In this document: positions 1 to 32,691 of the stretch, in pieces
Layout: every line of letters begins with the position of its first letter
Position numbering within the stretch: the stretch's first letter is position 1
Origin: an uncultured bacterium
GTDB taxonomy: Bacteria; Poribacteria; WGA-4E; WGA-3G
Assembly (NCBI GenBank): GCA_964623585.1
Contig: CAZURU010000007.1
Span: 1 to 32,691, forward strand
Direction of reading: 5' to 3'
DNA length: 32,691 bases
Notes under the pieces: generated by a model
What the model was told of the DNA's origin: nothing
Seen by the model: the letters and a program-made list of their open reading frames with translations, nothing else
The model's database searches: none
Program-made: the position numbers and the translations under genes

Positions 1-36
1 CATAGTGAGAATTGACAGAGTATTGAAGTTTCATTT

Positions 37-395
37 TCATTGAAGTGGGACAAAGACGATTTGGTCCACAAATTGATCTTCTTTGGATGTACCAGCGATT
101 CGTATCAACTCGCGAAGAATCGTTCCCATTGACACATTGGGATTAATCATGAAAACTCCCGGCACATGGTGTCCTGCTGCCAGATGGTCAGAAAGATGTT
201 TTGGTATAGTATTTGGATCATTTGTCACCAAAATGAAATTATGCTGCTCACACCACTTTAGGATTTCAGGGTCTGGTATGCTTCTCGCGGGGCACCATCA
301 TTGCCAATCGCCAAAACTGTTATTGATGGTTTATGAAATTGCAATTGCGTCCGGTATTTTGGAGAAATGTTTTCATCTATCAAATACCGAAGCAT
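37..395 (-). pseudogene. DUF5615-type PIN-like toxin gene, split by a 1-nt frameshift
   Basis: ATG at 395 gives MLRYLIDENISPKYRTQLQFHKPSITVLAIGNDGAPREAYQTLKS, then TAA at 258-260. A second frame, open from 297 to 37, continues PDPEILKWCEQHNFILVTNDPNTIPKHL...VFVPLQ. Joined, they give the MxxxLxDEN ... DPEIL ... ILVTxD pattern of DUF5615 (Mut7-C/PIN-like). The span is 359 nt, one nt short of in-frame. The ATG lies 2 nt after the stop of the upstream DUF433-ending gene. Confidence 0.6.
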
Positions 396-397
396 TT

Positions 398-3300
398 CTA
401 TTCCTGTTCTTTTTTTGATGGAGATGGTGTTGTTGCGGAGTCGTTTTTAGGAATGTTCATGTGTGAATCATCAGATACAACTTGTCTTTCTGCTTTAAGT
501 TGACGTAGTCGAACAACACCCGACGGCGGATTCTTTTCGTATTCCTCCCGTAAGATCTGGCTGAACTGGAGTTTATCTGCTAAATAGCTTCCTATTTTTA
601 TGGGATTTTGGAGGTAATAAAGAATCGTAGCGTAAACCTCTTCCAATCTCAGTGTAGGATAGTTATCAACAATGTCCTCTGGAGTTTGTGACAGGTGAAG
701 AGATTCATACAAGACAGTTTCAATACCGATGCGCGTGCCTTTTATTCGAATTTCATTCTCTGACAAAAAATCAAAGTTATCTTCAATAGTTGGATAGAAT
801 TGTGAGTAATCCTCAATTTGTCTAAGAATATGATTCTCAGTAGGGGAATATATAATATATCTGCCTTGAATTCGATTTGCAAGTTGTCTCAGTACTGCCT
901 TGCTTGATCGTTCTGCCGTAAGTCCAGCCAATAATCCGAATGTCAGATATTTGCGCTGACTATGAAGCATTGGTTCTTGCAACAGCTGAAAGAGGAAATC
1001 GACTGAAGCGTTTAATGCTTTTTGTAGACCCATCTTTTGCCCGTTCAGAGCATGGACTAAACTATTAAAGGGCTCAATAAGGTTCCAATTTGCCTGTTTT
1101 AATGCTTCCATTAACGTGTCCGTATCAAACTCCGTGTGATAGTAGTTGGAACAGACAAGTTGAATTGCCATTTTATTGTACTCATTTTTATCAAGGACAT
1201 TTTGATTTAGGCAATGTTCCAAAACAACTTGTGTCCACACACCTTCAATTTGGAAGTTTGTTCCAGCATCGTCGTTGAGCTGGGATTTTGCGTAGGTTCT
1301 AAGTCGTTCATCGTCCGAAAGGAGTAGGTATTCTGACTGACTTGCGATGAGAAGCGTGTCTATAAATAACGGTTGAAGCCTGCCATCTAATTCCTTTTTT
1401 CGGAGTTGATTCATTTGTAGTGCAGCGGTGCCTGGAATAACCTCACAGTTTTCCCTAATCCATTTGATCAGGTCTTTTAGACGTTCTACGCTACGTTTTA
1501 CATCATCAGGGTTTATCATGTGTCTTACATATCGGTTCCCTTGTTTCTCAATGCTCATACCTTCTCGTTGCGACCACATACCTTCTTGTTCATGAATCAT
1601 TTGCAAAAGGGCATCAATAGTTGTTTGTGCAACAGCAAGTTTTCCAAAAGTTTTGACAACAGTATTGGCAGCTTCTAAACAGTGTAAGGTAATTAGCGAA
1701 ATAAAGTCCACTACTAATTTAGGCTGCGAATTTTCGAGCAATGCAAGAGCATTTCTTCTCTCTTCAGCACTTCCTAAACAACACCTGATACCTAAGTCAG
1801 GCTTATTTATGAGAAGACTCCACAAGTCTAACACATTGTGCCCTGTCCAACTCATGAAAACTCCGATTGGAGGTTGGTGTTCTTTATATACATTTTCAAT
1901 CTGTAGCGAGGCTTCGTGTTGTTTGTTAACAATGTCATACAACGGTTGAAATTTTGCTGGATCATCAGTCTCTTTAGAATCGTCTAATGTTATGGACCCC
2001 ATTCCTTGATCCTCAGGAAAGAGTTTAGGAAATTTGCGGAAACTCTCTTGGAGGGCATCAACATATTTGCTTTTAATGGCAGTGATTTTTCCCCTTCTTG
2101 TTGTACCGGTCAATGTTTTCCCATAGATAACTTTTTCATTTACAGTTTTACCAAGTAGTCGCTTTACAAAAGGTTTTTTGATATTTTGTTCTCTACGTTC
2201 AATATCTGCATCATCACGGTCAACTATAATATACGAGACAGATTCATCGGAACTGTCAATTTGGACAGCTGTATCTTTTCCAACTTTAGTGGGGTTTAAT
2301 ACCTCAGGAATTTGCTTTTCTACTTGATAGAACAATCCAATGTATTTCAGATGAGCATCAGGTTCTTTGGAATACGTCCTTCGCGCTTCGTACATGATCT
2401 GAAGTGCTTTTTCTGGTTGAGATCTGACCTGATGTAAATGGGAAAGCTGAACACATGCTGGCAAAGAAAGACCCTTAATAATAGTAATATCATTAGAATT
2501 GAGAATACTATCTAGCAAATTATCAATATCATCTTCTTTGCAAGCACGATAGTAAACCATTCCGAGACGGATTCGCATATCATTATCGTTATGATATTTC
2601 TTCAAATATTCCTTACATACTGCTTCGGCTTGGTTCATATCGCCGATTTGTACATAAATAATGACCTCCATCTCAGTTACATTTTCAAGCGGGCCATATT
2701 TCTTTCGGAGTCCTTTACAAATTTCAAGTGCCTTTCCTATTTCACCAGCGTTATAGTAACTTTGTAGCAACCATTGTGTCAATTGAGAATTCTGGTTTGT
2801 ATTAGCAAGTTTTTCGTAAAGTGTTGCTGCTTCTTTAAATTGGTCATGATTGTAGAGTTGATCAGCTAATTCCAATTTATCATGTAGATTTTCACTATCT
2901 TGAACATAGTTGCATGCCAATTTGAGTTGGGAAATAGCCTCTTCACGCTTTCCAGTTTTACTTGAAATCATAGCCGCGTTGATAAGATTCAATACATTTG
3001 TCGGAGATGATTCCAGCATAGGTATTAGTATTTGTTCTGCATCTTCAAAACGTTCTATAGCTATATAATTACGAACAAGAAGACGATTTGCCTCATCTTG
3101 TAATTCAGAAGGTAAGTTGGTCTTTAAAAAATCGGTGAGTTTGGTTATTGCTTCTTCATAGCAATTATTTGCAAATAGAATATTAGCAATTAAAATCTGA
3201 GCTTCAAAGATTTCTGGTTCTGACTGAATTCTTTCCAAATATTCAATAGCAGCTTCATGATTCCCTTGTTCAAATGCCAATATCGCCCTATTTTTTAATA

Positions 3301-4726
3301 GCATAGATAACTTAGAGTCCAACGGTTCAATTTCTATGGCTACATCAAGATCTTTAATTGCGTCTTGTGATTTACCAAGAAGTCGTAGAGCTGTACTTCT
3401 GTTAATTATCCAATCTGTTCGAGCGATTCGTAACTCAGTATCGGCAACACTATCCCATGCTTCTGTTAAAAGTTCCACAGCTCGACTTAATTGTTCCTTT
3501 TCTGAATCGTGGGACTGAATGGTATACATGTCAGAACGATCATCCAATATTTCTTGGATCAAAATTGTTGCAAGTGAAGCTTTAAAACCCTGGTTATTTT
3601 CCAGTTCCCCTGCCACGGAGATTTCACCCCATTTTTTCGCTTCTTCAAAATTTCGGCGTTGCTTTGCGATCTCACTTATAGCATGTGCAATTTGTCGCGT
3701 ATCTCGTAAATAGTCAGGAATTTTAGCAATTACTTCTTCAAGTGGTACTTCCGCCGCAGAAATTCCAATAAGGATAATATAGGCATCCTTATTTGTCTCA
3801 TTCTTTTTTAATGCCTGCTTTGCGTAGTCCGCAGCTTTTTCCGTTTCTCCCAGTAAGTGGTGAGCTATAGCCCGATTAGAAAGTGCCTTTTCATCTTCAG
3901 AATTATATTGAAATGCTTCAATTATCAACTTTGCTGCTTCTCGTTCGTTATTAAGAACAGACTGAGCAGCTGCCATATTTGTTAAAATGTTAAATTTTGA
4001 GATTTTTGAAGTTGAAGTTTCATTCCCAATGCGCTGCCATAAGTCATCTAATCGTTTAAAAGCAGTTTTGGGGTTGTATTCAAGTAAATCTTCTTTCGCA
4101 CTGTTAATTATTAATTGGTGTTCTTTTGCCAGTGCAGTATCAACTGCATCAGAAACAATCAAATCAATGTATTTGCTTGAAAGATTAGGTGGTTGTGCAT
4201 GTAACCATTGGATTCCATCCAGGATTGCTTGGTTTTGTTCCCTTAAATGCTTTTGGCCTTCCAATTGTATTCTATCGGATTCAAGCATCATTTGAGTAGC
4301 AGCCTGTTGGTTGTGTGGTAAACGGTCATTGAAATTTGTGATTGCTTTTTCTATAACCGGTTGGAGTCTATGCACAAGTTCTTCAGTTGTAAATTGATTT
4401 CCGGGCCAAATAATACATTTTTGAAAAAGCTCTGTGACATTTAAAAGTTTTTCGTTTCTGTCTAATGAAACCAATTCAGTGATATTAAAATCTTCGAGAG
4501 AGGCAAGGACCTGATCAAGCGTGTTCTGATCTACCTTAATTATTTTTGGATTGTCGATATTGACAAGACGCGCAAGACGCGGGGCAATTTGCTTAACTGC
4601 ATCAACAAATGATTTTTTGAAAAGATCTTCTGGTGTGCTGTTGGTAAAGTGTTTTCTAATGACATCAACACCACCAACAATTGAGGCACTGCCAGATACG
4701 AGATTTATAAGTTCAAGTATTTCCAT
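398..4726 (-). CDS. Giant 1442-aa multidomain protein: unknown N-domain, TPR-like solenoid, GreA/GreB-C-like domain, PIN-like domain, C-terminal DUF433 HTH
   Basis: Uninterrupted 4.3-kb ORF. Helical TPR-like repeats span aa ~215-800 (nt 2327-4084). Aa 812-886 (nt 2069-2293), VGKDTAVQIDSSDESVSYIIVDRDDADIERREQNIKKPFVKRLLGKTVNEKV..GKITAI, fits the GreA/GreB C-terminal pattern. Aa ~1003-1200 (nt 1127-1720), KLVVDFISLITL ... SEYLLLSDDERLRTYA, fits the PIN acidic-residue pattern. Aa 1318-1375 (nt 602-775), IRIKGTRIGIETVLYESLHLSQTPEDIVDNYPTLRLEEVYATILYYL, fits DUF433. A consensus promoter lies upstream. Confidence 0.85.
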   Translation of the reverse strand: MEILELINLVSGSASIVGGVDVIRKHFTNSTPEDLFKKSFVDAVKQIAPRLARLVNIDNPKIIKVDQNTLDQVLASLEDFNITELVSLDRNEKLLNVTELFQKCIIWPGNQFTTEELVHRLQPVIEKAITNFNDRLPHNQQAATQMMLESDRIQLEGQKHLREQNQAILDGIQWLHAQPPNLSSKYIDLIVSDAVDTALAKEHQLIINSAKEDLLEYNPKTAFKRLDDLWQRIGNETSTSKISKFNILTNMAAAQSVLNNEREAAKLIIEAFQYNSEDEKALSNRAIAHHLLGETEKAADYAKQALKKNETNKDAYIILIGISAAEVPLEEVIAKIPDYLRDTRQIAHAISEIAKQRRNFEEAKKWGEISVAGELENNQGFKASLATILIQEILDDRSDMYTIQSHDSEKEQLSRAVELLTEAWDSVADTELRIARTDWIINRSTALRLLGKSQDAIKDLDVAIEIEPLDSKLSMLLKNRAILAFEQGNHEAAIEYLERIQSEPEIFEAQILIANILFANNCYEEAITKLTDFLKTNLPSELQDEANRLLVRNYIAIERFEDAEQILIPMLESSPTNVLNLINAAMISSKTGKREEAISQLKLACNYVQDSENLHDKLELADQLYNHDQFKEAATLYEKLANTNQNSQLTQWLLQSYYNAGEIGKALEICKGLRKKYGPLENVTEMEVIIYVQIGDMNQAEAVCKEYLKKYHNDNDMRIRLGMVYYRACKEDDIDNLLDSILNSNDITIIKGLSLPACVQLSHLHQVRSQPEKALQIMYEARRTYSKEPDAHLKYIGLFYQVEKQIPEVLNPTKVGKDTAVQIDSSDESVSYIIVDRDDADIERREQNIKKPFVKRLLGKTVNEKVIYGKTLTGTTRRGKITAIKSKYVDALQESFRKFPKLFPEDQGMGSITLDDSKETDDPAKFQPLYDIVNKQHEASLQIENVYKEHQPPIGVFMSWTGHNVLDLWSLLINKPDLGIRCCLGSAEERRNALALLENSQPKLVVDFISLITLHCLEAANTVVKTFGKLAVAQTTIDALLQMIHEQEGMWSQREGMSIEKQGNRYVRHMINPDDVKRSVERLKDLIKWIRENCEVIPGTAALQMNQLRKKELDGRLQPLFIDTLLIASQSEYLLLSDDERLRTYAKSQLNDDAGTNFQIEGVWTQVVLEHCLNQNVLDKNEYNKMAIQLVCSNYYHTEFDTDTLMEALKQANWNLIEPFNSLVHALNGQKMGLQKALNASVDFLFQLLQEPMLHSQRKYLTFGLLAGLTAERSSKAVLRQLANRIQGRYIIYSPTENHILRQIEDYSQFYPTIEDNFDFLSENEIRIKGTRIGIETVLYESLHLSQTPEDIVDNYPTLRLEEVYATILYYLQNPIKIGSYLADKLQFSQILREEYEKNPPSGVVRLRQLKAERQVVSDDSHMNIPKNDSATTPSPSKKEQE

Positions 4727-4798
4727 CGATTTCTACCCTTGTCAAAAATTTATTTCATAGTGTCTTATCAGTTTATCTGTTGCTACTTTTATTTTATC

Positions 4799-4827
4799 AT
4801 TATAGCATATTTATGTTGCGTAGTCAA
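4799..4827 (-). promoter_or_regulatory. Sigma70-type promoter for the giant gene
   Basis: The minus strand reads TTGACT (4827-4822), a 17-nt spacer, then TATAAT (4804-4799). This is ~70 nt upstream of the ATG at 4726. Confidence 0.5.
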
Positions 4828-4880
4828 GGTAAAAGGAGTCTGAGTTAAAATGATTAAAGTTGGTGATTGTTAGAACGGGA

Positions 4881-5006
4881 TTAACCACTATACCAAATCG
4901 GGAAAGCAAGTTCTTTCTTCTTAAGCCCTACCAACTCCGAAGCAAGATCACATTTCAAAATTTCATAATGCAAAGTTGGCAATTTCTTCAAGTCCGATAT
5001 TACGGA
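4881..5006 (-). pseudogene. 3-prime stub of a type IIG-like RM gene (paralogue of the C-terminus of the 990-aa protein)
   Basis: The minus-strand frame reads SVISDLKKLPTLHYEILKCDLASELVGLKKKELAFPIWYSG*. The 990-aa protein ends ...GITSDNVLESMQTLREML..KCDLDAELMGLKLKGVAFPSWYDG*. Hand alignment of the last 25 codons (4881-4955 vs 10262-10336) gives 60/75 identical nt. No start codon or N-terminal body is present. Confidence 0.65.
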
Positions 5007-5791
5007 TTAATCCTTACATTCCACACAGAAAGTTCACCTATAATTTCCTTGTCTGGAATTTTATCTAAATCCATTAAATCATATAGATCTTTTCCTAAAT
5101 ATGTTGGGGTTGCCAGAAGCATGTGACTCGCGCAAAATTTATAATCTTCAATTATTGGTGCTTGAGTTCCTGAAATTATATAATTTTTGATTAACTTTAA
5201 CATTTCTCTACTTATGTTATGAAATTTATGTTTATCATCTTGGTTCATTTGATTTATTTTTTTTGCTAATTTATCATCATCAACTGGATCGTATTCCCAT
5301 TTTCCATGTCCGTGGTCATACTCTATTATAAATTTGATAATACACAAACATCTATATGATATCGAATCTATTATATCAAAATATTCAAATGCACTCCCCG
5401 CATCTATTCTAGAGTTTTCCATTAGTTGTATATTTTTCCAAAAGGATCCGATATATCTACTTTTTTTACATTGAATGTCAAGTAGCATAGATTTTATGGT
5501 TCTATAAAATATTTTAGATGGGTTATTTGTAGTGTTTTCACTATACCAATCTGTCCTTAAAGATTTCTCTTGAAATTCGATATCATTTTGAGCTTGCTTT
5601 ACTGCTTCAACTATCGAATGTGTTATATTTTCCTTTATAAATTCTGGCTCATTGGGTAACATTCTATTAATAAGATTTTTTAAATGCTTAGGTATAGACT
5701 GCATTGTCTCTATATTAGAAACAAAACTTAATATTTCCTTAGCTGCTATTTCTTCAGTAGCTATTTCAATTAATTGCATAATTTCATTCAT
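5000..5791 (-). CDS. Hypothetical protein, 263 aa, extremely AT-rich orphan
   Basis: Long ORF in a very AT-rich stretch, with AAGGAG 15 nt upstream of the ATG at 5791. I recognise no motif. No HEPN Rx4-6H, P-loop or HExxH signature was seen. Confidence 0.55.
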   Translation of the reverse strand: MNEIMQLIEIATEEIAAKEILSFVSNIETMQSIPKHLKNLINRMLPNEPEFIKENITHSIVEAVKQAQNDIEFQEKSLRTDWYSENTTNNPSKIFYRTIKSMLLDIQCKKSRYIGSFWKNIQLMENSRIDAGSAFEYFDIIDSISYRCLCIIKFIIEYDHGHGKWEYDPVDDDKLAKKINQMNQDDKHKFHNISREMLKLIKNYIISGTQAPIIEDYKFCASHMLLATPTYLGKDLYDLMDLDKIPDKEIIGELSVWNVRINP

Positions 5792-5939
5792 TATATTATG
5801 ATATACTCCTTAAACGTTCACAATGGATAGTTTGTACTGCCAGCGGATACTCCTTTCAGTATATGGATATTATACAACAATCTTGTTTTAGAGAGGGTCC
5901 GAATTTCCGATGGTTGTACACCTAACAAACTCACTTGTG

Positions 5940-6262
5940 TGATGTCCGCTTTCCTTCACTAACAACTTTTTTTGTTCAGTTTTGAGTTGAAGTAAGGGAA
6001 CAACAGCGGATTACGGATTTTTCCCTTGTTCTTCTCGGGCCTTTAGGCAGAATTCCATATAATCCACAAAATGAGCACTTACTTTTTGTTGATTTTGAAG
6101 GAATATAGAATTGTGGCGTAGGCGTGTTATAACGTTACCGTGTGTAAACGTTGGTCAATCTCTTCTTGTGTTTTGCCATAGAACAGATTCTATACCTATA
6201 GGTGTTCCCTTGATAAGAACATCATCTTCAGCCAAAGAGTTGAAGTAATCTTCTATTTGCAT
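5940..6262 (-). pseudogene. Decayed DUF433 gene, paralogue of the C-terminal ~110 aa of the giant protein
   Basis: From the ATG at 6262: MQIEDYFNSLAEDDVLIKGTPIGIESVLWQNTRRD*, with TGA at 6155-6157. After a frameshift it reads EEIDQRLHTVTL*HAYATILYSFKINKK. A third frame reads FVDYMEFCLKAREEQGKNP*SAVVPLLQLKTEQKKLL. This is colinear with giant-protein aa 1303-1415 (QIEDY..IRIKGTRIGIETVLY..PEDIVDNYPTLRLEEVYATILYYL..LQFSQILREEYEKNPPSGVVRLRQLKAERQVV). There are at least 2 frameshifts and 2 in-frame stops. Confidence 0.65.
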
Positions 6263-6361
6263 GTTTAGATCTCTTAAGTTGAAATCAGCATTTGCTTCAT
6301 TTTACCAATGTGATTCATCTGATATAAACCTTAAACTGATGACTCATTAAAAGCACAAGAG

Positions 6362-7684
6362 TTACTCTAAAATAAAATTACCTTCTGCATCAAAGGCAGG
6401 AATCCATTTTTTCTCAAAACCAAAAGCCTCATATACCTCTTCGACTAACTTATAAGCAACATGATCTGGGACAAAATTTGAGTCAACAGTCCGTTTGGAA
6501 ACAATCGATTTTTGTTCCATGTATACATTTCTCTCGTCTTGAAATCCAGCAAATATAACATTGGATGGATTCCCTTTCGGTAACATAAATCCTTTAAGAT
6601 TATGATACTCTTGTTGGACAGAAATTCTTGAATTAATACCAGATGTCTCATAGATTGTCTTAACCAATCTCAGGAATGACACCGGGAATTCACATACTAC
6701 GAATGGATATAGCCACGGAGTGGAAATTCCTGACTCCTCACGTCTCCATTGAAATGTTCCAGAATTAAGTGGACAACGAACTTCAAGATAACCATTTTTT
6801 AATTGAATGATTTCCCCGCCGGTAACATTAGGACCTCTAATTCCCTCAAGCGAAAAGGATACTTCTCTTTCCAAGATTCCTGTCACGCCAAAGTTTCCGT
6901 AACGTCTATTTGGTGGATTAAATAAGATTCTACGTATATCCTCATTCTTTGTATTAACAACGTTAGGATTGAGGTTTTCAGGAACAGCGAGGATGCGGTA
7001 ATAAGGTTGACCTGACAGATCATTATCAAATCGCAATTTCATTAGATGAAGTAAATCTTTCGCTTCAAATTGTTCTAAAGGATCATCCTCAAGTGTCATG
7101 GAATTTCTTCTGTCTACATCCATGTTTCGTAATATTGTATCCAATTTTGCCTCCATCTGAGTCGTAATTGGGGGTTGATAACGCATTAATAGATCTTGAA
7201 TCAGCTCGGATATAGGAAATTCTCTTGTATCATCTCCATATCGCTTCACAAAATTGGTTGAGTTTTTCCATTTAAAACTGTGAGGACGCATTCCACTCTG
7301 CGGAATATGAATAATTACAAGATCAATATCTTTATTATTCCATTTCAGGGAGCAAGGCTCTACCTCAAAATTAGGGATTCGTGGATCAATATTTTGCAAG
7401 CAAATTCCCTTGATACTTTTAGCAATGTTTACAGCATCAGGTACTGGACAGAAACCTTGGGCAATCTTATTCTTTTCCGATATACCAATGATAATATAAC
7501 CTCCTTCTGCGTTGGCCATTGCTGTAACATCTTTGCAAATTTCGCGTTTTCGCTTATCAGCATCATTGGGATCTTCGGGATAATCTTGCTGTTTGAAGTC
7601 AATCCATAGGTTTTCTTCCTGTTTACCAATAAGATCCTTCAGTTCTTGGTCAGTAATATGAGAAATGGGACGATTTTCAAACAT
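6362..7684 (-). CDS. AlbA_2 (Schlafen-type divergent AAA DNA-binding) domain protein with unknown ~270-aa C-terminal domain
   Basis: The N-terminal ~150 aa (ELKDLIGKQEENLWIDFKQ ... ICKDVTAMANAEGGYIIIGISEKNKI ...) fit the AlbA_2 pattern. The ORF-track start at 7786 adds 34 Cys/hydrophobic residues with no RBS. The ATG at 7684 (MFENRP) has GGAG 13 nt upstream and is preferred. Confidence 0.7.
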   Translation of the reverse strand: MFENRPISHITDQELKDLIGKQEENLWIDFKQQDYPEDPNDADKRKREICKDVTAMANAEGGYIIIGISEKNKIAQGFCPVPDAVNIAKSIKGICLQNIDPRIPNFEVEPCSLKWNNKDIDLVIIHIPQSGMRPHSFKWKNSTNFVKRYGDDTREFPISELIQDLLMRYQPPITTQMEAKLDTILRNMDVDRRNSMTLEDDPLEQFEAKDLLHLMKLRFDNDLSGQPYYRILAVPENLNPNVVNTKNEDIRRILFNPPNRRYGNFGVTGILEREVSFSLEGIRGPNVTGGEIIQLKNGYLEVRCPLNSGTFQWRREESGISTPWLYPFVVCEFPVSFLRLVKTIYETSGINSRISVQQEYHNLKGFMLPKGNPSNVIFAGFQDERNVYMEQKSIVSKRTVDSNFVPDHVAYKLVEEVYEAFGFEKKWIPAFDAEGNFILE

Positions 7685-7811
7685 CGTTAAATTCAGACTC
7701 CTTTTTAAAGCAGTATCACTATGAACAAGTGAGCATGCCCTACAATATGCAAAGGTATGAACGAGTATAAACACAACTAAAGTCATGAAATTATCCTCTG
7801 TATGAGTATGT

Positions 7812-7928
7812 TTAGCGTGTTTTGTTTAAAGGATCAGGTTGTTTAACCTTGTGCTGTTGACTAATCACACCTTGGATACTCGGTTCAGTCCTTTCGTGTT
7901 TCAAGATAATACCATCAGTTAGTAACGC
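7812..7928 (-). pseudogene. Second 3-prime stub of a type IIG-like RM gene
   Basis: The minus-strand frame reads ALLTDGIILKHERTEPSIQGVIS..., against SLLIDVLGI...LREMLCAEPSIHGG in the 990-aa protein. At DNA level, cacaccttggatactcggttcag (7868-7890) matches cccaccgtggatactcggttcag (10348-10370) at 21/23 nt. The stub starts immediately after the stop codon (7929-7931) of the upstream remnant and diverges after EPSIQG. Confidence 0.55.
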
Positions 7929-8625
7929 CTAGTTTCGGTCAAATATACATTCACGAAGTTCCTCGTAGACCTTGGTTTCCTTCGTGATACATTTTGAGAG
8001 ATTCTTTTTGAACATATCTGTACTGATGTTCGTCTTTATACCACAAAACTTCTTTATTCGATCAATTTCATCTTTGACGTTTTGATTATTAATATCCGTA
8101 ACAAAGTTATCATAGTCTTCCTCACTGAACATTAGACCTTCAGACTGACAGTATTTTACTAGTATTTCTTTATCAAAGAGATAATTTTCTAATTCCCAAC
8201 GTCTGAGGACTCTATGGTGAGTTGGATTGTTAACCAAATAAAATTGACGATCCCCCTCTTGAACTAATTTTCCAGATGCCATATCACGATCTTTGAGTAC
8301 CCAAATTTCCATGTTTCGCAATTCCTTACCAAGAATTCGTATTGTTATGTCCCTTCGTTGATCCAGTTCGGTTTGTCCACCACTTGACACAAAAACAGTA
8401 TCGGGAAAATCACGAGAAAATATAATTTCGTAAATAGAATTCTGATTTTTCAGTACCGTATGAACGAAACTTTTGTAATTCTTGCTCAAAAGCATCAAAT
8501 ACAGAACTCTTTCCACACCCGTTTGGTCCAACCATAGCAACTATCTTTTTTGGTTGTTGCCCAAGATCAATCGTCAAATCATCAAATCGCTTAAATCCAG
8601 TCATTTTTACGGTGTTAATTCTCAT
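7929..8625 (-). pseudogene. Collapsed P-loop ABC-ATPase / Toprim (OLD- or PARIS AriA/AriB-like) remnant
   Basis: The ATG at 8625 has GGAGA 6 nt upstream. MRINTVKMTGFKRFDDLTIDLGQQPKKIVAMVGPNGCGKSSVFDAF is the N-terminus plus Walker A of SMC/OLD-type ATPases, but the frame stops at 8410 after 71 aa. The overlapping frame down to 7929 encodes ..IWVLKDRDMASG..HHRVLRRWELENYLFD.., resembling the C-terminal half of DUF4435/OLD-type Toprim domains. The 697-nt span is far too short for an intact member of either family. Confidence 0.5.
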
Positions 8626-8852
8626 TTTTATTCTCCATTTTAGATTGTAATTAATTATGAATTCACTTAGAATAATGGTTCCAATATCAAGATAGGAAAT
8701 TATTACTCATTGTAGACACTTGTGAAGTCAACCCATTCCAGCATAAGATAAAGGATCGGCTAACAATAAACATGTATAATTATACCATTAGGCGAAATAA
8801 ATGTCAAGGCAAATTACGAATATTACATAATATATTTATTATTATTTTCATC

Positions 8853-8881
8853 TTTACTTAGAAATAGTCATGTGGTATAGT
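8853..8881 (+). promoter_or_regulatory. Putative sigma70 promoter with extended -10 for the XRE/ImmA operon
   Basis: TTTACT (8853-8858), a 17-nt spacer ending in TGg, then TATAGT (8876-8881). This lies ~35 nt upstream of the ATG at 8917. Confidence 0.35.
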
Positions 8882-8916
8882 AAATACGGTATATCAACAC
8901 CTAAAGGAGCATAACT

Positions 8917-9327
8917 ATGAAATTAGGTCAACGCCTACGCCAGATCCGTAAGGGAAAGAAATTGACTCTTAAAGAACTGAGTCTACAAGCCAATATTTCA
9001 GTTCCATATTTGTCGGATATGGAACGTAGTGTTGTAAATCCATCAATTGACACACTTCAAAAGGTAGCAAAAGCGTATAACATGACCGTCAAAGATCTAA
9101 TTACCGATGTTGATGAACTTGGTGAATCAACATATGCGAATTACCCTGACGAATTTACATCATTTCTTAATGAGTATGAAACGACCTACAATATTGATAA
9201 TGATTGGAAAGAACTATTGATGAAAATTAACTTTCGGGGAAAACAACCCACAACTGTCACAGAATGGCTTGAGTTATATCTTTATCTCAAACGGATTTTA
9301 TCACCAGGAGAAGATAATAATGAATAG
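8917..9327 (+). CDS. XRE/Cro-CI family helix-turn-helix transcriptional regulator (136 aa)
   Basis: MKLGQRLRQIRKGKKLTLKELSLQANISVPYLSDMERSVVNPSIDTLQKVAKAYNMTVKDLI is a canonical HTH_3 pattern. AAGGAG lies 7 nt upstream of the ATG. Confidence 0.88.
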   Translation: MKLGQRLRQIRKGKKLTLKELSLQANISVPYLSDMERSVVNPSIDTLQKVAKAYNMTVKDLITDVDELGESTYANYPDEFTSFLNEYETTYNIDNDWKELLMKINFRGKQPTTVTEWLELYLYLKRILSPGEDNNE

Positions 9328-10156
9328 TGTACAAAAACAGATAATTCAATTGGTGCGAAACACCGTCAATACATATTCGTCAACGCCTATTCCAAATATT
9401 GATGAGATTTGTGATGGTTTAGGATTAGAAATTAGGGAAGATACCATTACAGACGGTAGAGACGGGATGATTGTTGACAAAACCAATATTATTATCAACT
9501 CTAAAATAAGATACGAAGAACGAAAAAGGTTTACAATATTTCACGAAATCATGCATTATCTAATTGATAATGACGACGATTTAATCTCTATACTAAACGC
9601 ATACACTCTTTATAAGGATGGTGAATATGATAGACAATTAGAGATATTTGCGAACATTGGAGCAGCTGAATTTCTGATGCCGAGTGAGGAATTAAGAAAA
9701 CTATATGAAGAAAAAGATTTTAATGTTGAGTTGATTCTCTATGCTGCCAAACTATTTAAATCTTCAACAATTGCTGCAACAATCCAACTTGCTCAAGTTG
9801 CACCAAATGAATGTATTACAGCTATTTGCGAATTTACGCAGGATAAAACAACTCTTATGCAATCCCAGATTATTACTCAGAAAGAAAAATCTCTCAAACG
9901 AAAGTTGCATGTAAGCTATGCTGCTTCGTCACCAAATGTTAAATACATGTTGGCAAAAAATACAGTTATTCCGGGTGATCATCTGATACAGGATGCTTTT
10001 TTACAAGATGTTCCAGTTGAAGGAAAAAGTTACGTTCCTTTTCGGAGTGGTAAAAAAATGCCTTGCTACTGTGAAGCATTGGCAGATGGTGACAGGATCT
10101 ATGCGTTATTCCATTTGACACCTCCACCGAATCCTGACCAATTGAGCCTTATTTAA
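9320..10156 (+). CDS. ImmA/IrrE family zinc metallopeptidase with ~130-150-aa C-terminal extension (278 aa)
   Basis: FTIFHEIMHYLIDND contains the HExxH motif in an ImmA/IrrE-like context. The ATG at 9320 overlaps the upstream stop (ATGAATAG) and has GGAG 9 nt upstream. The ORF-track start at 9269 lies inside the HTH gene and is rejected. Confidence 0.85.
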   Translation: MNSVQKQIIQLVRNTVNTYSSTPIPNIDEICDGLGLEIREDTITDGRDGMIVDKTNIIINSKIRYEERKRFTIFHEIMHYLIDNDDDLISILNAYTLYKDGEYDRQLEIFANIGAAEFLMPSEELRKLYEEKDFNVELILYAAKLFKSSTIAATIQLAQVAPNECITAICEFTQDKTTLMQSQIITQKEKSLKRKLHVSYAASSPNVKYMLAKNTVIPGDHLIQDAFLQDVPVEGKSYVPFRSGKKMPCYCEALADGDRIYALFHLTPPPNPDQLSLI

Positions 10157-10261
10157 GATTTTCTGTTGATGATATTAAATTTTAAGTACTTGAGGCATTA
10201 GGCATAGAAATGGAGTTTCGATTGCTTGATATGTATGGACTCATAGATCGTGTCTATTGGA

Positions 10262-13234
10262 TCAACCATCATACCAACTCGGAAAAGCAACTCCCTTCAG
10301 CTTAAGCCCCATCAACTCCGCATCGAGATCACATTTAGACTGCTTCCCACCGTGGATACTCGGTTCAGCGCAGAGCATCTCGCGAAGTGTCTGCATAGAC
10401 TCCAATACGTTATCACTTGTAATGCCCAACACATCAATCAACAGCGAACGGTCTAATTCCTCGCGTACAGGATCATGCGCGCATTCGTTAACTGGCAGCA
10501 TCCGTTTATATTTCAACCGTTCAAATATCGCCTCAGCATTTGCTAATGCCTCATAGGAGAGTTCACGGACATCCAGCGTAGGTAGTGTCCCTAAGGTATT
10601 GAGTGTTAGAATACCGCGACCCGCTTGTTGCTTTCCACTATGTATCCAATGGCACATTAAGCCCAATGTTGAGTTACACCACAGCGCGAAAGCGGTTTCG
10701 TGCTGTGGACTTTCAAATGCTACGTTAGTTATCCTGTTAACCCCAACCGAAGGTGCCGCCGTTACGAGTACCAGGGTTGAGTTGGCATTGAATCTCAAGT
10801 ACAAATTGTAATGAGCTCTACTGTTTTTAGTCAGGATTTTCCGAAGATTTTCTTCTGTGTTCCCACGCGGGATGCCTTTAGAGTCAGGTTCAACAAACAT
10901 TGATCGCTGAGTTTCACTTTTCAAACTCCATAGACAAGGATATCCATCGCCCTTGGCATCACCTTTAATCATGTCAAACGGTCCGTCTTTTCCATAGACA
11001 CTTTCTGGGTGCCATCCAACCTGCGCTATGTCCTCTACACGACACATAGGGACTTCAACATTAGTTGTTTGCATCGGTAAATATAGGACACCTCTTTGTA
11101 TGCTATATGCAGCCTGAATCAATGCCATCGATCGTACGCGCGACACTCCCCAACCCTCACCAAGTAAGAGTGGACAGTCTAACATTTGTCCAACAGTGTC
11201 ATTGCCAATTCTGATTATATCTCCGCCATTAGGCGCGTCTTCTAAGCGTCGTGTGCTGTCGTTTCGGTTAACATAGTTCGCAATTTCGACCGCTTCTAAG
11301 ATGCTCTGTGGTCGCCTGTTCAGGGATATGAATTTCCCTAGTCCTGTATCGGCACCCGTTCCTTTCTTTGCTACCACAATGCATTCTGCCATGCCAGTAT
11401 CCGCGGAGAACGCCGCGTCTTCTGCCTTTGCTTCGGCAATGGTAAGGACCATGACGTTGTGATATTCTATTGCCAACATGCCACGCATTTTTTGCATTGT
11501 AGATGACGTTAGAATTGTTGCTGGCAAAATGAAACCCATTGTGCCACCGTACTTAAGTTTCCTGTCTGCAAGGTCTACAAAATAGGATGCGAGTCCGCTC
11601 AAGCCATGTGCTATTCGCGAATCTTTACCTCGCAGTACTGCCTGCATTGCCTTCTTATCTACCTCTGGACGATCACTGCCCTGGAATGTGGTTTTTGGTA
11701 TACTACTACCTTGATCTGTTCCTGGTTTCGTAAAGGGTGGGTTTTGAATCACAATGTCAACATCACTATGCTGGAACGTCTGCTGGAGTTTGACTACGGT
11801 GTTCTCCTCACCGCCTACTTGTTCAGCCTCTGTATCAAACAGTTTCATATCATCAAGCAATTCCAATGAACCGATAGCGTAACCGCCACTATCCATGATC
11901 CCATAAGGTGCAGTTACTATTTGTGTGCCACCGATTTTGATGTCAGCATAGGTACTGGCAAGTGCTGCAGCAGTAAGGTGTGTAGCATTTGGCATAATAT
12001 CTACACCGCCAAGGTTCTCCTCTAACATTTTTTGATGGATCTCCCTGCCGTTGCCACCTGCTTGTTCATACAGAGACAAGATACGTTGATAGACTCCGTT
12101 GAGCAACGCGCCTGTGCCGCATGCAAAGTCTGCAACTTTCGGGAGTTTACCCTTCGGCAGTTCAGGCATCACAAGCGTAGAGAGCAACACCGCACTTTCG
12201 GGAAGTGTGTAGTTTGCTTTGACGTATTTTCTATCAGTGATGAGCTTCTGAAATACGATACCCGCGAGTTCGTGTATCTGTGCGATACCGGTATCAACAA
12301 GGTCTTTGGCAGCCTCACATAAGAGCCTTAAGATATGTTTGACAAGTTTGTCATCAGTCGCGAGTGCTTCAACGAGGTTACGCGCATCTTCAAAGATGGG
12401 ACGATAGTTAACCTTGAGGATTGTGTTCCAGTCATCAATAACATCAGCATAATCAATTGTCGGGAGGAGTTGACGGAGTGAGCGGACATATTCCATCTCT
12501 GTTTTACCAGCAAGGGAACTCTGAAACACAAAAGCATCGGTGATTATCAGTGCTGCCATACGGAGCGTTTGAATGTTGGGGATTCGCGATTCAGGGATCG
12601 CTCCTACAGAAGAATCTTCCTCAGAAAAGACCTCTTGGTGCAGAATAGTCTCAATTTTCTTGCCGATAGCAGGATGTTCAACGATAGCATCTTCAAGTAG
12701 GTAAGCTGCCTTATTGACGCTTTTCTCCATATCTTCAGCTGCCGCTTCAAGGTGAGAGTTCGGCATTGCACCGACGCGGAGTGCATTTGCTATGTCCGCA
12801 ACCGTACCTGTTGCCCATCCGTTTGCCGGGAAATGTCCAACGGTGTCACCCACGGTATTGACAAGCTTGTATTGGAGGTCATCCGCATCACGTAGTTGTG
12901 CGTTGATATCCCTTCCAGGCATCGTCTTAAATCGGTCAGGATATAGGATTGCCATGACGTTATTGAGGGTTTTTCCAACGACGTGGTATTCCGTTTCAAG
13001 TTCGAGAACAAGTCTGTCTTCTGCTTGGGTAATAAGATTCTTGGCATTCGTCGTGGTCAAAAACTTTGCTTCAATGCCGACAGGTTCTCTACCCCGTTCA
13101 ATAACGATAGCATCAAGTTCACTGTTGCCTTTAAAGAAGGCATTGACTTCGGTTTCGAGTTCCCATCCGTGACGCATGTGCCGTAAGATGTTCACTAATT
13201 CATTTGTGATTGTGGTTTCGCGTCTTTTTGGCAT
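10262..13234 (-). CDS. Single-chain restriction-modification enzyme candidate (type IIG/IIL-like): N-terminal PD-(D/E)xK-like nuclease, gamma-class N6-adenine methyltransferase, C-terminal target-recognition region (990 aa)
   Basis: SAM motif I DFACGTGALL (nt 12101-12130) precedes motif IV NPPF (nt 11732-11743), the gamma order. N-terminal ELDAIVIERGREPVGIEAKF gives D41-x13-E55-x-K57. About 480 aa follow NPPF. No separate methylase or specificity gene is adjacent. Confidence 0.75.
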   Translation of the reverse strand: MPKRRETTITNELVNILRHMRHGWELETEVNAFFKGNSELDAIVIERGREPVGIEAKFLTTTNAKNLITQAEDRLVLELETEYHVVGKTLNNVMAILYPDRFKTMPGRDINAQLRDADDLQYKLVNTVGDTVGHFPANGWATGTVADIANALRVGAMPNSHLEAAAEDMEKSVNKAAYLLEDAIVEHPAIGKKIETILHQEVFSEEDSSVGAIPESRIPNIQTLRMAALIITDAFVFQSSLAGKTEMEYVRSLRQLLPTIDYADVIDDWNTILKVNYRPIFEDARNLVEALATDDKLVKHILRLLCEAAKDLVDTGIAQIHELAGIVFQKLITDRKYVKANYTLPESAVLLSTLVMPELPKGKLPKVADFACGTGALLNGVYQRILSLYEQAGGNGREIHQKMLEENLGGVDIMPNATHLTAAALASTYADIKIGGTQIVTAPYGIMDSGGYAIGSLELLDDMKLFDTEAEQVGGEENTVVKLQQTFQHSDVDIVIQNPPFTKPGTDQGSSIPKTTFQGSDRPEVDKKAMQAVLRGKDSRIAHGLSGLASYFVDLADRKLKYGGTMGFILPATILTSSTMQKMRGMLAIEYHNVMVLTIAEAKAEDAAFSADTGMAECIVVAKKGTGADTGLGKFISLNRRPQSILEAVEIANYVNRNDSTRRLEDAPNGGDIIRIGNDTVGQMLDCPLLLGEGWGVSRVRSMALIQAAYSIQRGVLYLPMQTTNVEVPMCRVEDIAQVGWHPESVYGKDGPFDMIKGDAKGDGYPCLWSLKSETQRSMFVEPDSKGIPRGNTEENLRKILTKNSRAHYNLYLRFNANSTLVLVTAAPSVGVNRITNVAFESPQHETAFALWCNSTLGLMCHWIHSGKQQAGRGILTLNTLGTLPTLDVRELSYEALANAEAIFERLKYKRMLPVNECAHDPVREELDRSLLIDVLGITSDNVLESMQTLREMLCAEPSIHGGKQSKCDLDAELMGLKLKGVAFPSWYDG

Positions 13235-13517
13235 ACATTTCTTCCGCTTCTAGACCCATAAATATTTGTTAAATAAGAAGTTAGGGTGCTGAAACCCCTA
13301 ATGAACGCTAAAAGCGAATTGCTTTCTCTGTGGATCAAACTTATCTGTTATTTTATCAGAAACCATCAGAATAAAGCAGCTCCTAATGCTCAAGGGTGTG
13401 TAGAGCTTTTGACACTTAACTGACAGAGAGGGAATATATTTAACCCAAGAAATCAATCCACTATAGAAATTACCGAAATATTTGTTTAATTTTCATACGG
13501 AACTAATACGGAAGTAT

Positions 13518-15854
13518 CTATTGTTTTCTTTTGTCTGCTGACCATTGACACCTATCGATCCAATAACGCGCTGAGAGTTTTGTTCCTTTATGGAGTGTTT
13601 CAATATTTGCTATTTCTGTAAATATTGCCGCAGCAGTTGCGTAATCTTTCTGATAGTAATTACAGATTCCTAATAACCGCTGGGTTCTTAATAGTATATC
13701 TAAATGAATCTCTTTGTCATCCGAAACTTGATGGAGTTCCACTACCTTGTTCAAATAACGTATACTTAAATCCCATGACCTCTCTTTATACAGTAACTCA
13801 GCAATGAGATAATAAGCTAACCATTCTTCAGGTTCTCCAGCAATTATCTGATGCAGCAGTGCCATTTTGGTAGCACTTCCTACCTGTCCATCTGAACTAA
13901 CTGAAATTAGGACATCTCTTAACAACTCTTGTGTTTCTTTGCCGTAGCGACTATTCAATGACGCAATCCGAGATAATATCCTGCGACTGGTCAATTCTCT
14001 TGGTGCATAAGATGTCGCATCTTCATATAGAAACAGTGCTTCGTTTACATTGTCATTCAACCATTGCATATCACCCAAAAGTAATGAAACTTCGGCTTTA
14101 TAAGATGAATCCTGTCTCTTCATAAGTTGTCTTGCATACGATTCCGCGAGGTCAAAATCTTTCGCTTGAAATGTACTATACATCAGCCCTCGCAAGGTCA
14201 GTGGATTGTCAGGTTCATGGAATAGCATTGAATTAAATGTTCTGATAGCAGCCCTATAATCCTTTCTGTAATATGCGTTCCAGGCTTTTGCGCGTAATGA
14301 AGCCATCTCGTGCGCGCACACCTGTTCAAATATTCCACCACGTTTAAGTCGCCGTTCTGCATACCTCTTTTCTATTTCTGTCAATAGGACTGTATCTGAT
14401 AAGAAGTCCAGCCATTCTTGCTCTAATTCAACTAATTCCTTCCCATATACCTGAGTTAAATTCCCAGTTGGAAAGGCATCCTTTAGCATATCAATACCAT
14501 ACGCATCAACAAGATAACGAATAAATGATCCAGCCAGTAGGTAGCTGCGTGATCCTGCATGTCTCCAAAACCCTAACCCGATTACACTGGATAGAGATGG
14601 TGCGACGTTGAGTTCACGCATCGCTCTTGCCCATTGGTGAACTGTGAGTTTTCCTTCATCCCAATCTGCTGCAACTGCAATACCCTCGTGAATACCTACG
14701 TTTAGACTTACTTTCCATGGAGACCAATCGGCTGTGAAGACGTGTGCAAGTTCATGCTTTAAGACAGGATGTGGGAATCCCTGAACATGTAAATGGAATC
14801 CGTACCCAAACGGGTCCTCAACATAAGTATTGCCAGCACCTATCAGCCGTTTCTTCTGCTCTGGTGAAGTATATAGATAAGCACGCACTTTTCTGGAAAT
14901 GTCAGACTGCAAATATTTTTCCAACTGTGAGTACTGAAACTCACAGTCATCAGCGAATAGATCTATATCTTCTTCAAGGTCTTGTGAATAGTATATCTTA
15001 AAATGGGCTGTTTCTCTAAATCCTCCTAATGCTTGTTCTATATCACTGCGTGATGGACGGATGCCTATTTTCCCGGCGAATACTTCAAAGCACATAATAG
15101 AAATGAATAAGACACACACGACAGCAGTCCCCCAAACGGACTTTCTATATTTCAGAACGTTCAGTTTTCTCCAATTCAGTTTTGGTATAAAACCGCTCTC
15201 TCTCCCGATTTCACACGTCATGATAGAGACAGATGTAAACAAAAAAGCCAATACAAACGTTTCAGTTCTTGAAAATATCAACACATCTGTAATGGAGATT
15301 ACGAAATCATAAATCGGACCTGGGAAATAACCGAGAATTGGATGATATGCAAATACAGGTGGGTGAAATATCAGATTAGAAATAACAGGAATTAACGACA
15401 CTAACAGAAACACTATGTATGAGAGATAAGATAGCCATCTCTTCTTTATCAATAGACCGAAAAAAACACCTGCAGCCGTTACTGCTAAACAACTTAACAC
15501 GGGTAGAATAAGATAGAAAAGAAAACCCTCGCTGTAATCGCAGTTTTTTACCCTTAACGAGTTTAGCAGTATGATCACTAAAGGGACAATTAGGAGAATA
15601 GCATTGGCGTATAGCGCACGGATGAGACATTCAAGGACGACTCGTTTAGGTGAACCCGACAGTAATTCCGGTTGTTTCTTTAGAACGTGAATTTCAGTGA
15701 TAGCAACATGTGCTGCAGCAAATGAAATACATAAGGTTACTATAGCACAGAACTCATATCCCAAGATATTAAACAGGGGAATTGTCGTAAGAATGAATGA
15801 TAGACCAACAAAACCAGCGAACCAAAGCCAGTATGAAACAGTTTTAAAAATCAT
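13518..15854 (-). CDS. Polytopic membrane protein with Peptidase_MA-like (HExxH) domain and C-terminal TPR repeats (778 aa)
   Basis: The N-terminal ~260 aa hold multiple hydrophobic helices. VLKHELAHVF ... GIHEGIAVA matches a gluzincin HExxH plus downstream E, as in Peptidase_MA_2. The C-terminal ~280 aa are TPR-like. Confidence 0.75.
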   Translation of the reverse strand: MIFKTVSYWLWFAGFVGLSFILTTIPLFNILGYEFCAIVTLCISFAAAHVAITEIHVLKKQPELLSGSPKRVVLECLIRALYANAILLIVPLVIILLNSLRVKNCDYSEGFLFYLILPVLSCLAVTAAGVFFGLLIKKRWLSYLSYIVFLLVSLIPVISNLIFHPPVFAYHPILGYFPGPIYDFVISITDVLIFSRTETFVLAFLFTSVSIMTCEIGRESGFIPKLNWRKLNVLKYRKSVWGTAVVCVLFISIMCFEVFAGKIGIRPSRSDIEQALGGFRETAHFKIYYSQDLEEDIDLFADDCEFQYSQLEKYLQSDISRKVRAYLYTSPEQKKRLIGAGNTYVEDPFGYGFHLHVQGFPHPVLKHELAHVFTADWSPWKVSLNVGIHEGIAVAADWDEGKLTVHQWARAMRELNVAPSLSSVIGLGFWRHAGSRSYLLAGSFIRYLVDAYGIDMLKDAFPTGNLTQVYGKELVELEQEWLDFLSDTVLLTEIEKRYAERRLKRGGIFEQVCAHEMASLRAKAWNAYYRKDYRAAIRTFNSMLFHEPDNPLTLRGLMYSTFQAKDFDLAESYARQLMKRQDSSYKAEVSLLLGDMQWLNDNVNEALFLYEDATSYAPRELTSRRILSRIASLNSRYGKETQELLRDVLISVSSDGQVGSATKMALLHQIIAGEPEEWLAYYLIAELLYKERSWDLSIRYLNKVVELHQVSDDKEIHLDILLRTQRLLGICNYYQKDYATAAAIFTEIANIETLHKGTKLSARYWIDRCQWSADKRKQ

Positions 15855-15878
15855 ATTTGAAAATAAGGAGCAACTAAA

Positions 15879-16358
15879 ATGAAAAATATTTACAGAATCT
15901 CATTAACCCTATTTCTACTTTCATTTGCATTTTTTCTGCACGGTTGCGAAGAATCGAGGTCTGGCGGCAGTGGAACCATTGACCTCGCTCGCGGTGAACC
16001 CAATATCATTGAATCAGTTCTTGCAATATCAGTCTTTGAAGATAGACCAGATGGTATTATAGATACATTCGATCCAGAACTGGATAAACAGGTCTATCTC
16101 TGGATGCTATGGGAAAATATAGATAAAACCCACTCTGTCAGGGTTGATTGGTATTCCCCAGATCAAGACGAAGATGATCCACCATTTTGGAGTGAAGAGA
16201 GACGAATCACCTCAAATACGGGTGAAAAAATAACATGGTTCTATATTGATGCCCCAGAAGGCGGATTAAGTCTCAATCGCTTTACCTCAGGTTATTGGAC
16301 TGTGGAAGTCTTCCTTGACGATCTCTTTGAACGTAGTCATTTTTTCTTTATGGAATAA
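15879..16358 (+). CDS. Small secreted/lipoprotein candidate (159 aa)
   Basis: MKNIYRISLTLFLLSFAFFLHGCEE is a signal peptide with an L-H-G-C lipobox-like site. AAGGAG lies 8 nt upstream. Confidence 0.7.
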   Translation: MKNIYRISLTLFLLSFAFFLHGCEESRSGGSGTIDLARGEPNIIESVLAISVFEDRPDGIIDTFDPELDKQVYLWMLWENIDKTHSVRVDWYSPDQDEDDPPFWSEERRITSNTGEKITWFYIDAPEGGLSLNRFTSGYWTVEVFLDDLFERSHFFFME

Positions 16359-16375
16359 TACACAATCACTTTATA

Positions 16376-17284
16376 CTATCGTAGTTCTTCACCAACAATT
16401 AGTTGGTATGCCTCGCGATATTTCTCACTCGTCTTTTCAATGACAGTATCAGGTAATTCTGGTGCAGGGGGTTGCTTATTCCATCCGATTTCTGACAAGT
16501 AATCTCTAACGAACTGTTTGTCAAAACTCTGTTGGGGTCTACCCGGTTCATATTGGTCTGCTGGCCAAAATCTTGAAGAATCTGGCGTAAAAACTTCATC
16601 AATCAGAATTACCTTACCATCCCGTTGACCAAATTCAAACTTCGTATCACAAAGGATGATGCCGGATTGTTCAGCATGTTGGCTTGCTTTATTAAACAGC
16701 GCAAAACTGATTTCTATCAAATTGTCTGTCAGCTCTGATCCAATCTGCTCCCGCATTTCATCAATCGTAATAGGTTCATCATGTTCTCCCTGTTCTGCTT
16801 TCGTTGTCGGTGTAAATAGCAGTTCAGGTAACCTTTCAGATTCCCTTAAGCCTGTTGGCAGTTTTTGTCCACAGATCTCGCCAGTTTTCTGATATGATGA
16901 CCAACCTGACCCAGCAAGGTAACCTCTGACAACACATTCTACATCAACCCTGTCCGCCTTCTTTACGAGCATAGACCGTCCCGCTAACATGTCAGAATCC
17001 GGTTGTAAAACATCTGGATAATCATCAACTTGTGTTGTGATTACATGATTATCCACGACTGATTCTGTATATTCAAACCAGAATTCAGAAAGACCGGTCA
17101 AAACTTTGCCTTTATCCGGTATGCCATTTGGCAAGACGACATCAAATGCAGAAATGCGATCAGTAGAAATGATTAGAAATTCATCACCAAGATCATATAG
17201 ATCACGGACTTTTCCGTTATGTGAAGCCGTTAAGTTGGTTAGTTTTGTTGAAGTGATAATATCACTCATCACGGTATTTGTCAT
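16376..17284 (-). CDS. purC: Phosphoribosylaminoimidazole-succinocarboxamide (SAICAR) synthase, long form
   Basis: GKVRDLYDLGDEFLIISTDRISAFDVVLPNGIPDKGKVLT, ECVVRGYLAGSGW and LCDTKFEFG are hallmark PurC blocks. Length is 302 aa. Confidence 0.95.
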   Translation of the reverse strand: MTNTVMSDIITSTKLTNLTASHNGKVRDLYDLGDEFLIISTDRISAFDVVLPNGIPDKGKVLTGLSEFWFEYTESVVDNHVITTQVDDYPDVLQPDSDMLAGRSMLVKKADRVDVECVVRGYLAGSGWSSYQKTGEICGQKLPTGLRESERLPELLFTPTTKAEQGEHDEPITIDEMREQIGSELTDNLIEISFALFNKASQHAEQSGIILCDTKFEFGQRDGKVILIDEVFTPDSSRFWPADQYEPGRPQQSFDKQFVRDYLSEIGWNKQPPAPELPDTVIEKTSEKYREAYQLIVGEELR

Positions 17285-17293
17285 AAAACCCTC

Positions 17294-17887
17294 CTAAAGA
17301 TTGTTTATAAGTTTTTGGAGTAAAATTGCCGTCTTATTGTTCTTATCGATGCTCAATACATGTTCAATTTCTTGATTAGCCTTATGAAGATCTCCGAGGT
17401 AAAAGTAGCAACATGCTTTTAACGCATAGAGATCTGATTCAGCAGTATAGTCGTGTCTATATAAATACTGTTTCTCCGCCTGCAGCGCATTATCAATTGC
17501 TAACAATGCAGACTCAAAATCCGTTTTGTCATTCTGTCTTAAATAGAGTACATTCGCGAGTCCGACCCATGCATCTCCGTTTGATGTATCTAATTTGATA
17601 GCTGTTTGAAAAGCCTCTTGAGCAAGCGACAAAGGCAGTCCAAGGCTTAAATTGCTCCAACCGACACCATTATGTGCATCTGCTAACTCGGGGTCTGCAT
17701 TTAATGCACGTTCAAAGTTCAATATTGCTTGCGTAAAATCATCTGAATCGTAAGCAGTCCATCCTTGCTGAATATGGTTGGATGAGGTAGTGCCTTCAAC
17801 GTTGGTATCGTTTGAACAACTCATGTGAAGCATTGATGTCACAATGATTAGAAAGAGGATTGGAAATGTACAAATTACGTTTTTCAT
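17294..17887 (-). CDS. Secreted TPR-repeat protein (197 aa)
   Basis: N-terminal signal peptide MKNVICTFPILFLIIVTSMLHMSC, then TPR-like repeats (AILNFERALNADPELADAHNGVGW...). A 9-10-nt gap separates it from both neighbours on the same strand. Confidence 0.8.
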   Translation of the reverse strand: MKNVICTFPILFLIIVTSMLHMSCSNDTNVEGTTSSNHIQQGWTAYDSDDFTQAILNFERALNADPELADAHNGVGWSNLSLGLPLSLAQEAFQTAIKLDTSNGDAWVGLANVLYLRQNDKTDFESALLAIDNALQAEKQYLYRHDYTAESDLYALKACCYFYLGDLHKANQEIEHVLSIDKNNKTAILLQKLINNL

Positions 17888-17897
17888 GGATACTTTT

Positions 17898-20800
17898 TTA
17901 TTCTGATTTCAGTGATGTTAACAAAGGTAATCTGAGCGAAAAGAAGACTGCTATTGCATTAGCAATTATACCAAAACCAAATATCAAAAACAATGTAATT
18001 ATCATTGAACTCCATGGAAGAGAAGGACTACTATCTTGGGAAAAAATTGCACCCAATAGACCTGCAACAACACCGATGAACATGCCAACGAACAGTAGAA
18101 AACTGCTTTCAAGGAATAACATCCGATAGAGAAGTTCTCGTTTAAAACCGATCGCTCGTAACGTGGCTAATTCACCTCTGCGTTCCATGATGTTTCTGAC
18201 AAGTACTAACGCTAATCCAAATGTACCTAACAGTACACCTAATCCTCCAAGACTTTGAAATGTAGAAATGTAAGTATTCTGAACAGACCGAAAATTTGCC
18301 AACCTTTGTGATGCAGAGGTAACATCAAATCCATAATCCTCCAGCGTTTTTTCCAGGATTTGTGGTGTCTGTTCTTGAAGAATAGCAGGTGTTTTGATGA
18401 GGAAAAACTGATAACCATTCTGACTCGGAAAAGCGTTCTTAAAATCGGATTCTGAGATGATTAACTGACTCTGAAACAGACTATTGCTGATTGTCTCAAT
18501 CTTTAGACTTAGGTTATTGCCAGCTTCATCATGAATTACGAAGTCGTCCTTTGGATTGTGGTGTAGTATCCAACGTAGTGAATTCTCATCACCAACTGCC
18601 GGGATGTATGTGTTAGTCTGTTCTAAATCTGCTAAGTTATCCCACTCCTCAACGGCAAGTATTGTATCCGGCGCGCCTAAAATCTGGGGTTTCTCCGGTT
18701 TGTATAGATTCAGACAACTGACATCTTCCCCCGGCAACACTCTAAAGGGATATATGACAGACTTTGACAATACTTCAGCATCTTCATCGCTAAAACCGAG
18801 TTCAAATCGTCCATCGGAAGAATTAAGGTCATGGTGTAAGGGTAATGCGGATTCTGCAACATACGTATAATCACTCACAGGTGCGGTGTCTTGTCTGTTC
18901 GCGCCAACAACCACAATTATACAGCAAGCTAAACTAATGGTTAGAACACACGTTTTGCTCCGGGAGGGTTGCCTTGCAGTATTCTTTAAGGCAAATCGAA
19001 TTCTACTCAACTGAGATGAGAAACTTTGGTATTTTAACCACTTGTCAAAGTAATACCAACCGATTGAAAGTACTGTGAGTGTAATCAGAAAGAACGCAAA
19101 CACGGGTTGGTTGGCAAAATTATTGATTGCCTCTGTTACCTTACTTGTAAATGGCAGTATATTCAGCAAGCTTCCTAAAAATGCACAGATACTATACACT
19201 ATTACGTGCGGTATTAGATTCTTGGAAAAGTTCGCCAAACTATACGCTGCGACTTTAATTTGAAGCAAACGTATAAGTATGATGAGTAATGCACCTATGA
19301 ACAGAATCATGATTAGACTTAACCAATCACCTGTGAATATCACACCTCTTTCCACAATACCGATAAAGATGGCGATTAGACCTAACAATACTAAAGTCAA
19401 TTTTTTGCCAATAATTCTCTTTTTGTTGAGCTTTGACGGAATTGCGGTATCACCAGAATCTGTTTTACCTGCAAGTAGTGATACTGTTGACATCTTACCC
19501 AATCTTCCTACAGTTCTATATATTGAGAACATGACCACAACAAATGAGATGAATGCACCTATGAGTAAACTCCAAATGCTGATATGAATCTGAAGGAAAG
19601 GTGTACCGATAGCTGGAAGCCACCATGTCTTCAATCCATATATCATGAGTTGTGCATAGCCTACAGCAAGCAAACATCCTAAGATACTTCCAATGCATGT
19701 AATAATCACACCTTCAAATAGGAATCTGCTGCGGATATTAGCAACTAGGTATCCAACTGCTTGAAGTATACCTATCTCTCGTGATCTCTGTTCTACTCCC
19801 AAACGGAAAACCATACCAACCAACAACGCAACTGCTATGATGATAAACCCGCTCATACTGCTGAACAGCATTCCAAAGTCTGATGAACCTTTAGATGACT
19901 TTAGACCTTCTGAACGGAGTGCTATAGACTGAAAACCGATCTGCTCAGGATGAATAGTCTTCAAAAACTCTGATACAAAGAGCTCTTTTGTAGCCTTAAT
20001 ATCTTTTCCATGAGCAGATTCCAGTCTTATTGTTGTTAGATCACCGAATCTATTCCTCCACAGTTTCTTGCCTAATTCTAATGGAATAAATGCTTTAGGG
20101 GTAGATTTATAATCATCCCAATAGATTTCATCTTTTGGACGAATTAGACCATTATCATACGGGAAAGGTGGATCCCAATCATATATGTCGTTAGATGCAC
20201 TGACACCAGGGAAATCTGGAATTATATCGGTATCAGCTGCGATGCTCTCAATCGGTACTATGCCTTTCAAGAGAAAGTGTGTTGTTTCTGTAATGTATGC
20301 ATCGTTAGAATCTATGCTGAAGTATTTGACTGCTATTCTATCCCCAACTCTTACGTCAAGATCATCCGCTGCCCACTCATTAAGGTATATTTCATGAACC
20401 TCAATTGGTTCTTTTAATTCGGATAATCTTTTCTTTATGTCCGCATAAGTGCGTTTAACAGTATCATGTCTCTCTTTAAATTCATAAGTATGTCCATATT
20501 CTTTAAATCTGTTATTTAGTTTATCTAACTCCTCGCTTAAATTGTCCGTATCTATTGAGACTTTCTTTACCTTTTTTTCCTTTTCCTTTACGATTCTGAG
20601 TTGCTCCAGAAGTTCTTTCTCCTGATATGTATTCTGATCTATCTCGGTCGTATTAGAACTGAATAACGCCTCAAATAGACCTTCCTCAACCGGTAACGCC
20701 AAGATTGTCGAATATGGAATTGATTTTGATATAACTGATTGTTCATCAGAGGTTTTTTCTGCAACAATGCTATTGGCAAGATATGTGAGTGTTGGCAAGA

Positions 20801-21641
20801 CAGGTATGTTGTTCTCTGATGCAACTGTAAGAGCTGCTTCTGATAGAACAGGTTTAATTAAGAAGTTATCGCTTTGTAGGTCAAAATAATCGTCGTGTTC
20901 GGACAGATATATACCGAGTTCATCAAGTGTAAGTTTTAGGTCATTGTGTGTTATTGGATCCTCATCCGATGTAAAAAGCGCATTTACACTGTCAGACTGC
21001 ATGAGTGCTTTTTGCAGTTCTGGTAGTGCAATGTATGCATTCATCGGAAGGCTCTGGCTTGCATGTAGACTAAATCTACCCGCATTCTCCGTGGGGATAA
21101 TATCACTTATTACCAACCGCATACGTTTGATGGATTCTGTTGCATCGCGTTCACCGAGCAGAAATTCGGGGTGAATCTCATAAGACTGTGGTAAACTAAC
21201 AAGTATAGAATCTCCAATGTTTGCATTAAGCTCTTTTTGCAGTGAAGCATTTATGACGACTTGAGGGAAAGGACTCTGGGTCTGACTATCCAATGTTGGA
21301 ATTACGTCATCTTCCCAGAGACCGAAAAAACCGTCTGTTACACCGTAAATGTTTACTTTAGATGCGCGACTATCTGAATCGACTGCAGAAACAGAACCGT
21401 TGAGTATTATGGCAGGAACGCTGTTCTGATGGTCAACTATTTCTGGACTAAAAAAGTGTTCTGCAATTAGTATCTGTTGGATAGAACCGAGTCGTTCTAA
21501 GGTAATATTTCGCAAACTGCCACGCATTGAGTCGCCAACGATCAATGCCCCAGCAAGCACCCCAGTAGCTACAGCTGTACACAAGACAACTGTCAGATGT
21601 ATTTGCCAATAGTATCTGAATGTAATCCAAAGAGACCGCAT
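17898..21641 (-). CDS. ABC transporter permease with two FtsX/MacB-like modules (1247 aa)
   Basis: The N-terminus MRSLWITFRYYWQ..VGDSMRGSL is followed by a large extracytoplasmic domain. There are two 4-helix FtsX-like blocks (..REIGILQAVGY.. and ..RRGELATLRAIGF..). Confidence 0.9.
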   Translation of the reverse strand: MRSLWITFRYYWQIHLTVVLCTAVATGVLAGALIVGDSMRGSLRNITLERLGSIQQILIAEHFFSPEIVDHQNSVPAIILNGSVSAVDSDSRASKVNIYGVTDGFFGLWEDDVIPTLDSQTQSPFPQVVINASLQKELNANIGDSILVSLPQSYEIHPEFLLGERDATESIKRMRLVISDIIPTENAGRFSLHASQSLPMNAYIALPELQKALMQSDSVNALFTSDEDPITHNDLKLTLDELGIYLSEHDDYFDLQSDNFLIKPVLSEAALTVASENNIPVLPTLTYLANSIVAEKTSDEQSVISKSIPYSTILALPVEEGLFEALFSSNTTEIDQNTYQEKELLEQLRIVKEKEKKVKKVSIDTDNLSEELDKLNNRFKEYGHTYEFKERHDTVKRTYADIKKRLSELKEPIEVHEIYLNEWAADDLDVRVGDRIAVKYFSIDSNDAYITETTHFLLKGIVPIESIAADTDIIPDFPGVSASNDIYDWDPPFPYDNGLIRPKDEIYWDDYKSTPKAFIPLELGKKLWRNRFGDLTTIRLESAHGKDIKATKELFVSEFLKTIHPEQIGFQSIALRSEGLKSSKGSSDFGMLFSSMSGFIIIAVALLVGMVFRLGVEQRSREIGILQAVGYLVANIRSRFLFEGVIITCIGSILGCLLAVGYAQLMIYGLKTWWLPAIGTPFLQIHISIWSLLIGAFISFVVVMFSIYRTVGRLGKMSTVSLLAGKTDSGDTAIPSKLNKKRIIGKKLTLVLLGLIAIFIGIVERGVIFTGDWLSLIMILFIGALLIILIRLLQIKVAAYSLANFSKNLIPHVIVYSICAFLGSLLNILPFTSKVTEAINNFANQPVFAFFLITLTVLSIGWYYFDKWLKYQSFSSQLSRIRFALKNTARQPSRSKTCVLTISLACCIIVVVGANRQDTAPVSDYTYVAESALPLHHDLNSSDGRFELGFSDEDAEVLSKSVIYPFRVLPGEDVSCLNLYKPEKPQILGAPDTILAVEEWDNLADLEQTNTYIPAVGDENSLRWILHHNPKDDFVIHDEAGNNLSLKIETISNSLFQSQLIISESDFKNAFPSQNGYQFFLIKTPAILQEQTPQILEKTLEDYGFDVTSASQRLANFRSVQNTYISTFQSLGGLGVLLGTFGLALVLVRNIMERRGELATLRAIGFKRELLYRMLFLESSFLLFVGMFIGVVAGLLGAIFSQDSSPSLPWSSMIITLFLIFGFGIIANAIAVFFSLRLPLLTSLKSE

Positions 21642-21779
21642 AGTTTTTCCAATCAGAAATTCGTTTCACGAATGTTATATATATATATCAATAAACCGAA
21701 AACTAAATAACCATGACAGACACCCCGTTTACACAAGGGTTAATCGATGTTTCTTCAAGTCCATAACTACTCATTGCGT

Positions 21780-24200
21780 TTATTTTTTGTCTGGCTTTTT
21801 GGGTTTGGTCGGTTCCCACTTTGTTGTCCGATATTTCTCATTCACCTCTATATTGGGAGGATAGTGAATTTCCCAAACTTTAACGTCTATGCCATCACTT
21901 TCATTTGTTGGGTACACAGGCATGAATGCCTCACTATGTTCACCTCTGAATAGTTTTACAGCGAGACTATTCCAACCAATAGGTGGTATATAATAAGCCC
22001 TTTGCAATCTAATTTCAGGATCAAGGTATAAAACGACTCCGCCATTTTCAATATCCACAAAAACTTGAGAGGTAAGATTGCTAACAACATGCTGAACAGT
22101 TGCGTCAGATATTTTTTCCTGACGTTCACCAAGTTTTTGGGTTGTAAATTTATCTGCATCGCTTTCGTCTCTAAATTTTGTTGTTATCGCTAACGTTTCA
22201 GGTGTAGGACGGGAAATATCAATAAAGGATAACAAACATTCTTCGTCTCGTGATTGCATTCGGTGTGGTGTCCCGATCGGAGTTTCTGTTCGCGTTAACC
22301 GATAGGTTTTGAACTTCCTGTCACCGTTTTCATCGCTGCCAATAGATGAATAGTCTCTGGACCGAGATATCATAATTCGATCCGTCAACATCAGATGTGT
22401 GACTTTATATGTTTTTAAAAAGGAGAGTGCCTCTTGCTCGTTCTGTGCACAGAAGACATGTCGGAAAAAAAGAGATATCCGTTTTATGAACTGATCAGGG
22501 TCAATGATTGTACCTACATTGCCAAGGACATTTAGTTGTAGGCCATAAGTCCAATGTGCAGCCATGATAGATTCTTGTGGAAGTGTGTGTGTCATCCATT
22601 TATAAGCTTCTGTGTAACTATTTAGCCAGGGAATTGGAGGGTGTCCTCGGGCAGCATGAAATGACAGGTGTGCGTGTCCGCCAAAGGGCGGCCAGAAGAG
22701 AACAAGTATTAAAACGATAATAGTAATAGCTTTTGTGAAAAGTTGATCTTGTACCCTTTGGCAAACAATCTGCATGTCTTTGAGTTTTTGTATGAGGTGC
22801 GCGGAAGATATCCATAGGATCCATGCGGTACCATAGGCGAGCGGCATACCAACAAAGAAATCATTTCGTACAGCACTCCGTGATAGTCCTACCCATAAAA
22901 AAAACCATCCAAGCGTAGCGAATATAACAAGCTCATTTTCTGATTTTTCTTTTCGGAAGCTGGCAATTCCAAAAGATAAAACACTTAGAACTAACGAAAC
23001 GAAGAAAAGGATATTACATGTGCCTTCTCCAACCCATCCGTTGAGCTGATCCCGAAAGAACGTTGTTGCGGCAAACAGGGACAGAGATGCCGCTATCGGA
23101 ATTCCTTTTAATTTCCATGAATGGAGACTCGCTGCTATTAACCCGATACTACCGAAAACAAAAATCGTACCATGTCGATTCCACCAATATCGGAAATCGG
23201 GGTCGGTTAATTCCGCGATAGTCTTTATGAACTGGTTCTCATGAAACGGATATGCTGTTTCTTCTAAAGTATTAGCGTGCGTAACAATATAAACGATCCC
23301 CGCAGTAATGCTAAGTAACGTTAACCCCCAAGCCAGTTTTCGGGCATAAAGGTGTAATTGTTCTACGTGGGTCAGTAGCAGATATCTTATGCCGCGCAAT
23401 ATAAGGACTGCCAAGGGTGGAAAGAGCATAATCGCAACAAGGTGCGTATTAGAACTGTATCCACTTCGGTAGGCGGGGCTTATAAAATAGAGCCATGGAA
23501 CAAACATAAACACCCAGAGGACATACTCTATTAAGCGATCTTCTGTGTCTGTGGTACAAAATTTCCAAAGTTCTATACCTATTATAATTATTAGAAAGAA
23601 TCCAAATCCTTCCCAACTCATTCCGCCAAGGAAGACGATGACGCTGCAGAGAGCCGTTGTTACCCACCTTCGTCCTCCCGATTCCATTCGTTCCTTCCAA
23701 AGATAGCTGATCACCGCAAGAATACCGAACATCCAGCACCATGCGTCTCTGTCGCCGAATCCCGCTGCACTTCGAGCAATACTACCAGGTAAAGTCGCGA
23801 GTAGCAGGATAACAATAGCGGCGAAGTAGACTCCATGGACGCGAACTAGAAAAAGACATAACACACTGAGACCTATAATGAAACAGATACAGGGTAAGTA
23901 AACTTGGATATGGTATAATGTAAGCTTTGGAAATATCCATCCGATTGACTTATGAATATAAGCAATACCATAGGCATAGAGATACAAACGTTGTCCATTT
24001 TCTCTACCCTCCGGCAACCAACGGTGCATATCGCGAGCAGGAAGTATCCCGTGTTCAGCAATCTCTTGCGCCTGCAGAGCGTAGAGATAGGCATCATTAG
24101 AGGAATATTGATTGTCAGGTAATCTTTCAACACCTTGGATACGAATCCAGAAGGCAAGTAGCAAGATAGCACATAATAAGATTTTTTGATAGTGCTCCAT
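21780..24200 (-). CDS. STT3/PglB/AglB-family oligosaccharyltransferase homologue with degenerate WWDYG motif (806 aa)
   Basis: About 13 TM helices. The first-loop acidic motif is SSNDAYLYAL...D..WLPEG. AGFGDRDAW is a DxD-type motif. KTIAELTDP is a TIXE motif. HWTYGLQLNVLGNVGTIIDPDQF (HWTYG = nt 22542-22556) aligns with WWDYGYWI..GNRT..D. Confidence 0.7.
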   Translation of the reverse strand: MEHYQKILLCAILLLAFWIRIQGVERLPDNQYSSNDAYLYALQAQEIAEHGILPARDMHRWLPEGRENGQRLYLYAYGIAYIHKSIGWIFPKLTLYHIQVYLPCICFIIGLSVLCLFLVRVHGVYFAAIVILLLATLPGSIARSAAGFGDRDAWCWMFGILAVISYLWKERMESGGRRWVTTALCSVIVFLGGMSWEGFGFFLIIIIGIELWKFCTTDTEDRLIEYVLWVFMFVPWLYFISPAYRSGYSSNTHLVAIMLFPPLAVLILRGIRYLLLTHVEQLHLYARKLAWGLTLLSITAGIVYIVTHANTLEETAYPFHENQFIKTIAELTDPDFRYWWNRHGTIFVFGSIGLIAASLHSWKLKGIPIAASLSLFAATTFFRDQLNGWVGEGTCNILFFVSLVLSVLSFGIASFRKEKSENELVIFATLGWFFLWVGLSRSAVRNDFFVGMPLAYGTAWILWISSAHLIQKLKDMQIVCQRVQDQLFTKAITIIVLILVLFWPPFGGHAHLSFHAARGHPPIPWLNSYTEAYKWMTHTLPQESIMAAHWTYGLQLNVLGNVGTIIDPDQFIKRISLFFRHVFCAQNEQEALSFLKTYKVTHLMLTDRIMISRSRDYSSIGSDENGDRKFKTYRLTRTETPIGTPHRMQSRDEECLLSFIDISRPTPETLAITTKFRDESDADKFTTQKLGERQEKISDATVQHVVSNLTSQVFVDIENGGVVLYLDPEIRLQRAYYIPPIGWNSLAVKLFRGEHSEAFMPVYPTNESDGIDVKVWEIHYPPNIEVNEKYRTTKWEPTKPKKPDKK

Positions 24201-24432
24201 AGTGTATTACAACCGAAAGTTATATTGCCAATAGAATGTGATACCCACGTTTTTTCAGTTGTATCCTTGTAAGATAAAGCTTTTGTAAAAACACTGATGT
24301 TAGGCCTATTAGTTTTAAGAAATATCCGTTAATCGGTATTACTGAAAGTTTATATTGTATGTTGGGTTTCGCTTCACACTACCCATAGGTGTCATTTTAA
24401 GGATTTTACTAATATATGAACGAGACGTTATT

Positions 24433-24650
24433 ATGGACAAAGAAGTGTCTGAAATTACTGATAACGTAGAAGAACTAAATGCTGTTCTGAAAGAATCTAA
24501 GAATACGACTGAAAAGTATAGATTGCGTATGCTTTATCTGCCAAAAGTGGAGAAGCGAAAACGCGCATAGAAGTCGTACGCTTGCTCGGTATGTATTCCG
24601 GGCAGTTGCTGATGTGCCATAAATCTTTCAAACGCAAGAAAAATTCGTCC
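24433..24650 (+). pseudogene. Relic of a transposase-type HTH (IS630-like orfA N-terminus)
   Basis: MDKEVSEITDNVEELNAVLKESKNTTEKYRLRMLYL is followed, after a frameshift at ~24540, by SAKSGEAKTRIEVVRLLG. This resembles the (E)RL..LYLLK.G.a.T..EVA.LLG pattern of IS630-type HTH proteins. No DDE domain follows. Confidence 0.3.
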
Positions 24651-24825
24651 AGTTTACAAAAAAGTGATATAATCTTCATAGAGAACTCCGTTGTAAAGTT
24701 TGATTTACTTATTATACCAAAGGGGTTCTTATAAACAAACTCCTAATTTATTTCGAAACTCACGTTAAATATACTTTAATGTCATACAAAAAGTCAATAG
24801 AAATTTGCGATTAATTCAGAGGCAT

Positions 24826-25065
24826 TCAATTGTCGGTATTTATCCCGATTAGTTTTAATGCTTTTTTTGAATGTGCTGCAAAATAACGAAGTGCGTTTTC
24901 TATTTCTGTGTGTTCTGAAATGCGTAGCAAGCTTATTACAGTATTTCGTAATGCTGCCATGACTTATGGTATGCTACTACACCGAACTTGTGATACGTCT
25001 TCACCGAACAGCATATCCCGATTGCTAAGAGAGGCAGGTTCTCTATTTCCCAATGTCCGTGTCGG
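24826..25065 (-). pseudogene. C-terminal relic of an ISAs1-family DDE transposase
   Basis: The minus frame reads TLGNREPASLSNRDMLFGEDVSQVRCSSIP*VMAALRNTVISLLRISEHTEIENALRYFAAHSKKALKLIGINTDN*. This fits the (HWxIENrLHWvRDV)tFGEDxSqvRxGxxPxvMAaLRNxaIsLLR...AL.LLG tail of ISAs1-type transposases. There is an in-frame TAA at 24964-24966 and the frame is lost upstream of 25065. Confidence 0.5.
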
Positions 25066-25210
25066 AGTTCAAAATAACCTTGCTACGGATTCCTACAAAA
25101 AGTTTACACACACCTCAGGACCATCTGGTGACAAAAACTTGACACCCGCATTGCACAATTGCGAAAATTTATGTTGACTTTTGTATGAAATATAAGTATA
25201 ATTAATGTTA

Positions 25211-25226
25211 TCAATACCTTCGCCAA
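25211..25226. repeat. IS left terminal inverted repeat
   Basis: tcaataccttcgccaa, the perfect reverse complement of 26655-26670. Confidence 0.9.
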
Positions 25227-26579
25227 TTATCCGGGTTTTAATTCAGGTTGCATGTTGTGAATAGCACCGATTGATCCCAGATGTTCATTGATTTGCTGAA
25301 TAACAATAGGTTCAGGTTTTTGCGGAAGTATTTTTAATGTTTCGATCATATACTTCAATCCTCGGTAGTGTGCCTTAAGGTCTAAGACACTATACGGTGT
25401 ATTTTTGCAACGGTGCGTATCTATGAGTTTAGCACTCACATTGACCATAAACATTGAAAGGTTCACCGCATTGTTTACCGGTGTCTTGTTAACATTCATA
25501 AAACTTTGTAATCCCCAGTTTTGTTTTGCATCTCGGAAGTTGAACTCGATTTGAAAACGGAGTGAATAATAATCAACCATTTTTTCAGCGTCTAACGACA
25601 CATCAGAACTGAACAATAGAACATGTGCTTGTTGTTCCGTAGTCAAGTTTGTTTTGAGGATGCAAACTACATTTAGGGGGTCTGTGAACTTTTTGTGGCG
25701 TAGCTGCATTTGATACACTTCGGTTTTCAGATTTCCCTGTATATTGACAGAGACACAGTATTTAGGGTCAATCTGTCGTGGGTCGAAACGGTCTCCGTAG
25801 ATGCGTGGGGGTCCCTTTCCTGCGTAAGGTGTAATCGGTGGTAAATGCAGTGCAGCATCTATGCGTAGTTTTGAAATGAGGTGGAGCCCTGCTTGTTTCG
25901 TCATTTGAAGTGCGTTATTGTGTCCAAAATATCCATCAAGCACAAAATAACGAAGTGGGATTAGGTCTTTTATCTCTGGCAGTATAGACATTAGCATTGT
26001 ATTAAGTTGTTTCAAAATACCGGTAAGCACGACATCGTCTTTATTGCGGTTTCGGCTGCCTTTTGGACGCCCGGGTGGGCGTTTCGCTGTTGTTTCTGTA
26101 GTATCTTGTTGTTTTGGTTCAGAAGTGGCAGGTGCTGAAGATGTTTCGTCTCGGACGATTTGCTCTATAGCCATCGGATAAGAACGCCGTTCTGTGACAC
26201 CCACTATGGACATGGCTAAGAACGACACACCTGGGACCGTTTTCCCGTGTATAGAGGAAAAGAAACGGGATAAACCATAGGTATTTTTGCCTGATTTCGG
26301 CGTGACTGTTTCGTCTGCTACGAGGATATAATCGCTTTCAGGATCAAAGAGATGTGTGCGAAAAAACACCCAGCAGAGTGTTGTCCACGGCACAACCGCG
26401 TTGAAAAAGCGTTGTATAGTACGGTAGCTACCGCCTTCTGATGTCCAACGTGAGATATTTAACATTGTCACTCTTCCTGTCATCGCAAGTTGTGCAAATA
26501 CAATGTGCGATAACTGACGTATAAGCGTTATAGATAAATATGGAATAAAAACCTTAAACAGTGCTATAATTTGTTGCAT
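25227..26579 (-). CDS. DDE transposase, IS4 superfamily (450 aa from ATG 26579; alternative ATG at 26648)
   Basis: ILVADETVTPKSGKNTYG (first D region), YFVLDGYFG (second D) and YSLRFQIEFNFRDAKQ (the Y-2-R-3-E-6-K signature) are present. The ATG at 26579 has GAAGGA 9 nt upstream. The stop codon abuts IR-L. Confidence 0.9.
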   Translation of the reverse strand: MQQIIALFKVFIPYLSITLIRQLSHIVFAQLAMTGRVTMLNISRWTSEGGSYRTIQRFFNAVVPWTTLCWVFFRTHLFDPESDYILVADETVTPKSGKNTYGLSRFFSSIHGKTVPGVSFLAMSIVGVTERRSYPMAIEQIVRDETSSAPATSEPKQQDTTETTAKRPPGRPKGSRNRNKDDVVLTGILKQLNTMLMSILPEIKDLIPLRYFVLDGYFGHNNALQMTKQAGLHLISKLRIDAALHLPPITPYAGKGPPRIYGDRFDPRQIDPKYCVSVNIQGNLKTEVYQMQLRHKKFTDPLNVVCILKTNLTTEQQAHVLLFSSDVSLDAEKMVDYYSLRFQIEFNFRDAKQNWGLQSFMNVNKTPVNNAVNLSMFMVNVSAKLIDTHRCKNTPYSVLDLKAHYRGLKYMIETLKILPQKPEPIVIQQINEHLGSIGAIHNMQPELKPG

Positions 26580-26654
26580 GGGGGATTGTCCTTCAAAGTT
26601 ATTTGTAATTGTATCTATAACTTTAGGACATCTGCCCACTTTATTCAACTATTT

Positions 26655-26670
26655 TTGGCGAAGGTATTGA
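26655..26670. repeat. IS right terminal inverted repeat
   Basis: ttggcgaaggtattga, the perfect reverse complement of 25211-25226. Confidence 0.9.
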
Positions 26671-26828
26671 TGTTATAAGACACAATATTATATATGTCTT
26701 GTACCGATATATAGTGGTTAGTTTTTTACAAAAGGTTAACTGGCACTTCATAGGTTATACTAATAATACTATAGTTTGGACAGTTTCTATAATGACTTAA
26801 CTTAAGATTACAATAACTGTCTGCATAA

Positions 26829-26855
26829 CTATACACCTGTCGCCCCGCTGGGGCT
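26829..26855 (+). repeat. 27-bp hairpin repeat, copy A1
   Basis: ctatacacctgtcgccccgctggggct. The stem is gcccc/ggggc with loop gct. Identical to A2. Confidence 0.9.
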
Positions 26856-26879
26856 AAAGATTATTGTATATTTGCATTT

Positions 26880-26906
26880 CTATACACCTGTCGCCCCGCT
26901 GGGGCT
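26880..26906 (+). repeat. 27-bp hairpin repeat, copy A2
   Basis: Identical 27-mer, starting exactly 51 bp after A1. Confidence 0.9.
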
Positions 26907-26976
26907 GCTCTGTTCTATTAGTGAAGTTATATGGGGTTTAGAAACTCAGCGAAAATAGAAACGACATCAATGCGAC

Positions 26977-27003
26977 AGTCCCAGAGGGACGAAAGGTGTA
27001 TAG
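26977..27003 (-). repeat. 27-bp hairpin repeat, copy B1 (inverted orientation)
   Basis: agtcccagagggacgaaaggtgtatag matches 23/27 against the reverse complement of A. The stem is gtccc/gggac. Confidence 0.85.
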
Positions 27004-27027
27004 TAACATATTCGTATCTCAAACCTA

Positions 27028-27052
27028 AGCCCCAGAGGGGCGAAAGGTGTAT
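27028..27052 (-). repeat. Hairpin repeat, copy B2 (inverted orientation)
   Basis: agccccagaggggcgaaaggtgtat matches 23/25 against the reverse complement of A. It starts exactly 51 bp after B1. Confidence 0.85.
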
Positions 27053-27235
27053 TTCATTCATTACATAAGAAATGCATATTCTAATGAAGGATACAACAAA
27101 AAAAGATCTGAAAATTGTCCAAACTATAGTAATAATAAGTTATACTAATTATTATATGAAACGCCCATTATAATTATAATTGTTTTTAAAATTGTGAGCA
27201 AATCTATATTTTGCTCGGTGTAGAGGAGATTCCTG

Positions 27236-28000
27236 ATGTATCGTTATGCTCTCTTTAACAAATGGGTTATTAGCTGCGTTGGTTTCCTAATTTTGATTTC
27301 TGTTGCATGTTATTTATGGTATAAGCATGATACGGCAGATGGTAGAAGGGAATTAAATGAGGTAAAGGAAATGGTGCGCCGATATGAGGCAGCAAGAAAA
27401 TTATCCGATACGGACAGCGAAGCGGAACAGACTGTGGATATAGTACCTGCAGAAAGCGCGACACCAATCGCAGAGAAACCTATAACAAAAGTAAATGTTG
27501 AAGTTGAAAGTAATACGGAAACGGTAGAACAACAGCAATCTGAAACACCAACGGAAACCGCAACGGATGCAAAAGTCTCAGTGTCCCCAAATGGTTTTGG
27601 ACCCTATCCAGAAATTCCAGATGAGATGGGTATTCCAAAGGATAAGGAGAATAATTTTTGGGAGAATATCTCAAAGATTCCTAATCAAGAGTTACTCGCT
27701 CGTGTTCGAATTAAGTTATACCAACAAGGTATACAAGCTGATGGAGCAACTTATAAACGAAATGGACTCATTTATCCGGTTATAAATGGTATCCGTTACG
27801 TTGAATGGGATACACGTGAAAATCCTGACGGTAGTGTTGAAAGATATGTTGCTCGTTCTACGGGACATCCAGACGATGGTTTTAATGACATAACAAAGGG
27901 TGTCGTTTTAGAGTCTGATATACCAAGTCATTTTAAAATTTATACATACCCTGATGGGGGTATTGATCCCTACAAATTTTTAAATTTATCAAAGGAGTAA
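27236..28000 (+). CDS. Membrane-anchored hypothetical protein (254 aa)
   Basis: GGAG lies 7 nt upstream. There is one N-terminal TM helix (WVISCVGFLILISVACYLWY), then an acidic/Thr-rich linker, then a ~130-aa globular C-terminal region with no recognised motif. Confidence 0.7.
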   Translation: MYRYALFNKWVISCVGFLILISVACYLWYKHDTADGRRELNEVKEMVRRYEAARKLSDTDSEAEQTVDIVPAESATPIAEKPITKVNVEVESNTETVEQQQSETPTETATDAKVSVSPNGFGPYPEIPDEMGIPKDKENNFWENISKIPNQELLARVRIKLYQQGIQADGATYKRNGLIYPVINGIRYVEWDTRENPDGSVERYVARSTGHPDDGFNDITKGVVLESDIPSHFKIYTYPDGGIDPYKFLNLSKE

Positions 28001-28006
28001 TTTGAT

Positions 28007-28555
28007 ATGAAGAATTATTTTTACGTTTCACTTATTATTACCGTCCTGTTTGTTAGTATGTTTATAACAGGGATGCGCGGTTCTCATGACGGTAGATGGC
28101 AAAATAGAGATTTCCAAAACGTCGTGAGGGGAATCGCAATTGGTTCCATTTCTTTAGAGGCGATTGGTAGAGATTCTGATCATAGTCCTGAAAATGGTCC
28201 GCTAAAAACAAGTGCGAATGGTATGGTGACGAACACCTTGTCATGGCATCAGTGGGAAGCGAGTTCGTGGCTTTCTAATAAGAGTAAACAACACTATGGA
28301 AATTGGGCAGGATATGCCGATGTACCAAACAAAAGACCTGATACAGATGCTGCTCTCGCTGATGATGAAGGCAATACTGGTTACCAAGGCAAAGTTAACG
28401 AGAGTTTCAGCAGATCAGACACGGATTGGTGGGAATACCTTAACCTTGCCGATACTTTAGAGGAGTGCGAGGCATGGGCGTCAATAGATGCCCAAGAATT
28501 TTTAAATTTTAAACATAGTTGGTATTCACATTCAGAAGTTCCGTTTGATGAATGA
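28007..28555 (+). CDS. Membrane-anchored hypothetical protein (182 aa)
   Basis: AAGGAG lies 9 nt upstream and overlaps the upstream stop. There is an N-terminal TM helix (YVSLIITVLFVSMFITGM). The remainder is Trp-rich with no recognised motif. Confidence 0.7.
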   Translation: MKNYFYVSLIITVLFVSMFITGMRGSHDGRWQNRDFQNVVRGIAIGSISLEAIGRDSDHSPENGPLKTSANGMVTNTLSWHQWEASSWLSNKSKQHYGNWAGYADVPNKRPDTDAALADDEGNTGYQGKVNESFSRSDTDWWEYLNLADTLEECEAWASIDAQEFLNFKHSWYSHSEVPFDE

Positions 28556-28637
28556 GACCTTCTATAAATTTGAATCTAACATTTATTATCTGGGAAAATA
28601 TACTTCTTTTCTCATAAGAGTCAATAGTCCTATGGTA

Positions 28638-30119
28638 TCACGTCGCTACTTGCAATGGATAGAGAATCGTTGGTGTATATGCCAATTGTTCTTCTATTTG
28701 CAAGTGCGACGTCCCATCCTTTGCCAGCAATACCAAGAAACCACCGCCACCAGCCCCAGCTATCCCGTAACCGGAACATAAATCAGAGACAGATTTCAAT
28801 AACGCGTTGATCGTTGGATTCGTCGTGTGAGGATTGAGGATTTTCTTTCCTTCCCAGTAGCGTGTAAGCAGATTACCAAACTGTTCAATATTTCCTGTTC
28901 CCAAAGCGTCGCGCATCAAATACGCATCAGACCGTAGTTGTGTTAAGGTCGCGACCATTTCTTCCCGTCGGGAGAGCCAATCAGCGACAACCTGATCCAG
29001 AATATTCTTTGCTACCCGCTGTTGCCCTGTATAAACCAATAGAAGCCGTTCCGCTAATGCTTGTGATATATCAGGCGTCAGAGAAATCGCCTCAACGGAG
29101 AACTGCTGTGGTATTCCCGGTTCTGTTGTCGTCAGTTTCCACCCTGGCACGATACCACCGACTTGATCTTGCCAGCCTCCACCGGACGTAAGCATTTGCT
29201 CGACGGCAAGCACTTGATTGAATAAATCCTCGTCTGTCCATTGCGTTCCCATTAACTGCCAAAGTGCTTTCACTAATCCACCTGCCAGGATGCTGCTGGT
29301 TCCGAGTCCTGACCCCATTGGAATATCACAGTGGCTGATCAGTTCTAAACCTTGGAAATTATCTGTGGCACCTCTGATATTGATCGTGTTATTTGACACT
29401 TCAATCAGACCTAACGCCTTCAACACTGTGCGATGTAATGCTAAAGGGTCATTTAAATGGATAGGAGTCTCAAATGAGTCAACATCGTGAATCTCCGCTT
29501 CCTTTTTCTGATCGACAGACTTTATGCGGATGATGGATTCAGGGATCCAGCGAGCGGTAACAGAGATGGGATGCTGTCCATTCAATAACACGGCAACATT
29601 CAGCACAGCACCACCCTTTTCTAAGCTGATAGGTGGGGTATCGGTCCAACCACCCGCGAGATCGACCCGAACAGGCAGATGGACGGTCACAGCAGTGGGA
29701 ATGTCCCCTTTGAATTCGGAATTATACGGCAATTTCATAGTTGGTGCTACGATGCTCTTCGATACGGCTTCACGAACAGCGGCAAATGCCTGCGTATAGT
29801 GGTAATCTCTCTTTTGCTTATAGTCTGTCAGTTCATTCAACGGAGGTGTTTCTATAAATGGTGAGCAAAGGTCGGCTGCAATTTTGTTTAATCTAGCTCG
29901 GTGCAACGGGTTCTCAATGCGTCCGATTACCTCATCAAAGACAGACATCGCCCTTTGATATCCGTAAGATGTCAATATCTGCCAAAACATCGGACGGACA
30001 TCAATATCTGATTCTGTCTCAACCGTCTCTATGATGGTTACCGCCATTTTTGCAGCTTCCACTTGTTGTTGTTGAACAAAAGCTTTCACCCTATCAGCAC
30101 GTTGCATGATCTCTCCCAT
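28638..30119 (-). CDS. GHMP-family sugar kinase, L-fucokinase-like (C-terminal half of Fkp-type enzymes)
   Basis: PVRVDLAGGWTDTPPISLEKGGAVLNVAV and the GHMP motif IPMGSGLGTSSILAGGLVKAL match the fucokinase/heptose-kinase type. An alternative ATG is at 30107. Confidence 0.8.
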   Translation of the reverse strand: MGEIMQRADRVKAFVQQQQVEAAKMAVTIIETVETESDIDVRPMFWQILTSYGYQRAMSVFDEVIGRIENPLHRARLNKIAADLCSPFIETPPLNELTDYKQKRDYHYTQAFAAVREAVSKSIVAPTMKLPYNSEFKGDIPTAVTVHLPVRVDLAGGWTDTPPISLEKGGAVLNVAVLLNGQHPISVTARWIPESIIRIKSVDQKKEAEIHDVDSFETPIHLNDPLALHRTVLKALGLIEVSNNTINIRGATDNFQGLELISHCDIPMGSGLGTSSILAGGLVKALWQLMGTQWTDEDLFNQVLAVEQMLTSGGGWQDQVGGIVPGWKLTTTEPGIPQQFSVEAISLTPDISQALAERLLLVYTGQQRVAKNILDQVVADWLSRREEMVATLTQLRSDAYLMRDALGTGNIEQFGNLLTRYWEGKKILNPHTTNPTINALLKSVSDLCSGYGIAGAGGGGFLVLLAKDGTSHLQIEEQLAYTPTILYPLQVAT

Positions 30120-30137
30120 AGAGAGTCGCTCACTTTT

Positions 30138-31400
30138 TCACCATTCTGCTCCGGGATCCTGAAACCAATCAGGACGTTCAATTGCATCTTCTATTGAAAT
30201 GTCAAAGGAAACATTCAAATCATCTGTGTGATAGACAGGATAGAGCCGTGCATTCCAGAGACAACGTTGGGACACGTCTACCACCTGTTCTTTGTGCCAA
30301 ATCACATCAAGCGATAATTCGTGCTGTTGGAGCCATTTGTGAATCGATTCACCAAAAAGGGTGGCTCCGTCTCCACAAGCAGTCGGTACATCCGTCACTC
30401 CGCAAGTTAAGTTTACCCATTCCTCGTCTAATAACGGAACCTGATATGAGATTGACGTGTGTTGATTAAATGGGTATCCAATTAGTTCGAGATACTCTCG
30501 CGTCGTACCGGTGTGGATAAACTCCAGCGTCGGTGGACTACAAGCATTGAATCTAAGCGTAGACAGCATTTCCCACAATGTATTCCGAAGGGATGGATGT
30601 TTGTTTGCGAACTGGTGATGATCTGTTTGGGTTGCCATCGCAGGAAGCATGTCCCCGTATAGATCAACGGAAATATCTTCATCAAGACAATCTGCTAACG
30701 ACTGTAACTGCTTTACAGCAGCGGGATGGAAAAGTAAAACGCCAGTATCGATAGCCACGCGACCATTGGAATCGCAAACGCCTGCCTCGTGCAACTTTGG
30801 GACTGGATATTTTTGTAAACAGCGTTGGACCTCATGCGTATCAGGATCAACCTTATAGACACCGAGTCGACTCCCTAATTCAGGAGATCCCCAATAGACG
30901 ATTCCTGTCACGTCGGAGTTTTTCGGAAGTGCAATTGCATTTGGAGGTGAAGACGAATCGTCTGAGTCGTTCAGTTGTATCCAAGTGTCTCCACATGCAA
31001 CGACTATCCCCGCATCAATCTGAGCTCCAAGGGACGTCAGAAAGTCGGATATCACCTCAAAGATTGAGTTCATTGGAGGTGGGAGCGGAGCAAAGATTTT
31101 CCCTAAAATACTTTGATGGGGAATTCGTTTGCTGTCGCCACCAGAATGAAGTATAAGAATACGGTTGTCTATTCCGTCTGCTTCTTGACCAATGCTTTTC
31201 AAATATCTGAGGACGTGAAGTGTTGCTCCACCACTACCGACACGTTCCCCCTTAGGATCGGGAATGACAAGGTATTCTGTTTCTGGATGAAGCACGCCAG
31301 CCCTTTTGAGACGTTGGATCTGGAGCCGGTAGATAATCGCTTGGGACTCATTTGCGGCAGTGAGTACACATTTGTCCCATACCTTATTGTACATTGTCAT
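30138..31400 (-). CDS. Fucose-1-phosphate guanylyltransferase-like protein (N-terminal half of Fkp-type enzymes)
   Basis: WDKCVLTAANESQAIIYRLQIQRLKRAGVL...VIPDPKGERVGSGGATLHVL matches the N-terminal GDP-fucose pyrophosphorylase module of bifunctional Fkp. It ends 18 nt upstream of the kinase gene. Confidence 0.75.
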   Translation of the reverse strand: MTMYNKVWDKCVLTAANESQAIIYRLQIQRLKRAGVLHPETEYLVIPDPKGERVGSGGATLHVLRYLKSIGQEADGIDNRILILHSGGDSKRIPHQSILGKIFAPLPPPMNSIFEVISDFLTSLGAQIDAGIVVACGDTWIQLNDSDDSSSPPNAIALPKNSDVTGIVYWGSPELGSRLGVYKVDPDTHEVQRCLQKYPVPKLHEAGVCDSNGRVAIDTGVLLFHPAAVKQLQSLADCLDEDISVDLYGDMLPAMATQTDHHQFANKHPSLRNTLWEMLSTLRFNACSPPTLEFIHTGTTREYLELIGYPFNQHTSISYQVPLLDEEWVNLTCGVTDVPTACGDGATLFGESIHKWLQQHELSLDVIWHKEQVVDVSQRCLWNARLYPVYHTDDLNVSFDISIEDAIERPDWFQDPGAEW

Positions 31401-31424
31401 TTTCCCTATATTTATAAGTTATCC

Positions 31425-32384
31425 TCAATCCCCAATAATATCGTTATCTACGATAATATCGCTGTACTTCTTCCAATGATTCTTTTTATTGCAGAGCATG
31501 ACTTTTAACCAAAGTGGCATATATTTATGGTTGCTTCCTAAGAAATAGCCCAAGAACCTCATAAACTCATAAAGCATGGCATAAGGAAGACGTTTTACCT
31601 TGCCATGTTTTACTATGTATTGAAATTCCGCTTTGAGATACTTTAAGCCTTCAATGATAAAAATTGATTTCGGATATTCTATCTTTTCATGATGATAAAC
31701 ATACGGTAATGTTGCTCCAGTATCAAAGAACCGATGGAAAACCTGCTTTAAAGAGTAATTATGAGAATGATACACGACAGACTCACTTGTATAAGCAATC
31801 TTATAACCTGCGAACAACACCCTTTTTGCCCATTCATGATCCTCACACATCAACATCTCTGGTAGTTTTATTTTTTCCCAAACATCCTTTCGTATTGCAG
31901 AATTTGCATTGGAGAAAAACATAAGATTTGTCAGTTGAATTTTTCCTTGATCGTCCATTTCTCGTATATCATTCTTTGTTGGATAAAAGTATTGGAGAAA
32001 GAATTCTTCCATGGGGCTCGCGTCTTTTTTCGGATGCTGTCTACCAAATACACCGGCTACCATAGTATCTTTAAATGGCATTAGCAACTTTGTGAGCCAC
32101 TGCGGATCTTTTATAACAACATCCGCTGACAAGAAGATCAAGTATTTTCCACTTGCCATACGCGCACCGTAGTTCCGAGTGCCACCATAATTATAATTAT
32201 CTTCTTCAACGCGAATAAACTCTACTGGAAAGCGTTTTGCAATTTCAGGAGTCTTATCGTTAGAGGAATCTAAAATAATCGCTTCAATCTCGCCCGAATA
32301 ATCTTGATGATATACACTGCTCAGTAAGTCGCCAATATACTCTTCAACATTTTTGGTAGGTAGGATTACACTGACTTTTGTCAT
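31425..32384 (-). CDS. Family 2 glycosyltransferase
   Basis: MTKVSVILPTKNVEEYIGDLLSSVYHQDY..EAIILDSSNDKT is a GT2 N-terminal Rossmann pattern, with ..LSADV.. and ..EDHEW.. downstream. The ORF-track start at 32414 adds 10 aa; the ATG at 32384 is preferred. Confidence 0.85.
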   Translation of the reverse strand: MTKVSVILPTKNVEEYIGDLLSSVYHQDYSGEIEAIILDSSNDKTPEIAKRFPVEFIRVEEDNYNYGGTRNYGARMASGKYLIFLSADVVIKDPQWLTKLLMPFKDTMVAGVFGRQHPKKDASPMEEFFLQYFYPTKNDIREMDDQGKIQLTNLMFFSNANSAIRKDVWEKIKLPEMLMCEDHEWAKRVLFAGYKIAYTSESVVYHSHNYSLKQVFHRFFDTGATLPYVYHHEKIEYPKSIFIIEGLKYLKAEFQYIVKHGKVKRLPYAMLYEFMRFLGYFLGSNHKYMPLWLKVMLCNKKNHWKKYSDIIVDNDIIGD

Positions 32385-32666
32385 ACAAATACTCACAGTA
32401 AGTTTAATAACCATTATCTGTTGAATTCAAACGATTATTGATTATCAAAAAGGGACTTATACCATTTCTATTAATTAGCCTTTCATTACTGGTTATTTAG
32501 AATGAAGCGGGGAACGGCGCAAACTAAAAGTTTATGCTACAAAAATGAAACATTATCAATTAGAAATGGTATTACTAACACTGCAATACAGAGAGAAAAC
32601 AAGTTTCGCCCGTTGCCTCTCCTTTGTAAAGTTGATATGAAGTTAAAATAATACTTTGGGTAATTT

Positions 32667-32688
32667 GGCGAGGTTAGGAAACCTCGCC
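32667..32688. other. Perfect 9-bp stem hairpin at window edge
   Basis: ggcgaggtt-agga-aacctcgcc. The downstream context is cut off by the window end, so its function (terminator?) cannot be judged. Confidence 0.25.
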
Positions 32689-32691
32689 AGC

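Follow-up and report, generated by a model that had tools for sequence, protein, structure and literature searches.

[quoted passage not shown]

The 32,691-nt stretch of DNA analysed here, referred to below as the window, carries on its minus strand, at positions 398–4726, an open reading frame of 1442 amino acids beginning with ATG, which was delineated by ORF call, Pfam and homologue search. We assign the product of this giant gene to the TPR-GreA/B-C-PIN (TGP) anti-phage family, with an N-terminal domain and a C-terminal DUF433 domain as additions; somewhat more likely than not, the latter tethers a second effector, the DUF5615 product of the next gene.

In 2021 Kaur, Iyer, Burroughs and Aravind described in eLife a conflict system in which TPR, GreA/B-C and PIN domains are combined with a variable N-terminal module (PMC8195603), and which is represented in Pfam by PF20698. 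The N-terminal modules are effector or adaptor domains, for example EAD10, TIR, PNPase and HNH, and the only C-terminal additions given are "TM" segments (PMC8195603). The published set of TPR, GreA/B-C, special PIN and C-terminal helical module is present in full in the giant protein. One member, Agp of the Bab/Agp pair of E. coli ECOR25, provides resistance to phage T5, which is abolished by mutations in GreA/B-C, and it is the sole relative for which RNA polymerase binding and anti-phage activity have been shown (bioRxiv 10.1101/2024.11.07.622273). The original prediction held the architecture to be undescribed; since its core is already found in PMC8195603 and PF20698, and Agp is active against T5, this can no longer be maintained for the core. 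What goes beyond the published record is confined to the fusion with DUF433, its DUF5615 partner, the linkage to methylase genes and an orphan N-terminal domain (N-domain). The extra DUF433 and coupled DUF5615 distinguish the present protein from the published systems, and neither term occurs in PMC8195603 or its supplementary files. Published TGP systems are "mostly standalone genes", whereas here there are conserved methylase neighbours. The TPR-GreA/B-C-PIN architecture is unmentioned in the DefensePredictor paper, and no usable name for the giant protein, for DUF5615 or for the short form described below came from PADLOC 2.0 or NCBIfam.

The constant block and the N-terminal domain

The coordinates of all parts of the giant gene refer to the minus strand. 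The TPR array (aa ~245–735; 2522–3994) was recognized in a Pfam search with the whole protein, in which several TPR families were above cut-off, the matches including TPR_14, TPR_19, TPR_2, TPR_16 and ANAPC3. It is preceded by a helical segment (aa 141–240; 4007–4306) that profile matches identify as a constant region of the family; giant-protein profile positions ~150–235 are matched at the same position in dozens of relatives of ~1300 aa.

The GreA/GreB C-terminal-like domain (aa ~809–899; 2030–2302) has the fold of the part that docks GreA and GreB onto RNA polymerase. GreA_GreB (PF01272) matched aa 817–885 with E=0.002 when the whole protein was searched, and with E=2.6e-4 in a second search, both below the Pfam cut-off; an NCBIfam GreA match was also below cut-off. 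A profile of aa 795–910 had as its top match in the PDB E. coli GreA (1grj, E=2.9e-4), with the alignment falling on the C-domain of the latter. The AlphaFold model of aa 800–1442 is poor, with a mean pLDDT of 57.7, and is confident only at ~aa 810–900. When this model was compared with the PDB by Foldseek, the nine best matches were GreA, GreB and Gfh1, each with a probability of 1.00 and an rmsd of 1.7–2.7 Å across 75–81 columns. The LLGK..DE.V part is all that is kept of the GreA motif, and the position of GreA Ser124 is not conserved. We take the mutated Agp residue S628 to be the equivalent of GreA Ser124, the sole basis for this being the six-residue spacing of two Agp mutations.

The PIN nuclease domain (aa 1005–1148; 1283–1714) is of the PF20698 type. 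"PIN-TPR-GreABC" was matched over profile positions 1–138 of 138 with E=2.5e-27 and 96 bits, compared to a cut-off of 27.8, and 18 diverse homologues all share the acidic residues D1007, E1046/E1048, D1123 and D1138/D1139. The helical module that follows (aa 1149–1310; 797–1282) was delimited from the alignments of relatives and is the C-terminal end of ordinary family members: in relatives of ~1250–1350 aa the matches reach to within 5–15 residues of their own C-termini, at aa ~1300–1312 of the giant protein. PIN and C-terminal helical module together were found in 1139 relatives by profile search. More than 1000 relatives have TPR, GreA/B-C and PIN joined in one constant block; these are not modules that normally occur as separate small proteins, as had been supposed.

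No NTPase family was found in the giant protein with Pfam or NCBIfam, and the sole Walker-A-like string, at aa 446, is part of a TPR helix, in agreement with the predicted lack of a P-loop NTPase. NLR-like sensors of the STAND/Avs type have a central P-loop STAND NTPase. Because the giant protein has none, the likeness to them that was originally drawn survives as a loose analogy.

The N-domain (aa 1–140; 4307–4726) is a helical, lineage-specific module. It begins with a Gly/Ser-rich hydrophobic segment that is conserved among homologues, and from aa 30 to 135 it is modelled by AlphaFold as folded and helical with pLDDT values of 84–94. There was no match in Pfam at E values up to 10, and a profile of the N-domain family gave only spurious matches to PDB sequences. 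Foldseek searches gave a best E of 0.79 against PDB folds, in which the Rx coiled-coil domain (E=1.5) was not significant, and of 0.56 against the viral structures of BFVD. Profile comparison showed that aa 1–140 are not common to other TGP relatives. The variable N-terminal position of TGP is filled here by a folded helical domain of ~140 aa without family or fold match. The idea of a pore-forming head of the HeLo/Bell type gained no support; the first helix is less hydrophobic than is usual for a transmembrane segment. The five domain calls made from the DNA alone (N-domain, TPR, GreA-C-like, PIN and DUF433) were all correct.

At least 117 full-length homologues are present among those listed, with lengths of 1400–1500 aa, 52–74% identity and 98–100% query cover. 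They fall into two clades, A and B, with ~52–57% identity overall, and both clades can share one genome, each beside a different type of methylase. The N-domain is the most divergent part between the clades, with 36–47% identity compared to 60–62% in the core. Where the organism of a homologous locus is named, it is always Candidatus Poribacteria, with a patchy distribution among genomes; a scan of GTDB genomes with the single giant protein gave four loci, all from Candidatus Poribacteria, and a scan of viral contigs gave no match. The named hosts are known from metagenome-assembled genomes alone. Paralogues, truncations and gene decay, which are typical of defence genes, are seen among the homologous loci.

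The DUF433 end and the DUF5615 gene

Beyond the ordinary end of the family at ~aa 1310, this lineage adds ~130 residues. They comprise an antitoxin-type DUF433 (COG2442) domain (aa 1314–1415; 482–787) and a low-complexity tail (aa 1416–1442 and stop; 398–481), the last codons of which (..GAACAGGAATAG) come shortly before the start codon of DUF5615; homologues have kept the tail "..SPSKNEQE". The domain was identified by Pfam (PF04255 at aa 1327–1371, E=1.7e-8, above cut-off), by a PDB profile search in which the top match was the DUF433 protein 2ga1, and by stand-alone homologues. The last ~100 structured residues are 50–60% identical to stand-alone DUF433 proteins of ~107–140 aa, and these are encoded with a DUF5615 gene at most 150 nt downstream in 55 of the 72 cases with enough flanking sequence. 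As predicted, then, the DUF433 end was most probably captured from a DUF433/DUF5615 type II toxin-antitoxin pair. Pairs of DUF433 (COG2442) and PIN proteins are a validated type of toxin-antitoxin system, as in vapBC10 (PMC3834315) and the COG4634/PIN_10 groups (PMC5499597). In pairs of the Synechocystis VapBC10 type the DUF433 gene is followed by that for DUF5615, which is also the order here. The antitoxin in such pairs has ~110–140 aa, whereas here a sensor-type protein of 1442 aa carries it as its C-terminal ~130 residues, in place of a small stand-alone antitoxin; a further difference is that the toxin copy in the window is frameshifted.

DUF433 is carried by only 3 of 150 cluster representatives. 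Within the present lineage it is among the best-conserved segments of the giant protein, with 62% identity between clades and 83–85% within them. Judged from the 117 full-length homologues that are conserved end to end, and from the place of DUF433 among the best-kept segments, the fusion is real and under selection.

The DUF5615 gene (37–395, minus strand) encodes a Mut7-C-like PIN toxin and is frameshifted. Alignment with intact orthologues showed a 1-nt deletion by which a run of five C is reduced to four at 289–292, and the repaired product matched DUF5615 (PF18480) with E=1.2e-10 over profile positions 2–107 of 110. If the frameshift is real, the PIN domain of the giant protein would be the only nuclease arm left in this window. 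The ATG is at 395–393, 2 nt past the TAG of the giant gene at 400–398, exactly as originally noted. Intact orthologues with the same 2-nt spacing are found in seven related loci (L001, L002, L003, L006, L010, L091 and L092), and the spacing is conserved in most loci, so that DUF5615 appears to be translationally coupled to the giant gene. The products are 41–52% identical to the toxins of stand-alone pairs.

Of 12 retrieved loci in which the giant gene is either complete or truncated, 10 have a DUF433 end followed directly by a co-oriented DUF5615 gene. P0245, a sister protein, shares the N-domain and constant block but lacks DUF433, and its locus has no DUF5615. Truncated giant genes (L006, L007, and the short form in L091 and L092) always keep the DUF433 end, and their DUF5615 is intact. 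Where DUF5615 has been lost, being broken in this window and deleted in L008/L009, the giant gene is intact. This asymmetry fits toxin-antitoxin logic. It also indicates that DUF5615 is dispensable for maintenance of the giant gene. The short form is a conserved protein of ~477 aa that consists only of the N-domain, C-terminal helices and DUF433; it lacks TPR, GreA/B-C and PIN, but the orphan N-domain and DUF433 are both present in every case. Since DUF5615 is kept beside it, the DUF433/DUF5615 pair has no need of the sensor core. In none of the DUF433-bearing loci examined was the antitoxin back as a separate gene.

Methylase neighbours and locus context

A gene for an Eco57I/PglX-type, type IIG-like adenine methylase of 990 aa (10262–13234, minus strand) is the ancestral upstream neighbour of the giant gene; its resemblance to PglX/BrxX structures is confined to the methylase motifs. 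A 78-nt copy of the 3′ end of this gene, 81% identical to 10259–10336, is present at 4878–4955. This copy marks the ancestral methylase-giant junction, and the 5.3-kb block between the copies is an insertion. In L001, L002, L006 and L007 the giant gene immediately follows the Eco57I/PglX-type methylase gene; the co-occurrence with a type IIG-like gene that had been put forward for testing is real. The gene directly upstream encodes an adenine methylase in 12 of 13 distinct loci and is either Eco57I/PglX-like or, within type I operons, hsdM; the one locus with no methylase gene upstream is L011. Clade A has the Eco57I/PglX-like neighbour, whereas clade B, like the short form, has hsdM, and in both of the latter the module lies inside a type I operon between hsdM and hsdS/hsdR. 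The P0245 locus has no methylase gene.

Nucleases embedded in restriction-modification loci are known. The PrrC anticodon nuclease is encoded within the EcoprrI locus and is kept latent by EcoprrI. PIN-like toxins next to hsdM/hsdS were noted by Matelska et al. in 2017, and toxin-antitoxin pairs are often linked to restriction-modification loci (PMC5499597). The module described here is placed in a similar way, either flanked by hsdM and hsdS/hsdR or directly behind a type IIG-like methylase gene. Those loci encode a small pair or an anticodon nuclease, whereas here a giant TGP protein is encoded, and the likeness is one of gene position alone.

The giant gene has a promoter-like site, TTGACT-17-TATAAT with an upstream TG (4799–4827, minus strand; 11 of 12 matches), ~70 nt upstream of its ATG. 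The proposal that the gene has its own consensus promoter gains from conservation of the site in orthologous intergenic regions: L001 has it as a whole, and L002 has kept the –10 element. The number of promoter-like sites in the region, 16, is not above the 16.2 found in shuffled sequence. The suggestion of a defence island was correct in part: the first 15.8 kb of the window hold defence-type genes, but these are followed by purC, an FtsX-type permease gene and sugar-metabolism genes, and orthologous loci sit among housekeeping genes.

Proposed action and alternative explanations

From comparisons of this kind we infer a course of action that runs from RNA polymerase docking and a trigger to toxin tethering and anti-phage function. 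The GreA/B-C domain would dock the giant protein on RNA polymerase, as proposed for the TGP family, the TPR array would sense a phage-induced state, and the protein's own PIN domain would cut transcripts. On this scaffold DUF433 would also bind the DUF5615 RNase and keep it inactive. Upon activation or degradation of the giant protein, DUF5615 would be released as a second, cell-arresting RNase. Given its place directly after an adenine-methylase gene, the module may act behind restriction-modification. Several observations tell against this model: the residue at the GreA Ser124 position is not kept, the short form has DUF5615 beside it without a sensor core, intact giant genes occur with a broken or deleted DUF5615, PADLOC 2.0 does not recognize the giant protein, and L011 has no methylase gene upstream. 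A more elaborate form of this model, which we consider unlikely but worth stating, is a sensor with a covalent antitoxin leash on a separate toxin that guards restriction-modification. The N-domain would read the methylase/restriction complex, GreA/B-C and TPR would read RNA polymerase, and either signal would free DUF5615. If this were so, one Poribacteria operon would contain three layers, namely restriction, transcript cleavage by PIN and cell arrest by DUF5615, and the ~477-aa short form would be a minimal version of the guard.

The fusion may instead be incidental, an explanation to which we give a real, though clearly minor, share of our belief. A selfish addiction module of DUF433 and DUF5615 would have inserted behind a TGP gene, to which its antitoxin became joined when a stop codon was lost; the pair would stabilise the methylase-TGP locus, or DUF433 would serve as a DNA-binding autoregulator, and DUF5615 would not be controlled by the sensor. 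Retention of DUF433 and DUF5615 by the short form without TPR, GreA/B-C and PIN is consistent with this, as are the survival of the giant gene in loci where DUF5615 is lost or broken, the binding of VapB10, a DUF433 antitoxin, to its own promoter (PMC3834315), and the common links between toxin-antitoxin and restriction-modification systems (PMC5499597). It is harder to reconcile with a fusion that persists in both clades, despite their ~52–57% identity, and in the short form, and with an antitoxin that never again became separate in the loci examined; the constant pairing of N-domain and DUF433 in the short form points to a functional unit beyond a plain antitoxin. That same pairing could be taken to favour a guard of restriction-modification in the manner of PrrC/EcoprrI, in which the fast-evolving N-domain would contact the Eco57I/PglX-like complex in clade A or the HsdM complex in clade B and the short form, and inhibition by phage would unleash DUF5615, and PIN where present. 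The methylase gene directly upstream in 12 of 13 loci, the type I operon setting of clade B and the short form, the coexistence of the clades in one genome beside different methylase types, the divergence of the N-domain relative to the core, and P0245, which lacks DUF433 in a locus lacking both DUF5615 and a methylase gene, would all fit. We nevertheless regard this guard as quite unlikely, since the linkage could mirror mere clustering in defence islands, a conserved promoter of its own separates the giant gene from the methylase gene, L011 has no methylase gene, and in this window the giant gene has survived the separation of the two genes by the 5.3-kb cassette.

That the protein is merely a TPR scaffold for housekeeping, or a transcription factor akin to GreA, without a role in conflict is very improbable. 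TPR proteins are abundant in Poribacteria, and the orthologous loci lie among housekeeping genes, but PF20698, the type to which the PIN domain belongs, is specific to a conflict system, a toxin gene is coupled and methylase genes are linked, the paralogues, truncations and decay are those of defence genes, and the named hosts are limited to one phylum with a patchy distribution among genomes. We give still less credence to amyloid signalling of the Bab/Agp kind, in which the N-terminal segment rich in Gly and Ser would act as an amyloid motif that also occurs in a cell-death protein serving as partner. Like the giant protein, Agp belongs to the TGP family and needs an intact GreA/B-C, and it has an amyloid motif at residues 2–25 that is common to the adjacent Bell-like Bab (bioRxiv 10.1101/2024.11.07.622273); the N-terminus here is likewise hydrophobic, Gly/Ser-rich and conserved. 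In place of that motif and a Bab gene, the present system has a folded orphan N-domain and a C-terminal arm apparently derived from a toxin-antitoxin pair. No small Bell-like gene adjoins, a search of the window and of 15 related loci turned up no further copy of the first 35 residues, HeLo/Bell families had no Pfam match and no such fold was found in the PDB. Moreover, the segment leads into a folded helical domain of ~110 aa and not straight into the TPR array.

If the model of a TGP protein with a tethered DUF5615 holds, a defence sensor has gained an effector by fusing the antitoxin and keeping the toxin as a releasable partner. The TGP family, described as mostly stand-alone, would also gain a lineage with fixed methylase neighbours, which makes the question of what is sensed more approachable. 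The Candidatus Poribacteria hosts are uncultivated, and testing must therefore be heterologous. Natural constructs for dissection of the system are provided by the short form, a PIN-DUF433 fragment and P0245, the sister protein that lacks DUF433.

The giant protein as a member of a known family

The giant gene (window 398..4726, minus strand) is a single ORF of 1442 amino acids, intact in the window copy, with a near-consensus promoter 5′ of it that is kept in orthologous loci. According to Pfam, aa ~245-735 form a long array of TPRs, and aa 1005-1148 match PF20698 ('PIN domain associated with the TPR-GreAB-C-PIN system') over its full length (E=2.5e-27; 96 bits, cut-off 27.8). The acidic residues of the PIN domain, D1007, E1046/1048, D1123 and D1138/1139, showed no variation across 18 diverse homologues. 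The match to DUF433 at aa 1327-1371 (E=1.7e-8) exceeds its cut-off, and that to the GreA_GreB C-terminal domain at aa 817-885 (E=0.002) lies under it. The GreA/B-C module received support from a profile of aa 795-910, made from 22 homologues, for which the top match among PDB sequences was E. coli GreA (1grj; E=2.9e-4); the alignment covers the GreA C-domain, the ..LIGK..DD.V motif included. Independently of this profile, an AlphaFold model of aa 800-1442, with confidence confined to aa ~810-900, was compared to the PDB with Foldseek. The best nine matches were GreA, GreB and Gfh1, each with a probability of 1.00 and an rmsd of 1.7-2.7 Å; Rnk (3bmb), an RNA-polymerase-binding protein, appeared lower in the list. 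Pfam, NCBIfam and inspection for Walker-A-like strings revealed no NTPase in the giant protein. The original prediction of TPR-like repeats, a GreA/B-C module, a PIN-like nuclease signature and a C-terminal DUF433, with no P-loop NTPase, is borne out by these results.

The accompanying claim that no such system had been described fails for the core, since its architecture is already known, named and partly validated, through PF20698, the description of the TPR-GreA/B-C-PIN (TGP) conflict systems (Kaur et al., 2021; PMC8195603) and a 2024 preprint on Agp. Membership of the giant protein in the TGP family is near certain. In the systems of Kaur et al. either EAD10 or one of 13 effector domains stands N-terminal to the constant region. 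These authors proposed that GreA/B-C docks on phage-hijacked RNA polymerase, that the PIN domain then cuts the extruded transcript and that on failure the N-terminal effector fires (PMC8195603). In E. coli ECOR25 the TGP protein Agp and the Bell-like Bab jointly confer protection from phage T5, which depends on an intact GreA/B-C domain (10.1101/2024.11.07.622273). The C-terminal additions in the TGP systems of PMC8195603 are 'TM' segments only, whereas the giant protein carries DUF433; neither that article nor its supplementary files mention DUF433, COG2442 or DUF5615. The described systems are also mostly stand-alone genes, in contrast to the giant-gene lineage with its fixed methylase-gene neighbours.

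The DUF433 end and the DUF5615 gene

With the PIN domain and the following helical region (aa 1000-1320) as the query, an exhaustive HMMER search found 1139 relatives (E<=1e-3). In typical relatives of ~1250-1350 aa the match ends 5-15 residues short of the C-terminus; ordinary TGP proteins therefore end at approximately aa 1310 of the giant protein. A local DUF433 model detected this domain in only three of 150 cluster representatives, the three closest, all of which are fragments of the giant-gene lineage. The DUF433 end is thus an add-on to the TGP family. A metagenome scan yielded 78 stand-alone DUF433 genes with 50-60% identity to aa 1314-1415, and a DUF5615 gene lies no more than 150 nt downstream in 55 of the 72 that have sufficient flanks. 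The DUF433(COG2442)-PIN pair vapBC10 was predicted, and later validated, as a toxin-antitoxin system (PMC3834315), as were pairs involving the COG4634/PIN_10 groups of Mut7-C-like PIN domains (PMC5499597). The DUF433 end stems from the capture of a toxin-antitoxin pair. Precedent exists for each building block and each type of linkage.

As predicted, a DUF5615 gene comes next after the giant gene; its ATG opens 2 nt past the stop codon, a coupling that is conserved. Its reading frame in the window breaks ~35 codons in, and alignment with intact orthologues traces the break to a 1-base deletion that left four bases of a run of five Cs (289-292). The repaired product matches almost the whole of the DUF5615 profile (E=1.2e-10). 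This homopolymer frameshift may be a genuine inactivation or, equally, an assembly error. Natural loss of the toxin is demonstrated at the homologous loci L008/L009, where DUF5615 has been deleted behind an intact clade B giant gene (L009 12408-12761; L008 likewise), leaving only its first three codons (ATGCGTCGG), 2 nt past the stop codon. The low-complexity C-terminal tail of the giant protein (window 398-481) has a conserved ending, '..SPSK(N/K)EQE', in its homologues as well. Its last codons (GAACAGGAATAG) occupy the expected position of the ribosome-binding site for DUF5615, so conservation of the tail may be at the nucleotide level.

Among the matches listed, at least 117 homologues of 1400-1500 aa are conserved over their full length at 52-74% identity; the DUF433 fusion is a conserved family and no one-off. 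The full-length homologues split into two clades, A and B, and the four homologous loci from named genomes are all in Candidatus Poribacteria MAGs. Several natural variants have parts missing. The homologue P0245 has the N-domain and the constant block of the giant protein, but lacks DUF433, and its locus lacks DUF5615. The toxin gene is broken (window) or deleted (L008/L009) while the giant gene is intact. At L006 (6965-8563) the giant gene is N-terminally truncated to a 532-aa PIN-to-DUF433 ORF, and at L007 (6977-8576) it is frameshifted with the DUF433 end kept. These remnants correspond to aa ~911-1442 (PIN, C-terminal helices and DUF433), with an Eco57I-like gene before them and an intact DUF5615 gene after them. 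The natural variants fit toxin-antitoxin logic.

The N-domain, the methylase neighbours and possible modes of action

Residues ~150-240 are homologous to the pre-TPR segment of many relatives, which limits the truly variable module to aa 1-~140. AlphaFold models this N-domain as helical, with confidence at aa 30-135 and weakly in the Gly/Ser-rich first 30 residues. Searches of Pfam, of PDB sequences and folds and of viral folds gave no match to it. Neither the window nor related loci contain a second copy of the N-terminal motif, which leaves Bab/Agp-like amyloid pairing without support.

A profile search with the N-domain revealed a conserved family of ~470-480-aa proteins (P0131-P0215 and others), which account for dozens of clusters at 90% identity in the 120 hits listed. 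P0140, one of these proteins, combines the N-domain with a short stretch that matches aa 961-985 and with the equivalent of aa 1200-1442. This short form is without TPR, GreA/B-C and PIN, and retains the C-terminal helices and DUF433. At both loci examined (L091 7001-8437; L092 7001-8404) its gene is flanked by hsdM and DUF5615 and is part of a type I restriction operon. A CBASS-like pair, a SMODS cyclase with a Cap17-like/TIR effector, lies directly 5′ of this operon in L092 (2889-5122).

The co-occurrence of the giant gene with a type IIG-like methylase gene, raised with the original prediction, was also found. An adenine methylase gene is directly upstream in 12 of 13 distinct DUF433-bearing loci (the exception is L011). 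In clade A, which includes the window copy, it encodes a ~990-aa Eco57I/PglX-type enzyme. The order in the type I operons of clade B is hsdM, giant gene, DUF5615, an optional C5-methylase and HATPase pair, hsdS and hsdR. Both clades can share one genome, as do L002 and L009 on one 6.5-Mb contig, and P0020 and P0117 on one of 110 kb. The L002 and L009 copies adjoin different methylases, Eco57I-like (clade A) and hsdM (clade B).

As proposed for the TGP family, GreA/B-C would dock the giant protein on RNA polymerase and its PIN domain would cut RNA. The DUF433 end would bind and silence the DUF5615 RNase; once the scaffold is activated or breaks down, this second RNase would be set free and would arrest the cell. 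We consider this combination of docking, RNA cleavage and release of a DUF433-held toxin somewhat probable. That the toxin-antitoxin pair is a mere addiction module that became fused is the main rival, and a rather unlikely one; its strongest argument is the absence of the sensor core from the short form. A more novel explanation, which we judge improbable, is that the system guards restriction-modification, the N-domain reading the adjacent methylase complex. It would accord with the fixed placement behind methylase genes, with the clade-specific N-domains, the most divergent part between the clades (36-47% identity vs 60-62% for the core), and with the retention of precisely the N-domain and DUF433 in the short form. 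The proposed design in which an antitoxin serves as a tether, together with the natural truncation series, deserves experimental attention.

Other modules at these loci

In the window 5.3 kb separates the methylase gene from the giant gene. The intervening block (4956-10258) is an insertion, since a 78-nt copy of the methylase 3′ end is found just 5′ of the giant-gene promoter; the direct repeats (4878-4955 and 10259-10336) are 81% identical. The block looks like a defence cassette exchanged by recombination. It encodes two unassigned proteins of 263 and 203 aa, a 474-aa Schlafen/AlbA_2 protein (PADLOC candidate PDC-S50) and, as a divergent pair, an HTH protein and an M78 peptidase similar to the defence regulators CapH/CapP. 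Just 5′ of the Eco57I-like gene is a second TPR protein (13518-15854, minus strand) of 778 aa with no further recognisable domain, and farther along the contig there is a DDE_5 transposase gene (25227-26648, minus strand).

Clade B loci carry, between DUF5615 and hsdS, overlapping genes for a C5 DNA methylase and a ~675-aa HATPase_c_3 protein (L003 13125-16245; L010 13504-16612; L008/L009 12762-15876); this pair may be a further embedded module. In L091 a protein of 1481 aa, weakly matching NACHT, takes the place of the HATPase gene. A protein that has both a HicB-like antitoxin domain and a DUF6575 domain recurs beside hsdS in these type I operons (L003 17980-19356; L010 18641-19231; L092 10501-11133).

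Follow-up and report, generated by a model that had tools for sequence, protein, structure and literature searches.

In polymorphic toxin loci of the Rhs and CDI types, it is the variable functional end that is displaced and forms an 'orphan' module. The e14 element in icd and islands at tRNA genes bring a replacement 3′ end of the target gene, a fixed att core being present there along with an integrase. Insertion with long target duplication is linked to RM genes and leaves direct repeats of >30 bp that are single in the empty site (Nobusato 2000; Furuta, Abe & Kobayashi 2010, PMC2853133). Defence genes can also lie inside an RM operon, as do TgvAB in a type I RM operon (bioRxiv 10.1101/2024.04.04.588119), and abortive-infection genes can act as RM guardians, as do PrrC in the EcoprrI locus and PARIS (review PMC12707154). 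The TGP (TPR-GreA/B-C-PIN) conflict systems have a varying N-terminus, are mostly standalone and have few conserved neighbours (Kaur et al. 2021, PMC8195603); TGP-type systems, among them the Bab/Agp abortive infection system (bioRxiv 10.1101/2024.11.07.622273), are predicted or have been shown to defend against phage in conjunction with a death effector.

In the window considered here (the whole 32,691-nucleotide stretch of poribacterial DNA that was analysed), an RM gene, several defence cassettes and a giant TGP gene lie on one another's flanks (Table 1), together with short displaced copies of the RM 3′ end, here called stubs. As in insertion with long target duplication, the window holds a 78-nt repeat, two copies occur in one related locus where another has one (L017 and L027), and the 5.3-kb insert at 4956–10261, well within the <20 kb of such insertions, is without mobility genes. 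In the described cases, however, RM genes are the cargo, whereas here the RM 3′ end is the duplicated target; the cargo consists of capH/capP, AriAB-like, AlbA_2, DUF433 and c10 genes, and the RM gene is either target or co-traveller. The repeats are 77–94% identical rather than near-identical, the events would be stacked serially, and the stub is often nearer to a foreign RM allele. As in defence islands and hotspots, varied defence systems occupy one slot beside or within RM loci, but the edge of this slot is the RM stop codon and is marked by repeated RM tails; no earlier description of repeated RM tails at hotspots was found in literature searches.

The locus also recalls Rhs/CDI arrays and the islands at icd and tRNA genes in that incoming DNA would restore the gene, the old end would be pushed downstream and arrays would form serially, although the stub is not a variable functional end, as in the former, and is accompanied by neither integrase nor att core, as in the latter. 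Tandem cassettes, a recurring short sequence and a fixed platform gene are features of integron arrays as well; unlike in integrons, neither IntI nor any other recombinase is encoded in 398–13234, folded attC-like sites are absent there, the repeat consists of part of the platform gene, and promoters are present within the cassettes, which lie in either orientation. The giant shares the TPR and PIN parts of the constant TPR, GreA/B-C and PIN core of TGP systems and has a putative GreA/B-C part between them, but differs from the published ones in its C-terminal DUF433 domain, its obligate downstream DUF5615 gene and its recurrent RM neighbour, and it displays neither their variable N-terminal effector nor their standalone arrangement. 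As with RM guardians, an Abi-type nuclease module lies beside an RM locus and a PARIS-like AriAB is found among the cassettes; adjacency, however, is the sole link here between TGP::DUF433/DUF5615 and RM.

The RM gene as the edge of a hypervariable slot

The intact RM gene of the initial annotation is confirmed as an open reading frame that matches the Eco57I-type MTase family (PF07669, 31.3 bits against a cut-off of 25.3, aa 406–588; Pfam). It carries DFACGTG (369) as motif I and NPPF (498) as motif IV, both invariant in 25 homologues, which place it among the gamma-class N6-adenine MTases. The N-terminus bears a candidate PD-(D/E)xK motif, D41..E55-A-K57, that is likewise invariant, and nuclease family models gave no match; the PADLOC match to type IIG enzymes (REase_MTase_IIG) spans aa 366–426 only. 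The C-terminal third is mosaic in the homologues of L064, L070 and L075. The gene has a GC content of 46.6%, compared with 39.5% for the window on average, and no database record identical to the RM protein or the giant protein of the window was found.

A related locus, L011, is 94% identical to the window over 11.4 kb, and this homology stops at 10264, in the RM stop codon, beyond which the two sequences are unrelated. The comparison shows a hypervariable slot that begins at the RM stop codon and has the type IIG RM gene as its fixed left edge. Alternative cassettes, which the initial annotation had proposed to look for in related genomes, were found, and comprise bona fide defence genes (pAgo, PD-Lambda-4, NucC-like, CBASS and PARIS-like) as well as toxin-antitoxin genes.

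Table 1. Features of the array in window coordinates, from the RM gene to the DUF5615 gene. Only the two best-placed sites of the promoter scan are given, as the overall count of sites was not above that in shuffles.
Feature	Position	Strand	Remarks
Type IIG-like RM gene, intact	10262..13234	−	990 aa; fixed boundary of the variable slot on its upstream side
capP-like M78 peptidase gene	9269-10156	+	Peptidase_M78 (Pfam); PADLOC capP 9e-27
capH-like HTH gene	8917-9327	+	HTH_3 (Pfam); PADLOC capH 3e-9
Sigma-70 consensus, perfect	8779..8807	−	TTGACA-17-TATAAT with TG; divergent region between capH-like gene and AriAB remnant
Remnant of PARIS-like fused AriA/AriB gene	7929..8625	−	ABC-type ATPase + Toprim-like
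RM stub 2	7865..7888	−	Decayed RM 3′ end, 24 nt; nhmmer
AlbA_2/Schlafen-domain gene	6362..7684	−	441-aa form; ORF reaches 7786
Pseudogene of solo DUF433 gene	5930..6262	−	Own ATG at 6262; in-frame stops
263-aa gene	5000..5791	−	Divergent member of cassette family c10; GC 28%
RM stub 3	4878..4955	−	Displaced RM 3′ end (last 25 codons + stop); non-coding
Promoter-like site	4799..4827	−	TTGACT-17-TATAAT with TG; RM-to-giant spacer; 11/12 consensus matches
Giant TGP gene	398..4726	−	1442 aa; C-terminal DUF433 (Pfam)
DUF5615 (PIN-like) gene	37..395	−	Partner of the giant's DUF433 domain; frame-disrupted

RM-tail stubs and the cassettes between them

The initial annotation had described the order of RM end, large gene and DUF433 end as occurring twice. 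This scaffold is real, although the extents of the stubs and the identities of several genes had to be corrected. Stub 3, which had been drawn at 5006–4881 together with the 263-aa gene, is genuine, but detectable homology is limited to the segment given in Table 1, and the open reading frame of that gene stops short of it. It is 81% identical over 78 nt to 10259–10336 (blastn, E 8e-14) and 67% identical over 24 aa to the RM protein, and it matches a profile of RM 3′ ends with an E-value of 2e-15 (nhmmer). It is most similar to RM ends that adjoin a short TGP gene, those of L014 and L013, and window 4953–4835 is 87% identical to the RM end of L014 and the spacer that follows it. The right flank of stub 3 is thus the native RM-to-giant spacer, which is 84–90% conserved in L013, L014 and L070, and this indicates that an RM gene formerly lay directly upstream of the giant, as had been suggested.

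Stub 2 had been placed at 7928–7812, of which only 24 nt match the RM-end profile, with an E-value of 8e-4 for the whole window (nhmmer); self-BLAST (blastn) and tblastn did not pick it up. Taken alone, this match is marginal. Window 8435–7865 is nevertheless 82% identical to L068 15596–16166, the similarity continuing there into a stub of 119 nt (16142–16260) that is the positional homologue of window stub 2, and the presence of this well-preserved stub at the same position makes stub 2 credible.

Isolated RM-tail stubs were found in 8 of 80 loci, and the RM remnants in these 80 loci are all 3′ ends of ≤210 nt, no isolated 5′ or internal pieces being present. Aligned with the RM coding end, the stubs stay in register up to and including its stop codon; they lie solely downstream of RM genes and are co-directional with them. 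Their 5′ ends range from −66 to about −185 and form at least six classes; three classes each have a common left cassette (AriAB, DUF5615 or a toxin-antitoxin promoter), and three classes, at −113, −122 and −128, start within 15 nt of one another. A stub is often closer to foreign RM ends than to its own, as in L017, where identity is 77% to its own RM end and 90% elsewhere. The same locus provides an occupied counterpart of an empty site: L027 has one RM end, whereas L017 has two, around 2 kb of cassettes, at the same chromosomal site. L001 and L003 are 98–100% identical except for ~300 nt at the stub (91–92%), a stretch that looks like a recombination patch.

Tail duplications are also present at RM genes of other types in the same phylum, namely at a Type ISP RM gene (L092, 188 nt, 90%) and at type I hsdM genes (L087, 172 nt, 92%; and L088), where the stubs match their local gene and lie around cassettes. 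No special fold, whether attC-like or terminator-like, was found for the stubs (z −0.04 to +1.45). Stubs are not obligatory, since the AriAB cassette in L009 and L063 has none between the ATPase-Toprim gene and DUF433, REP-like palindromes occupying the spacers instead, and none follows DUF5615 in L018; in L013 and L017 a stub does lie directly behind DUF5615. The 155 nt upstream of the stubs of L001, L003 and L011 were considered, together with the stub, as an independent mobile repeat; this candidate was rejected because the 155 nt belong to a minus-strand cassette, whose 5′ region they form, and occur in L013 without a stub.

The cassette next to the RM gene is a capH/capP-like pair that is convergent with it. 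An HTH repressor and an M78 metallopeptidase are adjacent and divergent from the putatively regulated defence operon, as in described CapH/CapP regulator pairs. Such a pair directly follows the RM gene in L008, L028, L037, L039, L043, L068 and L069, and lies beside CBASS genes in L028, L039 and L043. The ATPase/Toprim cassette of the initial annotation is indeed of the AriAB type (its full-length homologue in L068 matches AriAB with 2e-21), but it is a remnant rather than an intact PARIS gene: window 8626–8428 aligns with L009 13101–13299 and 8423–7942 with 14188–14669, so that ~900 nt of the ATPase region have been deleted internally.

Between the two stubs, the AlbA_2 gene (PF04326, 66 bits; PADLOC PDC-S50, 1e-8) has 179 homologues, the copy in L091 being 86% identical in nucleotides and 84% in amino acids. 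The DUF433 stub reported at 6262–5940 was recovered as a relic that resembles giant aa 1314–1422 (38%, E 8e-12) but is closer to solo DUF433 genes (46–59% aa) than to the C-termini of giant or short forms (34–39%). It is collinear with L091 8190–8603 (74%), where the order RM, AlbA_2, solo DUF433 is intact and represents the counterpart of the second scaffold copy. Neither a DUF5615 remnant after the relic nor a giant-gene remnant upstream of it is present in the window. AlbA_2 and the relic have exactly the collinear arrangement seen in L091, so that no giant gene was overwritten by AlbA_2; the proposal that bodies were overwritten and 3′ ends left behind evidently holds for the RM gene, at whose stop the cassettes start, but not for the giant. 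The 263-aa gene had been regarded as an orphan. It has no Pfam or PADLOC match, yet it matches the c10 profile over its full length (hmmsearch, E 2.7e-13), and c10 genes recur directly after RM genes in nine loci and precede a stub in L068. In that locus the order is RM, capP/capH, AriAB, stub, c10, stub, short TGP and DUF5615. No integrase or transposase was detected in 4956–10261 (Pfam, PADLOC).

The giant TGP gene and the three-gene module

The giant, which has 308 full-length homologues, ends in DUF433 as had been stated (PF04255, aa 1327–1371, 34.6 bits). Several TPR families match at aa 245–705, and the PIN domain covers the full length of its model (PF20698, aa 1005–1148, 96.2 bits). 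The region between them (~813–885) is GreA/B-C-like, with a PF01272 score of 18.5 bits at aa 817–885 that is below the cut-off of 26.9 and five weak NCBIfam GreA matches on the same stretch (E 5e-4 to 8e-3). The N-terminal 238 aa have no Pfam match. The DUF5615 gene that follows is recognized on the corrected translation (PF18480, 40.3 bits): compared with the intact genes of L013, L070 and L014, two-frame translation reveals a 1-nt deletion in a C-run near 288–291, which makes it either a pseudogene or a sequencing error, as assembly errors are possible in a MAG.

The module of RM, giant with DUF433 and DUF5615 that had been predicted for related genomes is intact and adjacent in L002/L051, L018, L044 and L089, and is present with a 1.4-kb gap in L016. 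DUF5615 is a conserved neighbour in 15 of the 15 giant-type loci examined and the RM gene in most; among close giant homologues, two of nine (L086 and L083) are without an RM neighbour. A metagenome scan with the giant alignment gave two loci, and the co-occurrence from giant to RM is therefore based on nine close and three distant giant loci. In both type IIG and type I loci, two RM types that are unrelated, TGP::DUF433 directly follows the 3′ end of the MTase gene. A DUF433-type gene is downstream of and co-directional with the RM gene in 26 of 62 loci but upstream in 1 of 63 (Fisher p 8e-9, for loci that share ancestry). The TGP::DUF433 giant with DUF5615 is the oldest, distal occupant of the array and originally abutted an RM gene, as it does in related genomes.

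DUF433 and DUF5615 form a toxin-antitoxin-like two-gene pair, in which COG2442 occurs with the PIN-like COG4634. The solo pair is found in L005, L017, L019, L026, L029, L033 and L038, and DUF433 is likewise directly followed by DUF5615 in the window, where the toxin-like partner is not intact. Literature searches yielded no publication naming DUF433 and DUF5615 together, a PDB sequence search found no solved structure for either, and models for DUF433, DUF5615, AlbA_2 and the 263-aa protein are absent from NCBIfam. The antitoxin-like C-terminal DUF433 probably tethers the PIN-like DUF5615 nuclease until infection is sensed, and the functional coupling of RM and giant that had been raised as a possibility is plausible.

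Assembly of the array

The region is probably an RM-anchored array of defence cassettes that was built in successive recombination events at the RM 3′ end, with no integrase involved. Incoming foreign DNA would have consisted of an RM allele and one or more cassettes, with the left crossover in RM homology and the right junction in the last ~70–210 nt of the resident RM gene, and each event would have overwritten the resident RM body and kept its 3′ end as a non-coding stub. On the minus strand from 5′ to 3′, the resulting array would begin with the RM gene, followed by capH/capP with the PARIS-like AriAB that is now internally deleted; then, behind stub 2, come AlbA_2, the solo DUF433 gene that is now a pseudogene and the c10-family gene; and behind these stub 3 with the native spacer and its promoter, and last TGP::DUF433 with DUF5615. 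A further RM-tail stub is predicted behind DUF5615, beyond window position 1. Stubs and RM tails would act as short direct repeats and serve as homology arms for the gain, loss and exchange of cassettes between RM paralogues and between genomes, without an integrase. Long repeats would lead to loss of the cassette that they enclose, and those that persist would therefore be short and diverged. In the slot, anti-phage defences would be stacked in layers, with the RM enzyme as the first line. As the window and L068 share an array, the events sampled include few independent ones.

The initial annotation explained the same scaffold by duplication in situ of one module of RM gene, giant and DUF5615, the extra bodies having been overwritten by unrelated cassettes. 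The order seen twice and the reality of the triad speak for it, as do the tandem full-length RM copies in L020, but such a duplication is improbable given that the DUF433 relic has its own start and groups with solo genes, that AlbA_2 and solo DUF433 form a unit intact in L091, that stub 3 is nearer to the RM ends of other genomes than to the resident one, and that a giant-gene remnant is missing upstream of the relic. We consider it equally improbable that the stubs are random leftovers of deletion among tandem paralogues in a decaying defence island, with the adjacency of RM and TGP reflecting the clustering of defence genes only. Decay is evident in the window (the AriAB deletion, the DUF433 relic and the DUF5615 frameshift), defence genes do cluster generally, and not every giant has an RM neighbour; random loss is, however, at odds with the restriction of RM remnants to short 3′ ends, with variable DNA that starts at the exact RM stop, with the strong downstream directionality, and with the position of TGP::DUF433 immediately behind the MTase gene of two unrelated RM types.

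Site-specific integration by a recombinase encoded elsewhere, for which the RM 3′ end would contain an att-like site, is unlikely. The three stub classes with neighbouring starts could mark a preferred site, the pattern recurs at three RM families, and tandem arrays of cassette and repeat recall integrons. Against this, the stub boundaries are widely scattered, the three target sequences are unrelated, the stubs are without hairpin potential (z ≥ −0.04), the cassettes are oriented in both directions and have promoters of their own, and no recombinase was found among the ORFs of the window (Pfam). The sole exception among these ORFs is a DDE transposase ~12 kb away. It is very improbable that the stubs stem from a short repeat dispersed independently of RM genes (REP, MITE or terminator) and only resemble the RM tail, an outcome that the initial annotation had named as one that would overturn it: small GC-rich palindromic repeats do occur in poribacterial loci (window 26822–26906), but the stubs keep the RM reading register through the stop codon, lie only downstream and co-directionally, match the local gene where that gene is Type ISP or hsdM, and in L001, L003 and L011 follow the 5′ region of a minus-strand cassette. 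Integrase-free recombination at RM ends accordingly remains the explanation we prefer.

A broader reading is tentative and more doubtful than this one. It holds that, in Poribacteria, methyltransferase-bearing RM genes of three unrelated types (type IIG, Type ISP and hsdM of type I) might serve as integrase-free landing pads, whose displaced tails would be portable homology arms by which whole cassettes are stacked, swapped and spread among paralogous loci and among genomes, and also that TGP::DUF433 with DUF5615 might be an RM-guardian abortive-infection module that is functionally coupled to restriction, like PrrC or PARIS.

The locus offers a concrete and checkable architecture for the assembly and reshuffling of chromosomal defence islands that lack obvious machinery of mobile elements: leftover RM tails would be a record of successive acquisitions and could promote the exchange of cassettes through ordinary recombination. 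The TGP variant with a C-terminal DUF433 domain, a DUF5615 partner and a conserved RM neighbour is previously undescribed; it places the DUF433/DUF5615 pair in a functional context for the first time and, as a candidate for a system of abortive infection linked to RM, is accessible to experiment. Poribacteria are sponge symbionts that are rich in defence genes, and the recurrence of the pattern at three RM families in one phylum suggests a lineage-wide way of building layered immunity.

The RM gene, its relatives and the downstream triad

[quoted passage not shown] Over 1,200 homologues of the protein were retrieved at E ≤ 1e-10, and the best 120 are 71-93% identical. Candidatus Poribacteria account for 79 of the 80 recovered RM loci, often with several paralogues per genome. 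The giant gene encodes TPR, GreA/B-C-like and PIN (PF20698, 96 bits) domains and a C-terminal DUF433 domain (Pfam scan), which is the TPR-GreA/B-C-PIN (TGP) architecture (Kaur et al., 2021, PMC8195603) with an extra C-terminal domain. No Pfam family matched its aa 1 to ~240; the N-terminus of published TGP proteins carries variable effector or adaptor domains (Kaur et al., 2021, PMC8195603).

Coordinates of features in the window and in recovered loci of relatives (L numbers)
Feature	Locus	Coordinates	Strand	Basis
RM gene, intact, 990 aa	window	10262-13234	-	ORF and Pfam scan
capH-like HTH and capP-like M78 peptidase genes, convergent with RM	window	8917-10156	+	
ATPase/Toprim gene, two ORF pieces	window	8625-7929	-	
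Stub 2 (RM 3′ end)	window	7865-7888	-	
AlbA_2/Schlafen gene	window	7684-6362	-	
DUF433 pseudogene (relic)	window	6262-5930	-	
263-aa gene	window	5791-5000	-	
Stub 3 (RM 3′ end)	window	4878-4955	-	
Giant gene, 1442 aa	window	4726-398	-	
DUF5615 gene	window	395-37	-	
Short giant form	L013	14335-14395		
Short giant form	L014	13405-15000		
Short giant form	L068	18327-19925		
Short giant form	L070	16968-18566		
Type ISP RM gene	L092	5070-8180		
Type ISP 3′-end copy	L092	15947-16134		
hsdM 3′-end repeat	L087	12828-12999		
hsdM 3′-end repeat	L088	13229-13317		

The ancestral triad of RM, giant and DUF5615 genes proposed in the initial annotation was borne out when related loci were searched for adjacent RM and giant genes: RM, TGP::DUF433 (1432-1442 aa) and DUF5615 are intact and adjacent in L002/L051, L018, L044 and L089, and variants have a 1.4-kb gap (L016) or a broken RM gene (L085). 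In four genomes (L013, L014, L068 and L070) the giant is replaced by a short form (aa ~911-1442, PIN and DUF433; 532 aa), in which the promoter region of the giant is kept, giant aa ~2-910, with the TPR and GreA/B-C parts, are missing and the junction is identical; in many other loci a solo DUF433 gene and DUF5615 stand in its place. When counting was confined to loci with 5 kb or more of flanking sequence, 26 of 62 had a DUF433-type gene in the 10 kb downstream of RM, every time co-directional with it, and 1 of 63 had one upstream (Fisher p 8e-9, a value in which shared ancestry of the loci overstates independence); for DUF5615 the counts are 16/62 and 0/63. Two close giants have no RM neighbour (L086, L083). 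L086 (7960-8001) and L089 (4914-7967) share a PhyH...TGP context and differ by a clean 3,054-nt indel spanning the RM ORF and spacer. The indel begins precisely with the RM ATG and stops 33 nt short of the TGP ATG; therefore, the RM gene with its spacer is itself a discrete unit of gain and loss.

Compared with three intact homologues, the window DUF5615 lacks one C of a C5 run (280-300, minus strand) and is thereby out of frame; it could be a true pseudogene or a homopolymer sequencing error. Comparison with relatives identified the two ATPase/Toprim ORFs as both ends of a 525-aa PARIS-like AriAB gene, ~900 nt of which are gone internally. The 263-aa gene, initially described as an orphan, belongs to the recurrent cassette family c10 (profile search, E 2.7e-13), which directly follows RM in nine loci.

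A variable slot and isolated RM 3′ ends

L011, the closest relative, shares 11.4 kb with the window at 94% identity (purC, a TPR gene and RM), and this identity stops at 10264, the RM stop codon, past which the sequences are unrelated. At the other end, RM genes in differing chromosomal contexts become homologous only ~9 nt before the start codon. When the ORFs that follow RM were clustered across all loci, there emerged at least three conserved chromosomal settings, in two of which there are empty copies with core genes directly after RM (L027; L031 and L035). Occupied slots hold 1-6 kb of cassettes, the recurrent ones including pAgo, PD-Lambda-4, a NucC-like nuclease, capH/capP, PARIS-like AriAB, CBASS cyclases with patatin or HNH-SAVED effectors and ParE-like toxin-antitoxin pairs; TnpB-type and YhgA-like transposase-family genes are found there repeatedly as well. 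In the window, GC-rich palindromic REP-like repeats (…TGTCGCCCCGCTGGGGCT…) occur as direct and inverted copies at 26822-26906 and 26976-27052, adjoining a DDE_5 transposase gene (25227-26648), and the motif is also found in cassette spacers of other Poribacteria loci, e.g., L063 (15966-16043).

Over 78 nt, stub 3 is 81% identical to the RM 3′ end (10259-10336; E 8e-14), and it also matches a profile built from 79 RM 3′ ends (E 2e-15). Its derivation from RM, as initially annotated, thus holds for these 78 nt, which lie downstream of the 263-aa ORF and not within it. It is closer to the RM ends of L014 and L013 (85%) than to that of the window, and on its right it is flanked by the native RM-to-TGP spacer, within which a promoter consensus matches at 11/12 positions. 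Stub 2 was undetected by BLAST and matches the profile over only 24 nt (E 8e-4 over the whole window); it is accepted because the well-preserved first stub of L068 sits exactly at this position. The L068 array is that of the window: RM, capP/capH, AriAB, stub, c10, stub, short TGP and DUF5615.

Isolated RM ends also occur in L001, L003, L011, L013, L017, L020, L046 and, twice, L068. Each is a 3′ end, some 70-210 nt long and on the RM strand; the 5′ limits lie at about -66, -78, -113, -122, -128 and -185, and the recovered loci contained no isolated piece from the 5′ part or the interior of RM. Together with the variable DNA beginning at the RM stop, this supports the earlier proposal that RM bodies were overwritten and their 3′ ends survived. 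Three stub classes also share the left-hand cassette, namely AriAB (L068 and the window), DUF5615 (L013, L017) and a toxin-antitoxin promoter (L001, L003, L011); the window end coincides exactly with the place of the further stub after DUF5615 in L013 and L017. L017 and L027 are an occupied and an empty copy of the same chromosomal site, with the RM end present twice and once, respectively, and the stub of L017 resembles the RM ends of L018 and L079 (89-90%) more closely than that of L017 itself (77%). Over 1.6 kb, L001 (13600-14000) and L003 (13600-14000) are 98-100% identical apart from a tract of ~300 nt surrounding the stub (91-92%), which suggests a recombination patch or local gene conversion. 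L020 has two full RM paralogues in tandem (10001-13009, 14758-17763), each followed by a YhgA-like (Transposase_31) gene, and a 209-nt RM tail stub (8058-8266) upstream of the first, unlike the downstream stubs elsewhere.

The AlbA_2-DUF433 copy and other RM families

The initial annotation had explained the second "RM end, large gene, DUF433 end" order by in-situ duplication of one module, with AlbA_2 overwriting the giant. The DUF433 relic, although it matches giant aa 1314-1422 (E 8e-12) and contains in-frame stops, has its own ATG at its start and is 46-59% identical in amino acids to solo DUF433 genes, as against 34-39% to the C-termini of the giant and short forms. In L091 a frameshifted RM gene is followed by a small minus-strand ORF, intact AlbA_2 (84% aa identity to that of the window) and solo DUF433 genes, and core genes, and the window is collinear with it at 7721-6368 (86%) and 6375-5976 (74%). 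This copy is therefore the relic of a different RM-headed module, and neither the duplication nor the origin of the relic from an overwritten giant is supported. The AlbA_2 family is widespread, and such homologues as are named, a small number, come from Poribacteria.

In L092, 7.7 kb of cassettes, among them an AlbA_2 homologue and AAA_15/21 and AAA_35 genes, separate a Type ISP RM gene (N6_Mtase and Type_ISP_C) from a downstream 188-nt copy (90%) of the gene's own 3′ end. A distant giant clade (52-57% identity) directly follows hsdM within type I RM operons in all three loci examined, in the order hsdM, TGP::DUF433, DUF5615, ..., hsdS. The hsdM 3′ end is repeated just past DUF5615 in L087 (172 nt, 92%) and L088 (89 nt, 80%); in L090, with the same gene order, no such repeat was detectable. 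With the type IIG stubs, the repeats of L092, L087 and L088 bring to three the unrelated RM families of the phylum in which gene tails are duplicated around defence cassettes; in two of these families TGP::DUF433 and DUF5615 lie 3′ of the MTase gene.

Possible origin and function of the arrays

As judged from the sequences, serial recombinational acquisition fits the data. An incoming RM allele with its cassettes would recombine on the left within RM homology, and the right join would form in the resident RM tail, illegitimately or, once the donor already has a stub, homologously; the resident body would be overwritten and its tail would stay as a stub beside the resident's own downstream genes. 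Such acquisition would explain why RM ends look foreign and why stub boundaries are inherited together with the cassette to the left, and the retained resident tail would explain the native right flanks. It would also account for the absence of recombinase genes from the window's cassette array and of structure from the stubs, in which a folding test found none. A site-specific mechanism making the stubs would agree with three stub boundaries lying within 15 nt of one another, and is less likely than serial acquisition. The stub length of ≤210 nt may reflect selection, since a cassette flanked by longer repeats would perhaps be lost by deletion. Among published concepts, insertion with long target duplication, described at RM loci without other mobile elements (Furuta, Abe & Kobayashi, 2010, PMC2853133), comes closest; here, the RM tail serves as target, and the cargo consists of other defence systems.

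In a published proposal, TGP proteins detect RNA polymerase that has been hijacked and then set off a linked death effector (Kaur et al., 2021, PMC8195603), and the TGP pair Bab/Agp has been shown experimentally to be an abortive-infection system (bioRxiv 10.1101/2024.11.07.622273). The effector of the TGP::DUF433 family is plausibly the PIN-like DUF5615, held by the C-terminal DUF433 domain, and the solo DUF433/DUF5615 pair resembles a toxin-antitoxin system. Guardians linked to RM, such as PrrC and PARIS, have been described (review, PMC12707154), and defence genes can lie embedded within type I operons (bioRxiv 10.1101/2024.04.04.588119). The present cassettes include a PARIS-like gene. TGP::DUF433 may have a functional link with RM or may simply have been inserted beside it. 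The initial annotation was largely correct in what it observed; the triad and the overwritten bodies are supported, the duplication and the giant origin of the relic are not. The region is a form of known kinds of element, namely a defence hotspot, long target duplication and a TGP system, and is documented across many genomes.

Follow-up and report, generated by a model that had tools for sequence, protein, structure and literature searches.

A miniature transposable element carrying phased REP doublets in sponge-symbiont Candidatus Poribacteria

The locus and the limits of the element

The window, which is the whole 32.7-kb stretch of DNA (32,691 nt) that was analysed, harbors at positions 26768..27130 a 363-bp non-coding mobile element, a MITE, of the sponge-symbiont Candidatus Poribacteria. 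Upstream lies an insertion sequence (IS) of the IS701 family (25210..26671, minus strand) that encodes a 473-aa transposase with matches to Pfam DDE_5 and NCBIfam IS701, and that is bounded by 17-bp ends, ATCAATACCTTCGCCAA. Downstream, 105 bp separate the right end of the element from a 254-aa ORF (the 27236 operon). Open reading frames within the element reach only 44-45 aa, and it has no transposase gene.

The limits of the element are the points at which homology to copies elsewhere begins and ends. One copy (L017) aligns at 96% identity from position 26767, and the alignments of two others (L053 and L109) run up to 27137. A sequence-only reading of the same DNA had described an element of 374 bp; the element exists, but by comparison with the other copies its ends fall at 26768 and 27130 and its size is 363 bp. 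The terminal inverted repeats are ACTATAGTTTGGACAGTTT on the left (26768..26786, plus strand) and, as the reverse complement, ACTATAGTTTGGACAATTT on the right (27112..27130, minus strand). These 19-nt ends agree at 18 of 19 positions and form part of an extended inverted repeat of 26 nt with 88% complementarity. Their 15-nt core, ACTATAGTTTGGACA, is located at 26768-26782 (+) and 27116-27130 (-) and recurs without change at the ends of the IS701-family insertion sequences described below (L211-L219). The two matches to the core in the window compare with 0.08 expected, and two were reached in none of 100 shuffles.

The 6-bp target-site duplication, AATAAT, adjoins the element on both sides (26762..26767 and 27131..27136). 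The 11-bp direct repeat gttatactaat that had been reported at the flanks is also present on both sides, at 26754..26764 and 27139..27149, but it is not a canonical target duplication, as AATAAT abuts the ends instead. The left copy of the 11-bp repeat lies within an imperfect duplication of 17-18 nt (26750-26767), and the right copy begins 8 nt past the element end, inside 27135-27152; this extra imperfect duplication of ~17 nt around the present copy would need a second event. The interior of the element contains two convergent pairs of a hairpin repeat with a 51-bp period, and, like the inverted ends and the flanking direct repeat, these are present where they were first reported and exceed chance expectation. 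Folded as a single strand, the whole element reaches -64 kcal/mol (z = -8.7 relative to shuffles).

Copies at other loci and a homologous uninterrupted site

Copies with 84-96% identity and unlike flanks occur in other Poribacteria MAGs (L017, L065, L088, L109, L006 and L053). Exact flanking duplications of 6-9 bp accompany 18 of the 34 distinct end pairs of the family, and are absent from three of the six distinct pairs that are spaced at IS length and from about one-third of the MITE pairs. Filled and empty sites were compared by aligning the window flanks with two homologous regions (L208 and L209). Synteny is not kept around the orthologues of the 254-aa ORF; the upstream region of the related genome L208 nonetheless aligns across the insertion point, is uninterrupted, and contains gttatactaat as a single copy, as was predicted for an empty site. 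The alignment also defines a block conserved upstream of the homologous genes, TATGAAAC...TTATAATT...AGCAAATCTATATTTTGC (27153..27220, plus strand), which is situated outside the element and downstream of the insertion. The inverted ends, the target duplication, the copies elsewhere and the homologous site with one gttatactaat all uphold the initial suggestion that this is a miniature transposon.

Logan contigs end inside the right end of the element, at window position 27104, as is expected of a repeat. A metagenome scan with the 19-mer end recovered further copies of the MITE, as well as IS ends that lie at the edges of contigs; no intact IS was recovered by that scan, and the IS was found later by a protein-based route. 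Viral contigs, scanned with the 15-mer end, yielded 48 isolated matches, with neither pairs nor hairpins, and these were judged to be chance. A 1640-bp "element" (L112) was rejected as a parent, as it is a copy of the MITE into which an IS630-like sequence has inserted, within a REP spacer, and in L084 a pair of end sequences 2.2 kb apart delimits no element but the msrA gene between two MITEs. A literature search for reports of MITEs or REPs in Poribacteria found nothing relevant.

The REP hairpin and its phasing

The hairpin repeats of the element are referred to here as REPs. REP A1 (26831..26855, plus strand) is composed of the tag ATACACCTGTC, a stem of GCCCC (26842-26846) and GGGGC (26850-26854) enclosing the loop GCT, and a final T. 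REP A2 (26882..26906, plus strand) is the same sequence 51 bp downstream, the two being identical 27-mers with 25-nt cores at 26831 and 26882. On the minus strand, B1 (26977..27001) has a variant stem, GTCCC/GGGAC, in which the change on one side is compensated on the other, and B2 (27028..27052), 51 bp from B1, has the stem GCCCC/GGGGC. Both pairs are thus spaced exactly 51 bp start to start, and the 70-nt centre between them (26907..26976) is conserved within the sub-family L017, L065, L088, L109 and L006. Within the window the 25-mer has three matches at up to three mismatches, against 0.00 expected, and the fourth copy, B1, has four mismatches.

The motif was found in more than 116 matching stretches, all of them from Poribacteria MAGs, and is spread across the phylum. 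The 25-27 nt consensus includes a conserved single-stranded 11-nt tag, ATACACCTKTC, a covarying 5-bp stem, a KCT loop and a final T. At the foot of the stem K-T/C-C-G follows ATACACCT, and the classical GT[AG]G tetranucleotide is absent. Among 137 variants, the 5 bp of the stem are paired in 94.9% of cells, and 65 cells are doubly changed as compared to 14.3 +/- 3.0 in shuffles, a value reached in 0 of 500. This signal collapses once the partner columns are slid. Covarying stems of this kind suggest a structure and speak against a double-stranded DNA site.

Most neighbouring REPs on the same strand (116 of 153) are spaced 50-51 bp apart, largely as head-to-tail doublets with spacers that are fixed in length and variable in sequence. 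Some doublets stand alone and others are carried within MITEs of two or more families, among them one with the ends of the element described here and one with unrelated ends, TIR2, and the number of REP modules per element varies from 2 to 6. Ends were counted by motif, which replaced a crude generic inverted-repeat finder that under-called them; by this count, 27 of 118 REP clusters are located between TIR2 ends, and 42% have neither end type within 300 bp.

The partner insertion sequence

Autonomous IS of ~1.5 kb that possess the same ends as the MITE encode 421-426 aa transposases of the IS701 family (IS copies L211-L219). A further autonomous element with these ends that encodes a transposase is L208 4793-7219. 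Examples ending in ACTATAGTTTGGACA are L211 908-2418, L212 904-2432, L216 592-2131, which is flanked by the duplication AAAGTTAT, and L218 604-2169, which is flanked by AGAATA; the proteins of these four contain DDE_5 and DDE_Tnp_1. Scores against the NCBIfam IS701 model NF049999 are borderline, with 172.8 bits for P0121 and 168.4 bits for P0124 at a cut-off of 170. The initial observation that no cognate transposase is evident holds within the window, but not beyond it, as this IS701-family partner is present in related genomes; the same is true of the Y1 gene described below, and neither lies in the 32.7-kb window. The IS that neighbours the element was rejected as the partner, as its ends are unrelated to those of the element, as had been noted from the sequence, and its transposase shares 21-25% identity with that of the partner IS. 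No hairpin motif was found in the partner IS loci L210-L219 at up to six mismatches, and the repeats are therefore not binding sites of the partner IS transposase.

A Y1/HUH transposase flanked by the REP

A gene for a 157-aa Y1/HUH transposase is flanked on both sides by inverted REPs in all five complete loci (L021, L172, L220, L221 and L222), three of which (L220-L222) were picked by the Y1 protein alone. A partial sixth locus (L015), which includes only the 5′ end of the gene and its upstream flank, has a REP flank that agrees. In L021, the gene (3737-4210) matches PF01797 (E = 1.3e-27), five REPs on the minus strand precede it, and REPs on the plus strand follow it, the first overlapping the stop codon. 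An alternative put forward in the sequence-only reading, that of a REP/BIME-like cluster boxed in by terminal inverted repeats with a RAYT/Y1 parent, is supported by these loci.

As read from its translation, the Y1 enzyme has the signature DHIH / WQ / YIKNQEAHH. The TnpAY1 enzymes of subclass 1.2, which are ~148 aa in length, are defined by DH[IV]H, WQ and YIKNQKEHH (Table 1, PMC6006769); as of 2018 this subclass had no associated REP and was distributed in Cyanobacteria and Bacteroidetes (PMC6006769). Judged by these signature motifs, the 157-aa enzyme matches subclass 1.2, and the REP is its putative cognate repeat, the two forming a REPtron arrangement. The new point is a subclass 1.2 gene flanked by REP arrays, and in Poribacteria. 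The protein scores 75.8 bits against the NCBIfam IS200/IS605 model (above the cut-off of 55) and 35.1 bits against NF047646, the model for class 2 TnpA-REP enzymes with Y---NP (below the cut-off of 80). When clustered at 90% identity, most Y1 protein clusters are confined to a single contig, which suggests that the gene is of low copy number.

Poribacteria also encode a classical RAYT (L034), which was retrieved by tblastn with an E. coli RayT query and which scores 199.9 bits against NF047646. This enzyme was rejected as the partner of the 25-nt motif because its flanks carry GTAGG-type REPs and not the ATACACCTKTC motif.

A probable nesting of two mobility systems

Most likely, the element is a non-autonomous DDE-type MITE with IS701-family ends and a REP cluster as cargo, the REP being cognate to the subclass 1.2 Y1 enzyme. 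The combination of DDE-type ends with a Y1-linked REP interior would mean that two mobility systems are nested. By analogy with its family, the 421-426 aa IS701-family transposase would have acted in trans to cut and paste the 363-bp unit at an AT-rich site, inserting it 105 bp upstream of the 254-aa ORF with duplication of AATAAT. The interior, with its two convergent head-to-tail REP doublets, does not come from the partner IS, with which the element has only the 19-bp ends in common. The Y1 enzyme would bind the hairpin in single-stranded DNA, read the tag and cut nearby, as do IS200/IS605 TnpA and E. coli TnpA-REP, and the fixed 50-51 nt phasing of the doublets may reflect two hairpins that are engaged together. 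The REPs would accordingly hitchhike in a DDE-type vehicle, and the DDE route would be the one that last moved this copy.

A broader proposal, on which we are almost evenly divided while leaning slightly toward doubt, is that Poribacteria possess an unrecognised kind of REPtron. It would pair a subclass 1.2 enzyme with a cognate REP of non-GTAG type, amplified in the form of phased head-to-tail doublets. More than once, this REP would have been taken up as cargo by DDE-type MITEs, whose ends represent no fewer than two, and perhaps three, unrelated families. If true, the DDE system, and not the Y1 enzyme itself, would carry a large share of REP spread.

Alternative explanations for the hairpins

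The hairpin doublets might act mainly as RNA, by stabilising mRNA, by marking it for processing or as small RNAs, with the MITE as a vehicle and the Y1 link a historical one. RNA-level roles have been proposed for Correia or BOX elements and for REPs. Roles of this kind are known for REPs elsewhere (background in PMC3733652), and they would suit hairpins that are stable and covarying and clusters that are nearly always intergenic (7 inside ORFs versus 92 flanked by an ORF on either side; a further 40 are close to the edge of a locus). We nevertheless regard this explanation as unlikely. Despite the asymmetry of the motif, single-orientation clusters show no strand bias with respect to co-directional flanking genes (17 same, 16 opposite), the REP stem is not followed by a T-run, and the single terminator-like match is weak. 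Searches of Rfam gave no match at the gathering threshold, and a permissive threshold yielded only meaningless miRNA and snoRNA matches far under the gathering scores.

The sequence-only reading had favored the view that the four repeats are subterminal sites bound by the transposase of the MITE itself and lined up on the same face of the DNA, an arrangement comparable to the ends of Tn7, Mu or Ac/Ds-type elements. The geometry is compatible with this view, as the REPs always face inward from the nearest end, 63-83 bp away, and the phasing of 50-51 bp is ~5 helical turns. The rest of the evidence renders it very improbable. The motif is absent, at up to six mismatches, from the autonomous IS that has identical ends, and a single element can contain three different, still paired stem sequences, which implies that the stem is not read as double-stranded DNA sequence. 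Furthermore, the motif is shared with the second MITE family (the 27 of 118 clusters within TIR2 ends), it occurs in the 42% of clusters that lack either end type within 300 bp, and it flanks the Y1 gene in the five complete loci and on the one visible flank of the sixth.

Less credible still is a single-copy local regulatory palindrome or promoter element of the 27236 operon. The element is 105 bp upstream of the ORF, and one weak outward promoter-like match (27108-27136) spans its right end, but the element is multi-copy across genomes, is missing from the homologous upstream region of L208, and leaves the conserved block intact on its downstream side. Promoter-like matches number 4, as against 3.0 +/- 1.9 in shuffles, and the proposal that the element supplies or modulates the promoter of this operon is not borne out.

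We discount almost entirely a CRISPR-like mini-array with a 25-27 nt repeat and ~24-nt spacers: the layout of repeat, spacer and repeat, the hairpin in the repeat, the variable spacers of fixed length and the arrays of 5-6 units (L010, L021) are reminiscent of one, but most clusters have two repeats only, the spacers of the longer arrays are identical (L010) or visibly related (L021) and so indicate tandem duplication and not acquisition, the motif is located inside transposons and also flanks the Y1 gene, and neither cas nor, apart from ordinary metabolic families, any other gene recurs in the vicinity of the clusters. When 819 ORFs from around the repeats were clustered, transposases and cas genes were not enriched; the families that were are sulfatases, oxidoreductases and similar.

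Implications

Few non-coding repeats in bacteria are as abundant as REPs, whose mode of spread is debated. The present findings extend the REP-Y1 partnership to a subclass thought to be REP-less and to an uncultivated phylum of sponge symbionts, and provide a concrete case of two mobile-DNA systems nested in 363 bp. REPs inside cut-and-paste MITEs represent a route that could spread REPs without the Y1 enzyme. Strictly phased head-to-tail doublets are unusual and should constrain models of how a Y1 dimer engages hairpins. There is also a practical effect, in that the repeats fragment Poribacteria assemblies, as seen in the Logan contigs that stop within the element.

Comparison with known systems

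The element is a REP cluster bounded by inverted repeats, and it combines already known kinds in a new form. The closest kind is that of the REP/RAYT (TnpA-REP) systems, REPtrons and REPINs (Nunvar 2010; Bertels & Rainey 2011, PMC3116915; Ton-Hoang 2012; Quentin 2018, PMC6006769). Shared with REP/RAYT systems are a short hairpin, rich in GC, whose unpaired tag is conserved, an intergenic location at high copy number, and a Y1/HUH gene between inverted repeats on both sides. In those systems one genome may host several REP families with a separate enzyme for each, and Poribacteria likewise have the classical RAYT of L034. The differences are in the tag (ATACACCTKTC in Poribacteria, GT[AG]G in classical REPs), in the enzyme (Y---Q--HH of subclass 1.2, Y---NP of classical class 2), and in arrangement. 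Known REP dimers are head-to-head or tail-to-tail, with head-to-tail negligible (PMC3733652), whereas in Poribacteria the head-to-tail doublet, at 50-51 bp, predominates. Many of the Poribacteria units, moreover, are inside DDE-type MITEs.

In the BIMEs of E. coli, the orientation of REPs alternates and linker motifs are defined. These BIMEs resemble the Poribacteria clusters in having spacers of fixed length, and differ in that successive Poribacteria units have the same orientation, which is opposite only between two doublets. Compared with IS200/IS605, the Poribacteria Y1 enzyme is similar in scoring above the NCBIfam IS200/IS605 cut-off, in its small size (157 aa) and in its predicted action on hairpins; its flanking hairpins, however, are inverted rather than direct and are found in arrays, and tnpB is absent from its loci. 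The partner IS resembles IS701 in its DDE_5 and DDE_Tnp_1 domains, its match to the NCBIfam IS701 model, its size of 1.5 kb, its one ORF and its short inverted ends. The target duplication that ISfinder gives as typical of IS701 is 4 bp, in contrast to the 6-9 bp of the partner family.

Bacterial MITEs with modular interiors include the pneumococcal BOX elements (boxA-(boxB)n-boxC), the Correia/NEMIS elements of Neisseria, and the cyanobacterial Nezha. Elements of this type are also treated as background in PMC3733652. Like them, the Poribacteria MITE is short, non-coding and intergenic, has terminal inverted repeats, a target duplication and strong secondary structure, contains internal modules that vary in number, and would be moved in trans by an IS transposase. 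Unlike them, it has an identified autonomous partner, of the IS701 family, with which only the 19-bp ends are in common, and its internal module is the repeat of a different, HUH-type system.

Structure and mobility of the element

Reading of the sequence from 26400 to 27500, together with a repeat finder, bore out every part described in the sequence-only reading: the direct repeat gttatactaat (26754-26764 and 27139-27149), the inverted-repeat end core ACTATAGTTTGGACA (26768-26782 on the plus strand, 27116-27130 on the minus strand), a pair of identical plus-strand 27-mers (cores at 26831 and 26882), and two further copies of the hairpin motif at 26977 and 27028 on the minus strand. The start-to-start distance is exactly 51 bp in both the plus and the minus pair. 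Within the window the end core has 2 matches against 0.08 expected, and the 25-nt motif, with up to three mismatches, has 3 against 0 expected; the fourth copy in the element has four mismatches. The element folds into a long imperfect hairpin (-64 kcal/mol, z = -8.7), and an Rfam search with it gave no match.

Copies of the element with 84-96% identity and unrelated flanks are found in other Poribacteria MAGs (loci L017, L065, L088, L109, L006 and L053). Because homology to these copies begins at 26767/26768 and ceases at 27130-27137, the exact ends can be placed, and a duplication, AATAAT, abuts both of them (26762-26767 and 27131-27136). Exact flanking direct repeats of 6-9 bp, all AT-rich, accompany 18 of the 34 distinct window-type end pairs from all fetched loci (6 bp, n = 6; 7 bp, n = 8; 8 bp, n = 3; 9 bp, n = 1). 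The window element is a MITE. In each of two Logan assemblies containing the downstream ORF, the contig stops at window position 27104, within the right end.

Two MITEs have themselves been invaded. The window-type copy at L053 420-870 (reverse strand) is split in the loop of REP B1 by a ~470-bp insertion bounded by inverted ends of its own (TGAAGATTAA...TTAATCTTCA) and packed with tandem GTAGG-type repeats, and at L112 1623-2842 the spacer of a REP doublet within a MITE is occupied by an IS630-like element with a 384-aa transposase and ends TACCAAATTAACG. In some MITEs with window-type ends (L106 1500-1600; L174 2760-2860) the hairpin doublets are divergent: their tag is ATAGACATA and their 7-bp stem GCACTCC/GGAGTGC. 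They might represent the REP of a further Y1 paralogue.

Insertion site and genomic context

Among homologues of the 254-aa ORF directly downstream of the element, P0003 is the closest (76% identity); it is encoded on a chromosome of 5.43 Mb. The sequence upstream of it can be aligned to the window on both sides of the element and continues without a break across the insertion point (...AGTAGTTATACTAATAATTTATGAAAC...); an empty site with a single gttatactaat, for which the sequence-only reading had proposed a search, therefore exists. Compared with this site, the window contains in addition the MITE, its 6-bp duplication and a further, imperfect ~17-nt copy (ATAGGTTATACTAATAAT versus ATAAGTTATACTAATTAT). 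Most simply, 16 nt of the target would first have been duplicated in tandem and the element would then have inserted, duplicating AATAAT, the order of events being unproven.

The suggestion that the element could supply or modulate the promoter of the 27236 operon is not supported, since the block kept in alignments of homologous genes (TATGAAAC...TTATAATT...AGCAAATCTATATTTTGC) sits downstream of the insertion, so that the core upstream signals are not supplied by the MITE, and promoter-like matches show no excess over shuffles. The 254-aa ORF and its homologues share a small upstream palindrome, (G/A/C)AGCAAA-TCTATAT-TTTGC(T/C) (window 27185-27215; L208 ~3925-3950; L209 ~3800-3830), which may be an operator. 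The ORF belongs to a large, paralogous, Poribacteria-specific family (226 matches) with no Pfam match.

The source genome is Candidatus Poribacteria. The element lies between an IS701-family IS (25210-26671; 473-aa DDE_5 transposase) and two ORFs of 254 and 182 aa with unassigned function, beyond which are fucose-activation and glycosyltransferase genes. The neighbouring IS has perfect 17-bp ends, ATCAATACCTTCGCCAA, with a 3-bp GTT repeat at either side; a window-type MITE copy in L088 is cut short by a related end at ~7620-7640. The ~1 kb separating the 806-aa ORF from this IS (24200-25200) holds short broken ORFs only and may be a decayed element. Further upstream, a defence-like cluster (398-13234) comprises a PIN-TPR-GreABC system protein (1442 aa), Schlafen/AlbA_2, an HTH and M78 peptidase pair, and an Eco57I-like methylase/restriction protein.

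The partner IS

At L208 4793-7219 a window-type end pair encloses a DDE_5/DDE_Tnp_1 transposase broken by an IS630-like insertion. The fused transposase retrieved ~666 homologues, many intact at 421-427 aa, in elements of 1.51-1.57 kb that terminate in ACTATAGTTTGGACA(A/G)TTT (loci L211 and L212-215; L216/217, with the duplication AAAGTTAT; L218/219, with AGAATA). NCBIfam places them, at the borderline, in the IS701 family (P0121, 172.8 bits; P0124, 168.4 bits; cut-off 170). The sequence-only reading had seen no cognate transposase and judged the neighbouring IS unrelated. The neighbour is indeed not the partner, because its transposase is only 21-25% identical to those of the partner IS, but a partner exists elsewhere.

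In L208, the 9-mer AGCGTAATT flanks a 116-bp mini-MITE on its left (3230) and the interrupted IS on its right (7219). Between these two regions (3221-3345 and 4793-7228) is the homologue of the 254-aa ORF. The layout suggests either a composite ~4-kb unit or an inversion between two elements.

The hairpin repeat family and an associated Y1 transposase

A scan of the genome collection found the motif phylum-wide, in more than 116 stretches, all matches listed being from Poribacteria MAGs. Head-to-tail doublets are the dominant form, and among the matches listed 116 of 153 same-strand neighbours are 50 or 51 bp apart; the spacers are constant in length, variable in sequence and terminate in TNCT. 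Convergent quadruplets (++--) are common, and clusters are intergenic, with no bias found in orientation relative to genes. The 137 distinct variants among these matches conserve an 11-nt tag (ATACACCTKTC), a KCT loop and a final T. The stem varies by compensated pairs (GCCCC/GGGGC, GCACC/GGTGC, GTCCC/GGGAC, GCCTC/GAGGC), with 65 doubly changed stem cells versus 14.3 +/- 3.0 in shuffles, a value reached by 0 of 500; the signal is lost when partner columns are slid.

Two explanations had been offered for these repeats. The one preferred at first, that they are subterminal transposase-binding sites, is unsupported: no copy of the motif was found in the partner IS loci, and MITE and IS have only their 19-bp ends in common. 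The other, a REP cluster enclosed by inverted repeats, gains support from the surroundings of a Y1 gene. The 157-aa ORF at L021 3737-4210 matches Y1_Tnp (PF01797, E = 1.3e-27), with five minus-oriented motif copies upstream and plus-oriented copies downstream, the first overlapping the stop codon. L172 encodes an 88% identical protein with the same inverted flanks. In three further genomes, picked through the protein alone (P0254, P0268 and P0341), the upstream copies stop 16-24 nt short of the ATG in every case, and the downstream ones either overlap the stop codon or begin 18 nt past it. Both flanks thus carry the motif in 5/5 complete loci, and a partial locus, L015, with only the 5′ end of the gene and an upstream four-repeat array, is concordant. 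This is the REPtron arrangement, which defines REP-associated Y1 transposases.

NCBIfam places the Y1 protein with IS200/IS605 (75.8 bits); the REP-associated transposase model gives 35 bits, under its cut-off of 80. Judged from its sequence, the signature DHIH / WQ / YIKNQEAHH corresponds to that of TnpAY1 subclass 1.2, described as a low-copy group of Cyanobacteria and Bacteroidetes that lacks REPs (Quentin et al. 2018, PMC6006769). The classical RAYT of Poribacteria (L034 1-900; NF047646, 199.9 bits) was rejected as the motif's enzyme, being flanked instead by GTAGG-type REPs (e.g. CGTAGGTTGGGTTGAG...), a separate family also scattered over many other loci.

REPs as cargo of several end types

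With ends sought within 300 bp, 118 REP clusters were evaluable. A pair of window-type ends surrounds 10 of them, a pair of second-type ends (CCATAGGCGTCAATTTAG) surrounds 27, and one end of each type surrounds 3; a single nearby end of one type was seen at 28, and neither type at 50. A third end type, TAAGAGCCTGTTTGAA, of which just three pairs were seen, encloses three more (L043 5237-5494; L047 5827-6108; L095 7064-7278). The window element is therefore not the sole DDE-type vehicle for this REP but one among several.

MITEs with CCATAGGCGTCAATTTAG ends (L083 1780-2350; L105 6650-7100; L061 3760-4140; L021 4255-4520; L010 ~3215-3675) form a second family, and the duplications at their flanks are unusually long at 17-20 bp, as in TGGTGCGCTGCTATACA (L021) and AACGCCCTTTGGCGTTCC (L105). 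In L010 and L021 they sit inside REP arrays at the same motif position, ATACA|CC.

Proposed mechanism and comparison with known systems

By analogy with the respective families, an IS701-type transposase would have moved the window copy in trans, and the Y1 enzyme would, like IS608 TnpA and E. coli TnpA-REP, recognise the hairpin together with its tag when the DNA is single-stranded. Speculatively, the 50-51 nt phasing might reflect joint engagement of two hairpins.

The literature library searched yielded no paper on repeats of this kind in Poribacteria and no later paper with REPs for subclass 1.2. The window element joins two known kinds of element in a new way, and brings to light a REP family linked to a Y1 subclass for which no REP had been known. 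The doublet architecture is also unusual, because known REP dimers are head-to-head or tail-to-tail, the head-to-tail form having been called negligible (PMC3733652), whereas the Poribacteria doublets are head-to-tail.
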